A stretch of 64,000 nt of DNA from Azolla caroliniana (Eukaryota; Plantae; Polypodiophyta): the NCBI GenBank assembly GCA_043228905.1, contig JBHGNT010000016.1, positions 1,674,001 through 1,738,000 of the forward strand. The letters run 5' to 3'. The notes below the pieces were generated by a model. The model saw nothing but the letters and a program-made list of their open reading frames with translations. It did not search any database and was not told the origin of the DNA. A program made the position numbers and the translations under genes. Shown here one piece after another: positions 1 to 64,000 of this stretch. Numbering within the stretch: position 1 is the first letter of the stretch; the number at the start of each line of letters is the position of its first letter.

Positions 1-249
1 CCTTGGATTGTATGCAAGCAAACCAAGGCTTGTCTGGCTATGGTGTTCTTGCTTTGGAACTTTGACGAAGAAACAGTGGAGGTGCGATAACATACCCACC
101 ATGGCAAGAAGAAGCAAAAGGGAGAGAAGTAGACATGAAAAAGAAACCTTAGCTTTTCTTGCACAGAAAAAGAAGGGAAAGAATAAAGGAACATATTGCT
201 TCTTCATAATCTTCTTCTTGTTCTTCCACAGAGCGTCACATTCCATCAT
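1..249 (-). CDS. 5' part of a probable type II membrane protein (runs off the left edge)
   Basis: Open frame from ATG 249 to the edge: MMECDALWKNKKKIMKKQYVPLFFPFFFCARKAKVSFSCLLLSLLLLLAMVGMLSHLHCFFVKVPKQEHHSQTSLGLLAYNPR. A basic N-tail followed by one hydrophobic segment is typical of Golgi glycosyltransferase-like proteins. The family cannot be identified from this part. Confidence 0.45.
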   Translation of the reverse strand, partial: MMECDALWKNKKKIMKKQYVPLFFPFFFCARKAKVSFSCLLLSLLLLLAMVGMLSHLHCFFVKVPKQEHHSQTSLGLLAYNPR

Positions 250-3200
250 TTTGATGCAGATGGGGGATAGATTCAATGGAAACAGAGGATCCCCTGTTTT
301 TTTTATCCTCTGTTTTTTGCTGTCTTTTGAGGAGTTTTTGGAAAGAAGCAAAGGAAGGGGTTGGGTTTGGTTTGGTTGGTTCTTTACATGTTTTAATGCC
401 ATGACTTGGGCATGTGTTATACATACATATAACTAGTAACTAGTAACCAGTAACCAACAACAACTTGAGTGTCCCTTAGGGCTGGCGGGCCATGACACAT
501 GCAATCACTTGTTCGGTAATTACAACTTTCGGAACCAGTTTCGACTTCTAGACTCTTTTGAACCAATGCCAGTCTTTTGACATTGCCGAGGCCTTCTTAG
601 CCTCTTCTCGTTTTTTCTTGCCCCCGTCATACCATCTCCAGATATTATGGCAAGAGTTGTTACTCTATCTATAGGTACCATGGCAAGGCTTGTAACTCCA
701 TCTCGATATCCTCCTCGCACGTTGTGTTTGTGGATATCTATGTGCAGACTCGTTCATAATTGATCAATGTATTTTTAGGGATGGTCGGAAAGATAGGAAT
801 CATAATCACGGATCCATATAGTATAGATTGGGTAGCTTCGAAGATGACTTTGACAAACTCTTATCACTTGTAGTTTGGGGAAGAAGTGGTGAAACTAACT
901 CTCTCTAGTATCATTGGTATTAATGGCCATGCTTATTATGCTTGTGTATCACTTATCTCTCTATACCTAGGACATTGTATATCCATGAAGCATACCTAGG
1001 ATGGCTTTAATATTGCCTCCTACCCAAGGCTATGTGTGTGTGCTCGTAGTATACCTCAATTGAAACCTCATTTTCTTATTCTACTACTATGATCTCATTT
1101 ATTCTTGTATATCCACTCATTCTTTCTTACCACGAGTAGAGATCGAAACATCATAACTTATTTTGTTAATAATAACATTGTCGAATAATGGTTATAACCT
1201 AACATAATGGTCACAACAATGCACCTTTTTGCATGTGCATCCACCTTCTCATAGGCATCTAGTTTATCCCACATGTTTATACTTGTGTGCAAAACTCAAT
1301 TTATAGTTTATTACAATAAAGTAAATGAAAATAATCAATGGTTCCATACAAACAAGGGAGTGTTTATCGATCGTTATAATGCCTTTCTTAATACTAGTCC
1401 GAACAAATCAGCATGTTTTTCTTGAATCTCCATCTAAGGAATAAATGTATAATAGTTGTGAATATCAATGAACCTCTCTTCTCTCTATAAGATGGCATTT
1501 ATTTTTGTAATGGATATATATGTATAGGCCTAACTACCCAAAATAGTAATAATACACTTTTATCCATGAATCATATGAAATGTGTAAGGCCATCTTCCTC
1601 TTACCTAATGGACATGTGTTTTCCTGGATTTTTTATGCTCAAACTAGTGATAGGTAAAAAAGACTTTGGGTTCCCGAGCCTAACAAGTTACTTGATATGA
1701 ACTTTAGTTAAGCAATTGTAAGCTTGACTTGTTATGGGTGTTACATATGGTCGCTCCATTCATTTTTTTATTCCAAACTTTGGAATGTTACTAATTGGCA
1801 TGCACTATCACTCATGAAACACACTATATTATTTTACATTCCATTGGGAAAGGAAATTTATAAATATCAATAATGTACAAATTTGCAAGGTGCAGGGTTG
1901 TAATCAGCCCATTATAAAATAATCAGAGGCATGCAAGCAAAGCATGAAAATATATTCAATTGGTTGTATAGAAATTACTAGTAAGATGAGAAACTCAAAT
2001 CATGAAAAACATTATCCAATGACCACATCTTAAGTATGAATTTATGATTCATAGAAAACAATGCATTTTGCTCATTTACGATTAATATCTATATAACTCC
2101 TAGTTTGACGAACAAACTCAACAATAAAGTATAAAGGTCTATTTGTTGTACCATGAAGTTGGGTAATACTATAAAACATATTAAAAGCTGTCACAAGAAA
2201 TGTGTCTCTTTCTAGCCCATATTGTCCCCCACAACTGACGCTTTTAAATTCTCTCTTTATTTACATTTCGCACACTCAATAGCGCAGAATGCTGTGATGG
2301 GTGTTATTGCCAGTGGCCACTATCTTTTTCTCTCATTTATAATCTTCAAAGCATTCAGCATTCCAACTTAATGTTAGTTGAACTTGTACTAGTGCATTAC
2401 CAATCTAATTTATCATTAGTTGAACTTGTACTAGCGTGTTACCAAGAACTAATTTTCATTCCATCCTATTCTCAAATGCAAAAATCCATAATATGTGCTT
2501 TTAACTTTAGGTATTAAAGACAAACATGGAAATTGTGTAGGATAAATGAAATAAATGTACACTTAATATAACTTGTGTCCTTCACACTATTTATGCTTAC
2601 CAATATTATAATCCAAAATATAAGAAACAAACCATACATTGATCTCATATTGAGTTTATGTGGAATGTTGTGATCTGATAGTTTGTTCAAAAGTTGCTCC
2701 AACTCCCACATTCTATAATTCATCGTGCCAAACTTGGATATAGGAATAAACAAATTTCTTAGGCTTCCATTCTACATACTTTTGAATAGTTCTTGAAATC
2801 TTGAACTATTGGGGGTTATGGCATGTTTGGCATACATGAGAACATATGGACCTTAATACTCTTTGTTGCGCACAAATATATATCAAAATCACAATTTGAG
2901 GCATCACGAGATCTTTGTATGTCTTTGTGCCCAACAACTGGCCTTACCTTTTGAGTCACATTAATGTTTGGCATTCATCGGGCATGAATACATACAAAGC
3001 AATTGAAAGATGGGTTACTTTGCCAATTCCTATGATTGGAACCTCTAGGATGTTATCACCTAAGATCCAAGTATCTAAATCGGTTAGGCATCATATTCAT
3101 ATTGCGTTGGCCCTCTCAAAGTCTATAAGATCTCGATCAAGATTCAAAAGTCATCTAGCTTTGAGCTTTCTATAGTTTATCCCTTTGGAACATGGGTACC

Positions 3201-5740
3201 ATCAGCACTCTAGGAGCAGTCTTAGTTGAGTGGATTTCACTGCTAAAAGCACCACAGCACTCTAGGAGCATTCTTAGTTTACTAGATTTCACTGCTATAA
3301 AAGCACAACAAATATATGATCAACACCTACAAGCTCCAAGACTAGATTCCTCCATATTGTTCCTATTGATATTGAGTAATCTTATTCGAAGAGAGAAAAA
3401 TGTTAAAAAGGCTTCTCAACAACCACCATCACACATACTTGGTTACCACCTATACAGCCACATTTAAATACATACATTCATTCACTTTCCACACCCATTG
3501 ACGCTCACAACAAACTAGTATTGCTAGTGAGTAGCCTCAAGTCGTTCTTTTCGACATTGTGCCACATTTTTACGCTTCATTATGCTTTGATCCACTTAAT
3601 GGCAAGGTATCAGAAACCTTTGATACAAACATTTTTTAAAGACACCACTCAGAATATTTGTCAATAGAGGGATATTAACCATTTGATTCTATATCTTTAA
3701 TGTGAAATTCTTTAACATGATTTCATGCAGCTATTTAGGCCACGGTACCTTTGGTCTTCAAATGAAAAATGGATGTACATGGCTATATTCCATATGCTTA
3801 ACCAGTACCACAGATATGCCAATATTTCTTTCTTCATTTTGATTTTCAGTGCAAATAGAAGCTATTCATAGCATCAGCCTTGAAGCTTGTTAGAGCAACA
3901 TTAAGAATTAAAAAAAACTGTCTTCTAGCAGATGGCTTTCCCAGGCAAATAACTAGCCTCATAATTAAGAATTTGGAAGATATGTGATCATCATACAAAT
4001 GTTAATACATAAACAGGAATGCTTAGAAAACTGGATATAATTATTTATACTCAAACGAGGTTGTGCATTCTCTCTACTACATTGCAATGATGCAATCGAC
4101 AGGAAATTTCCAGTTATTTTACCCCAAAATATTTTACACGCACATAGTTATCCCTGATATGAAACTTGGAGAACATGTGAAAATGACAAGAGCAAAAACT
4201 CGAAGGCAAACACCTAGCAGAAAATACAAGAAGCATTGTATCTGGATGATTGAAATTCCTTTTTATATGAAGGGTTAGCTGACAAGCTGAATTACTAATT
4301 TTACATGGCAAGCAAAAAAGATAAGAAAAGTGATGCTCACAATAACCTTACTGAATGTTGAGCTGAAATCTGCAACATGATGATGAACAGATAAGCACTT
4401 GATTTCTTTCCTGGGAATTTTGCCTTGAACCATATTCAATCAGATCTGCAACTGAATGTCACTTTGGAATACTGGGGAGGTTAAGTTGGTTGCCCTTGAC
4501 TACACCTTTGAAGGATACTGGAATGATAAACGAAAGATATGTTGGCTTTTAAATATAGACAAAATCTCCAAGTTGAGTTTCAGGTCTGACACATAGCAAT
4601 GGTTCTTTCTGCTATGCGAATACTGCTCAGTCTTAGGGTTTTCGCATGCTATCATGTGCTTTACATTTTATAGATGTGATGATCTTGCAAAGAATCTGAA
4701 GTATGTACAAGCAGATGAATGGTTATTCATAAAGTAATGTGCTTTAGTATGGTGGTGGACATAGATCCCTTTCTGGGGCAATAGAATACATGTCTGTAAA
4801 ATGGTCTTGAAGATGTGGGTGTCATGAGCTACTCCGTGAAAGATAAGCAATAAATCATTTAAAAATCTCATATTCCATTTGCTTGAAAGTGCATTGAAGC
4901 TCCAGGCAGCTTGACTCATAGATTTATAATTGTTTTCAAATGATATGAAGGTGAGAAAATCCAGATACAATAGAACACATTTTTACAGTTAATCATGCAT
5001 TTTTTATTTTATTAGCCAGTCATGTCACATTTGTATCCAACAGCCGGACGTGTCACATTTTAGCAATTGAACCTTACAAATAGGATCTTCAAGTCTGAAA
5101 TGTATCTTGTATTAGGTAACGTTGTTGTGAACTTCACAACAATGTTCTAATCAAATGTATTTCAACCTGTTGGCTTATTCCATACCCTAATTGAGGAGGT
5201 CAAATAACCACTAACTCAACAACTAACAATCAATGTTCACAAGCACATGCATATGTTCGCACCTATGTTGTTATATGCCTACCGTGAAAACAATGATTTG
5301 TTTCTGATCCATCACCCAAAGAATTTTCAATCATGCAAAGCTTATTACAGTCCTTCCTGTTTCAATTTAGCAAGTTTTGCGTGATTCCAAAAAAATTCAA
5401 GGAAAATCACGTTATTCCACTTCCCTTTCCAAATAAGCAAAGAAACGCTCACAAATATGCAATGGAATATGGTTAAGCAATCCTCCTTTAATTTTCTGGT
5501 TTTCAAAGAGCATCCACTGTCAGGTCCCACATCAGTAGGGAACTCATGCCTAGTCAAGCACAGAGTACTCCAGATTCCAGTCCTACATTCCCAAAGGAAT
5601 CCAACTAGAGCACTCAACCATTTCCATCATTCTAAATTCCTATTTTGGATCCCAAGGGTCATCCTGATCAACCATTTCAGCAGATAGAATCTGTTCTCAT
5701 TGGTTCAGTCTCAAGAAGAATGACCTCTCATGTTCACAAG

Positions 5741-6218
5741 TAGTCATGGGCCCGGTTTAGGCTCAAACCGAATTGAACCGTTGAGCCATGTTTTAATGGT
5801 TTATCTGTTCCTATGATTAAACGGTTTGGTTTGGTTCAATTTGGTTTTAAAACTAAGGTTTATCGGTTTTTTGTTAGCTTTTTTTTCCTTAAAGGTTTAT
5901 TAGTTTAATGGTTTAATTAAACTTTTTTATTGATTTAATAAATTTAATTTAAATGCATATTTATTTAATGGTTCAATTAATATTTTTTATTGATTTAATT
6001 AATTTTACTTAAATGCTTATTTAATTCAATGTATTTTTGTTAATTTAGTTTGATTTAAATGGTTAGGTTTATATTCTTTTATTAAATGGATCGGTTTGGT
6101 TTCAATTTCTCCAATAAACAGTTTGGTTTGGTTTTTGCTTTATATAAATGGTTCAGTTGGGTTTGGTTTCAAGGCAAAGATACCGAACTGAACCAAAACC
6201 AAACCGGGCCCATAGCTA
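5741..6218. mobile_element. hAT-superfamily MITE
   Basis: TIRs TAGTCATGGGCCCGGTTT / AAACCGGGCCCATAGCTA. Perfect 8-bp TSD TTCACAAG at 5733-5740 and 6219-6226. Subterminal AACCG/CGGTT motifs and an AT-rich non-coding core. Confidence 0.92.
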
Positions 6219-7713
6219 TTCACAAGATCAAGGCATTCTATCTTTTGTGAACAATAGTCTGGCAGATTTTTGTTCTCATGCCATTCATACTGAATATCTG
6301 TCACATCACCCCCACATTTGGTGTTAGGGGAAGGTGGTAAGAGATTTGGCAAATCCAAAGATATAGCATCTCATCATAATTGGCTGCTTCAAAAAATCAC
6401 TTATGAGATCATAATGTTTGTAATTTAGGAGTCATTCATATTTCAATGCTATCAATCATAGATCATTGCAGTCAATCATCATTGATTTATTTCTTCAGTT
6501 GGACATGCCACATTTTTTTGCTCAGCAGCTGGTCATGGCACTTCTAGTGATCAGCCTCCGTAATATAGGGTCTTCATATAGCCAACGTAATTGAGAAAAA
6601 ATACATCAGTTAACGTGATCATAAAAACCTCACCAAAAAAGTATATATCTTGATCTCAACAACCATCATGAAACCACATGCCATCTTTGGGCACTCAATG
6701 TGGAATAATCGTCAAATACCCATTTAATACCTCATAATCATTTGCCAAGTATGGGACCAGCGTAAATGCCCACAATTAGATACCAACAATAAATCTGGTT
6801 TAGATAAACAAAAACTCTCGGTAACTAGGTCTGAAACGTTTGCTTAGGGAACATCAGTTATGGGGACAACTATGTGCTCTATCACAATAGAATATTGTGG
6901 CACCCAGGAAATTTCTATCTTTTCCTGGATTGATAAATAGTTGGCTCAGTACTTGGTATTAAATCAATCAAATAGGCGAGTCAATCAAGATTACTCAGTG
7001 AGCTTGAAGGTAGACAGTGGACTTAGACCACACAATGCTAGTCATAGAATACACTTTCTCATTGATTTATGGTGTATGCTTTATACTTTAGCCTTTACAC
7101 ATCCATACGTTCTAGCTAAAATTTAACCACCTTTTGTTGTCTTACCTCTTAGTTCCTCTCCCTCTCTCTATCCTCGTATTGCCTTTTCTGAACATGGTTT
7201 TGAGAATTCGTAAAATAGATCAATCATGAAATGTCATTATCATTATATTCAGTGATCTTTTTATCATTGCTGATTGATAACTGGTTCTGGACAGGTACTG
7301 AAATAATTTTCTGCTTACTGAGTTGCAAAAGTGAAGTATTGACTGCTCATGACATCAAAACCATGATGTCATATAAAAATTAAGTATTTCAAGTGCATCA
7401 AAAGAGGGCTTAATACGGTAAATTCCAACTAACAACTTGACATGACTCTTTGGTGGCAAAAAATTGCTACAAAAGTAGAGTTTTCAGCTTCATATTCACC
7501 ATATAGAAAAGGGTTTTCACTTTTTTGCATATATATAAATATTCAGTGGTATATCAGAAAAATTGCCATCTTGATATCAATTTCAGAAACCTCATTTCTA
7601 CTTCAAATAAATGTTTAAGACCCTTTACAAAAAGATAAGATAGGCCTCTGGATGATACATTGCAAAAAGGACAAAGTAACCTCTGGCTAGTGTAACAAAA
7701 AATCCACACCTCG

Positions 7714-8319
7714 TCAATGCTTGAAAGTTGAGGGTTCAGGGAGTGTTATTGGGCCGCTTCTTTGGTTCTCTTTATCGAGCAATCTGTTTACTCTCTTCTT
7801 TGCACAATACTCTCGATCAAAATGCTTTACCTGTTGATTTTTATGTTAAATTTTCTTGTTTTCTCTCGTTTTTTTCGTTTTTTCTGTGAATTATGAGAAT
7901 CTCATTTACATACAAAAATAAAACTAGAAGAAATCTGACATATTATTTTTGAATACAACACATACCCAAGTGAGCCGACAACTCTTTTCATACTCTTTTC
8001 GAGCTTTCCGACATGTCGCAGGGTACAGTAATCCTACGGAGGCTATTTCTGTAGGAGTGATATGCTTCTGCTTCTCTAAGCACTCATAGAATGTGTCTCT
8101 AGCCTGAAAACAGAAGAGAAATGGAAGCATAAAAAAACAAAACAGAAATTCTAGGGTTTCAAGTATAGCAAAATTGGAAAACAGAGAAAACAAAGAATGG
8201 TTTCGGGAACAAGACAGAGAGAAAGGAGATGAGTTGGAGGGGGAATGGATGACCTTGTAGCAAGCTGTTCTGCCACGAGCCAAAACGTCAGAAGCGATCC
8301 CCGTCTGATGTGCTTCCAT
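7714..8319 (-). CDS. COA6: Cytochrome c oxidase assembly factor COA6 / COX6B-family protein, 106 aa, 3 exons
   Basis: Exons 8319-8254, 8103-7966, 7830-7714 with GT-AG introns. Protein MEAHQTGIASDVLARGRTACYK|ARDTFYECLEKQKHITPTEIASVGLLYPATCRKARKEYEKSCRLTW|VKHFDREYCAKKRVNRLLDKENQRSGPITLPEPSTFKH* has the CX9C...CX10C pattern and the WVKHFD motif. Confidence 0.9.
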
Positions 8320-9139
8320 CGCTGCGATCGTCAAGTCTAATAATTCTCTGATATGTCTATGTGTATATACGCATAGTACATAATATACTCGAATGCATTG
8401 GAAAACATTCGTTTTCATACGCATGAAAACGAATGCATATGTTATAAAACATTCTTATGTTATTATTTTTTTTACACTTTTTACCTTAACTTTCTTACCT
8501 TAGTAAACAATTTACCTTATCATAAACAATGAATACAAAAGTATGGTAAATACCATACTCTGAGGGTGTTTACCATACTCGAATGATTTAATCATTCGGG
8601 AATGCTAATACACGTATGGTTCACATTATGTGTGTATGTGTACATGTGTATGCGTATGTGTCTGTATGGGTGTGCGCGTATGCGTATGCATATACGTATG
8701 GGTATGTCGTGATATGTGTGTAACCAAGATGATCCGTACGTTCTTCTTTATTTCCCCAAATGCCCTTGAATTCCCATTATTTCCCGAAATGCCCTTGGCC
8801 GACCTTTAGCACTTACTTGAAGGCATGTCGCACAAAGACTTGTTGACTTGTGTATATTTTTTTCCCTAAACATGTTCGTGAGTCTGAGTATCGTTCTCTA
8901 TTATAGCATGCACCCCCTTTGATCACATTTAAGTTTGCTTTCCACACGTTGTCAATATGGCCCTATCCACACACACACATTCCTATCACACTCACAAAGT
9001 GCACTCTCAAATGCAATGTTCATTTATAAAAATCTAGAACATTGAGGATCAATACACTCTACACATACATTGAGGAGTGTTCATTGATGCATGGAAATCC
9101 TTTCATACTCTGCATATAAATGACAAGTTAGAATTTTTT

Positions 9140-10102
9140 TCTTCCTTGAGAGGGGGGCGGATTATATGGGACCAGGTGCAAGTTTTTGGGCACTCAACCT
9201 CTATGGTATGGTCCTTTAATCCTCCCAAATGGGAAGGGGCATTTACGAGGCTTCAAGTGACGGTGGGGATAAGTTGACATTTGTCTTGTGGACGATTTCA
9301 AGACTATGATGTGGAGGAAGATGGCATTATATATAGATCAACGACACAACTAGAGACCTCGCTTATGACGGATCTAAGTGGATCATCGACCCACAAGTTG
9401 ATGCAGTCAAGGAGCATTGGAAATTGAGATGTTTTGAAAAGAAACCCTAGACAAGGTTGGAGCATTGGACATTGAGATGTTTTGAAAAGAAACCCTAGAC
9501 AAGGTTGCAATGAGATCTGGGGGAATATTGGTGGAAAGTGTTGGAAATCAAGCTCGTACTTGGAAGGACTTGAACACATGCCATATGTGTTCATACTTAT
9601 TTGGTTTAACCATCAAGCCATTAATGGTTTGTTACATTGCATTATTCAATATTCAATATTAGTTAATGATGAATGCATGTAGTATATGCATGCAAAATAC
9701 ATGTGTGACAAGTGGTGTTCATGCAAAAGTCCTTCACAAGTATAAGAAAAGGCTACACGGTCTTGTTAATATAGAGTTTTGAGTGGAGCATAGTTATATG
9801 TGCAAGAGCTCTTCCTCCCTATATTGTATACACATCCAAGTTTCATTCTTATATTATAATAGCTTGATTCTTCCCTCTATATCTACATCATTTGTTTATG
9901 TCTATGTTCCTATCTCTACACATATATGTTATTTGTTGATCTTGGGGGTCTATTACGTGTTTTGCCGTGCATATAGAGTTGCCAAAACTCTAACAAGGTG
10001 TGACCGTGCAGAAAAAAGGTTCCTACGATCATAAGCCAAAACTCTAACCTAGAAGGAAATCGTAGGAAGCAATTGACCCCATCTTCCCATCCCCATGCTA
10101 TC
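9140..10102 (+). mobile_element. Probable LTR-retrotransposon 3' remnant (PPT plus LTR-like segment)
   Basis: Polypurine tract GAGAGGGGGGCGG at about 9149-9161, followed by about 940 bp of non-coding sequence ending in ...CA. No partner LTR is seen. Confidence 0.35.
9411..9507. repeat. 48-bp direct tandem duplication
   Basis: GGAGCATTGGA(A/C)ATTGAGATGTTTTGAAAAGAAACCCTAGACAAGGTT begins at 9411 and again at 9459. Confidence 0.9.
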
Positions 10103-10322
10103 ATCTAACACGAGAATGGCAATAATCAACCTCTCAACACTTGCATGTTGATAATTAGATAAATCAATATAATTAATTTGATTAAGCATCCTCGCCTTCA
10201 ATAATATAAAAGGTTAGACAATCAATTTGTCATAAAGGCTCATTTTTTAGCCTTGAATGTTTGTTCTAGTAGTGAGTTAGCTCTAGTAATGAGTAGAGTA
10301 TAGCTAAAGGGGTAGTGGAGAG

Positions 10323-11597
10323 ATAGAAAGAAAGAAAGAAAGATATATTAACGTCTTCTAAGACCAAAATTTGGCCCATGAGACAATTGGTGTACAATAA
10401 AATAGGGTGTCTACCCAATCATAAAAAACAAATAAAAATTTAAATAAAACTTAAGCTAAAGGAGTTCTAGTATTTGTACAAAAAGTGTTATGGTGTAACA
10501 TATTCGATAAAGGAAATGACTTTGTGCTAGGCCTAGTTTCATTTCCATCCAAGCCTCTCGAAAAGAAGTGGGAGGGCACATACATGAACTGTTTGTTATG
10601 CTTCTCGTTTGAAAGATAGTCTATTGCAATGTTCTTATTACAGGATATGTTTCCAATTCAAAACCAGGTTGAATCTTGCATTGGAGCATTAGAAAAGGGC
10701 AGAGAAATGTAGGTAAAGATTGAGGAGATGGGTAGGCTGAAGAGAAACCAGGTTGTTAACAATGCATTGCTTGATCTATATGATACATATGGAGTCTTAC
10801 AGAAAGTACATGAACTGTTGGATATGCTTCCATTTCGAAAGGTAGTCTCGTGCAATGTTTTCATTATAGTTCAATGTTTAAGCCAATGATTGCAGGTGAT
10901 AGAAAGAACATTCCTGTAGGTGTTCACCGTTCTTAGTGCTTTTATACTATGACTCTTTGTAGTTTTTATTGGTCTACCACGGCTACAACCTTTATAAGGT
11001 TGTTGGTGTAATCATTTTGTCATGGATGTACAAGTTTCTACTAATGAAGAAGATGTTTTTAAAAATAAAAATAAAAGTGGGAGGTCAAAGGGTTTCGGTG
11101 TGGGTGTGACCCGTGGTCCCAATGTAGAAGGTACCCCAATCATAGCTTCCAGGCGGTGTAGCTCACGTTCCCTTACTTTCTTAATGACTTCTACACCACA
11201 TCGAGTTGTTTGAAACCTGGCATTCGAGGGCGTTTGGTTCTTCTTTGGTTTTCTGCTTCATCAAGGAAGAGGCCGAGTGGTGCAGGTGTGTCCACATTTG
11301 TCGTCTCCCCTATCCCTAAAAAACTTCATTTGTTACATGTTGGTGAATATTAGAAACGTTATTGTCAACATTTTGTGGTATATTCTCTCTATGGTGTTTT
11401 AGCTCTAAGATATATCTACCTAATTTCTTTATATCTAAAGTATGTAATAGTTTGGGGAGGGTGGGAGAGGGACCGAGTATGTCCCAAAATTTTGCCCTTA
11501 TCTCGACGTAAGTTGGACACTTGCATGTAAAGTGGTACTCATCCTCTATCTCTATGTGACATAATCTACATATCCTTTCCTCTCTAGGGACTCCATT
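10323..11597 (-). mobile_element. RTEX-type LINE, short 3'-end copy interrupted by a retroposed PPR fragment
   Basis: 10323-10575 plus 11075-11597 align with 11617-12340 of the neighbouring copy, sharing the (GAAA)n tail, 3' UTR and C-terminal zinc-knuckle coding region. Confidence 0.85.
10576..11074 (+). pseudogene. Retroposed fragment of a PLS-class PPR gene
   Basis: Encodes VVNNALLDLYDTYGVLQKVHELLDMLPFRKVVSCNVFI (about 10752-10865), a PLS-type PPR motif. Ends in AAAAATAAAAATAA and is flanked by the 10-bp direct repeat AAGTGGGAGG (10566-10575, 11075-11084). Confidence 0.75.
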
Positions 11598-11616
11598 AGA
11601 GAGAGAGAGAGAGAGA

Positions 11617-14241
11617 AAGAAAGAAGAAAGAAAGATATATTAACGTCTTCTAAGGCCAAATTTGGCCCATGAGACAAATAGGTTACAACAAAAATGAGTG
11701 TTTATCCAATCATCAAAACTAAAATAAAAGAAAATAGCTTAAGCTAAGAAAGTTCTAGTAGTGTACAAAACTTTGCACTAAGCCTAATCTCATTTCCACC
11801 CAAGTCTCTCAAAAAGAAGTGGGAGGTCAAAAGTTTTTGGTGTGGGTGTGACCCATGGTCCCGATGCATAGAGTGCCCTAGCCATGGCTTCTAGGCGGTG
11901 TAGTTCACATTCCCTTATTTTCTTTATTGCTTCTACATCTCGTTCAGTTGCTTTGAAACCCGACATCCGAGGGCGTTTGGTTCTTCTTTGATTTTCTGCT
12001 TCATCAAGGAAAAGTCTGAGTGGTGCAGGTGTGTCGACATTCATTGTCTCCCCCTGTTCCTTAAAAACTTCATTTGTTATATGTTGGTAAACATTAGCAA
12101 CATTATTATCAACGTTTTGTAATTTATTCTCTCTGTGTTGTTTCAATTCTAAGATGTATCTACCTAATTTCTTTATATCTAGTGTATCTAATAGTTTAGG
12201 GAGGGTGGGAGAGGAACCAAGTATGTCTTGGTATTTTGCCCTTATCTCGGCATAGGTGGGGCATTTGCATGTAAAATGGTACTCATCCTCTATCTCTATG
12301 TGGCATAACCTACATATCCTTTCCTCCCTAGGGACTCCATTAGTACGTCCATTCTCAATCTCAAGTTGGTGAGATGATATTCTAAGTTGATCAATGGCAA
12401 CCCTTAGTGCATGTGGTAAGAATACATCTAGATATTTTGGGCGCGTGATAAAACCTAACTCAGAGAAGTGCATAAAGTGTTCCTTATAGTACGACATTTT
12501 AGATGGGAGTGGCTCTAGTGGGGTGATCCATTTATACCGAGTATAAATTTGCCATATTTCTTGGTGTATTACTTTATTACGGTCCTCACAAGAGATTAAA
12601 GTGTTATCAGTCGTGTGGTCGTACTTAAGGGGGGGGAGGTTAGTAATGTCTAGACCGTTGGCAAGAAGCCAACTCACCATCATGCCATACCATGAGCTAG
12701 TTTAGCCGGACTCATACAGTGCTCGAGAAGCCTTAAAGGCTTGGTGGGATATTCTATCAAGTGGTTGGTTATGTAACCTGTGTATAAAGACTACCAGTTG
12801 AAAAAGTGCTTCTACTAACATAGGGGGTAGAGTGAACTCAGCCCTAATAATGTCATGTGGGACCGACGATTTGCTTCGAAGTTGGCGTGATAACATCATC
12901 ACCAATGGTCTCTCTAATTGCGCCCACATGAAAGATGGTAGTCTTGGGGCCCAAACCGCTGATGCATACATGAGAGAGGGAGTCACTAATGAGTCAAAGA
13001 GCCACCCTTTAGTTCGTGGCTCTTGGAAGTATGCTTGGTGGCATTGTCTCTCGAGGAGTGAGAGGGATGCATATCCTCTTGTAAGTCTATCCTTCGCTGG
13101 TTGTGTCATCGAAAATTTACCTGAGCGGGCACTGAAAGTGACTTCGAGATAGACATATGATCCAACCACCTCAACTAGGCTATGGGAGATAGTTAGGTGA
13201 CACTTAGCTCTAACTTGGGCCGACGTGTGGAAGATAAGGACTTTCGTTTTCCCTAGATTCACTACCAATCCTCGTTGTGTGCAAAAGTCATCTAAGGCAT
13301 TGAGGTGCCTTTGTAGGTCGTGTTCGGATTCAGAGAGCAAAACTATGTCGTCTGCATAGAGCAAGATACGCACCTGCGTATCCCCAAGGACTACTCCATT
13401 GCCTCCCTTACGAGCAATAAAATCTGTGATCTCATCAATGTAGATCCCAAAAAGAGTTGGAGATAAGGGGCAACCTTGTTTTACACCAATAGTGCTAGTG
13501 AAACTATCGGATATGCCGCCTGGGCATCAAACACACCCAGACACTTGTTCATATAGTGCGTAGATGGCCCACACCATGTCATCTGGTATCCTCAAGTTCT
13601 TAAGCCTATCAAACAACCGCTCTCTAGGGACCGTGTCAAAGGCTTTGCGGAAGTCCACAAAACAACAATATAGTTTCTTCTTGCGAGCCTTAGTCTGGTC
13701 AATCAAGCATCTAAGTGTGAAGATATGGTCAATAGTGGAGAAGGCTCGTCTAAAGCCAGCTTGTTCAGGTGCACGAAGATTTAAGGTCTCCATATACTCG
13801 CTAAGCTCTGCCTCCATTACTGCACCATATAATTTAGCAAGGGTATGACCTATCATAATGGTCCTATAAGTATTTGGGTCCATGGGGGGCCCCCCCTTTA
13901 TGTATGAGGGCCACTGTGTTCATGGTCCATTCTGGTGGAAAACCCTCTGCGAGGGCACGATTGAAGATTAGAGTTAGCAAGGGAGCTAGGCACTCTCTCG
14001 CGTATATGATGTGTTCTGCTAGCAATCCTGTGTGGTCCATGGACTTCCTATGTTGTAATTTCTTTATGACCTTCGTGACCCTAGAGATCGTGAAGAGTGT
14101 CTCCACAGTAGGTCGCGGTGTAGAAGGCATTGGAATGGGTGGTTGGTTTGGGATGTGGTAAAGTCTCTCTCTATAAGTGTGCCAAGTTTCGGGATCTTCG
14201 ATGGGTGTTTGTGGTCTTGGTTCCCGTAATCTCTTCCATGC
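11617..14241 (-). mobile_element. 5'-truncated RTEX/RTE-type non-LTR retrotransposon (RT plus C-terminal CCHC), degenerate
   Basis: ORF pieces QAGFRRAFSTIDHIFTL, CFVDFRKAFDTVPR, VKQGCPLSPTLFG, LLYADDIVL and LRISSHQLEIENGR...CRLC...EDEYHF..C. Frameshifts and stops are present. (TTTC)n tail on the sense strand, with (GA)n on both flanks. Confidence 0.9.
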
Positions 14242-14263
14242 AGAGAGAGAGAGAGAGAGAGAG

Positions 14264-14304
<41 letters not shown>
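14242..14304. repeat. Compound (GA)n(GT)n microsatellite
   Basis: Seen directly, at the 5' truncation point of the RTEX copy. Confidence 0.95.
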
Positions 14305-14306
<2 letters not shown>

Positions 14307-15011
14307 TCTTAATGTTCGATGTTCCCACTAGTCCTTTTTCATCAACTAAGTCTTGAGAGAGTATGTTTAAGTTTTAGTTGTTAGGTTGTAACTCGTGTTT
14401 AAGTATTGTGTCTCCCTAACTTCGAAATTCATACAAGATCGACACACAAGAAACGTTGTTACAAGCATGACCGTAATCAAAGTTCTCTAACCTTATGGTT
14501 TGTTGAGGCTAATTCATAAGAAATGAAGGGTAAGTGTTGAATCATTCTCAATCATATGGTGGGGGATAATTATAGAGCGTTTCATCACTTGATTACATAT
14601 AAGGAAGCAATGAAGTGTAAATGGTAATGGGAACATTTTAAAGATTGGTATTTTTATAATGTATTTATAAGTTGCATGAGATGTCAATAATAATCCCATT
14701 TCCATAATACAAAGAGGTTGTCAAATTGGTTCCACATTGCTACAAGTTTAAGCATACATGTGATCATTGATGACAATAAATCAAGGCCTATATATTGGTA
14801 TTTGATTATGTCAACTAGAACAAGCTTCTTTCGCATGCATTTTACAATTCTATATTGAATAAAAAGGTTTTCCAACAAGCAAGTCGTAAATTGTAATACT
14901 ACACATGTCAATATATGGTTCGTTTATGAAACACATAATGCATTTGGTATATTAAGTGACTGTACAAATAATTTATTGTTTCATTACAAAGGAGATATAC
15001 TAATAGTATTC

Positions 15012-18000
15012 TTAATAATATTTTTTCCAAATAGGATGTTGCTTCCATAAGTCTGCTATATCTTCTAAAGGTACAAGCTTGGTTTCGGGAAACAAGAAAT
15101 AAGTAAATATTGTCATAACAAACACCCAACCAGCAAAGAAAAAGAAGATTGATGCTTTGAGGTGGCAAAGCATAGCTAGAAATGTTTGTGCTGTTGCAAA
15201 GACGAAGAGCATTAATACACCAATATTAATACTTTGACCTAGAGGTCTTATTTCCAATGGAAATATCTCACTAGGCACAATCCAAGCCAAAGGACCCCAA
15301 GAAAGTGAGAAACACACACAATATAAACATATAAGGATTACGCCAAGTATGCCAAATCCTTTTGATACTGTATTGTGGTCTCCTAGCTTCCATTGGAATA
15401 AAAGGCCTACAAGAACCTACAAGATAAATAAATATATTAGTTTATAGTCGATAACATGTGAATTGGATACTTATCCAAGTTAGCATGATTAATTATTATG
15501 TAAACAATACAATTCACCTACTAGAAAATTAATAAGCGGACCTTTTTTAATGCATTTATGGTATATGAACATCCTTAATGTGAAATATAAATATGAAGTA
15601 TTCTAGAAACATCAACATGGTTTGATGAATCCCTATGAACCACCATACATTAAACATTAATTGGATAAATGTTGGAACCATGAGTTTTCTTTATAGTTAT
15701 CTACACTCACCAAGAAAAGGAACATTGTGATTCCACCATAACAAAACAATATTCGTCTACCAAACTTGTCCAAGACAAAGGCTGCAAGGATAGTGCATCC
15801 AATGCTAATGACACCAAGAATTACTGCAGAGTAGAGAGATGCATTGTGTCCAAATCCAAGTGTTTGAAACAAAACCGGAGAATAAAATGTGATGAGGTTA
15901 ATTCCAGTGACCTACATCAACAACACAAGAAAATGCACGTGCCATTTAATATACTATCAAAATCATAGCTTTAAATTAATGTAGCAATATCATCAAACAT
16001 AATAATGCTAGAAAAGTTGGGGTAATATATGAAGCATGAGGTTAGTAGTTTCATAACGTTCAGGAGATCAATAACTTACTCACAAAGAAAGCATTGATAT
16101 ATAACATGTTAATGCATCAATTGACTCATTGAATATTTCAAACTCACTACTTAAAAGATTTAAGTGAAATTACTTATTGCTTATAAACTTGACTCATTAA
16201 GTCCTTTTAGCATAATATCAAGTTAACCTCACAAGTGTTATAGTTCGGCATCGGAATAGCAATATGAACGTTGCAACATTACAAAACATTTGATAAGAGA
16301 GAATTAAGTTTAAGTTCTTTGTTTGTACGCACATGTTTATTTAATGACATGATTTCCATATGTGCTTGTAATAGATTGAACGTAGCATCTCACTATTAGT
16401 TGATTGTGGCATGTGCACATAAGTTTATGTATAATTTGTTGTAGTTTTATTGAGAAAAAAAGAATCTCCAAAACCTTGAAGTCAAGACCCTCTACATATT
16501 GAAGATTTAGTGTTCTAAGATTAAGGTATTTGGTCAACAAAAATCATGATTAATGGATGTCTTGGTAAATATATAGTCTTCAGCTGAACAGTAAGTGATA
16601 GCTAAACGATCCACCTTTCAGTCCAATGTGTCCAGAGTATTTGAGATATTTTTTAGCTCTCCAGTTAAGTTAGACAACTAGAAAGTCAAATTTTCTATGT
16701 CACATTAATGGCTTTAAAAAAGTTCCTTTCAAGTCGTAATAAAGTTTGTATCCTATAAGTTATAACTATGTCATTCATGAGTATTTAACATCATCTCAAG
16801 CTTAAAACTTTGAATATAATCTAAACAAATAAGTACCTATGAACAACAAGAGTGAATCTCTAGTGAGCATCGTTACAGGTGGATTCAAAGATAGGGTTAG
16901 GCAAACTTGCACATTAGTTGTTTGAAGGGAGGACGAAGCGGCACGAGAATACTTCTCCGACTTGTGGCATCGTAGCCATCAGAATTAATCGCGGTCTCAA
17001 CAACCCACTTGACTCGCACCTTCACCAGAAAATCAACCGACTCCCCAAATTTGTTCTGTTTAAGCTTAATGGTTTATCTTCTAATCGTTCAATGTTTCAC
17101 TTCTCATTGTTGTCGTTGTATCTAACCAATATATACATTTGTAACCCTATTTTATAAAATGTTTTTCTTTGCTTAATCTATCATTTTTGGGCTAAAAAGA
17201 GACTCATTTTTTGTCTTAATATTGTGAAAATCCTTCATAATTTCATTTTCCTTGTGCTAATAATGTATTTTGATCCCAACCTCACGTGTTAATCATTGTT
17301 CAACTGGTCACTCCTTTCGAGTCTTAAGAGCCTTTGAGACTTATGAGCCTTTGAAATGGTAACTAGTTCCTAGACTTGACTTAAAATTTTGATGTGATTT
17401 ATCTTCATTGTCCATTTTTCTAATAGCTTCTTGTGGCAAAATGTTAAATTGCTTCATCAATAACATGTTCACTTTGTGAATATCTTTAGGATGAATTGAA
17501 ACTATCATCATACCTGCTGGAAAAATGGAATGCAAAAGGCCATAATTAATTGAGGACGATATTTTCGTTGAAGGATATCTCTCCAAGGTCGTTGTGCAGT
17601 CTTTGATGTCTCCACTGCTTTAATAATATCATTGAGTTCATCTTGCACATCATGGGTTCCTCTTATCTTTTGTAGTACACAAAGAGCTTCATCTAGATGT
17701 TGCCTTTGTATGAGGCTACTTGGGGAATCAGGCATCCAGACGGAACCAATGGTTATGATCGATGCCGGAACAAACGCCAAACCAAGTGACAACCTCCAAC
17801 CATAAGGCACGATGTTTCCAGTTCCGTAATTTACTAGAAAAGCCGCGGTTCCCCCCATTGTTATTGTTATTTGAAACATTGTTGTCAATTTACCTCGAAG
17901 TTTTGGTGTTGCCATTTCTGACAAGTATAATGGTACAGCCTATCACCAAAAGAGATCACAAGATAAATTCTTTTTGAAAATCTATTTCTTGAATGGAAAT

Positions 18001-19798
18001 ATTGATTACATGATATCAAATATCAAAGTGGACTTCATCAATAAAAACAATAATTTGTATAGTCATAGTGCAAGGGATGATAATACGTATATAAATCCAT
18101 ATACAAACATACATAGTTTTCCATTGTTGCAAAATATTAGGTCTCTAAGTAGACATATTCTCATTGTCTAATTCTCCAATGAAATTCACATCATGGTTAT
18201 CTTTATATAACATATCTCTTTGGAGTGTCAATCTTGTATACTGTATATCTCCATGATTTTTGCTCTTAGATTGTTCATTCTTAACGGCATGCCTAATTCA
18301 TAACAAATGACTATTTGTTTCGTAATAGTAGAATCTTTAGGATATAAAGATGTCCATTTTCCACAATCATGACCTATGATTGGTTTATGCATCATAAATT
18401 TAGGATTATGTTTTATCGATTGTGTTTGGGATTAAGAAAAATGTTGGTTTATGTTGGGATATCAATTACGAATCCTTAATGCTTGTCGGCTATTATCTCG
18501 TCATTGGTCTTGAAACATTGGGATAAACAATGTTTCTTGCTATACTAACACTGCATAGTTTAAGCATGATTTGGGATTTAGGTGAGCATATAAGTCTAAT
18601 ATTACAAAATGATAAAAGAATATATATAGGGTTAGAGAGACAAGAGTGGGGAAAGATAAGAGGGATTAGGGGACTAGAGAGTGAGGATATTTGTCTTGTA
18701 TCCTTCTAATTCTAATATATATCCATGTATACTTTGAAAGAACAATTATGCCTTTGCATCAAGAGTTTTGGAAAATGTGATGCATGAAATATTACGATAT
18801 GTTATCACCCTTAAAAGAAGACACAATAGGTCTACCTCTGTTGGTAAGGTCTTATTCTATAAAAGGATCATGTGATCTAACGCAATATTCCTAACATTCC
18901 TTACCATTACAAGTTACAATCATGATACGGAAAAATTAAACCCTATGTATGCTTGTGACCATGTGGCTGAACATTAGTGTGTTGGATAATGAGATTTCAA
19001 AACATGCCTCGAAAGTTGACACCCAAGTGTGACCTTGATACACGAGGTTGTAGATTTTTGGACAAAAGTAGACTCCCAAAGGCAAGCTCGATGGCCAAGG
19101 CGATAGAGTCTACACCAAGCCATTGGACATGAAACCAAGAGCTCTTGAACCCCGAGTGTGTACTAGAAAACATTTTGGGGGGAAAGAGGGAGAGAGAGTG
19201 TGGACTAACTTGGCAAGTGAAACCGAGGCCGATGCCAAGGGCGATGCGACCGGCAATGAGCATGGACAAGTTTTGGGCGGCGGCATCGATGACGGAGCCG
19301 AGCAAGAAGAAGACGGCGCCGATGAGAATGGAGGCCTTGCGGCCATGTGTCCGGGTGATGCGGGACGCGGCCAAGAGCGTGGTGAGCAGTGCGGCCATGT
19401 AGAGCGAAGACGTGAAGAGTGTCAGAACCTCGCTGTCGAAGAGACAGTAATTGTCCGTTTTCACATTGTGCCGCTTCTCGTACACGTCCGGGAAGAACTT
19501 CAGCAAGAAATCGTCCATGGACGTCACCCCCCCTTGTAACCAAACAATCAATCATATGTATTTATATACATATACATACATACATATACATACATGTGTG
19601 TGTGTGTGTAGATTTAGGGTTTTGGATTCATGAGGGGAGAGTAGATTCTGAAAAAAAAGAGAAAAGGCAATGGATGTTCTTCTTGATCATTTATTTACCT
19701 GAGATTCCTAGATCATAGCCAAAGAGGAGCCCACCACAAGATGCAGTCATGCAGATGAACATCAAGAAAGGGGTAACACCGCTGCCATTAGGACCCAT
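15012..19798 (-). CDS. STP: Sugar transport protein (STP-family MFS sugar/H+ symporter), copy A, 484 aa, 5 exons
   Basis: Exons 19798-19699, 19532-19210, 17939-17514, 15911-15711, 15416-15012, all GT-AG with consistent phases and no stops. Motifs [87 protein letters not shown], PETK. Confidence 0.95.
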
Positions 19799-21516
19799 TA
19801 TGTATATTAAATGCCTAATTCCTATCCCTAATCTCCTTAAAAATAAAATTTAGAAACCTAATCCAACCCTACCTCATAGAGCACTAACATAACTTTTTTA
19901 ATTGATCTCCAGTATCTAATCGGGATTCAAAGAACCCTAATCCCCATAATCCCAAGTTGTAGGTAGAGAAACCCTAATCATTTATTTTCTAGCATTGGCA
20001 TTCATATGCTGCACTCCAATCCCAGCTACTAACCCAATAACTCCAATAACCTGACCCCAACAATCCAACCCTAACCCTAAGCCTAACCCTAAGCCTGGCA
20101 ATGCAGAAGTCAAGTGCTCCTGCTGAAATTGGGTATCTTCAAAGGGTCTGAAGTCATGTGGTTCCATTGAACTTGGGTATTTCAGTTGTCTTATCTGTAG
20201 GTGTCTGTTTTTGTTGTGTAGCTCAATGTGTGACTGGTGTAGAGTAAAAGCTTTTGGCCCACACCTCCTTTCACACTTTCCTTCTTGTTACCACCTCCTC
20301 CTATCCACATTTGACAATTACCCGAGATCTTGCCCGCCCATATCTAGTCATCATTCCGTGACTCGTTTCTTGAGTCATACACCCATTATCTTATGCTGTC
20401 TCACTTGGAACACTACAACTCTTGATCCATTCACGGCGAAATGTTGGACCACTACCTCTTGCTCAAATGCCACGACTCTCATGACAAATAATGGTATCTT
20501 GTCAATACACATGACACCTCCCTTGTCAACATGTCGTAACTCGATCGATAACAAAAAATAATATCTTTTTCCAAATAACATGATTCGATGACAAATGATA
20601 GTACGTATTAAATGATGTATACATAAAGTGACATATATTAGTTAGTTACCCCTCGATTACTTCTAGGGATAGATATATATTTGACTAACATGATTCCATA
20701 GAACATTGAATATGATTGCTGGGATAGGGTTGCAAACTTGGGTTCGATGATAAGATATAAACCACCAAGCCAATAAAATATAGAGTTTTGCCAAATCTTT
20801 TGGAGATTTTGAGGTCATTACTAGTTCAGTACACTAATGTTGCATGTAGTTTAGGACGAGTATTATCCGTTGTAACAATTGTGCGTGAAGTGGGGGTTTG
20901 AAAATTTGAATCCACAACTTTAGGTTCCTAGCTTGAATGTCTCCTAAAAAAGTCCTAGTGTGGCCATGACTTTTATGAAATGAAGCAAAGAGATAGAGAA
21001 ACATGTTAGGGTTATGACAATCCAAATCCACTTAATAAGACAAATCATGTCAATTTTCTATGGCCATCCATTACAAAGGCAAAGAACACACACACAATTT
21101 TCTTTGTTGGAGCAAGTAGAAATCCTTTCCTGAGTGGTATGTTCATCTTGTTTATTGGTTGGGTAGCTCAATGTGTGCGTGTGTGTATGTGCATGTTTGC
21201 ACAATAACCTCGTTGTTACGAGATGTCTACCACTTAGATGGTGCTCCTTATCAAATATTTCGAAAGACAACAAGGGGAGTCTATTATTTGAGTTGTTTGA
21301 TACACTATATTTGAATAAAGAAATAAAATAGTTCGTTGTTTGTCTTGTATACGTGTAAAGTGCTTCTACAAAAATTAGTAGTTATTTATCACAATGTGTT
21401 TTTTACTTGCCCATAGTAATCAAACAATTGACATCCGTAGACACAATATTACCAATGTAGCGACTTCATTTGGTACCTTTATCTCTCTCTCTATCTCTCT
21501 CTCTCTCTCTCTCTCT

Positions 21517-22264
21517 TGGTAAAAGCACACAATTATATTAATTGTATGTAAAATCCACTTAGTTACAACACTTCTTAGTCTCCTCTACCTATCATATACC
21601 TATGTAGGGAGAGGGACGTTCTGTAATGCTACTAAAAAACCTGAATATGCATTTGAGTAAATGATCCCCACATGCTCTAACATCCAAAAATTCCACATGA
21701 GAATACCTTTAAGCTTCTTTATATAGGCTTTCACCCCATGTCTATTATCAAACATGAAAGCATTACGCATATTCCAATTGTATTATAGACCCCAATAACG
21801 TAAAAATTGGAACAATATCTCCATCTCATCATTTGATCCATTTTGAACATAATGAGAAAAAACCCATTGTTGAGGTCTCAAACAACAATAGGTTAAAACT
21901 TGCCAAATGTTCAATAAGTACTTCCAAATGGTACACGCTATAGGAGGACATTTAATGAACCTATGTGTACTATCCTCCAATGGAACGGTGCAAAAAAACA
22001 AGTGCCAAACCCTAGTCCTCGTCTCTTTAAGGCCGAACCTAATGGGAGCTCACCAATCATGACTCTCCATATGAATACCTTTGCACGAAATGGTAGATGG
22101 GAATGCCAACCATGTTGTAATATTTTCCACCACCTTGCAACTGACTTATTTACATTCCACACCTTCGTTGCTTTAGGAGATAGCCAAGATATTGATGCCA
22201 TCACATGATGACACAATATATTTGTAGTGACCTGTAATAAGCGTGTACCATCTTGTAACCGCCA
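21517..22264 (-). mobile_element. L1-clade LINE 3' fragment (zf-RVT region)
   Basis: KVFIWRVMIGELPLGSALKRRG...CFFC...EDSTHRFIKCP...IWK. Flanked on both sides by (TC)n (21482-21516, 22265-22285). Confidence 0.8.
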
Positions 22265-25200
22265 TCTCTCTCTCTCTCTCTCTCTATGATGTGAAGCAAT
22301 CGTGGCCATTTGATGTTACTTCCTCCCATCATTTACTACATGCACAAACCTCACACAATTTGACATTAGACACCAAGCCTAGATTTGTAGGCACATGCAT
22401 ATGTTGTATGCTTAATGGTAAGAATGACCTCATGAAAATTCTTGAGACATGCAGCCACACCCTCTCCACTAGAAAAGGAGATTGCCCTTTAATGTTATTA
22501 TTGGTTCCATTGGTCATGTTACTAAGTTCTAACCTTCCAAGGATGTTAAAATATCAATATAGACGTCTTTCTCCTCCAATAGAAAACAAAATTTTAATAT
22601 GTAATCTCTTATTTGGATACATATGCCATTTTTACCCCTCTCTCTCTCTCCATATAAATGGTAATGGTAACATTTTACGGAATGTTATTTTTATATTGTA
22701 TTTATAAATTGCATGAGATGTCAAAAATAATCCAATTTCCATAATACAAGGCAGGTTGTCAAATTGGTTCCACATTGTTACATCAACATGTTTAAGCATA
22801 CATGTGATAAATGATGAAAATAAATCAAGGCCCATACATTGGTATTTGATTATGTCAACTAGTAATACTACGCATGTCAATATATGCTTCGTTTATGAAA
22901 CGCATAATGCATTTGGTAGCTTAGGTAACAGTCGGCAACGCGAAACCACGGCTAAACGGTTAAAACGGTTTGGTTTGGTTTAGGTTCACGCTTTTTTTTA
23001 ACGGTTCATTTTCAACGGTTAGAAACCGTGATTTAATGGTTTTTTAATTTATAATTTTTTAAAAATTGTTTTAAAATCTACTGAGTGAGCAAGCTCAACA
23101 TGGGCCGGATTGATTGAATAAGTGGGGTGCCATATCGGTGAGCTGGATTCGGAGAACCAAAACGGAAGGCCAGATCCGAAGAGCCAGACCCACGTGTGAA
23201 CCGATAGGCTGTTAGAGACCTACACTCGTAGACTACTAGGTAGTTAGTGTCAGTAGCTCAGTACGAGCATTGAAGTACTTGTCAATACTTCAGTCGGTCC
23301 TTTATGGACTTGTATAAAAATGTGTTTCGTAGAACATTGGATGTACAGAGTTTTAGAGTAGTTTTTTGAAATTAAGTCTTTCACTGTTCTGCTCTCTCTG
23401 TCTCTCCTGCATACACTGTGTATGATTCAAGCTTCCATTAAACATTGTCTATGTTTTTCTGTTGCTATCCAGCAAGCCAATTTGTCTAAGCTTCCACATA
23501 TTAACTTTTACATGGTATCAGAGTGCGGGGGTTGAGAACCTCAACTGCCGACAAGCGATTCGTAAAAGACAAACCCAAATCCAACATTCGGTAAGAATAG
23601 ACAGAAGAAGGTATGAACAGAGGGATGGCAAGCTCACTTGCTACTGAGAAGCTCGATAGAAATAACTATGCATCTTGGTCGTACAAGATGCACCAATATC
23701 TACTCGGACATGGATATTGGAGCTATGTCAAGGGAGCAAATGAAGTAGCGTTGGAACCGACATACAAGGACTTCCCGGCATGGGAACAAGGAGCGAGTAG
23801 AGTGTTGTACTACCTCGCGCCCTGTGTGCACGACCAAATGCTCGACTACATCAGAAACACAAAGTCGCCGAAGGAGGCATGGGAAAATCTTCGAAAGATT
23901 TTCACCACAAGTACCACGACACAGAAGTTGCAGCTCTGGCAAGAGCTAAACGATATTCGACAAAGGGACATGTCAGTCACCGACTATTCCACCAAGATCA
24001 AGGAGAGGCTCCATCAACGTGACAGTGGACAAAGACGAGATGGTGCAGATCTGCCTTGGTGGTCTAGCGCGTGAGGTATGGGCCTATCCGGATAGCAAGT
24101 TGCATCCGGGAGAAGCCATTGCCCTTCTTCGACTTGCAATCAATGCTAATGGTCGACGAAAACCACGCAAGTGGGTCGAGGACCACTCAATCAGACAACC
24201 AGATGTTGTACACAGAGGCGGATCAACCCCGTGGGCGTGGAGAACGAGGTGGATCGACATGCAATAGCGGCAACCAACAAAAGTAAAACCAAAGGCACAA
24301 AAATAGTGCCAACAGAAATTCCGGACCCTCCACGAGTAGGGGGAGTCAAGATGACGTCGAAAACTGGGAATCAAAGGCCAACACAGAATGTTGGTATTGT
24401 GGCAAGAAAGGTCATCGAGGAAGCGAGTGTTGGAGGAAGCGTGCTGACACGGATAAATCCTGATCCTGCAAGGCCGGACAAGGGGGTCAGTATAACTCGC
24501 ACTGCGTAGACGGATCCGGAGGATCCGGAACCGGGAAGACTGAAAAAGAGCCCACCTTTGTGGAAGTGCAAGGCGAACTCGATGAAGAAGACCACTTCCA
24601 GATCGGAGGAAGTGTGGTACTTTGACTCTGGAATGTCTAACCATATGACGAACCATGAAGAGTGGTTCTCGTATCTAGAAAAGCCGGAGCAACCGGGAGT
24701 TGTTGAAACCGAAGATGACACTCCGCACCCGATTAAGCATGTCGGAGAAGTCCCCCCCCTGCCACGTCGGACAGAGAGGGAAGCTCATGAACGTGTTGCA
24801 CGTTCCGACAATTACGAAGAACCTTGTGTCAATCAGACATATCGTTGACCAAGGGATGCAGTTGCGATTTACGCATCTAGGGTGCTTCATCAAGGAAGAA
24901 GGCTAAATAATCACACAACGGCCCCGGGACGAGAGGATGTTTATCCTCAACGCCAATGACGTTGGTGCCGCTCTATTCGCGAAAGGACAGAAGGTCAAGT
25001 TGGATATCAACTTGTGGCATAAGCGGATAGGCCGCGTCAATTATCAAAGGCTTTAGGAAAATGCAATCGAAACGAATAGTTCTTGAATTGCCGAAATTCA
25101 GTGGTTGGAAGGCCCAAATTTGTGAAGCCTGCCAGCTTGGGAAGCAACATCGGCTTTCGCTCTCCACCGAAAGAAACCGAAGCCGCAACAAGCTTGATTT

Positions 25201-25708
25201 AATATATTCGGATGTATGGGGACCGACACAAAACGTTAGTCTTGGCGAGAGTCGATATTTCGTCTCCTTCATCGACGACTACAGTCGGCACACGTGGATC
25301 TATCTCATTGAGAATAAAAGCGAAGTCTTTGACTGTTTCCGGAACCTGCAAAGTCTTGTCGAACAGGAAATGGAAAGGAAGATAAAGTGTCTACGGTTGA
25401 ATGGCGGAAAAGAATACTTTTACGGCCAATTCAACAATTATCTACAACAAAAGGGAATTCGAAGAGAATTTAGGTGTAGATACACACCAAAACAAAACGG
25501 TGTGGCCGAGAGAAAGAACCGGTCGATTGTGGAGGCAACAAGGGTGATGCTTGAGGAGAAAAGCATGCCCAAGTTCTACAAGGCAGAGGGGGTCTGGACG
25601 GTTGTCTACATAGAGAACCGGATCGAGGATAAGGTATCAACACATGAGCTATAGTATGAGCGGAAGCCGAATTTAAGGCACCTTAGGGAATTCGGTAGCA
25701 TAGCCTAT

Positions 25709-26128
25709 GTGCATGTGCCAGATGAGAGGTGGAGAAAGTTGGACCCGAAGTTAGAGCAGTGCATACTAGTTGGCTACTCTCATGGGCAGAAGGGGTATAA
25801 GTTCTATAACCCCTAGACTAAGCAAGTACAAGTTGAGATGTTGAATTTGACGAGTCGGCATCTTGGCACTCTCTACCAACTCCAACCCCCGACTCCGACC
25901 CAATTCTGGAAGATGAGGCTAGTGCATGTGCCAGATGAGAGGCGGAGAAATTTGGACCCAAAATCTGAGAAGTATATACTAGTCGGCTTCTCTCATGAGT
26001 AGAAGGGGTATAAGTGCTATGGCCCCCGGACTAAGCAAGTACAAGTAAGCCAAGATGTCGAATTTCACGAGTCGGCATCCTGGTACTCTCTACCGACTCC
26101 AACCCTATTCCGGAAGATGAGGCTAGTG
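25709..26128. repeat. About 213-bp internal tandem duplication in the copia integrase C-terminus
   Basis: GTGCATGTGCCAGATGAGAGG...GAAGATGAGGCTAGTG begins at 25709 and again at 25922. Confidence 0.85.
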
Positions 26129-26384
26129 AGCCCGAAAAGATCCAGGCAGAACAAGAAGAAGGATTTTGTACTCTAGACTAGAGTCTGAATTCATTCAGTT
26201 AAGCGGTCCGAACGAGAGATTGAGTTGGAATGACCAATCCAATGAAGAGTCAGCAAGAAGCGGAGACTTGGTCGTGCTCTCCCCATGCAAAGAACCGAGG
26301 AGACGGTTCACTCACAAGGAGAAGGGTAAGAAGAACATGCCGGAGTACGACACCGACAGAGATGAGTAAGATCGGAGCGAATCC

Positions 26385-27662
26385 TTCTCCTACTTCTCAC
26401 TTTTCATTATTTTAGCATCCTCCTCCTACCCCTCTTCTCATTTTTTGTTTCTTTCTATTTTTCTACTCTATCCTAATACCCTCCCCATCGCCTTTCGTTT
26501 TTGTTTTAACTGTACCCCTCACTTTTATACTCCTACCCCTCCCCTTACTTTTCCAATTTTGTCTTTCTACCCCTCCCCAAACTTTAAATTTTATCATTCT
26601 ACCCCTCCCCTTATTTTTTGACCACCCCTCTCCTCCCCTTTCATAATTTCAGAATCTAACTTCTTACCCTTCCCCCTACTCTTTATAATTCTCCCCTTGC
26701 CCGTCCCCGTACTTTTACATATTTTCCTCATACCCCTCCCCCTACTTTTTATAATTCTCCCTTGCCCCTCACCCTACTTTTACATATTTTACTCGTACTC
26801 CCCCCCTTACTTTTATATAATTTCCTCCTATCCCTCCCCTCAATTCCCTCCCTTTAAGTTTTATCTCATGCCCCTCCTCACTTTCTTCCTATTTTATATT
26901 TATCCCACCCTAACTTTTATGTCTTCCCCTTAGCCCTCATCTCAAAATCATTTTTCTTCTAAATCTCACTTTAGCCTCCGTTCTTTAACTTTAATTTCAT
27001 TCTACCCCTCTAAATTTTACTTCCTACTATTGCCCCATTTTCTAAATTTCAATCTACCCCTCCCTCCCCCTTCCCTTTTTCTAGATTTTTACACATACCC
27101 CTCCCCCTTCTTATTTCTAGATTTTCACTCATACCCCTCGCCCTTCTTTTTTCTAGATTTTCTCTCATACCCCTCCCCCTTCTTTTTTCTAGATTTTCTC
27201 TAATACCGCTCCCCTTTCTTTTTTTTAGATTTTCACTTATACCCTCCCTCCTATTTTTCTATGATCACCCTACCCCCCCCCCCCCCCCAACCTCTTTCCA
27301 TATTATTACTTTACCCCTCCCTCTTTCAATATTTTATTCTACCCCTCGCCCCATATTTCTAATTTTTTATTCCTACCCCTGCCCCCTTTTATTCTTCTAA
27401 ATATCACTCACTCTACCCTTTCTTGCTTTAATTTAATTTCCACTCTACCCCTCCCCCCTTACTTCTAAATTCATGCTTTCTACCCGTCCCCTCTCATACC
27501 CCCATCCTTTTTTCAAAGATCTCTATAAAAGAATTTCCTACCCACCACTATACATCACCCTCCCTAACTCCCACATCACACATTTTCAACTAAGCCCATA
27601 AAATATTTTACCCCCCACCAAATCCATCACTCCCCCTAAACTCCCACGTCATAAAATTTGAC

Positions 27663-27726
<64 letters not shown>

Positions 27727-28119
27727 CCTATATAAACCCCTCAAATTCTACATGGTCATGTGCACTAATTAGCTCTTTAGGAGCGAAATTAGTTTGCCAC
27801 ATCAACCATTTCTTTGTATTATCTTTTAAGTTCTTAATATGAATTAGTTTTTAGTGTATCCCTCCCTCCCTCCCTCTCTCTCAGTATGTCTCTAATTTTG
27901 TAGGAATTTTTAGGTCTAATAATTAATAGTAATAATATGTGTAATCTCTCTCTCATAATGTTAGTGTTCTAGTATTTATATTTTCTTCTAATCCTCATTA
28001 GTATCTTTCTCCCATTTTATGCTTAATCTTCTCCCTCTCCATGCTATACACCGATGGCACACCATTCCACACTCTTTGTTTACGACTTAACGGTCAACCA
28101 ACCCTAAACCCTAAACCCT
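26385..28119. repeat. Pyrimidine-rich minisatellite-like insertion ending in plant telomeric repeats
   Basis: Many TTTTCACTC(T/AT)ACCCCTCCCCC-type units, (TC)n at about 27666-27723, and (CCCTAAA)2CCCT at 28102-28119. Copia sequence resumes on both sides. Confidence 0.8.
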
Positions 28120-29035
28120 CTGGAAAGAACGAAGACGGACCTTCGGAGACGAAGTCCGAGTCAATCAAACAAGCCCTCAAATCGGCTAATGAGAAGTTAC
28201 ACCGATCAACCCGCTGGAATAACCGCGTAAAGAGGTATGCGTATAATGAGTACTTGGCGCATCATTATGCGTAAATGACCAAGGTGGCGGAAAGTGAGTG
28301 AGCTGGAGAGCTACGTAGAAGCAGCAAAAGACACAAACTGGCATGCCACGATGGAAGAGGAAATGCAGGCACTCGATGCCCATCGATTCCTATGTAGTTA
28401 TGGTCCTAATAATTAGTGTTAGTAGCTCAGTACGAGCATTGAAGTACTTGTTAGTACTTCGGTCAGTCCTTTATGAACTTGTATAAAAAGGTGTTTTTTA
28501 GAACATTGGATGTACAGAGTTTTAGAGTAAGTTTTTGAAATTAAGTCTTTCATTGTTATGCTCTCTCTATCTCTCACGGGTACACTGTGTGTGATTCAAG
28601 CTTCCATTAAACCTTGTCTCTGTTTTTATGTTGCTACTCGGCAAACCGGTTTGTCGAAGCTTCCGCATATTAACTTTTACAAAATTTAATATTTTTTATT
28701 TTTATTTTTTAAAAGTTTTTATAAAATAATCTTTTCATTTTTAAGCATAATTGTCACATCTTAAGAACATCTTTAAAATTTTGAAAAATTTCAAATTAAA
28801 ATTTTGAATTTTAACTTAAGTTGAAAAGTGAAACTGAACCACGAAACCGTAGGGTTTATGGTTTAACGGTTTGGATTTTTTTAACGGTTTCGGTTCAAGT
28901 TTCAAAATTTTAAAACGGGTTTTGACACTCTCAAACCGAACCGAACTGTTGCCGATTGTTATTATTAGGCATTTAGTGACAATACAAATAATTTATTGTT
29001 TTATTACAAAGGAGATACATATATGAATACTTTTC

Positions 29036-32000
29036 TTAATAATATTTTTTCCATATAGGATGTTGCTTCCATAAGTCTGCTATATCTTCTAAAGGCACAA
29101 GCTTGGTTTCCGGAAACAATAAATAAGTAAATATTGTCATAACAAACACCCAACTAGCAAAGAAAAAGAAGATTGATGCTTTGAGGTGGCAAAGCATAGC
29201 TAGAGATGTTTGTGCCAACGCAAAGGTGAAGAGCATTGATACACCAATATTAATGCTTTGACCTAGAGGTCTTATTTCCAATGGAAATATCTCACTAGGC
29301 ACAATCACAGCCAACGGACCCCAAGAAAGTGAGAAACACACAACATATAAACATATAAGGATTACACCGAGTATGCCAAACCCTTCTGATATTGTATTGT
29401 GGTCTCTTAGCTTCCATTGGAATAAAAGGCCTACGAGAACCTGTAAGATAAATAAAATATATATTAGTTAACGTTGATAACATGTGAATAAGATTTTCGC
29501 ATGATTAATTACTATGTAAACAATATAATTCACCTACTAGAAAATTAATAAGTGGTCCCCTTTTAATGCATTTATGGTATAAGAACATTCTTAATGTGAA
29601 ATATAAATATTAGGTATTCTAGAAACATCAATCTCATTTGATGAATCCTATGAACCACCATACATTAAACATTAATTGGATAAATCTTGGACCCATGAGT
29701 TTTCTTTATAGTTATCTACGCTCACCAGGGAAAGGAACATTGTGATTCCACCATAACGAAACAATATTCGTCTACCAAACTTGTCCAAGACAAAGGCTGC
29801 AAGGATAGTGCATCCAATGCTAATGACACCAAGAATTACTGCAGAGTAGAGAGATGCATTGTGTCCAAATCCAAGTGTTTGAAACAAAACCGGAGAATAA
29901 AAGGTAATGAAGCTAATTCCAGTGACCTGCATCAACAACATAGGAAAATGCATGTGATGTTTAATATACTATCAAAATGATACCTTTAACTTAATGTAGC
30001 AATATCATCAAACATAATCATGCTACAAAAGTTGGGGTAACATACAAAACTCTTGCATAACGATAGTAGTTTCATAACATTGAGGAGAGCAATAACTTAC
30101 TCACAAAGAATGCACGGATATACAACATGTTAATACACCAATTGACTCATTAAATATTTCAAACTTACTACTTGCAAGGATTAAATAGTTATTGCCTATA
30201 AACTCGGAGTCATTGATTTCTTTTACCCTAATATTTCAGATTTCAAGTTAACCTCATAAATGTTATAGTTGGGCATTGGAATATCGATATGAATGTTGGC
30301 AAAATTATAAAACATTTGATAAGAGAGAATTAAGTTTAAGTTCTTTGTTTGTACGCACATGTTTATTTAATGATATGATTTGCATACGTGCTTGTAATAG
30401 ATTGAACATAGCACCTCACAATTAGTTGATTGTATCATGTGCGCATAAGTTTATGTATACTTTATTGTAGTTTTATTGAGAGAAAATGAATATCCAAAAC
30501 CTTGAAGTGAAGACCCTATACATATTGAAGATTTAGTGTTCTATGATTAAGGTATTTGGTCAACAGAAATTCATGATTAATGGATGTCTTGATAAATATG
30601 TAGTCTTCAATTTAACACTAAGTGATATATATGCTAAAAGATTCACCTTTCACTCCAATGTGTGATGTGTCCAGAGTATTTGGGATATTTATTAGCTGGC
30701 ATGTAAGGTTAGAAATCTAAAAAGTCAATTTGTATGTCACATTAATGGCTTTGAAAGGTCCTTTCAAGTCATAATAAAGTTTGTATCCTATAAGTTATAA
30801 CTATGTTATTCATGAGTATTTAACATCATCTCAAGTGTTAAAATTTGAACATATACAAGAGTAACAAAATCTAAATAAATGAGTATCTATGACCATTGAA
30901 TTTAGCCATGACCAAAATTTCCATTTTAAATTTGAATTGGAGATTGAAGGGTATGCAAGCATTTTACATGCACAAAAAAGCAAGACAATGACACATGAGA
31001 ATCAATGCATGTCACTAAAGGTGAAGGAACAAGGACTAATAGTGTGTTACCTAGTGGACTGCACATCGAGTGACAAGGGCATGCAAATGACTACATGACT
31101 CATGAGGTAGTAGGTATCCTCGTCATTATGAGATGAGAAGCATTTAAATATCCTAAGTAGAGAATGTAGTAAGATGGAATTCAATTTGGATCTCATGCAT
31201 GGACTGTAGTCTGTGACTACTAGTAGTTAATGGATGTTCTTGTCAACACTCTCAAAATATGGAGAACTTGATTGTGGACTAGACAAATTCTTTAGTTTTT
31301 GAAGGGTAAAAACTTCCATTTAAAAGAGCATTGCTTGAATTGCTTTTCTAGCAAATATTAAGAGTTGTTTTGATGGGGTAAAATAAGTCTTACCACAATC
31401 AATTTGTACCAAGTTATTAATGACTAACCATTTATCCACAATAAATCTAAAAGGTGAAATGTGTGCCTTGTTTCCATGTGAGAATAACATCCACTCAATC
31501 TTGTATGTCCTAAATGCTAAGCTGCTCTTTGTTGTTGAAATTTGAAAATGAAGCCAAGATTTAAAGAAACTCTGGTGTACATTAAGAAATATTGCAAAAA
31601 ACATTCAAACTTGAATTTAATTGCAACAACGATTTGTGTTTCTATAGAAATAGCTAAAGAGAGTGTTACAACAAGCTAAGCCAACCAACCCCATGTAATT
31701 GATGCATATGAACAAAAACGTTGAATGTCAATAACTATACCATTGAGTGGTCTCACAATAAAATTGGTGAAGGTGGACTATATTAGCTATTTAAAGGATC
31801 AAACGATGACCAATTAAAGTAAAGTTACGGAAAATGAACTCACTTTTTTGTTTGTAGATGGAACAAATGAATTCACAAGGTTTTATTGGAATGTTTGTAT
31901 GTTTTATATGACTATATTCATTAAGTTGAAGTGGCAACTAGTTCCTAGACTTGACTTAACATTTTGATGCGATTTATCGTCATTGTCCATGTTTCTAATA

Positions 32001-33526
32001 GCTTCTTGTAGCAAAATCTTAAATTGCTTCACTAATAACATGTTCACTTTGTGAATATGTTTAGGATGAATTGAAACAATCATCATACCTGTAGGAAAAA
32101 TGGAATGCAAAAGGCCATAATTAATTGAGGACGATATTTTCGTTGAAGGATATCCCTCCAAGGTCGTTGTGCAGTCTTTGATGTCTCCACTGCTTTAAGA
32201 ATATCATTGAGTTCATCTTCCACATCTTGGGTTCCTCGTATCTTTTGTAATACACGGAGAGCTTCATCTAGATGTTGCCTTTGTATGAGGCTACTTGGGG
32301 AATCAGGCATCCAGGCGGAACCAATGGTTATGATCAATGCCGGAACAAAAGCCAAACCAAGTGACAAACGCCAACCATAAGGCACGATGTTTCCAGTTCC
32401 GTAATTTACTAGAAAAGCCGCGCCTGCCCCCATTGTTAATGCTATTTGAAACATTGTTGTCAATTTACCTCGAAGTTTTGGTGTTGCCATTTCTGACAAG
32501 TATAATGGTACAGCCTATCATCAAGAGAGATCACAAGATACTTAATTTCTCTTTGAAAATCTATTTCTTGAATGGAAATATTGATTACATGATACCAAAT
32601 ATCAAAGTAGGCTTTATCGATGAAAACAATAATTTGTATAGTCATAGTGCAAGAGATGATAATAAGTATATAAAGGTATGTATGCTCATGACCATGTGGC
32701 GGAACATTCGTGGACTCGATAATGATATTTCCAAACCGTGTGGGGGGGTTAATAAGAAACATGCCCTTTGACAATCCCTGAGTGTGACCTTGATACAAGG
32801 TTGTAGATTTTTGGACAAAACTAGAGCCCAAAGGCAACTTCGACATCCAAGACGATACGTTCTACACCAAGCCATGAGACTTGACACCATGGAAACCATA
32901 TATAGTAAATGTGTGTAGGTAGCAAAAGCTCCCCGATCTTGAGTGTGCACTAGAAAACATATGGGTGAGCACGAGGGGGAGAGTGTCTGGGGACCGACCT
33001 GACAAGTGAAACCGAGGCCGATGCCGAGGATGATACGACCAGAAACAAGCATGGTCAGATTCTCGGAAGCGGCATTGAGGATGGAGCCGAGCAAGAAGAA
33101 GATGGCGCCGATGAGAATGGAGGCCTTGCGGCCGCGTGTCCGGGTAAGGTGGGACGCGGCCAAGAGCACGGTGAGCAGTGCGGCTATGTAGAGCGAAGAC
33201 GTGAAGAGTGTCAGTACCTGGCTATCGAAGAGACAGTAATTGTCCGTTTTCACATTGTGCCGCTTCTCGTACACGTCGGGGAAGAACTTCAGCAAGAAAT
33301 CGTCCATGGACGTTACCCCTCCTTGTAAACCAAACAATCTATCAGTCAATCAATTCACCATTTCATCACGTTATTGATTTGGTTCTATATATTTATATGT
33401 AGATTTAGGGTTTTGGATTCATTTACCTGAGATTCCTAGATCATAGCCATAGAGGAACCCACCACAAGATGCAGTCATGCAGATGAACATCAAGAAAGGG
33501 GTAACACCACTGCCATTTTGACCCAT
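29036..33526 (-). CDS. STP: Sugar transport protein (STP family), copy B, 484 aa, 5 exons
   Basis: Exons 33526-33427, 33321-32999, 32514-32089, 29926-29726, 29440-29036. Exon lengths are identical to copy A (100/323/426/201/405) and the frame is open. About 45 aa differences from copy A by manual count. Introns and flanks also align. Confidence 0.95.
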
Positions 33527-33644
33527 TATGTATATTAAATGCCTAATTCCTAACCCTAATCTCCCTAAAAATAAAATTTGGAACCTAATTCAACCCTACC
33601 TCTAGACCACTTATACCACTCTAGTATCCAATCGCGCGACTCAA

Positions 33645-33775
33645 AGAACCCTAATCCCCAGTTGTAACTCTAGAAACCCTAAACTCAAGCTGCAAACTCT
33701 AGAAACCCCAATCCCCGGCGGAGTTGTAGCTCGAGAAACCATAATCCCACGTTGTAGCTCGAGAAACCCGAATCA
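33645..33775. repeat. About 27-30-bp tandem units with AAACCCTA-like (telo-box-like) cores upstream of STP copy B
   Basis: AGAAACCC(T/C/G)AATCCCC...GTTGTA(A/G)CTC(T/G)AG occurs about 5 times, versus about 2 units in copy A (19930-19980). Confidence 0.7.
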
Positions 33776-34515
33776 TTCATTTTCTAGCATTTGCATTCAT
33801 ATGCTTGCTGTACTTCAATCCCATCTACTAACCCAATAACCCGATAACCTAACCCAACAATCTAACCCTAGCCCTAGTCCTAACCCTGGCAATGCAGAAG
33901 TCTCAAGTGCTCCTGCTGAAATTGGGTATCTTCAAAGGGTCTGAAGTCATGTGGTTCCATTGCAATGGGATATTTCAGTTGTCTTTATTTGTAGACGTCT
34001 GTTTTTTGTTGGTTAGCTCAACTTGTGACTGTTGGGTAGTTTAATGTGTGACGGTTGAAGCGTAACCTTTTGGTCCACACACCTTTCGGTTTCGACACAT
34101 TCCTTCTTTTTACCACATCCTATCCACATTCGACTTTTGTCGAGATCTCTTGTAATGCTCACCCATATCTAGTCATCAATCCATAACTCGTTTCTTGAGA
34201 CTTCGTATGAAGTCATAAACCCATATGTTCAACTACTTGTGGAATTCAACATGTCCCACTGGCCATGTAGTCGTATTGTTGACCATACTGTATTGTGGTA
34301 CAATTGTAGCATTTTTCACCATGTCCCACTATTGGTGCAATTCAAAATATCCCACTACCCGTGTTGTGGTGACTTTACTCAATTGTGGTGCCGTTGTAAT
34401 GTTTTTCAACATGTCTCACAACCCCATGCAATTGTGACCATATTTAGTTGTGGCCCCATTGTAGTATTTTTCACACACTTTACTAATATAATTGTGTTTT
34501 GAGAGAGAGAGAGAG

Positions 34516-36195
34516 GTTTGGGGTTGTCAGGAAGGATAGTATATCGGGGTATGATTTGTCGTCACCATGGATATCCAATTGGGGTGGAAGTTTCTCATGT
34601 GAAACTTATTGAGTGGGTATCCAAAAGTTTGGGGGTCTCAATTTTGGCCTTTTCATGTACGACTTAAGGTGGTCCAATTGATTATGGGCTTTGTGGTATC
34701 TTATTGTCTTCCTTTGCTCCCATGGTCAAAGAAAGCTCTTGAAATGTTGTCACGCTCGATGAGAATGTTGTTATGGAAAAGAAAAGGGAAAAGTGCCTTG
34801 TCGTGGTTGGCATGGGATCATGTTTGTACTCCGAAGCATCTTGGTGGGGCATCAATCTTGAATCTATATGAGCATATGGTGGCTCGTTGATTTACTTTCA
34901 TTCGATTTATGTTTGAAGGTGTACAACTTTGGACAGAAATGGTGGCATACTTTATAGAGAAGAACGGAATCAAGCTTGGAAACATGAAGGTTGAAGCGAA
35001 TTGGTGGAATGTAATTAATTCTGATAGGGATGTCAAATATGTAGGGTCTATGATAGTTGATCATTTGTTGACATCTTGGCAAAGTATGTTAGATTTTGTG
35101 GAATGGAATCCCCCACAAGAAAGGGGATGTGCCAATTCATTACAAATGGAGGTTTTGGCGACATCAAGGTTGTTGAGGTGGGAAGGTAAACAAATTCTTA
35201 ACCTTCGATTTAATCAAATGGCTAGATTGGGTTTGGTAATAGTTAAGGATGCTATGTTGGTTTCATGAAGAAGATTAATGGCTTTTCGAACAATAAGATC
35301 AACATTTCGTATTCCGAAAGCTTATAACTTTATTTGGGATAAGTTGCAACAAATACTATCTTCGCATGAGGCAATTCTTGATTTAGATGGGCGATCTCAA
35401 GAGCTTGATTGGAGGTTTGTTGGAAATAAGAGATTGACTATTATCTCAACGAATATTGTTTATCACAAGTTGATTGACAAACATAAGTGGTTGGAAGAAA
35501 GGGTTATAAAGATATGGGGTTTTCATAAGGCTACCATTACTTGGTGGCTTCATGTGATCAAGGTAGGTGGTGTTCTCGATTGATGCTACAAGCCAAGGTA
35601 TTTATTTGGAGAGTTATGGTTGGAGCTTTACCATTAGGGGATGCATTAAAAAAAAGAAACATTACTAAAGGATTGTGTTTCTTTTGTTCGGTGGAATTGG
35701 AACATAGTAGGCATCGATTTACTTCATGCCCGATGGCAAGGATGGTTTGGAGGTGTATCAGTTTAGTGTGGTTGTCTCTAACCGGAGTAAGTCTATCTTC
35801 CTTCAGTTGGGTTTTTGCACATATGGAGAACAATGAACCGATGCCTCATTTTCAAATTATTTTTGAGTTCTTGAGGTATTAGGGGCTATGGTTCAATTGG
35901 AATATGCGGAATGCCTTCATTTTTTATTCACAAGTTGGGGTGAGAAAATATGTTCTAAAGCTAAAAGGACTTCTTTTGTGGCAATTGACAGTGCTAGAGA
36001 AGTCATGAAATCTCACCCAAGAAGAGAGAGAACTCTGCAAGGTCACATATCATCATATTTGCCATTTGAATTGGTGTGTAGGGTGGCATTGAGTTTGGTG
36101 TCGTAGTATTCTTTAGATCCCTAGATAGAAGGGTTCTATAATTTGTAGTAAGTTAGTCATGGTGGTGTTTTTTCTTTCGTAATGAAAGCCATTAT

Positions 36196-36199
<4 letters not shown>
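34516..36199 (+). mobile_element. L1-clade LINE 3' portion (end of ORF2, zf-RVT), degenerate
   Basis: SWLAWDHVCTPKHLGGASILNL and KVFIWRVMVGALPLGDALKKRN...CFFC..ELEHSRHRFTSCP. Flanked by (GA)n at 34501-34515 and 36200-36264. Confidence 0.85.
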
Positions 36200-36266
<67 letters not shown>

Positions 36267-36299
36267 ACCTTCACTTGGAAAAGGGCTTAAGTTAGGACC

Positions 36300-36665
36300 A
36301 AACAAAGGATCTACCTCTATCATCACTGATTTTATGCAATAAGTTATCCGATTGCTTTTATATGTTGATGATGTGGTTCCCTTTTCATATGATGTTGATT
36401 GTATGTGGTGTTGACTTAGAACATTAGAAGGCTTTTGCCAAAGTAGGGAACTAAATGTGAATGTGGTAGATAAAACCAAAATTATGGGAGTGCGAAACAT
36501 CCAACCTCATCGATACGCAACAATTACATATAAGGCATAACATGTACAATTTATGCAAAGATTCAAGTATATTGGCATTCTTGTACCCACCATAGTGCTT
36601 TTGGTCTAGGCCTCAAGTTGGTTGGAAAAGTTATGATATGTCGGGGAATCAATGCAACCAAAGTG
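36300..36665 (+). mobile_element. Degraded RTE/RTEX RT fragment
   Basis: LLLYVDDVV...LEGFCQSRELNVNV.DKTKIM...FKY.G motifs with stops and frameshifts. Confidence 0.6.
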
Positions 36666-36869
36666 ATACATATTTATTTATTTATTTATAAAATATCCTC
36701 CGTTAGTATTGAAATTAAAGTGGCCAGAGGCAATGTACAAAAATAGTCCAATAGTCCAATAGTCCAATCTTTCTAGGTAAAGATAATTAAATTTTGCACA
36801 ACCTAAAGTTGCATTCTCTCATAAAGCTAGAGAACATCATCACCATTTCCATGCTCACCATATCGTGAT

Positions 36870-37100
36870 ATTAACAAATGCTTGCATGCTTCCACAAACT
36901 TTCAACATGGAAACAAATGTTATAACATTAGGTTGGGCACCCTCCAAGTGCATCATTTCAAAACATTCCAAAATGCTTCCATTGGTATTTCTATCTACAA
37001 CTTGCATACTTCCACAAACTTTCAACCTGGAAACAAATGCTATAGGAATAGGGCGGGCACCCTCTAGGTGCATCATTTCAAAACATTCCAAAATGCTGGT
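36870..37100 (-). pseudogene. PLS-PPR fragment duplicated in tandem (120-bp period)
   Basis: LECFEMMHLEGA(R/Q)P..I(A/T)FVS.LKVCGSMQ occurs twice. AAACATTCCAAAATGCT at 36961 and 37081. Confidence 0.75.
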
Positions 37101-37429
37101 GCAAGGAGATGCCTTTTTTCAAGGTCAGTCAAACACGTTCCATTAGGGAAAACGCTTATTTGGCTATTTGTTGTGAAAATTGAAGAATTTTTCTAAAATT
37201 TGTCTTCAGAAGAGCATCAATCTCAATGTTCATCACCAAAAGGGATGTTGTTCTAGATTTTGTCAAAAGGTCCAATGCGCTTCACTTACACCACTCCCAA
37301 GAACAAATACTTCTTAATATGTGTAGGAGAACTATCATCTCTGGTGCAACTTCAATCTTGCCCTTGTTATCCAATAAAAGTAATCTTGTATTAGATGTTA
37401 AATGCATGAATTCTACCATGTCAACTGAT

Positions 37430-37775
37430 CTGATCTTAAATCACCATCAAGAAAGAAGAATACTACAACAAGATCACGACGATGTTTTCCCATTAGAACA
37501 TATGCATTTTTAATGCAACAACTTGCTTTTTCTACTCCTGAAAATCTCGAGTTAGAAATAAATACAAAACTTTATCTTTCTCATCTCTGCTCAACTTAAA
37601 AAGACTCATTAAAACATTCTTGTGTTGTAAAGCAAGGTATAACAGTGCACAATTTTTGGGATCCTTTTTAGATGAGTATTGCACTCTAGCTAGCTTCTCC
37701 ATCCTCACACGTACCTGACCAACATCAGTTAACCAAAAACCGATTCCTAATGTTCGCACGACTTGCCATGCGTGT
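37430..37775 (-). pseudogene. Fragment of a RAV1/DMXL (Rabconnectin-3, Rav1p_C domain) gene
   Basis: WQVVRTLGIGFWLTDVGQVRVRMEKLARVQYSSKKDPKNCALLYLAL...LFKLSRDEKDKVLYLFLTRDFQE*, then after a 1-nt frameshift ALKNAYVLMGKHRRDLVVVFFFLDGD. Contains an internal stop and has no start. Confidence 0.8.
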
Positions 37776-37989
37776 TTATGTAGATGCACTCGGTATGAAA
37801 GGTCACTTCTCTGTCTAAAGCCATGGTCGTTTTCAACTGCTCTTGTACTGCTATAGACAAGCCTCATGCCTCATATCGGTGGAGGAAATACCCAAAGTGG
37901 TGGTTGATACCTCAAACGTATACCACCATTAACCATGCAAATAACTTCATCCTTTCCCATCTCTTCTTAAAAACCTCTTACTTTCGTAA

Positions 37990-39290
37990 GACTAGTCTAA
38001 GATCTGAAACACCTTTGATAACATCATATTCTCCTTTTGGTGTATGCACAACATCCACAACATTCAATTGACTACATCCACAACATTCCATTGAATTTGC
38101 TGAAATATCCTTCAACATCTACTAGTCCACAAAAACCCTATAATTATTGAACTAATTGTCTCCCAAACCACTCCATTCTAGACCGAATTAATAAGCATAC
38201 ATGGCAACACTTCCTCAACATATTGACCTCTTGTATATAATGCAAAGTTAACCTTTTCTTTTTCATAATCTTGTACCTCATCCTTAATATCAACCCACAT
38301 CACTGCCCCCCATTTATATACTTTAGAGCCATAAACCTCATGCAAGAGACGTAAAAACCTTTTCCAAACCAATTTGGCAGCCATACATGACCAAAATAGG
38401 TGATTCCGCGACTCCACTTCTAACCCAAAAAAAATCACACATCTTATCCACATCTTTACAATACATCTAAAACCTAACAAGTACCGCATAATTAACAATC
38501 AACCATCTAAATAGAATAATCTTCTTTGGAATTTGCATAGCCCATAACCATTTCCAAAATGTTGTCATGTGAGTATGATCAACATTATAAGTCAACCATG
38601 TTGTAGCTGTTATCACCCATTGAGGTACCCTATGTTGTATCATCTCCCTTCCCAATCGAACGGAAAACTGAAAAAACGGAATTGGCCTAACATCCTCCCC
38701 AGAATATGATGTAAGTAGCCACTTCCATTCCCCTGGGTCCCATTCCAATTCATATAATGGTTTTTTCCCCACTACCCATAGATCCCACCATGGATGAACA
38801 TCATTAGGATTAGGGTCAAGGACCCAAACCTTATCTACCTTAGCTAGAATTCTAATAGGTTTTAATATAGCCTCAACCAAACATTCATCTTCCTGGGGAA
38901 TCATCCGTAATCGTCCATCATGTAGAACATCATAACTTAAGAAAGTATCATCATATCTAAGGCCACAAACTCCAAGTAAAACCTGAAAAATTGAAAATAA
39001 TCCCACCCACTTATGACAATTAGAAAGTATATTATCCTGCAAGGGTAACTTCAACTTCCTTAACTCATCAACTATCACCTTTCCTCCTCTTATTCCTCTA
39101 TACTCTTGTTGAATAATATGAGTAGGGTTGTGAACAAACTGTTGCCAATTACTAAACGATGAGGCAAAAGATAAATCCACGTGAGCCCAATTTAATCTGA
39201 CTCTCCTCCCCAACCAAAGTGATACTAATGGATGGGAGCTGAAACTAATGTTATTTAATTTCATGGTAGTGCAATACTTACTTTATTGAA
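37990..39290 (-). mobile_element. L1-clade LINE 3' fragment (different subfamily)
   Basis: FWKWLWAMQIPKKIILFRWLIVNYA...C..C...VESRNHLFWSCMAAKLVW (zf-RVT). Confidence 0.75.
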
Positions 39291-40866
39291 TAGAAACGTG
39301 GGAGACTCTATCCCCCTTAATGCATGGAATGAGATTTAGAATGAAGCAAACAATTGGGAGTTAAATCGACCACACTCTACAAGCTTATGCTCATTGAAAT
39401 AGATGTTCAACTTGTAGAGACATTGGTGCTACAAAGGATATAGATGCATTAGTAACAATTACAAAATACACCTTGCTTAAAATGTTGGAAGTAAGCTACA
39501 AAAGAATCACAAGAGCAAAAATTCTCTCATGTGATTGGGTAGTTGATGTTAAAAATCGTTTAAAACATGGGGTATAAATGATCTCTTAGAGATTTCAAGT
39601 AATGCTATGAAATGTGGAGTTGTCAAGGAAAGGTTAATGAAACCACTAAGGAAGAAATGGGAAAGATGTTGGAATATACATTACAAACATCAACCTTGAA
39701 TGTTGGGTTCAATATAAGGCAAGAAAATTGATTGATCTTATTCAACCTTATCTCATTACTAACATGAATGTTTAGTCTTGTAGAGCTCTCACACTTTGTC
39801 AGACTCGATCACTCAAGCTCGGTATTGAAGTTGCATTATGACATCAAAATGTGTCAAATATAAAGGCATGTAATGCATGGAGGAAGGACTAGTAGATGAT
39901 GCACATCACTTCGTTTCTACATGCTCAACTAGTATAATTTGTGAAAGCTATGATGACACATTAAGAAGGGGCGAGAACTTGAGTGTCACACACTAAAGAG
40001 AACACATAGAAGGTTGACTTATACATGTATGCCTTCCTCACAGTGAGAGTTTGTGCTTCGACATGTGAGTGTTGCTTGTTAGGAAGGAGACATGTATCAA
40101 GAAAACTTGTACACTGTGGTTCCATGGATCAATATTGGCCTCTTTGAAGCTAAAATATATCTACTCTAATATGATGGAACCTATACATAACCAAAAGTGA
40201 GGTAAGCACAACTTTGACTTTAGTCCTACTAATGGATCCTATACATAACCACGGCTTAAGGTAAGTTCAACATCGACTAGTGCGTCATTTTCAAGTCCTC
40301 TCTATGAGAGAGAGACTAGAGAATTGTATTGTCTATTGATGAGTATGTGTGACAAACTCTAAATTAAGAAATTTGGGGATTTCTCAATTTATAGTTCGAA
40401 AATACTTAGATCTAAAATAGTTAACTGTTCATCAATCCCATTCCCAAAAGACCTAGATTTTTGTTAATATAAGACAATGACAAATTATCGAGACTCAAAC
40501 ATTCAACCGAAGAATAGAAAACAACACAATCCAAATTGGATATATATTGACGACATATTGAAAGCATACCTACGTGACGACATCCATATAGCTATGGATT
40601 TGAGGGAACTCTTTGTGTAGAGATTCAACTAATAGGAGGTCTAGGGTTATTCGTCTAGACATAACAATAGAGTAGGGTAGAGATTCGAGGTCTAATCGAA
40701 ACACAAACAACACAATAGAGTAGAAGCTCAAGGTTCGCCAGTTGTTTGATTAGGCATAAAGAAGTAAGAGAATTCCCGATGGATGTAGTTCGAGCTGCCG
40801 TGGTTGGTTGGTAGTCAGGTGTTCGAGTCCTCGCGACATCTAACTAACGAAAGTCTTGTGGGACAT

Positions 40867-40867
<1 letters not shown>

Positions 40868-40917
<50 letters not shown>
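40868..40917. repeat. (CA)n microsatellite upstream of the sigma factor gene
   Basis: Seen directly. Confidence 0.95.
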
Positions 40918-40918
<1 letters not shown>

Positions 40919-41041
40919 CATGACAATAGAAAACCTCTGCTTTTTGAAAAACAACTCATGCAAAGCTTCCTCTTGTGTGTGTTTTTTTTGTATCCTAAAG
41001 CATTGCTTTTGTTCTCCTTCTTGCACTCACTCAGCTATGGC

Positions 41042-44000
41042 ATGGAGGGCTTCGTCCATGCTCGCCCTCTACACACCCATGTAAGTCTCTCTCCCTCACT
41101 CAGCTATGCCATGGAGATTCTAATTATGATAATTGAGAAATTAGTAGGATAGAGAGGAACAGAGTGATTAGAGCAGATCACGTAAAATTCATCAAGCTAG
41201 AGACAGAGAAGAAACCCTGGGGTTAGAACATGAGTGATTTGAACTCAAATAATCAAGTAAAGCACAAAAGAAGGACTTGGATCAATCCCCGTTTAGATGG
41301 AAACAATTGCTCTGTTTTCCTAAACCAGGGTGTAATTATATATATGCGCGCCCGTGTGTGTGTGTGTGTTATAAGGAGAAATTACTTGAGGAGCAAAAGA
41401 AGGACAAAGTGATTTAGAAGACTTGTATCTTCCAGTTAAGACACAAGTGATATAAGATGGGTCTTCATCAGTCTCTGCTCTTACACATCACACAATGAGT
41501 ACAAAAAGGCAGAGTTATTGAGGCATATAATCAATCTAGAGACAAAAATATCTCTGATCGTACTCTCTGGTATCACGTGGTTAAAACTATATATTTATGG
41601 TTCACTTATTATTCCTGTTCTTACATATATCACAAAATGAGCAAGTGACTAACAGTGTTTGATTCGAAGTCGGAAAAATAGAGAACTTTGGATCAAACCG
41701 TGTATGCCACTTGGGTTTTGGGACAGCTCACAAAAGTTAATGGAATGTTAATATTGACGATTTATGAAGCCATTCTTGCTACATATAAAGAAATAGTAAG
41801 AGCTATCGATAAAATAAACTTTGCTAATCTCCATCTTTGATCAAAACATCTTTTTTATTGAAAATCGTGGCTGCTTTAAGTCAGAAGAAAACATAGGACT
41901 CCCAGGGGAAGCATGTGTTTTTGAATCTAATTATTGACATTTTTGCCTTCCACATGGTCTATTTTACTTCTAAAAGCATTCAAAAGAAGTAAAATTTTAT
42001 ATATGGTGATGGTTGCAACCCCATGTAGTACACGGGTAATAGATGTATCCTGATGCTTTTTCTTAGGCAGTTAGTCATATGTTGCCTGTATTCTACTTGA
42101 ATTAATCCATGTATTGCACATGCCAGGTTTTTATCCAATCCTTTGACAGAAGTGCACAGAGAAGATTTTCTTGTCATGGGTTTCTAGACAGCAAGGTACT
42201 GTGAAACATGGGATTAGTTTCTCTTTTGTCATCGTATTTATTTATGAGTATTGTTAAAATGTCTTTATGGTGAGCAGGATTCGTTGGGATCCAAAGTGGT
42301 TTACAAAGAGTCAAATAGGCAGTCAAAAATTTCTTGTTTGAGATCTCAGCCTCCACTCACCAAAATAGAGGAATATCAATGCTTTGCAGATGTGCAGGTA
42401 TCTTATGTATGCATGCATAAATTAAAATATTATTGAACCGTTGTCATTCTTTATGCTTGGTATATCATGAATGATACACATGACTACCACTTCTGTAAAG
42501 ATTAAATCATTTCCCTTTCTTTGGCTCACATATAACAAGCATAATTTGTTCTTGCTTACTTTAAGGATCTAGTCTCTCTTGAAGGCAAGAAAAATGAGCT
42601 GGAAAAAGAACTTGGTCGAGCTCCAACATATAAAGAATGGGCAGGTTATGTAGGATGCTCAATTTACAATCTTTATGCAAGGTAGTTTCGTGTCATCAAG
42701 TTATTAGTTATTTTGCAGATCTTTCACATAAGTCTTCTATAATAAGCTAATTAAAGGACGGAAATTAAATTGTCAACTTATAGAATTGGAAAAGGGAGGG
42801 CTGCAAAAAGGAAGATGATAAAGGCAAATCTTCCTCTAGTTTCTTTCATTGCAAAGGAGTTTCAGGGGCGGGGCCTTTCTCACCGAGAGCTTTTCCAGGT
42901 ATATCTTGTGCATATGTATTATTTCTAGTTCATATTCTATTGTCAAATAGACATGCGATGGTGGTGGCATTGCCAACCTTAGAAAGAGAGAAAAACAAGC
43001 TGATCCTTAGCTATACTTGCATTTATAATGCATGTTGAGTATTCTCATTGATAAGTGGAAAATGAGTAATGGGGATGTAGATTGTCTTCATAATTGATCA
43101 AGCTACTAAAATGTAAGTCAGTAGAGAAACATCGAGAGAGATTTGCTATTATGAGGAATGAAATAAGGAGGAAGATAGCATGCTGGTTAGGTACTACTTT
43201 TAATGCAATCATGCAGAGAGTTAAGCCTTTTGTAGTTAATAGTGAAGGAAGGAAATTCTCTTTTTTGGTGATGATTGATATTTTTCTTTCATTACCAGGA
43301 AGGAGCCAAAGGCCTTGTGAAGAGCACCGAAAAATTTGACATCTCTTTTGATACAAAATTCTCCACATACTCTTATTTCTGGATTCGACAGGTATACTCT
43401 GGAAATTTGTAATATTGATACTTGGAGTTTGTGGTTGAATATTGTTATATTTTCTCTTTGTTTTAGTTATTTGAATATATACAACTTTCAAAAGATTTCA
43501 CATTATTTACTGGGTTTTGGTAAAGCAATTATAAATATGAAGATGCATTAGATTTAGAGTTGTTGATAAATCCTCCCGTAAGTTGATACAAGGTGAACTC
43601 TAATAGTCTGAATGTAGTTTATTGGCAAGCAAAGAATTCTAGTATATGTTTTCTATATACATCATATTTCTGGTCAACAATCTATGAGTCTGTTAATTTG
43701 GAAATCTTGGGGTTAAAGAATTCAGAATTTCTTACGAATCCTGTAAGAGCAAGAGAATAAAAACATTCACTTGGTAAAATTGCTTGAATTGGTGTCAAAT
43801 TAATTTTGTTGAAACAGTTAATTTTTTGAATACCTAAGGTGTTCTAATTAAAAAGATTTTGGAACTGTATTATTACAAATTGCTTGAATTGGTGTCAAAT
43901 TAATTTTGTTGAAACAGTTAATTTTTTGAATACCTAAGGTGGTCTAATTAAAAAGATTTTGGAACTGTATTACCAGAAAGAAAACACTTGTTTCTGAAAG

Positions 44001-46077
44001 ATAATGTACGTGTCATGTGCTACATCTGACTGCTGTTTTTGTTTCTTGAAACATTTTGAGTAGAGAATGTCAGCTGCAGTGTATACATTACAAAATTTGT
44101 TTGTGATGGCAAGATCAGCACAGAAGACAGCAACGTATGTGTTGCAATGCAAAGATGTAAGTGATACTCGTTAATCAATCAAATGATCCTCAAATAGCTA
44201 AGTTTGTACATGCTTGTTAGTGATGAATTTCATACTGAAACCAAGATCCCAGCTTCAGAAGGTACAAGAATTCCATGATGATCAATTAACTAAACCTTAA
44301 TACCTTTCTAGCAAAGGTATTCCTGTTGAGGTTTTCTACATATTCCTAAGTGGGTAGTAATACGACAACCCTTAGTGATCAAGAAAATGTATAGACATGC
44401 TTCTTGAGACTCTTTGATTCAGCATATGGTATTTGTTGGTTATGATTAAACATGAAATCAAATGAGCTTTATTTCTGATGTTATAATGAAGCACCTCATT
44501 TTTCAAAATCACAATTTTCATGGAATGATGATTGGTCGTTATTGTATTTAAAAGAAAAATTATTATGACCCAAAATTTATCTTATCTAAATTAATTGCAA
44601 ACTGTCAGGAATTTCGGGAGATAAATGGAAGAAACCCATCTATGGATGAGCTTTCTGCATTCTCAAAACTAAATAAGACAAAGGTAAGCTGAGTCATCGA
44701 TCTCTATGTAAAACACAAAACATAAGCCATGAATGTAATCTTTTATCTATTCATATAATGGGGTATCTAGATATACTGTATATAATATAATAGCCTTTTC
44801 TTACATGACCTTTCTTCTTTAATAGAAGTTTATAGTAGTTATGTCTTTAAATGTTTTTTCAGATAAGAGAATCATTATATGTGGTAAGATCCTCGAAAGC
44901 ATTGAATTTCCAATTCAAGGATGATGAGAACCGTTCAGAAAATATGGATCTTGAGGATGTGGAAAGTGATCTATCATGGATGGTATGTATTGAAAACTTT
45001 TCTGCAAATATGGCCGTTTGCAAACAAATGGCGTGTTAAACCCCAAAAACATTTGCTATAATCCTTGCTCTCAAGATTTTTCTGGGTGGTGCTTTTATTA
45101 TTATTAAACCTTACGTATATAAATAACAATTCATTTGTTTGCTGTTTTCAGAAGTTATTGCAGAATGAGTTGAAGGCTGAGCTGAGAATGATTTTCAGTC
45201 AACTAAGCTCCCGTGAGTTGCAGGTGTCGACATTTTTATGGCATTGGTTCATTTCTCTTTCGACTAAACTCTCTACAAACTTATTACCATTTAGCTTTAT
45301 TATCATGTAGAGAAGTCAAATTAAGCAGGTTATATCTTTTGAGGTAAACCAAGGATGGAAACATACAACATGAATGCTGTCATGATCTTTTTCTTTCGCG
45401 TTCATTAGTCTATTCTCTCTCTCTCTCTCTCTCTGTGGCTGTTGGGTTGGTGATTTGCACACCATAGCATGAAAGTCATAAATTTCAGAGAACCCACTCA
45501 AGTTCCATCCTCACCATAGGCTCCGGCTCGACCCCATAGGTTGTATATTGGTCTCCTGTAGAAGTTATGTAAATAAGTGTGAGCCTAGCATAGTTAGGTC
45601 ATATATACTTATTACTGATACATAGACTTTGCTCAGTTTAACAACGTTATGTTTTGCTAACAGGTTGTAAAAATGAGGTATGGTTTGTTTGGAGGCTCTC
45701 CTCTAAGTCTTGTGCAGGTGGGTGCATGCCGTTGGTTTCAAAGTATTCTTACGTTTCGCACCTTTTTACTTTTTGAAATAAATCAGATTGTTCATTCTTA
45801 ATATATATTGTGAAGTTCTGTTTTCCTGAGTCTTTTGTAGATTGCAATAGCTTTGGATGTAAGTCACGAATCAGTTAGAATGGCAGAGGTTCAGAACTTC
45901 GCTTTTTTTTTTTTTTTTTTGCTGTTTTAACAAAAAGCTAATCATGTACATGAATTTACTACTAATGAGATTGAATGAAATATACAGAAAAAAGCTCTCC
46001 GAAAATTGAGGAGTTCTGCAGATGTGAATGGTCTCCGTCATTATCTATGGGCTGCAGAAAAGTTCAGAACAGAATGA
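41042..46077 (+). CDS. Nuclear-encoded sigma-70-type RNA polymerase sigma factor (organellar SIG-like), divergent, about 386 aa, about 14 exons
   Basis: Exons 41042-41080, 41656-41735, 42150-42195 (these three tentative), 42278-42397, 42566-42681, 42784-42898, 43299-43391, 44064-44156, 44609-44683, 44863-44982, 45152-45223, 45664-45717, 45841-45888, 45988-46077, with consistent phases. Motifs LTKIEE (1.2), LGRAPTYKEWA, MIKANLPLVSFIAKEFQGRGL, QEGAKGLVKSTEKFD, KFSTYSYFWIRQ, GRNPSMDELS, LSSRELQVVKMRYGL, EKKALRKLR. Confidence 0.88.
43777..43972. repeat. 100-bp tandem duplication in a sigma factor intron
   Basis: AAATTGCTTGAATTGGTGTC...GGAACTGTATTA begins at 43777 and 43877; the copies are nearly identical. 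Confidence 0.92.
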
Positions 46078-46609
46078 TTTTTTAAATTAAATTTCCCTCT
46101 TTACACCCATCTAGAGGGGAGGGCCCCTTGATTGTTGGGAGGAATCTTTTTGCTATAATTCTGCAAATTCAATTCAAATTCAACAAAGCCATATTTGTAT
46201 GAACGATGATCCTATAAAGAAATAAATAGTGTTGATATTTATGGAGTTTGTCTGATTCATCAACCACTCTCAAAACCATAATGTATTATTATATACGATA
46301 TAAGTTTATACTGCATCAACGCAATTACTGGTGGACGTAGACAATTCTTGCTCATGGTCATGAGCAGGCAGTAGATGGGGGTAGGGCAGACTGTTTGATC
46401 TGAAGCTTTAACAGACATGAAACGATCATGAAACAGACATGAAATCAAGAAAAAATTCGTGCCAAATAAACTGACAGGTTCTATACAACGTACTGTAGAG
46501 ACAAAATCAGATATATGACCATTGAATTGCGTAGAAACAGGCAAGGGTAACAAATTTTTGAAAGTTAGAACTTAGAATAGATAACTATTTAAGGAGTTGT
46601 TGGTGAATG

Positions 46610-46925
46610 CACAGGTTCAATCAACAAGCCAGTTGAAGCCAATACTAGAGCCCAGAAATTAACATGTATTCAAGGTCTAGGTATTGTAACCACAAAGATG
46701 CAATTAGAGGTGATATCATTATAGCTGTGGTGAAAGCAGCAGTACCAATATGCCTTTGAAAAGGTCTGAACTAGTAGGGAAATGAAACAAGATAAACAGA
46801 ATGATTCTCATATTTGATGCCAACTCAATTGCTATGTAAATCAGGAATGAAATCATAGACGAACTCAAATTTTTGGTTCAGTTGCCAGTGAACCAAGATA
46901 CAGGCACAACTTGGAAATATACTGT
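46610..46925 (+). pseudogene. rpl14: Old nuclear insertion of plastid rpl14 (NUPT)
   Basis: Degenerate translation ANTRAQKLTCIQGLG...GDIIIAVVKAAVP-MPLKRSELV...IFDANS...TQIFGSVASE matches uL14c ([54 protein letters not shown]), with frameshifts and a deletion. Confidence 0.75.
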
Positions 46926-47270
46926 GTGAACAAGAATGTAGTAAATACCATACATGGAAGTGTGAACACAGATTTAAGTACCCTGATATTGTACTGTTTC
47001 ACAAGAGAATCTTGGTGATGTACTACTATCATTGTTTTGCATTTGATCATAGATACATTACAACCACCACCTTGCTGTCATCCATAGGCCATACTTAAAG
47101 AACAACTAATGTTAACATTTCAACTAAGCACCAAAAATATACCATTGGAAAATCCACTCACGCCAAGATTACAAAATATAATAGCAATCTTTACCCATTG
47201 CCAGATGTAAAATATATAACAAGCTCCTAAACATCCTAGAGGAAGATTGCCCCATATCAAAATTTCACAA

Positions 47271-47721
47271 TTAAACAGTTTCAATTTCAAGACCATATGC
47301 TTGGAAGTAATCGCGAAATTCTACCCACTCAATATCTCCATCTCCATTTGCATCGAGTTTACTGAACATATCATCCAATAGCTCCTGCAGACGAATATCA
47401 ATTTCAAGCTTTCAGGTTACAAAGAAATGCTAACGAATTCTTCCTTATACAAGATGGAAGAATGAATGTATTTGAAATCATCCTTGGAAAATAATTTCAT
47501 TTCATCCAGATAGTGAAATCAAAATTCTAAAACAGATTTTTGGACATTCATGGGAAAAAAATGTATAACATCTTGGTTCACTTGTCCAGGGCAATATGTT
47601 CTAGAGTGCGACCAAAGTTGCCACTTGAATTCAGGTTTGAGGGAATCCATCAGAATGAAGCCAGACTCTCCCGCAGCAGATCCATAGTCCATCGTTTTGG
47701 AAAGCAGGTAGTCCGCGCGCG

Positions 47722-47756
<35 letters not shown>

Positions 47757-50034
47757 GGAATTATGAAGTTTCATTTCTTGAGAGGATTAGAGCTTTACTT
47801 TACAAACCTCATTGCTAGTAGCAGCTTGCATTAGACATTAAATTACCAGGATATTCAGCCATATTAAGCTAATATATCATATGCTTCCATGAGGCGTTAA
47901 ATTAATCAAGATTATTAGCCATAATAAGCTAATATATTATGCGCTCATTTATTATTATTTGACATTAAGCGTTTATTCCAACTATAACATGCGTCTGCCT
48001 ATGATTTTCTCAATCTACTTTCTGGTGTGATTAGGAGCATCAGATTTAACTAAGCATACACAGGTAATTATGAAACCTTTTGAATTTTTAATCTATGAGC
48101 ATATTTCAATTATTTTTTCAACTAAATATATCAACCTCAGGCACATTGCGATGACCACATTTTATCTCCATTAGGTCTTCCATCATCATCATTAATTCTG
48201 AACGACTAAGCTTTGCATCAGCATCAAGGTTGTATCTATCCCAGATCCTGCATTTATGAATTAACATACTTGTTACTAGTTGGGTTCAAATGCTCTGTTT
48301 ATTGTTTGGTCATAAATTCAAGGATCTAATGGGAAGGACCTTCTTAAGTCTCCTATCTGAAGCCTAGACTTCTCCAAATGGCAGAGAAGATCCTTGCTAC
48401 ATGAAGCCCATGATGCAGACAAATAATCTGAAGATTGCATATGAATGAGACGTGATACAGTACGGTTGAAAGCAAATTCTTCATCTTTTTCTTCATAAAG
48501 GGAGTTCTCTCCCTTCAAAATTTCCTTCTCGATACTGAAAACAAATAAAGCAAAATTTCATGGCAATCATGGTAAGTATTGCTTACTGATAATTTATCTA
48601 AGCATACCTTGTCATATATAAATCCCTTGGATCCACGCTTGCACTAACTACTAGCTTTACCCTCTGTTAATAAAATTTATATCTTGAGTATAACCTGATC
48701 ATCATCTATTCTAAATTCCACAAGAATGTAAATTGAATGACATTAATTATGTTAGCTCTGCGAACTGCTATAACTCATCAGAGAACTCACATGAGTAATC
48801 TCCCAAATTGAGAATAAAGTAGAATTATTACAGATAGCACACATGATATATATATATATATTATGATGATATTAGTTGCCGTTAATATTAATCAGATAGA
48901 TGGTCAATATTATGATCTCAATACTCCCAAATATCAAGAATTGTAATGGGTATACGCAGTTTGTTCATTAAATTGATTTTGGCTGCCAGGGAGTTTACTG
49001 TATACAAACACTCATATTACCTGTGCATTGAAGGCATAATTTAAATCCACCTTTTCTGTAAATTTCCTATTCAATCTGTAATTACCCCTTAAAATTGTAC
49101 CCTTATGTATGTTAAAGTTGTATACTAGGGATCTAGAAATAAACTTATATTTCACATGACAGAGTATACATTTCATGTGTTTCAATTTACGCTTAAATTA
49201 TAAATTTCTACGGATAAATAGCAGTAGCATCTAATCTTGTGCACTCTAGTTGTGCGAGTTCATAAGAAAGAAACATCAGAAAAGTTTTTATACCTGTTCG
49301 TAAAGGACATCAACAAGAGTAATAAATCTCCTTACCTAAAATGAATAAAGAAGAAGAATCACACCGCATATAAATATCTAAAATGGGAGCCATATTTTAT
49401 GGGATTCATCTAAAATGATCATCAATACCATCTCATTGTGAGAAGAAGTCAATTGAGGTATATTTGCTATAAAGAGGGTATGGAAAGATGCAGCAATGGC
49501 AACATAATCTGATGCTCCTTTTGGCAAGCCACAAAGGTCCACAAAATCAAAATAGGCAACACCTCCAGCAGCCTTTGGAACTGAGAAGCATCAAACCATA
49601 AATACTCATGAAATGGAAGAATGCAAAAGGAGCGTATTCAATCACCAACTAAAATTTGGATCCATAACCTTGGATCGCTCGTGAACCTTGTCTCAATACA
49701 ACAGGCTCTATAGGTCGATCATCTGCTAATCGCATAAACATGTTTTCAAGATCAGAGGCAGTCTCTGCGTTCAAAGGTTTGTACCAAACAGTACATAGTG
49801 CACTGTAGAAAAGTATACGATGAGCTACTTTTTCTAGAGCATGAGTAAGTTTAATAGAGACACATCTGTTCCAGAAAAATAATCAGCACAAATAACTAAC
49901 CTTTTAGTATCTGGGGGTGAACTTATCAGTCGGTAGTCTATACATGTAGGGTTGAAGGCATGAATCTCACAACTGCGTTTTATAATTTCAATACAAGGCA
50001 AAAATAGATCCCTTTGAAGACCATTCTTGTAGAG
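47271..50034 (-). CDS. AFG1: AFG1/LACE1/ZapE-family ATPase with C-terminal EF-hand pair (3' eight exons; 5' exons not in window)
   Basis: Exons 50034-49901, 49802-49669, 49580-49429, 49335-49294, 48663-48608, 48534-48340, 48247-48136, 47384-47271, all GT-AG and in phase. AFG1 motifs LYKNGLQRDLFLP, IDYR, FDFVDLCGLPKGASDY, RRFITLVDVLYE, EEFAFNRTVSRLIHMQS. EF loops NLDADAKLSRSE and DANGDGDIEWVE. Confidence 0.88.
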
Positions 50035-51729
50035 CTGCCAAAACAAAATATAACTAGATGCATCACAGAAGATACCAACAAAAAAGTGCAATTAGCACAA
50101 CGGCAAATGCAGAGAAGGAAATCTATTAATTAAATATACAACAGGAAAATGAAATACAAAATAATGATTATATTGTAAAGACAATACTCATTTCAAAAAC
50201 ACCTACTTGGTCTTATACATATACCTGTGATATTATCTTTTCTTAGCTCTTATTGGATAGTCCAAATTAAGGTAAGACCAGGAAACACATGTAAGGATAT
50301 AATCAAATAATTCCCATCTCAAGTTATTCAGAATCACTCTACATCTAGGATTATTTTAAATAGATCAAAATGTTACCAGTGACATGGGGTACAGTATGAT
50401 AACATCACATGTTTATAGCGAGGATTCCTCAATCTTTCTTAAGAGCTCGGCATCTGAATATGTGTAGACAAGGCTTCATATCACACAACAGGGCCATTCC
50501 TATCTCCATTTTTTTAAATACATCAACATCTAACTACAAATCATAGTTAAGATTTGGATGAAAATTGCATGAATAAATGTCAACATAAATACTTGCCTCA
50601 AGGTTTCTAGTTATTCCATCTTGGCTGTTATAGTCTATATGAGGATAAATGAATTAGTGTTGTCTACAACCCACTAATCTCCATCTACACAATTATATCA
50701 GCTGCTTATCAATCTCAAGATTTGGATGAAAATTGCATGAAACAATATCAACAAAATACTTGCATCATAGGCAAAAGCATGAAGCTATTTCATCTTGGCC
50801 ATTTGTCAGCAATGGATTCATTTCCAGTATATGCTAGGAAAACAATTCAAGAGATTATCAAGTATAATGTTTTGGAAAATGTCATTGACTATTCATAATG
50901 ATGGGAAAGTGGAATCCATTTCACCAAATCCACTGAGATGTAACAACAATTTCCCAGGATTCCTATAGAAACATTTAAGCTCCAATCTTACATATTAGAA
51001 ACGGAAAGAAAAGAGGTTGATGTCTGGTGCATTAAATATGAAATCCTAGGATTTGATGGATTATTATCTAAGTCAATCATCAATATATGCAAAGAAAAAT
51101 ATGCGCAAATAACCAGTGCTATCTTTAACAGAAATCCTTCATATTTGTCCGTAATACACTTGTGCTTTGAGTGCTTGCGGCATTTTATGTTGCATTAGAA
51201 AGGTTCTTATCGTACCTTTTATGATTGTTCTTTGTGGATGAGCTTGTGGGGCTGTACTCTTGTCCTTCAACAACTTTTCCCTGTGCCTTGAGTTCTAGCA
51301 AGAAAAGTCCCAAGCACCGTCGGTCTTCATGTTCCATTACCTTGCGTCGGTAATGTTATCTCATTCTTATTTCATAAAAGACAGTATCATGACAAACATG
51401 GTGTTTTTCTGATTCCACTCCTTGATGATGCAATTGGCAAATTCTTTCTTCTAGGGGTATTCGTGCATATATGCCTACCTCAATCTCTACCTGATGTGAC
51501 GAAGTTTGATCTGCCATACACACTACACAGCGCATAGGATAGATATATGTCCACATAAGATGGCCTGATGATGAATCCATCCTCCAATGTGTGTAAAAAT
51601 TGAGTTTTATAATGACCCATCTTCGTACCAAATGATAATTTGCGGTTAGTCCATGTTATCTTCTTTGCCAAGTTAAGAATATCAGTTCGGATCACTCTAT
51701 TCTTTTCCACTTCAGTCATTTTTAGATGG

Positions 51730-54700
51730 GGATAGTCCAAGCTATATTGGAATGGAGTGCATTTATGTTTATGCCATATGACTTGAACCAATGTTGTATA
51801 CAAACACTACCTAATCGGTACGAAGGTCATAATAAAGACGGATTGTCTTCCAATGCTCGGGATGATATCAAGGGAGAGTTGAATGGGAAAGATAGTGCGA
51901 CAGCAAACTTAGCCATGCTAAGACTTAGTCGTCTACCGATACAGTTGCGTGGGAAAGATAGTGGCAGATAGGAGAGAGTTGAATGCTAATGAAGCTAAGG
52001 AGCTCTTTTAACGACTAGGAGTGAAGCTCTTCCTTATGACTGCTTACAACTCAGAAATAAAAGAGAAAATAGAGCATGGGCATGGGCTCACAATCAAGGC
52101 TATGGTCAAAGCCTGTGATGGAAGAGTTGGAGATTGGCCCTGATTATTGCCTTATGCCTTATGGGCAGATGGAACTATAGAAAATGCAGGGATCTAGACC
52201 AACTCTCACACAACAAGATCACTTGGAAGAGTTAAGGAAATATCAGTAGATTAGGAAAAAACGAGCATTGATTACAAAGATGTAGAATGGTTTATATAAC
52301 CAATTTCTACAGGTAGGTAGAAACCCAACAGTCACTTTATTAGGTTCACACTATTATAACTATATTCACACCTAACAACTACTTAACTAGGTTCATACTA
52401 TTCTAAGTATGTTCACACCCAACAATTACTTAACTAGGTTCACACTATTATAACAATGTTCACACCAAAGCTTTCATAGGATACACATTAAGTGTAACAA
52501 ACCCCCCTGAAGTGAATGGTGTGGACTTGAATGTGGTCACTATCTAGGTGTTGGAGAATGCCCAATTCCTTGTGAAAATATTCAAACTTTTCTCTTGATA
52601 GAGCTTTGGTGAAAATGTCTACAACATTTTCATGAGTTGGTACGTAGACCAAGTTTATCTCTTTAGCATGGAACTGCTCCATAGGAGAGGCTGAAATCCA
52701 TAGTGCCTTTGATGTAACAGAAAACTCGCTTGGCTGCTTGCCAATGCTTTGTTCCAAGGCTGTGCATAAACATGCTTAATTGCGAAACAGCATATTGAAT
52801 GTCAGGTCGCGTGTTGCACAAAAATATCAAACATCCTACAGCTTGCTGGTATAAGAGTACATCAGTTGGTTCTCCTTTGTCTTGGTATGAGAATTTGAAT
52901 CCTGCTTCTACAAGAGTGGAGATTGGCTTGCAGTCTTCAAACCTGAATCGTTGTACGAGCTTCTTGATGTAGTTTCCTTGACTGAGAAAAATGCCCCCGT
53001 CAACAGTAATAAATTGAATGCTGAGGTAGTAATGGAGATGACCAAGATCTGTAAGTTCAAATGTCTTAATAAGATCAGCTTTGAAATCTACAATTTCTTG
53101 CTCATCAGGTCCTGTGATTAGCAAATCATCAACGTAAATCACAACAATTAGTAATTTTTCTCCATCCCTTCGAACATAGAGAATGCTTTCAGTTGGGCGG
53201 TTTACAAAACTGAGTTGAAGAAGATGAGCATGAATCTTTGCATTCCATGCTCGAGGTGTTTGCTTCAAGCCGTACAAAGCTTTATGTAACCTGCAAACTT
53301 TAGTTTCTACACCTTTAATGATAAAACCTGGAGGTTGAGCTACATAAACCTCTTCTTCTAAATCTCCATTTAAGAAGGCGGTTTTAATGTCTAATTGGTG
53401 AACCTTCCATCCCTTACCTGCTGCTGCAGCAACTGTAGCTTTGATTGTAGTCATCTTTGAAATGGGGGCGAAGATTTCTTTATAGTCTATCCTCTCTTTT
53501 TGGGAACAACCTTTTGCCACAAGTCTTGCTTTAAAACAATTAATGCTTCCATCCGCATTACGCTTGACTTTGTAAATCCACTTGGTGGCAATTGCTTTTC
53601 TACCTTTAGGTAGATCACATAACTCCCAAGTGGTGTTCTTGTAGATGGACCCAAGTTCTGATTTCATGGCTTCAACCCAATGGTCATGTGTTAATGGTCA
53701 AGAGTATGGTAACAAAGTATCAAATGCATCTGGTTGATCAACAACTGGCTCTTCGGAGCAATCCACAAGTGGTTGAGTTGCATTTTCAGCAAATATCACA
53801 TCTCGGCTGATGATGATCTTACCTGTAGTGGGCTGAAACAACCGATAACCTTTGTTTTCTTTGTTATAGCCAACAAAGATGCATTTTGTTGCTTTGTCTT
53901 GAAGCTTATGGCGTTACTTGAAGCTTATAAAGGTTGTTGGACAAACTACTTGTTATGACAATGATATCGCCCTTTGTACGATCATGCATTGTGCATTTGT
54001 CATAGAGAAAATGGACAAGGTTTTTCTTTATGCCAGGAACATAGAGGACATTGTTCAAGGTGACTACGTCTCCATTGACAGCTGTAATATGAACTTGACC
54101 AATGCCTTTTATGATGTAAGAAGCATTATTTGCACAAGTAACAGTGCCCGCCTTATGGCAAGCATCTTCAAGTGTAACAAAGAAATTTTTACAAGAAGTT
54201 ATGTGTTTAGAAGCACCGCTATCAAAATAACAAGCATCCATAGAGTCACTTACCGATAAACATACGTCATCCTTTGAGGGATCATACATTGTATGTATCG
54301 AGAATGCCCACTCATGTTGAGCAATGTCTGCTTCTACCTTCATACCAGTAGAGGTGGTAACATTAAGACCAGATTGTTTTTTCTTCTCTTCACTAGCTTT
54401 CCTTTTTCGACATTCGCTAATATCATGGCCTGGTTTACGACAATAATTGCACCTTATCTTCTTCTTCTCATCATGGAAAGTCGAGGCATCATTGCCTTTA
54501 GAAGGAAGGTTATTTTGTTTTCGTCCTTGTTGGCCTTTGAACTTGGAAGGGGTAACAAAAGCTTGATCACCACTATTAAGAACATCTCAATTTGCTAAGA
54601 TCCTTGATTTTAGTTCCTTGAAGTCCTTGATTTTTGTTAAGAATGCGTCCATGGATTCAGCTTCTTGCATCCTTGTTTCTTCAAGTTGTCGCTTAAGTAT

Positions 54701-56123
54701 AGCGACTCTTGCTTCATTCGTTTGAGCATACAGGTTCTTTAACACATCCCATGCACTTTTTGAGGTTGTGCAAGATCGGATATGTCGAACAATGTGACGT
54801 TTGACCGATAATGCGATGAGAGCATGGGCTTGAGCGTCCTTAACATCCCACTTAAGTTGTGAAGAAGTGGATTGTTGAGTGGAGCTTGAAGCATTGTTTG
54901 CGTCCGTTCTTGAAGGGGAGGGAGAGTTTGGAGAAGAACTTGAAGTTGGACGTTCATCGGATTCGACGACAATGTCCCATAGTTGCTTTGCTACCAGTAC
55001 ATGTCTCATCATGTACGCCCACATAGGATAGTTAGTACCATCCAACTTGTCTTCAGCATTAAGCATACTGAAAATATTAGTTTGCTCAGCCATTGCAGAA
55101 GCAAGAAATATGGATGAGATATTGCAGTACTTGGTGGTTATATTCACCAAAATGTAATAAAGCAATATAATATTGAAGAAATAGATGAGAGAGATAAGAG
55201 TTACTCTGATGTGCTGAAAACTTATTTTGTTGTGGTAAAAACTGGTTGCTGTAGTTAGGGTTTAAGACTACTACAAAATTTGTTTTGACTGTACCTCCAA
55301 AACCAAAAATCTGATTTGACCGTACAGGTAGTCAGAAGAATCGGCTCGTAATCTACTTTTTGAAAATGTGAAAATAGGGAAAGATCGCCTTTGTTGCAAC
55401 TTTCTGTTGTTTGAACTTTCGTTGTTGTAGATGGAGAGGTTTGATGTCTTCTTAGGTGGGAAAGAGATCAACAAAAAGATCTGTGTATGCCTATTTGGAA
55501 GGATAGGATAGAGAAAGCAACCTAAACTTGCTCTGATACCATATGTAGAAAATGCAAGGATCTAGACTAACTCTCACACAGCAAGATCACTTAAAGACTT
55601 AAGACTTAAGGAAATATCAATAGATTAGGAAATGATGATCGTTGATTACAAAGATGTAGAATGGTTTATATAACCAGTTTCTACAGGTAGATAGAAACCC
55701 AACAGTCACCAAGTTCACACTATCATAACTATATTCCCACCTAACAGCTACTTAACTAGGTTCATACTATTCTAAGTATGTTCACACCTAACAGTTACTT
55801 AACTAGGTTCACAGTATTATAACAATGTTCACACCAAGGTTTTCATAGGATCCACATTAAGTGTAACAGGAACCACCCACAATTCAATGCCAAGGTTCAT
55901 GCCAACCGAGCTCATGTAGGAGCAAAAGCTGGTGATACACTTCCAAGAGACGATCACCTCATGGGAAGCGATGTTATCGTAGGAGAATGAAATAAGCCGA
56001 GAAGAGCTTCTGACAACAAGGATAAGACAACTAGAGAGAAGACCAGAAGACTTCCAGTTGGCACTGGGAGGTTTGAAGCTACATGGGTCAAAAACAAGTG
56101 TAGATTCAACAAGACACACCGAC
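51730..56123 (+). mobile_element. Degraded Ty3/gypsy pol (RNaseH plus integrase), split by the copia at 52176-55868
   Basis: YKHYLIGTKVIIKTDCLPMLGMI, IVADRRELNANEAKELF, VKAC..WP.LLPYALWAD | TTHNS..FMPTELM..EISREELL..RIRQLERRPED..NK.RF.KTHR. Confidence 0.75.
52176..55868 (-). mobile_element. Ty1/copia LTR retrotransposon with both LTRs, internally deleted (3.7 kb)
   Basis: LTRs 52176-52499 and 55544-55868. TSD GGAAC at 52171-52175 and 55869-55873. PBS TGGTATCAGAGCA (55541-55529) and a PPT next to 52500. gag, protease (YFDSGASKHIT) and RT (YVDD) are present; most of integrase and RNaseH is deleted. Confidence 0.95.
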
Positions 56124-58349
56124 CGTGCCATCCCTTTGGTTACCAACCCACCCCCCGACCACATCCCCCCACCTTCTAGTAACCACCACGCCCGCACAAA
56201 CCCATGTAAAGTAAAGTAAAAACTCCACACATACAAGAGAAGGGTAAAAGCATAATAGAGACCCCAAACCTGGCCCCGAAACACAAAACCCTTAGAAAAC
56301 CTGCCCATTCCCACTCATTTTGAAACTATTTGCCAAGGCTCTATCTTAAATACGGTTCTTAGGGAACTACTAGGAAACGCCATAGAGCCCAGGAAATGCT
56401 TCACAAATACGAAACCAACCTCAAAGAAAACTTTATCTCTAACTCCCTTCGCATTAACCCTCCTAGAATAACAAACAACAACGAAAACCCACAAAACACC
56501 CTTAACCAAAAACTCAACGATCTCACATCCGAGTATCATAGAAACTGCAGTTTAACCGTAATAGAAGCACAAAAATCCCTAGCAATGAGTTTCACGGAAA
56601 CCATTAAGAATTTCCCTAGCATAATAGAAAAGAAAATCCAAGGCATTGTAACATTGCTCTTGGATATCCCTCTTCACAACCTCACCACACCAATGGGAAG
56701 AAAAACTCCAACATTGGAAAAACGAAACTCTTACTAAGTTTAACAGCAACCTAGAAAAAGACACTTTAGAATTTAGCATACAAATCTCACTAGAGGCTAA
56801 AACTAAAGCAGCCAACAAATCGGCCTAAGACACCATCATATCCAAGTCTATGACTGTGGACAAGAAAAAAACAGTAAACACATTAATAGGTAACGGTTTA
56901 AAAAAAATCAAGAACCAAGTAGATAACTATCTCCAACACTTTTTAGACAAAATCAATAAAGAGAACCCAAACTTTCGTCCAAAAAACGGGGCACCGCACC
57001 TGCCAAAAAATAGGGGTGCCCCAAAGACACACAACCATACAAAAACACCACATATCCCCCACTATCCCAACCTCCTTCTCAAAAGCCTAGTCCTTGATCC
57101 CAAACTGTGGGCAAAACTATGCACATCCCATACCCCATACGCACCCAACATTCGTCCCTATGAGTGCACCACCCTTCACCTTCTTATCTCCACTTATGAC
57201 TCAATCGAGCCACCCCCAACTGCACACCCCCACACCTTCAAACCCACCATACGATCTCTCCCAGGACTGCAGTCCCACGGCCTGCACCCTATCTCCGACC
57301 CTCAACCTATCCCCACACCACCAACACTCACAGTACAAGACCAAAACTAAACCCCTACCAAAACCACACAAAACACCTAGATATATAGACTTAGGAAACT
57401 ACATTGGCTCCCACTTCTCCAACCATCACTCTACCTCAACATTCTACTAGGTAGGCAAACCCTCCTAACTAGAAAATAGAATCACAAATTACTCACTACA
57501 CAACCTTAGCTCCTTGCACCTCCCTCCCTCCCAAATCAAACTCTTAAATTTGGGACTAGATTTCATCCCCCCACCCAAAACCATTAAAAAACAACACCTA
57601 ATAAATGTCATCACATCCCTATATAAAACCTACCATCTTAGATTCTTTTTTAGAAATTCTACAAACCTTATCTCCCCATTTAGAATCCCAAACCCTAGTT
57701 GGAATCCCCCACCCCCACCATACATTACCCAAACCATCACATCTATTGCCTCCGCATTCCCTCCCCCATCTACTACACAACCTCACTCCGATAAAAAGTT
57801 TAGAATCACACTGCAAAACCTAAAAAACAATCACGACATAATCATAACACCCACTGACAAAAATCTAGGCACATGCATTCTCTCCAAAGAGTAATATCTT
57901 GAGGAATGCTTTAGGCAACTTAATGACAAAAACACATATACCCCAGTGGAAGAAGTCCCCCTTAAAACTCTCCAGCGCCGGCTCGAACACCTGTCTCAAA
58001 GCATCTCCTCACCTCTCTAAAGAGGAAATTAGGTTTCTCCTTTTGAAACCTAAACATGGCTTCCACGTATGCCGTTTCTATATCATCCTGAAAATCCACA
58101 AACCCAAAGTAGGACGCCCCATTTGTGCTTACAACGACTACGTTTTTTAACAAGCCTCCAAATGGTTACAACATCTATTACAGACCCATCCTACTATCCA
58201 AAAAACAACACCTTAAAGACTCACAAACACTCATTGAAGACCTAGCACACCACACCTTCACCAAATCTTTCACACTCTTTACTTTTGACATAGTATCATT
58301 ATATCCTAGTATACCCACGGAAGGTCTAATAGTCTTTAAAAAAACATAG
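56124..58349 (+). mobile_element. Penelope-like retroelement (PLE), N-terminal region plus RT to just past motif A, degenerate
   Basis: HNLSSLHLPPSQIKLLNLGLDFIP, LKNNHDIIITPTDKNLGTCILSK, RFYIILKIHKPKVGRPIC and LKDS..LI...LFTFDIVSLYPSIP are diagnostic PLE RT motifs. The sense strand is strongly C/A-rich. Confidence 0.85.
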
Positions 58350-58498
58350 TATTAGACCTTCCGTGGTAGGTATACTAGGATATAATGATACTATGTCAAA
58401 AGTAAAGAGTGTGAAAGATTTGGGGAAAGTGTGGTGTGCTAGGTTTTTCACGAGTGTTAGCGAGTCTTTAAGGTATTGTTTTTGGATAGTAGGATGGG
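58185..58498. repeat. About 147-bp inverted repeat of PLE RT sequence with an 18-nt spacer
   Basis: Arms 58185-58331 and 58350-58498; spacer GTCTTTAAAAAAACATAG. Confidence 0.93.
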
Positions 58499-58504
58499 GT
58501 GTAG

Positions 58505-61500
58505 TCCGTCTGTGCCATCTGTGGTGGCGTTTTTCTGCTGTTGAAAAAACAAATTTCTGCGTGTTTTCTTTCTCTACGCAGTTTCAGTTGTGTTTTTTTT
58601 CTGCTTCCAAGTCGATTCAATCCTAGAAAAAGCCTCCTTGAGTCTTCCAAGACATTCCTATAACCCTCAGAAATCATATTTGCTTCCCTTTTCTCTTCAC
58701 TTGTTCATCTTTCAAGTCAAAGAGGTACGTTATTCCCTTCAGCAGTCCATTTTTTACATCAAAACGTGTTTATCCACGGCCATGGCTGAGAACAACGATG
58801 TATTTCGAATGCTTGCTGTTGAGGATAAACTAGATGGAACAAATTACCCTCTTTGGGCTTATATGATGCACCATGTATTGGTAGCAAAGGGGTTGTGGAA
58901 TGTGGTTCAAGGGGCTGAAAAACGTCTTGTTGTTGAGAACACTAATGCTGATGGTACTGATTCTGTTGAGGATGTTGATCATCCTGCTCATGCCCATGCT
59001 ACAGTTTCTATTGTACCAACTGCAGAGCAACTTTGTTGGGATGGCAGAGATGCTCAGGCACATGCTTTGATAGCTTTGTCTGTGAAACGTGCCATTATTC
59101 CCCATATTCGCTCTTGTAAGACAGCAAAGGATGCTTGGGATACTCTTACCACTTTGTACCAAGCGAGAAATGAGGCTCGTGTTGCTTATCTCCAAAAACA
59201 ATTGGAGAGCGAGCACATGAATGAAGGTGATTCTATGGACAGTTTTCTTACAAAAATCAAAGATGCAGACCATTCTAAATGGTCTTCCTGATTCATATCA
59301 GAGTTTTGCTTCTACTCTTCGTTTAATGATGAAAGGCAATCCCAATGCCTTATCATCCGAGGAGCTAGTCTATGTTTTGTTACAGGAAGATCAGTCTAGG
59401 CAAAACAGGTCTATTATGCGTGTTGCAGATCAAGCTTTCCTAGCTAGTCAGAAGGGCAAAGGTAAATGGAACTCTTCTGCTAGCAAGCAAAGATTTGCTA
59501 ATAATTCACAAGTGAATGAAAAAAAACAAGAGCAGAAACAAAAACTGTTTTGCAAATATTGTAAAGGAATTGATCATATTATAAAGAACTGTCCAAAATT
59601 GGCTGCAAAAGAGGCAGGACTCGTTGTTGCAGAAGTCTCTACACCAAAAATAGAGTCTGCAAATCTTGTGCAGAATGAAGAATGGGCATTTACTACTGTT
59701 TGCAGTTTTGACCCATCTTCACTTGAACAATGCATGTCTGTTGTACAATCAGATGTTTGGTACTTCGATAGTGGGGCAACCAAACATATTACCTCGCAGC
59801 GCAATTTCTTCACTTCATTGGAGCCTGCCCCTACAGGGAATACTGTCACATGCGCCAACAACTCATCTTATCCAGTTATGGGTGTTGGTACGATCATTTT
59901 GACTACTGCTGATGGTAGTCCTTTCATCTTGTCAGATGCTTTGTTTGTGCTAGGGATCAAGAAAAATCTGTTGTCAGTTTCAGCATTAGCCAAGGTTGGC
60001 TTGGTTGTTAAATTTGTTGATGACAGGTGTACAGTTCATGATTTGTCCAATGGGGATGTTATCATTGCTTCTGGCATTTTATGTTGTGGGCTGTATAAGC
60101 TCATAGATTATGAAAGATCTATAAATGATTCAGCCTGTGCAATACAGGATTCTCAGGCTATTTCAGATGCAAAGATTTGGCATGCATGCTTGGTCATCTG
60201 AATTTTGCAAGTTTGCTTCGCCTACAAAAATCTGAAATGGTGTCCTCCTTGCCCAAACTTGAGGCACCTCGGAAGCATGTTTGTGAAGGCTGCATTTTGG
60301 GCAAAATTCACCGTTCATCCTTACCAAAAGATGGTTCAGTTCGAGCTACGCAGAAATTGCAGCTTGTTCATAGCGATGTCTGTGGTCCTATGCAGACACA
60401 TTCTCTTGGGAACTATCTTTATTTTGTGACTTTCATTGATGACTTTTCTAGGCATGCATGGGTATATCCATTGAATGCAAAGTCCGAAGTGTTTCTGTGC
60501 TTCAAACAATTTCTAGCTTTGACTGAGAATTTGTCATCATGTAAAATGGGCACCCTGCGTTCTGATCGAGGGGGGGAGTATATGTCTTCTAAGTTTAATG
60601 CATTTCTGGCTGAACGTGGGATAAAACATCAGTGCATAGTGCCATATACACCTCAACAAAATGGAGTTGCTGAAAGAAAGAACAGGTCACTCATGGAAAT
60701 GGCGAGGTGTATGGTCAAAAGTCAGGCCTTACCACATAGTTTCTGGCTTGAGGCTGTCATGTGTGCAGCATATGTACTTAACAAGTGTCCCACTAAAGCA
60801 CTGCACTCTATCACTCCATATGAAGCTTGGCATGGCCAAAAGCCATCTGTTGCTCATCTGCGTGTTTTTGGTTGTTTGGCATATGCATTAGTGCCTAAAC
60901 AACAACCCAAAAAATTGGATGATAAAGCAGTGAAATGTATTTTTGTAGGATATAGTTCTGAAAGTAAAGGCTATCGTCTGTATCATCCACAATCTAAACG
61001 CATTTTGGTTAGCCATGATGTTGTTTGTGGAGGATGCAATTCAGCCACTTCTTTCATGTATGAAGGAGACATCAGTTAGCTCCAAAGATGTGTATGACAC
61101 TTTGTTGCCTCTGTTTACAAGTGGACAATTAAGTGTTGACCCACTTGAGGCACCTTCTCAGCCTTTGGAAGTTACTCATAATGATGCAGATCATTCCATT
61201 TCTGATGCAGATCAGTCTATTTCTGATGTAAACTTACATGATGCACTTATTAATGAGAGGGCTGATATAGAGGAGGCAAAGACTGTGCCTAGATGGCTGT
61301 TGCAGACTTTGCAAGACAGTAAATTGGATTTTCCTTTGCTATACCGTACTCGTTCAAGTTATCATAGTGCTTCGTTTGCATCAGATTGTTATGCAATGGC
61401 TGCCTCTAGTCTTTGCAATGAGAATGAGCCTGTTTCTTTTGATGAAGCAAAAAATTCAAAAAATTGGATGGTTGCTATGCAATCAGAATATGATGCTATT

Positions 61501-63200
61501 ATGAAGACTGGTACATGGTCTTTATGTGACTTGCCTCTTGGCAAGAAGGCTATTGGCACTAAGTGGGTATATAAGCTAAAGCGTAAACCTGATGGAACAA
61601 TTGACAGGTATAAGGCTAGGCTTGTTGCGAAAGGTTATGCCCAAGAAAAAGGCATTGATTTTGATGAGACCTTTGCTCCCACCTGCCCTATGACTACTGT
61701 TCGTAGCATCTGTGCAATTGCAGCTCATCGTGGTTGGAATGTACATCAGTTGGACATTAAAACAGCATTTCTAAATGGTGATCTTCATGAGGAAGTGTAT
61801 GTATCCTAGCCCCGTGGTTTTGTGCAAAATGGGCATGAACACAAAGTGTGCAGGTTGCGAAAGGCATTATATGGCTTGAAGCAAGCACCACGTTCTTGGT
61901 ATGAAAAGATACATGCCTATTTGATTGCATTTGGGTTTGAGAATAGTCCAACTGAAAGCACCTTATATGTTAAGCATGCTGATGATGTATTTCTGATCAA
62001 GGTTGTGTATGTCGATGATATGTTGCTCACTAGTCCCAATGAGAAGCATATTGCTGATTTTAAGGCTGATTTGCATGCCTCCTTTGAGATGTCAGATTTG
62101 GGGCATTTGCATCATTATTTGGGCATTCAATTCATGCAAGTTCATGGTGGAATAGCTTTGTGTCAATTGAAATACATCGACACATTATTACAGCGTTTTG
62201 GCCTTGAAGACTGTAAACCTATTGCCACTCCCATGGAAACAGGTTTACGTTTGAGCCTTCATGATGCTGGAAATGTATTTGATGCTGTTCTCTATCAGCA
62301 GGCAGTTGGATGCTTGCTTTACTTATGCATAACCCAACCTGACATTCAGTTTGCTGTCTCTCAGATGAGCAGGTTTATGCATTACCCAGGAGTTAAGCAT
62401 TGGCAGGCAGTTAAGCGCATCTTTCGCTACTTGAGTGGTACCTGGTCATTTGGGTTGTTTTATCCCAAGGGGGGATCACTACCGCCAGACCTGCATGCTT
62501 TTTCTGACTCTGATTGGGCTGGTTGTTATGACACTCGTGTGTCCACAAGTGGTTTTTGCTTCATGCTTGGTAGCTCATGCATATCTTGGTTGAGCAAGAA
62601 GCAGCCTACTGTGGCCACTTCTAGTTGTGAGGCTGAGTATAGGGCAACTTTCACAGCTACAGTTGAGTGTGTGTGGCTCAGACGCCTTTTAGCTGATTTG
62701 GGTGTTGGTCAGTCTTCTGCCGCCACCATCTTCACTGACAGTCAAAGCGCAATTGCAGTTGCGAGGAACCCTGTGTTCCATGTGCGACTAAGCACATTGA
62801 GGTGCATTATCATTATGCCAGGGAAAGGTTCTCTGCTGGAGAGATCAGATTGGCTTATGTGCCCACGCAGGAGAACATTGCAAACCTCTTCACAAAGGCT
62901 CTGCCTAGGGAGAAGTTTGAAGCTTTCCACAAAGCTTTAGGACTAATCCCATTTGTGGATTCATCTCTATCCACATAGCTTGACACTTGTTTAACCATGA
63001 GTGTCAGCTCCTTGTTCACCGCATCACTCCCAAGGGGGATTTGTTGACATATTTTGGTAGTGATGTGTGTGAACACATTTAGGACAATAATGTGTGAACA
63101 CACTTAGGACAGTGATGTGTGTGAACACACTTAGGACTACAGGGGCATTTTTTCCCTCTTTAGGAGGTTTTTTCCCCCTGTCTAAAAATACTCTTGTAAC
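58505..63200 (+). mobile_element. Ty1/copia element (gag-PR-IN-RT-RNaseH), 5' LTR/PBS missing, 3' LTR truncated
   Basis: gag from ATG 58782, CKYC..H...C knuckle, WYFDSGATKH, integrase HSDVCGP/FIDDFSR/NGVAERKNR, RT YVDDML, RNaseH FSDSDWAG. Frameshifts and a stop at about 61807. PPT AAGGGGGA at about 63032 and LTR starting TG at 63042. gag closely resembles that of the 52176 element. Confidence 0.92.
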
Positions 63201-63339
63201 CCTAAAGTGGAGTAAGCTTTTTGGGATTCAAAGCAAGAACCCAACAGAAAATAGTGAAAGTGGGAGGGGTACAGTAAAATGTAGAAGAGAGGAAGGAAGC
63301 GTAGAAAGTAAAAACAGTAAAAGTAGAAGAGAGGCAGAA

Positions 63340-63780
63340 CTTTGAAATTTTCTCTCTACCCCTCCCCCTTTCCCTTCTATTTTTCACTCTAATCCCTCCC
63401 CCCCCCTTTTTTCTTCTTTACCCTCCTATTTCTCCCCCCTCTCATTTAGCTTTCACTTTGTTATTTTTTCACTCTACCTCTCCCTTTTCTTTTCTAAATT
63501 TTCACTTTACCCCTCCCCCCTTTTCACTTCTAACTTCACTCTACCCCTGCCCTCCTTTTTTTACCTCTAAATTTGCGTCCTACCCCTCCCCCCTTCTCTT
63601 CTAAATTTCACTCTACCCCTCCCCCTTACTTTCCTCTAAATTTCACTCTACCCCTTCCTCTTCTTTTTTTAAATTTCATTCGACCCCTCCCTCTTTTACT
63701 TCTACATTTTTTACTTTCTACCCCTCCCTCTCTTCTAAATTTTACTCTGCCCTCCCGTCTTTTATTTCAACCTTTTTCTC
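63340..63780. repeat. Pyrimidine-rich TTTCACTCTACCCCTCCCC minisatellite, same motif as 26385-27600
   Basis: About a dozen degenerate units seen directly. Confidence 0.85.
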
Positions 63781-64000
63781 TCTAGAATCTGTAACGCTTA
63801 AAATGCCCTCTCTCTCTTCTGCTTTTCCAAGATATTCCCTCTTATTCCTCATTTATTGTGCATGTTTGATAGTACAAGAGTCGCTTAACTACCAAAAAAC
63901 CATTTCACACATGTTTCCCAATTTTGTATAAATAGGCTATACCGGCCTCTTTTGTAATAACTTTACTTTTGCTGCTAGTTGCAAACAGCTCTTTGGCTGT

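Follow-up and report, generated by a model that had tools for sequence, protein, structure and literature searches.

Tandem STP-type genes and their duplication units

Two paralogous genes of the STP type, copies A and B, lie in tandem on the minus strand of the window, the whole stretch of 64,000 nucleotides from Azolla caroliniana that was analyzed. Each gene lies within its own duplication unit, as listed below.

15012..19798, minus strand: copy A, a predicted STP-type H+/sugar symporter gene of 484 aa (from open reading frame, splice sites, and translation); exons 19798-19699, 19532-19210, 17939-17514, 15911-15711, and 15416-15012
29036..33526, minus strand: copy B, the paralog of copy A, 484 aa (from open reading frame, splice sites, and translation); exons 33526-33427, 33321-32999, 32514-32089, 29926-29726, and 29440-29036
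14951..20236, minus strand: duplication unit with copy A, paired with 28971-34031 when one half of the region is compared with the other by blastn
28971..34031, minus strand: duplication unit with copy B, from the same blastn comparison

Both genes have five exons with GT-AG borders at all introns, and each coding sequence consists of 1455 nt (484 aa and the stop codon) with no internal stops. The proteins differ at exactly 45 residues (9.3%) and the coding sequences at 93 nucleotides (6.4%), in agreement with the initial annotation, which described two intact genes of 484 aa with about 45 differences. The four introns of copy B are matched by spliced contigs in three sequencing runs (joints at 29438/29724, 29924/32087, 32513/32998, and 33320/33426), and the contigs at these introns are A-like in the same-species runs. 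The duplication units have a 5′ flank of about 440 nt in common, and the aligned part of their non-coding sequence diverges by 11.8%. The exon-3 block is 93.7% identical between the copies by blastn, versus about 88% elsewhere. An insertion of approximately 6 kb containing a copia element starts approximately 65 nt past the stop codon of copy B and may influence the 3′ end of the gene.

Conserved machinery and the sugar-binding pocket

The four larger exons of both copies match PF00083 (Sugar_tr) above the cut-off, covering profile positions 22-452. In a FastTree tree of 109 full-length STP proteins, built without an outgroup from other MST subfamilies, copies A and B form a pair (support 100) nested in a seven-member fern clade (support 100) among fern, lycophyte, and seed-plant STPs. 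Judging from these matches and the tree, the two copies are predicted to be tandem members of a fern-specific STP subclade of H+-symporting MFS sugar porters.

Arabidopsis STP10 and STP6 (6H7D, 7AAQ, and 9G11) are high-affinity glucose/H+ symporters. The 12-TM Sugar_tr fold, the D42/R142 pair, the C77-C449 cysteines, and a lid carrying the aromatic cluster are common to these proteins and to copies A and B. The two copies are approximately 55% identical to canonical seed-plant STPs and are shorter than STP10 at both ends (484 versus 514 aa). In exon-by-exon phmmer searches against the PDB, AtSTP10 (7aaq and 6h7d) is the best match for every exon (E-values 1e-5 to 1e-42), and the alignment is ungapped across the pocket helices. 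To obtain the local number of a residue, 13 is subtracted from its STP10 number in exons 1-4 and 15 in exon 5.

The proton pair D42/R142, the SP/A-motif residues E162, D225, and D344, and Y306 are all kept in both copies, as is the complete lid aromatic cluster (F55, F59, F60, F79, F87, and W202, with Y76), which is defined as conserved across all STPs (PMC6345825). The retention of D42/R142 and the gating residues in copy B fits continued coupled transport. Cysteines are found in both copies at local positions 63 and 434, corresponding to C77 and C449, and are predicted to form the disulfide bond. The alignment bears out the earlier observation that the proton Asp, the TM4 Arg, the lid cysteines, and the cytosolic motifs are retained, the last as regards the acidic residues of the SP/A motif. 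Outside the pocket, copy B keeps 138 of 141 near-invariant STP residues. Among all 148 near-invariant sites, six are changed in copy B and four of the six are pocket contacts (p = 2.6e-5), while copy A has no private change at such sites; G119A, N153C, P165T, and others are common to both copies.

The 13 glucose contacts of AtSTP10 published by Paulsen et al. 2019 (PMC6345825), which are those listed in the initial annotation, are F39, L43, Q177, I184, Q295, Q296, N301, N332, F401, G406, W410, N433, and T437. Most of them are invariant or nearly so in a sample of about 100 canonical STPs: Phe is found at F39 in 100 of 102 sequences and in every fern relative, Gln at Q295 and Asn at N301 in all 102, and Trp at W410 in 99. 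In this order, the pocket reads FLQGQQNSFGWLV in copy A and YLQALQSSFGVST in copy B. The contacts are compared below, with positions in copy B on the minus strand.

F39: Phe (TTT) in A, Tyr (TAT) in B; codon 26, 33449..33451
I184: Gly (GGA) in A, Ala (GCA) in B; codon 171, 32425..32427
Q295: Gln (CAG) in A, Leu (CTA) in B; codon 282, 32092..32094
N301: Asn (AAC) in A, Ser (AGC) in B; codon 288, 29912..29914
W410: Trp (TGG) in A, Val (GTG) in B; codon 395, 29306..29308
N433: Leu (TTA) in A, Ser (TCA) in B; codon 418 in TM11, within 29225..29239
T437: Val (GTC) in A, Thr (ACC) in B; codon 422 in TM11, within 29225..29239
N332: Ser in A, Ser in B
L43, Q177, Q296, F401, and G406: unchanged in both copies

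The I184 codon lies inside a hypervariable TM5 segment (codons 166-173).

The copies differ at 7 of the 13 pocket sites and at 38 of the 471 other sites (Fisher p = 4.3e-5). The exon-wise alignment returns the same residue for each contact mapped in the initial annotation, the codon reading agrees with its assignment of W410V to TGG>GTG at 29308-29306, and the concentration of paralog differences in the pocket that it described holds after alignment. Compared with AtSTP10, copy A keeps nine contacts, departing at I184G, N332S, N433L, and T437V, whereas copy B keeps six, having lost the STP10 residues F39, I184, Q295, N301, N332, W410, and N433. The number of Asn and Gln contacts falls from six to two in copy B, in line with the earlier statement that most polar glucose contacts had been lost, and the summed volume of the pocket side chains is approximately 215 cubic angstroms smaller. 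Both observations are consistent with a roomier, less polar site in copy B. Since the canonical set of 13 contacts is incomplete, the designation "glucose transporter" is held less firmly here, while the designation "STP-type carrier" is unaffected.

Direction of change, variation, selection, and expression

The nearest full-length relatives, with 61-66% identity, belong to a fern STP subclade that includes Adiantum nelumboides L7F22_049814 to 049816, A. capillus-veneris GOP47_0020809, and Ceratopteris richardii KP509_08G056500, all annotated as hypothetical proteins. The A. nelumboides genes are likewise in tandem (adjacent locus tags). These proteins share the pocket of copy A, FLQGQQN[S/N]FGW[L/I][I/V], and none of them has F39Y, Q295L, N301S, or W410V of copy B. 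The occurrence of this pocket in Adiantum and Ceratopteris suggests that specificity moved away from the high-affinity glucose site of canonical STPs long ago and has since been stable.

All six polarizable pocket differences (F39Y, G184A, Q295L, N301S, W410V, and L433S) are derived in copy B; the V/T difference at T437 is not polarizable. Over all 45 differences, 23 are derived in B, 11 are derived in A, and 11 are ambiguous. The end branches in the tree are 0.11 for copy B and 0.023 for copy A, the branch of B being approximately 2 to 5 times longer. The initial annotation had both copies diversifying; instead, copy A keeps the old fern pocket and essentially all of the pocket change falls on the branch of B.

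Contigs from other samples, all of low coverage, carry several of the same changes. Exon 3 of copy B is confirmed at 99.9% by the independent contig L005, and exons 4-5 at 98.6% by L008, which also has Ser at N301. In material from other samples, Val at W410 is found in six exon-5 fragments as well as in L008 and L009, and Leu at Q295 in fragments P0409 and P0411; the TM5 string of copy B is found in other taxa. At least three other sample types have an intact gene in the B position, and in another, related taxon (L009) the tandem arrangement recurs, the gene in the B position having V410. Across 34 exon fragments, six of nine pocket sites are variable, versus 39 of 227 others (p = 0.002); the N433 site is occupied by I, L, or S and the T437 site by I, T, or V in related samples.

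In L008, L010, and L011, the B haplotypes contain contiguous A-type tracts, and in the latter two the I184 codon has A-type letters on a B background. The TM5 codons and Q295L of copy B are polymorphic through gene conversion with copy A, and its exon-3 pocket residues are not fixed. A further candidate, L004, has an exon-3 tract of B type between flanks of A type, but each part matches the window at about 100% identity and coverage is 1.7x, so that it may be a chimeric assembly; for this reason, the conversion claim rests on the other three contigs. The DNA tree of A-position and B-position genes is star-like or grouped by taxon, as expected under conversion, and therefore no claim on orthology or dating is drawn from it.

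Between copies A and B, pN in the pocket is 0.295, versus a gene-wide pS of 0.115 (p = 0.01), while pN/pS outside the pocket is 0.36. Values of pS are uneven among the exons (0.06 to 0.20), and the differences are clustered, with 14 codons having two or more nucleotide changes; pN in the pocket could be inflated if several nucleotides changed at once or if another paralog was the donor in conversion. Not one coding indel separates the copies in 1455 nt, versus 32 non-coding indels in 1940 aligned nt (16.5 events/kb). If copy B alone were neutral, approximately 12 coding indels would be expected (P = 6e-6). The reading frame of copy B is maintained by selection. Against the B-type contigs L006, L001, and L008, omega is 0.22-0.28, and copy B is under purifying selection relative to its closest relatives. 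Comparison of L002 with L009 gave an omega of 0.29, which does not support a further instance of omega rising above 1 through the pocket.

For expression, the RNA contigs were aligned to copy B only (4,491 letters), and copy A was read indirectly through diagnostic letters. Runs X1 and X6, which look like the same species, have the letters of copy A at 37 of 39 listed sites in spliced RNA contigs, and the contigs that cover the diagnostic sites in these runs are all A-like. Copy A is expressed. Messenger RNA of copy B was not found in any indexed sequencing run by word search. The best run contains 9% of the words of B, where A mRNA alone explains 7.9% and B mRNA would give 29.6%; this k-mer control indicates cross-matching of A mRNA. 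Thus, the RNA-seq check proposed with the initial annotation gave a positive answer for copy A in X1 and X6 but not for copy B in the indexed runs. In run X2, from a related organism, a spliced form has the letters of B at the W410V, TM5, and TM11 codons, and its depth is about equal to that of the A-like form.

Interpretation of the altered pocket

Pocket-focused diversification of copy B rather than decay, that is, neofunctionalization, appears to be the most likely reading of these sequences, with a probability somewhat better than even. The diversification proposed in the initial annotation is upheld by the enrichment of changes in the pocket, the maintained frame, and the maintained machinery; its picture has to be amended in that the change is not symmetrical and is in part polymorphic by conversion. 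Under the neofunctionalization reading, copy A would be the conservative, expressed member with the pocket of the fern subclade. In copy B, coupling and gating would be kept through D42/R142, E162/D225/D344, C77-C449, and the lid together with its aromatic residues. The replacements on its branch would deprive glucose of most of the amide and indole groups to which it hydrogen-bonds and would enlarge the cavity. Copy B would then be a proton-coupled carrier lacking high-affinity glucose binding and acting on a larger or less hydroxylated substrate, with selection acting on the pocket and short A/B conversion tracts shuffling the pocket-bearing segments. The analysis shows the gene structures, the residue mapping, the enrichment in the pocket and its polarity, the kept frame, the conversion tracts, and that copy A is expressed; transport by copy B, and the kind of substrate it would carry, are inferred.

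Copy B may alternatively be a silenced or dying duplicate in which the constraint for glucose binding was lost first and the frame has not yet been hit. This is unlikely in our view, though the lack of B mRNA in the indexed runs, the long branch of B, the loss of residues invariant across approximately 100 STPs, and the retroelement-bearing insertion just past the stop codon would all fit it. A gene free of constraint should have gathered coding indels, and the zero observed versus approximately 12 expected, the 138 of 141 non-pocket sites kept, and the low omega against close B-type sequences argue against it, as do the intact B-position genes in other sample types, the spliced B-type form as abundant as the A-type one in X2, and a pocket pN that exceeds the neutral rate. 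Somewhat less probable still is that gene conversion from divergent family donors, or multi-nucleotide mutations, produced the pocket pattern incidentally, the changes being tolerated there and having no adaptive value. The A-type tracts on B haplotypes, the high identity of the exon-3 block, the uneven pS, the multiple-hit codons, and the TM5 string of B in other taxa are in line with such a process. Conversion moves variants, however, but leaves unexplained why four of seven invariant pocket sites have changed versus only two of 141 others, and does not account for the pocket sites being the most variable across samples. Moreover, conversion with copy A should erase differences, not create them.

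We regard as quite improbable, and as the least probable of these alternatives, that copy B is a non-transporting or differently conducting variant, such as a sensor, a regulator, or a form with another flux gained. The loss of key glucose contacts in a preserved fold with preserved motifs would suit this idea, and a precedent is the wheat STP13 variant Lr67res, which does not transport hexoses and has been linked to anion fluxes (PMC10231398). The changes in Lr67res, however, are located in the N-domain near the proton site and not in the pocket (PMC6345825), and the proton pair and gating residues of copy B are all kept.

If neofunctionalization is the case, the pair would be a clear plant example of selection on a transporter binding site after tandem duplication; if copy B is silent, there would instead be a lesson in how constraint can be lost at particular sites. 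The canonical pocket, the fern-clade pocket (four changes), and copy B (seven changes from STP10) form a graded natural series, which in copy B sits on an otherwise intact proton-coupled scaffold as judged from the conserved residues. Natural mosaic alleles swap individual pocket segments. The series and the mosaics together would be a ready set for asking which contacts set sugar-porter specificity and permit new substrates. A further-reaching view, which we hold to be doubtful, is that the B-type proteins are proton-coupled carriers of a class of substrate that STPs are not known to take, for instance a glycoside or a sugar derivative of greater bulk with fewer hydroxyl groups, with pocket segments selected for variability and reshuffled by conversion. 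The population might then hold a repertoire of transporter specificities, by analogy with resistance-gene clusters.

A single methyl-group shift between STP6 and STP10 alters sugar preference. The two pockets differ at one position only, L43/I39 (PMC12054785), whereas copies A and B depart from STP10 at 4 and 7 of the 13 contacts, respectively, the departures of B including Q295, N301, and W410, which vary little or not at all among canonical STPs. The substitutions F39A, Q177A, and I184A raise the Km 8-, 37-, and 3-fold, respectively (bioRxiv 10.1101/2020.11.05.369397). In the STP7 lineage, where N332, the contact for the C6 hydroxyl, has been lost, specificity is for substrates other than hexoses, according to 2018 work as cited in PMC6345825. 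Proteins named STP7 by NCBI have the pocket FIQIQINLFGWNT, that is, Q296I and N332L; they belong to another clade, their replacements are not those of copy B, and they keep Q295, N301, W410, N433, and T437. P0186 (A. capillus-veneris GOP47_0010595) and P0187, two fern proteins in a sister position, have approximately 56% identity and lie on a separate branch; the tree tool flagged their joining as two long branches meeting. In these proteins, W410 is replaced by Thr or Val, N433 by Val, and T437 by Ile as independent losses, while Q295, Q296, and N301 are kept.

Gene models and residues of the sugar-binding pocket

Copies A (15012..19798) and B (29036..33526), both on the minus strand, have five exons each with GT-AG introns, as follows.

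19798-19699, 19532-19210, 17939-17514, 15911-15711, 15416-15012, minus strand, exons of copy A
33526-33427, 33321-32999, 32514-32089, 29926-29726, 29440-29036, minus strand, exons of copy B

Both coding sequences are 1455 nt long (484 aa) and free of internal stops. Exactly 45 residues and 93 nucleotides distinguish the copies, in agreement with the initial annotation, which described two intact 484-aa genes with about 45 differences. No third copy is found in the window, since tblastn with copy A matches A and B only. Every larger exon of both genes matches Pfam Sugar_tr.

Residues were mapped by exon-by-exon phmmer against PDB, and database searches were likewise performed per exon. The top PDB matches for all five exons are AtSTP10 (7aaq, 6h7d), followed by STP6, and TM1, 5, 7, 8, 10, and 11 are aligned with AtSTP10 without gaps. 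The 13 glucose contacts used in the initial annotation correspond to the list of Paulsen et al. 2019 (PMC6345825), and its residue assignments are exactly reproduced by the alignment.

Residues of copies A and B at the 13 glucose contacts of AtSTP10
F39: A, F; B, Y
L43: A, L; B, L
Q177: A, Q; B, Q
I184: A, G; B, A
Q295: A, Q; B, L
Q296: A, Q; B, Q
N301: A, N; B, S
N332: A, S; B, S
F401: A, F; B, F
G406: A, G; B, G
W410: A, W; B, V
N433: A, L; B, S
T437: A, V; B, T

Canonical contacts are thus retained at 9 of the 13 positions in A and 6 in B. The proton pair D42/R142 and the lid cysteines C77 and C449 are present in both copies, as had been proposed for the proton Asp, the TM4 Arg, and the cysteines. 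E162, D225, D344, and the swap tyrosines Y76 and Y306 are also present in both, and the lid aromatic cluster (F55, F59, F60, F79, F87, and W202) is intact. In all structural tests of STP membership, A and B conform to the family except for the canonical glucose-contact set.

Direction of the pocket changes and probable maintenance of copy B

The A/B differences occupy 7 of the 13 pocket sites versus 38 of the 471 others (Fisher p=4.3e-5), so the concentration in the pocket noticed by manual comparison persists after alignment. By the Nei-Gojobori method, pS, pN, and omega of the whole gene are 0.115, 0.048, and about 0.40, respectively. In the 13 pocket codons, pN (0.295) exceeds the synonymous rate (p=0.010), versus 0.041 in the remaining gene. 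At least two nucleotides are changed in 14 codons and the differences form clusters; the contrast could be inflated by conversion or multi-nucleotide events.

The nearest full-length relatives are unnamed fern proteins with 61-66% identity: three from adjacent Adiantum nelumboides genes, one each from A. capillus-veneris and Ceratopteris richardii, and transcript contig P0175. A. nelumboides L7F22_049815 was reached by a whole-library search with exon 3. In a 109-protein tree, the A+B pair (100) lies within this fern clade (100), among canonical STPs. The pocket residues of the groups are as follows.

F[I/L]QIQQNNFGWNT, canonical STPs (commonest)
FIQIQINLFGWNT, STP7-named clade
FLQGQQN[S/N]FGW[L/I][I/V], fern clade, the same as copy A

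Since the fern clade has copy A's pocket, the seemingly remodelled residues of A (I184G, N332S, N433L/I, and T437V/I) are, judging from these sequences, an old and conserved clade character. When the differences are polarised with the fern relatives as the outgroup, B accounts for 23 of the 45 and A for 11, the remaining 11 being ambiguous, and all six polarisable pocket differences are B-derived. In the tree, the end branch of B (0.11) is longer than that of A (0.023). The suggestion that both paralogs are diversifying therefore holds for pocket change in B but not for its symmetry.

Copy A retains 148 sites with at least 95% conservation among canonical STPs, and only six of these are altered in B. 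Four of the six are pocket contacts, only seven of which are in the set (p=2.6e-5). Retention in B is thus 138 of 141 for non-pocket residues versus only 3 of 7 for pocket residues, a pattern not expected from random decay. No private change of copy A is found at near-invariant STP sites. Aligned over their non-coding parts, the duplication units (14951-20236 for A, 28971-34031 for B) show 11.8% divergence and 32 indel events in 1940 nt, whereas the 1455 coding nt contain none (about 12 expected had B alone drifted, P=6e-6). Omega between B and its closest relatives in other samples is 0.24 (exon 3, contig L006), 0.28 (exon 5, L001), and about 0.22 (exons 4-5, L008). The indel-free frame and these omega values favor diversification rather than decay, while the lack of a B transcript in the indexed runs counts against it.

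Several related observations on the ferns should be mentioned. The A. nelumboides genes L7F22_049814 to 049816 (proteins P0005, P0019, and P0169) are neighbors on one contig, indicating that tandem arrays of the STP subclade exist in another fern too. A and B share replacements at codons 106, 140, 152, and 394 (STP10 G119, N153, P165, and G409), where conservation is 99-100% in canonical STPs and mostly extends to the fern relatives: G119A, N153C (GFANQ to GFTCQ), P165T (SEMAP to SEMATP), and G409A, the last being common to the fern relatives. In the sister fern STP branch, P0186 (A. capillus-veneris GOP47_0010595) and P0187 independently have Thr or Val in place of W410, Val in place of N433, and Ile in place of T437, and P0187 additionally has G406A.

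Independent DNA and gene conversion

Low-coverage ENA contigs from other samples were found by exon searches. L005 is 99.9% identical to B in the exon-3 region and L008 is 98.6% identical in exons 4-5; the residues A184, L295, S301, V410, S433, and T437 are thereby confirmed independently of the window's assembly. L009, from a more distant sample, spans exons 4 and 5 of one gene, the intergenic spacer, and exon 1 of its neighbor, indicating that another taxon also has the tandem pair. Its gene in B's position has N301, V410, I433, and I437, and L001, another B-position gene, has W410, S433, and T437. Over 22 exon-3 and 12 exon-5 fragments, 6 of 9 covered pocket sites are variable versus 39 of 227 others (p=0.002), and sites with at least three residues cluster in TM5 (172 and 173) and TM11 (418, 422, and 425).

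L008 is identical to B, with one private difference in the gene body, save for A-type runs of 14 consecutive sites (29758-29582) and four sites (29120-29054). In L010 and L011 (two samples, two assemblers), B haplotypes show A-type letters in two places, the TM5 codons (32442-32423) and the surroundings of codon 282 (32093-32059), and thereby carry G184 and Q295. The exon-3 block (17351-18095 and 31926-32674) shows 93.7% A/B identity versus about 88% elsewhere, and is probably an older conversion tract; among exons, pS ranges between 0.06 and 0.20. These patterns in the DNA point to ongoing conversion between the copies, leaving the exon-3 pocket residues of B polymorphic. The B residues first reported are accordingly upheld for A184 and L295 by L005, but not as fixed states. 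The exon 4 to exon 5 DNA tree is star-like, in line with conversion. L004, with A flanks and a B exon-3 tract, may be a reciprocal event or an assembly chimera.

Expression, predicted binding, and surrounding insertions

No indexed run contains more than 9% of B's sampled words, the expected shares being 7.9% from A mRNA alone and 29.6% from B mRNA. Four runs were aligned to the B region (4,491 letters). Spliced contigs in runs X1, X2, and X6 lack all four introns, with joints at the predicted borders. The X1 and X6 contigs match A at 37 of the 39 listed sites and thus represent transcripts of copy A, either from this species or from one very close to it; in these runs the diagnostic sites are covered by no B-type contig. 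X2, from a different organism, contains two forms at about equal depth, whose sum is the depth at the intron-4 joint. One has A's letters and the other B's at the W410V codon (42 vs 36), the TM5 codons (45 vs 46), and the TM11 codons. Expression is therefore shown for copy A and, in a relative, for a B-type gene; the RNA-seq check succeeded for A but gave no B transcript in the indexed runs.

In AtSTP10, F39A, Q177A, and I184A raise Km 8-, 37-, and 3-fold, respectively (bioRxiv 10.1101/2020.11.05.369397), and L43A greatly reduces affinity (PMC6345825). The pockets of STP6 and STP10 differ at one residue only (PMC12054785). B lacks the amide/indole partners Q295, N301, N332, W410, and N433, its summed pocket side-chain volume is about 215 cubic angstroms smaller than that of STP10, and N/Q contacts decrease from six to two, consistent with the proposed loss of most polar glucose contacts. 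These features suggest that B would bind glucose poorly, in a larger and less polar site, while still acting as a proton-coupled carrier. The specificity of A and of its fern relatives may be moderately shifted. The pentose-specific STP7 lineage resembles both copies in loss of the C6-OH contact N332. In a limited literature search, neither the fern subclade nor any STP without Q295, N301, and W410 was found to be described. The initial observation is confirmed and its reading as a shift toward non-glucose substrates is partly supported, the main corrections being that the pocket divergence lies on B's side alone, that conversion has made some pocket residues polymorphic, and that the indexed runs yielded no B transcript.

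An insertion of about 6 kb breaks B's 3' flank about 65 nt past the stop codon, beyond which the match to A's 3' flank starts again at 22925. This insertion is absent from the L009 tandem pair and contains a Ty1/copia element.

23241-28681 (within 22926-28964), plus strand, Ty1/copia LTR retrotransposon with LTRs, primer-binding site, and ORFs
23241-23512 and 28410-28681, LTRs of 272 nt each, 88.6% identical
after the 5' LTR, tRNA-Met-type primer-binding site TGGTATCAGAG
23613-25654, gag and integrase ORFs

Intron 2 of A (1270 nt versus 484 nt in B) includes an insertion of about 800 nt (18161-18961) that is not in B but is also found in L004. (CA)n/(TG)n and TA-rich microsatellites at 19570-19610 (intron 1 of A) and 13864-14328 differ in length between the copies.

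Follow-up and report, generated by a model that had tools for sequence, protein, structure and literature searches.

Does the gene at positions 47271-50034 of the window (the whole 64-kb stretch of DNA analysed here) encode an AFG1-type ATPase that continues past its usual C-terminal motif into a pair of EF-hands, and might such a pair place the ATPase under calcium control? AFG1, LACE1 and ZapE are conserved, poorly understood helpers of respiratory-chain maintenance, and we know of no established mode of their regulation. A first-pass annotation of the sequence had read the locus as such a fusion and had proposed a calcium-regulated organellar subfamily. The analysis described below led us to conclude that the fusion gene is real, expressed and correctly spliced, its match to transcripts lying far above chance. 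It belongs to an old subfamily, and in our judgement the EF-hand pair probably lets calcium regulate an organellar AFG1 ATPase in cis.

Gene structure

We interpret the segment 47271-50034 as part of a nuclear gene that is intact and transcribed, covering two-thirds of it at the 3' end; the plant is seed-free and vascular, most likely a fern. Eight exons (A-H) run on the minus strand from 50034 to 47271, are separated by seven introns that are all of the GT...AG type, and join in a single open frame; the coordinates given in the first-pass annotation proved right throughout. The gene model covers exons A-H, and the exons encoding Walker A and Walker B fall outside the window. Exon A (49901-50034), which begins with LYKNGLQRDLFLPCIE and is bounded by an AG acceptor and a GT donor, matches Pfam AFG1_ATPase; it is the most upstream exon in the window, but the gene itself begins further upstream. 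Exon B (49669-49802) encodes the variable central part of the AFG1 domain and was placed by collinear alignment with full-length homologues and by the junctions 49580/49669 and 49802/49901 (the latter in 4 runs) in transcript contigs, which also contain a minor alternative acceptor at 49722. The conserved core of the domain (AAGGVAYFDF...SFHTLF) lies in exon C (49429-49580), again a Pfam AFG1_ATPase match. The short exon D (49294-49335) consists of 14 codons, VRRFITLVDVLYEQ, with 13 of 14 residues the same as in fern homologues, and is joined to its neighbours by the junctions 48663/49294 and 49335/49429. Exon E (48608-48663; RVKLVVSASVDPRDLYMT) was assigned by alignment with homologues and by the junctions 48534/48608 and 48663/49294. 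Exon F (48340-48534) carries the end of the AFG1 domain, EEKDEEFAFNRTVSRLIHMQSSDY, recognized by both Pfam and phmmer, followed by a conserved linker, LSASWAS..KDLLCHLEKSRLQIGDLR; it ends in ...GDLRR, an ending shared by genomic ORFs of liverwort, hornwort and moss. The two remaining coding exons each hold one EF-hand. Exon G (48136-48247), identified from its loop residues, encodes EF-hand 1 and the inter-EF linker IKCGHRNVPE, and exon H (47271-47384) encodes EF-hand 2, the C-terminus and a TAA stop. The intron positions around these two exons match those of mosses, liverworts and a hornwort. The 3' untranslated region (47100-47270, minus strand) is defined by contig coverage; in three runs, 47126-47168 is swapped for 11 other letters (joint 47125/47169).

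Pfam profile searches were run exon by exon, with a gathering score of 27 bits for AFG1_ATPase (PF03969). Exons A (28 bits, profile positions 171-210) and C (35.1 bits, 256-302) each pass this score alone, and together with exon F (22.9 bits, 331-359) they cover positions 171-359 of the 361 in the profile, in correct order. The stretch EEKDEEFAFNRTVSRLIHMQSSDY of exon F represents the C-terminal AFG1 motif D/EExFAFxRTxSRLxEMQ, and the exon shows 69% identity to residues 411-468 of Selaginella XP_024527350 (phmmer). Over exon C, the fern-clade homologues P0015, P0016, P0022 and P0020 agree with the window gene at 38-42 of 50 residues. The window exons are 60-73% identical to land-plant members, with the fern group highest. 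The Selaginella orthologue P0001 matches AFG1_ATPase with 325.6 bits (4.7e-97) and EF-hand_7 in addition, and Walker A (GGVGTGKS) and Walker B (CFDEFQV) are present in all full-length orthologues aligned. A PDB sequence search with exon C found no solved AFG1/ZapE relative, a protein atlas search with exon F gave no usable matches, and a Foldseek search with the P0016 model returned only general neighbours of the IstB/DnaA/DnaC type of AAA+, to which the AFG1_ATPase fold is nearest.

Transcripts across the locus

The RNA evidence consists of contigs from four public runs, which belong to four studies and carry three organism labels. In these contigs all seven introns are removed at the locus's own GT-AG sites (7/7 junctions observed across the four runs), and one 1072-nt contig (record 17, run X3) carries all eight exons in a single molecule. 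The two junctions singled out for checking in the first-pass annotation, 48340/48247 (F-G) and 48136/47384 (G-H), which flank exon G, are both present in contigs of 4/4 runs, so the EF-hand exons are part of the AFG1 transcript as had been supposed. A transcript reading into the F-G intron and stopping at 48318 was rejected, as no contig covers this intron and all runs skip it. One might still suspect an artefact, in which the EF exons of a neighbouring gene were joined to AFG1 by chance reading or chimeric assembly. We found nothing to favor this except that exon G, searched alone against Pfam, gave zero match, and we assign it practically no chance: the F-G and G-H junctions recur in the four runs of four separate studies, and the artefact is refuted by the contig spanning A to H together with collinear homologues, the same protein being annotated in more than a dozen other genomes and transcriptomes.

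Comparison of the window with the runs gave a list of seven exon differences, five of them synonymous and none in exons G or H; exon G shows zero differing letters in any of the four runs. Differences are frequent in the introns and the 3' untranslated region, and we count this pattern as a sign of selection. The contigs, the 1072-nt one included, also extend past 50036 into an upstream AFG1 exon outside the window, in which VTSSNRAPDE is joined to LYKNG. This segment matches SSNRAPxELYKNG of the homologues, where VTSSNRAPDE is the stretch just after Walker B.

Within the window, the space upstream of exon A (50035-64000, minus strand) is an intron of >13.9 kb filled with retroelements, as seen from retroelement ORFs and an LTR pair (52227-52499 and 55601-55868). 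Motif scans of all six frames picked up neither a Walker A/B nor an SSNRAP-type exon in the 64-kb window; tblastn over the window with P0001 gave zero match for its residues 1-204, and tblastn with full-length homologues found no AFG1 sequence upstream of exon A. We conclude that the Walker A and Walker B exons at the 5' end of the gene lie beyond window position 64000. The lack of a Walker A/B exon within 14 kb upstream, in a space full of retroelements, could also be read as the mark of a truncated, dead copy that lost its 5' half to retroelement insertions, the transcripts then coming from an intact paralogue. This we regard as very improbable. Run X3 matches the locus with 0-2 differing letters per exon across all eight exons, the seven introns are spliced at the locus's own GT-AG sites, some runs also contain contigs with the locus's own intron sequence (48643-49323), and the frame is open in 8/8 exons. 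An intact, transcribed gene is thus the reading that we retain.

The EF-hand pair

The EF1 loop, NLDADAKLSRSE (48231-48196, exon G), reads N-L-D-A-D-A-K-L-S-R-S-E, with N, D, D and E at positions 1, 3, 5 and 12 and no Gly6. The EF2 loop, DANGDGDIEWVE (47354-47319, exon H), reads D-A-N-G-D-G-D-I-E-W-V-E. Both loops show the features of the 12-residue criterion: oxygen ligands at positions 1, 3 and 5, Glu12 and a hydrophobic residue at position 8. Exon H scores 28.9 bits against EF-hand_1 (cut-off 25.4) and 26.7 bits against EF-hand_6 (cut-off 25), and in a PDB sequence search it hits Entamoeba CaBP, SCaMC-1 and calmodulin with E values from 1e-11 to 1e-7, the EF-hands of SCaMC-1 and calmodulin being the closest in sequence. 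In P0001, EF-hand_7 covers both hands (33.5 bits versus a cut-off of 30), and the region equivalent to exon G falls under EF-hand_7 and EF-hand_1. A protein atlas search with the P0016 tail returned only generic EF-hand clusters, below 0.8.

The structural evidence comes from the AlphaFold2 model of the orthologue P0016 rather than from the window gene's own protein. The model contains two helix-loop-helix units (helices 474-484/494-509 and 516-526/536-546, pLDDT 81-91), with short beta bridges whose strands lie in both EF loops. A predicted complex of the P0016 core (40-455), the tail (456-553) and two Ca, run without controls, scored 0.00, a value that counts neither for nor against docking of the tail on the core.

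The first-pass annotation had called the second loop fully canonical (D1, N3, D5, G6, I8, E12) and the first nearly so. The residues of EF2 read as it stated, but across the subfamily EF1 is the more conserved of the two, not EF2. Of 36 members ranging from land plants to haptophytes, 33-35 retain the EF1 ligands at positions 1, 3, 5 and 12, and the EF2 ligands are retained across land plants but degenerate in many stramenopile members. Land-plant EF1 has N at position 1 and A/S/T/H in place of Gly at position 6, so its affinity may be lower, and the degeneration of EF2 in many stramenopile members suggests that the pair could be partly a structural module. Conservation is tighter in the inter-EF segment GHRNVPEE than in the loops, which is what a contact surface would show. 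These features fit a calcium-independent pseudo-EF-hand pair that serves as a structural or protein-binding module and would mediate oligomerisation or hold a partner; we give this alternative a minor share of the probability. The near-complete retention of the EF1 ligands, the persistence of both loops across land plants, and the canonical EF-hand score of exon H, whose nearest matches are proven Ca2+ binders, all speak against it. Calcium binding by the pair, which we hold to be probable, is the interpretation followed below.

Distribution of EF-tailed AFG1 proteins

The combination of AFG1_ATPase with an EF-hand pair is already stored in public databases, in many cases with precomputed Pfam assignments PF03969 and PF13499. 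It occurs there in land plants (Selaginella, ferns, mosses, liverworts and a hornwort), in algae (Cymbomonas, which is a prasinophyte, brown and yellow-green algae, and a haptophyte) and in a labyrinthulid. Carriers include Selaginella moellendorffii (XP_024527350), Physcomitrium patens (A0A2K1KUX4), Adiantum, Ceratopteris, Ceratodon, Calypogeia and Marchantia among land plants, and Cymbomonas, Ectocarpus, Tribonema, Hondaea and Haptolina among algae and protists. Their database names, usually 'AFG1-like ATPase' or 'EF-hand domain-containing protein', are automatic, and a literature search found no published description or experimental study of an AFG1 and EF-hand fusion. The expectation of a subfamily, as opposed to a one-off, is thus borne out by the many seed-free plants and algae that share the architecture, and for the same reason the novelty implied for the architecture itself does not hold. 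The 'AFG1-like ATPase' entries of seed-free plants and algae share with the window gene the architecture, tail length, GHRNVPE linker and intron positions, and nothing essential differs.

All complete land-plant models carry 110 residues beyond the FAFxRTxSRL motif, except three from liverworts (104-108 residues); counted exon by exon, the tail of the window gene has 36 + 37 + 37 = 110 residues, with the linker KCGHRNVPE. Subfamily-wide the tail measures ~104-168 residues and contains the GHRNVPE inter-EF linker. In the window gene, a conserved linker of ~25 residues separates the AFG1 domain from the EF-hands, and each EF-hand sits on its own exon. Yeast Afg1, human LACE1/AFG1L, and trypanosome and bacterial ZapE share the same ATPase domain through EEFAFxRTVSRLxEMQ. 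In contrast, yeast Afg1, LACE1/AFG1L and ZapE end 13-24 residues past the motif and lack EF-hands, the same range being found for fungal and animal AFG1, in agreement with the earlier remark that characterized family members end soon after it.

A tree of ATPase domains, built from homologues of the window gene outside the angiosperms, groups the EF-type proteins of land plants in one clade (SH-aLRT 100; 98 with Cymbomonas added), and yeast Afg1, LACE1/AFG1L and ZapE fall outside the green-lineage clade holding the EF-hand forms. No seed-plant member was found in searches of annotated proteins, in which gymnosperm proteomes are thinly represented, and no angiosperm sequence appears among the matches listed; this fits the suggestion that the subfamily might be missing from angiosperm models. 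EF-tailed AFG1 is an old subfamily that spans algae (green, brown, yellow-green and haptophyte), labyrinthulids and every seed-free lineage of land plants. The window gene appears to be another orthologue, the species' own full-length protein being absent from the databases searched.

Proposed function and relation to known systems

Ca2+ binding, organellar location and an effect on the ATPase are what we infer. Homologues begin with 45-70 residues that are basic, Ser/Thr-rich and almost free of acidic residues and have low model confidence; mitochondria, or both mitochondria and plastids, are the probable destination of the protein. AFG1/LACE1/ZapE proteins act on respiratory-complex subunits and Oxa1 (PMC7314023, PMC12464808), and we presume that the EF-tailed form has a role in mitochondrial inner-membrane proteostasis in common with Afg1/LACE1/ZapE (PMC7314023, PMC12464808). 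Inside the organelle it would then aid the turnover or assembly of respiratory-chain subunits, as AFG1 proteins do. Ca2+ probably binds to EF1 of the pair in all lineages and, in land plants, to EF2 as well. Binding would alter the packing of the tail against the ATPase or a partner, and the Ca2+ level of the organelle could in this way tune ATPase activity, oligomerisation or substrate handling.

A related arrangement is known from Arabidopsis. In PMC4844381, PMC6471148 and PMC3758327, which cite Bussemer et al. 2009, AFG1L1 (At4g30490) is described as an AAA+ ATPase that binds calmodulin and resides in mitochondria and chloroplasts. It is likewise a plant-organelle AFG1 ATPase tied to Ca2+ signalling through EF-hand proteins; the EF-hands of AFG1L1 act in trans, as calmodulin, whereas those of the window gene lie in the same chain. 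EF-tailed AFG1 would do in cis what AFG1L1 is reported to do in trans by binding Ca2+/calmodulin. AFG1L1 is probably not an orthologue: no seed-plant protein among the matches listed scores near the EF-type clade. The same logic, a sensor fused to an enzyme or carrier that elsewhere uses a separate Ca2+ sensor, is seen in CDPK as compared with CaM kinases and in the mitochondrial SCaMC/APC carriers with EF-hands; their catalytic domains are unrelated to AFG1, and the likeness is one of design only. It is conceivable, if rather doubtful, that EF-tailed AFG1 is the ancestral calcium-sensing form in photosynthetic eukaryotes, which was lost in seed plants, the paralogue AFG1L1 having kept the control via calmodulin in trans.

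Plant organelles show Ca2+ transients, and classical EF-hand proteins are rare there, with organellar calmodulin not known (PMC4844381). That an entire subfamily has the sensor built into the ATPase suggests an old and direct control of AFG1 by calcium, and the apparent loss of this subfamily from seed plants would explain why standard models never showed it. What is new here is the recognition and the hypothesis, the proteins themselves being already in databases under automatic names. The presence of the subfamily in the tractable Physcomitrium, Marchantia, Ceratopteris and Ectocarpus makes it easy to put the idea to the test and to search for a docking site. If the ancestral reading is true, the fused gene would serve as a 'Rosetta stone' for the EF-hand docking site on AFG1 and would provide a directly testable link from organellar Ca2+ transients to the proteostasis of respiratory or photosynthetic complexes.

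Gene structure

The AFG1/ZapE-type ATPase gene lies on the minus strand at 50034-47271, where eight exons form a single open frame closed by a TAA stop: A (50034-49901), B (49802-49669), C (49580-49429), D (49335-49294), E (48663-48608), F (48534-48340), G (48247-48136), and H (47384-47271), each flanked by AG on its 5' side and GT on its 3' side. When the exons were scanned singly with Pfam, exons A, C, and F matched positions 171-210, 256-302, and 331-359, respectively, of the 361-position AFG1_ATPase profile. The AFG1 domain terminus (EEKDEEFAFNRTVSRLIHMQSSDY) lies in exon F and is followed by a linker of about 25 residues, after which exon G encodes one EF-hand (EF1; loop NLDADAKLSRSE at 48231-48196) and exon H a second (EF2; loop DANGDGDIEWVE at 47354-47319). 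Exon H exceeded the cut-offs of both EF-hand_1 and EF-hand_6, and a comparison of this exon alone with the PDB retrieved the proven calcium binders Entamoeba CaBP, SCaMC-1, and calmodulin (E-values from 1e-11 to 1e-7). The coordinates, motifs, and junctions proposed for 47271-50034 in the first-pass annotation were all correct.

Upstream of exon A, the stretch 50035-64000 contains retroelement remains. A decayed Ty1/copia-type LTR retrotransposon occupies 52227-55868 on the minus strand (LTRs of about 270 nt at 52227-52499 and 55601-55868, 92-94% identical), and stops interrupt its frames for gag, integrase, and RT. Another copia-type element, which is larger, lies at about 58590-62940 on the plus strand; its ORFs for gag, integrase, and RT are long (233, 326, 300, 264, and 372 aa). 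A motif scan of the entire window detected no Walker A, Walker B, or SSNRAP-type exon, and tblastn with full-length homologs left roughly their first 200 residues without a match in the window. Since no upstream AFG1 exon occurs in the window, the intron preceding exon A, in which both copia-type elements sit, is longer than 13.9 kb; the frame read here is that of exons A-H, and the 5' exons lie outside the window.

Transcript evidence

A public-run search found 17 runs containing about one-fifth to one-quarter of the sampled words of 47200-50100, a region of which exons make up about one-third. Contigs from four runs (four studies, three organism labels) were compared over 47100-50400. The "RNA?" label of the runs is a guess; contigs lacking introns at GT-AG borders are the pattern expected of spliced RNA. 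All seven introns were skipped at the predicted GT-AG sites, and the two junctions leading into the EF-hand exons, 48247/48340 and 47384/48136, were present in the contigs of all four runs. One 1072-nt contig (record 17 of run X3) spans every exon from H through A and extends 54 letters past exon A. Read in the direction of the gene, this overhang gives VTSSNRAPDE and leads into the LYKNG of exon A; full-length homologs have exactly this segment before LYKNG. The junction-spanning contigs and this record led us to conclude that the EF-hand exons and the AFG1 exons belong to one messenger, and the match of the overhang to the homologs places further AFG1 exons upstream in it. A transcript ending at 48318 within the F-G intron was rejected, because no contig from the four runs read through that intron.

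At low depth, the contigs also showed two minor alternative acceptors, 49722 (80 nt inside exon B, which would shift the frame) and 48710 (47 nt upstream of exon E). One contig of another run, X1, continues for 106 letters beyond exon A at 50035 (CGTGACAAGGGG...); these letters differ from both the intron and the usual upstream exon, and either an alternative 5' exon or a chimeric assembly could account for them. The introns and 3' UTR show numerous differences between window and runs; of the seven listed in exons, five are synonymous, and none falls in exon G or H. In the 3' UTR, three runs out of four have 11 different letters (CACGCCCAAAT) where the window has the 43 of 47126-47168; this indel is polymorphic among accessions or species. 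The G-H intron includes a (TA)n(TG)n(CG)n microsatellite at 47709-47761, which was passed over as a repeat in the read comparison.

Relatives and the conserved tail

A phmmer search of 1.84 billion representatives with exon F gave eight matches, the best being Selaginella XP_024527350 (543 residues, "AFG1-like ATPase isoform X2"), in which AFG1_ATPase (4.7e-97) is followed by an EF-hand pair (EF-hand_7). Further searches used the tail of this protein and an alignment of full-length proteins with the window exons as separate rows. The same architecture, defined as PF03969 with PF13499, PF13405, or PF00036, was found in ferns (Adiantum and Ceratopteris), mosses (Physcomitrium and Ceratodon), liverworts (Marchantia and Calypogeia), a hornwort (Nothoceros), the prasinophyte Cymbomonas, brown algae (Ectocarpus, Scytosiphon, Choristocarpus, Discosporangium, and Undaria), Tribonema, the labyrinthulid Hondaea, the haptophyte Haptolina, and many unnamed marine sequences. 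Several of these EF-type proteins bear the UniProt name "EF-hand domain-containing protein". The novelty implied for the fusion in the first-pass annotation was therefore not upheld: RefSeq and UniProt entries already show both domains, although only by automatic recognition, so the window gene adds one more member to an AFG1-family variant that is catalogued yet undescribed. Its exons are collinear with the EF-type proteins. Identity, summed over separate exons, was 73% to both P0015 and P0016 and 70% to P0022 (three homologs of the fern clade), 67.5% to Adiantum, 66% to Selaginella, 64% to Calypogeia, and 60% to Physcomitrium; P0016 lies within the Adiantum/Ceratopteris clade, to which P0015 is sister. 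This order appears to fit a fern gene.

The tail after the FAFxRTxSRL motif is 13-24 residues long in fungal and animal AFG1 and 104-168 residues in EF-type proteins. In complete land-plant models it is 110 residues in all but three liverwort models (104-108), and counted exon by exon the window gene has the same 110 (36 + 37 + 37). Genomic ORFs of liverworts, a hornwort, and mosses stop at ...GDLRR and restart at (I/V)WDRYN, then stop after GHRN/YVP and restart at ELVDDMY; the agreement of these break points indicates that the two introns framing the EF-hand exons are common to these plants and the window gene.

The second loop had been regarded as the fully canonical hand, but across the 36 aligned members the constant hand is EF1, whose ligand positions 1, 3, 5, and 12 are retained in 33-35 proteins; EF2 is retained in land plants and degenerate in many stramenopiles. 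The window gene is of AFG1 type, is expressed, and terminates in a pair of EF-hands, the ligand residues of which are subject to long-term conservation. From haptophytes to ferns, the GHRNVPEE segment between the hands hardly varies, even less than the calcium loops, and this near-invariance suggests a contact surface. A calcium-independent, structural role of the EF-hand pair seems to us improbable.

An AlphaFold2 model of the ortholog P0016 (36-row alignment, mean pLDDT 79) predicted a disordered N-terminus of 37 residues, a confident ATPase core, the AFG1 end motif on a long helix, two short linker helices, and then two helix-loop-helix units with beta bridges (pLDDT 81-91). In a Foldseek search with this model, the nearest solved folds were IstB, DnaA domain III, and DnaC/DnaI, and no solved AFG1 structure was found.

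Phylogeny and distribution

In a maximum-likelihood tree of 70 proteins, built from the ATPase domain with the tails removed, the land-plant EF-type proteins formed one clade (support 100), which grouped with Cymbomonas and two unnamed sequences (support 98). Stramenopile and haptophyte EF-type proteins fell on the opposite side of a branch with support 97, and bacterial ZapE and the short fungal, animal, and slime-mould forms lay between the two groups on an unresolved backbone. The presence or absence of the tail required four changes, three of which are single short rows inside EF-type clades, each looking like the product of a truncated model or a missed motif. The EF tail is old, and it may have arisen either once or more than once.

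The matches listed included no angiosperm AFG1-like protein, so none was placed in the tree. Seed plants were absent from the eight phmmer matches to exon F, from the tail-only searches (candidates of 299-950 and of 87-278 residues), and from the best 120 of 7701 profile matches (scores down to about 355 bits). A Marchantia paleacea model scored 513 bits in the profile search despite truncation, and the tail search at 87-278 residues did recover single-exon ORFs, including those of the window. These searches fit the suggested absence from angiosperm models, which is well supported given how many angiosperm proteomes are in the databases; absence from gymnosperms is more weakly supported.

Possible calcium regulation

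AFG1/LACE1/ZapE proteins are located at the mitochondrial inner membrane; they interact with Oxa1 and influence both how respiratory complexes are turned over and how active they are (PMC7314023, PMC12464808). Arabidopsis AFG1L1 is reported to be a calmodulin-binding protein of mitochondria and chloroplasts (PMC4844381, PMC6471148, PMC3758327). Our literature search found no description of AFG1 or ZapE joined to EF-hands in one protein, and no mention of calcium in the broadest evolutionary ZapE/Afg1 study that it found. The N-terminal extensions of the homologs (45-70 residues, basic, Ser/Thr-rich, and nearly without acidic residues) look like organellar presequences. We presume that the EF-type protein would be imported into an organelle, that its tail would bind Ca2+, and that binding would alter how the tail contacts the ATPase or a partner, by which means organellar Ca2+ would set the ATPase activity; the chances for and against this regulatory scheme are about even. 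The interest of the gene lies in the link to the calmodulin-binding AFG1L1, in the apparent loss of the EF-type in seed plants, and in the moss, liverwort, fern, and brown-alga models, which allow a direct test of the calcium idea.
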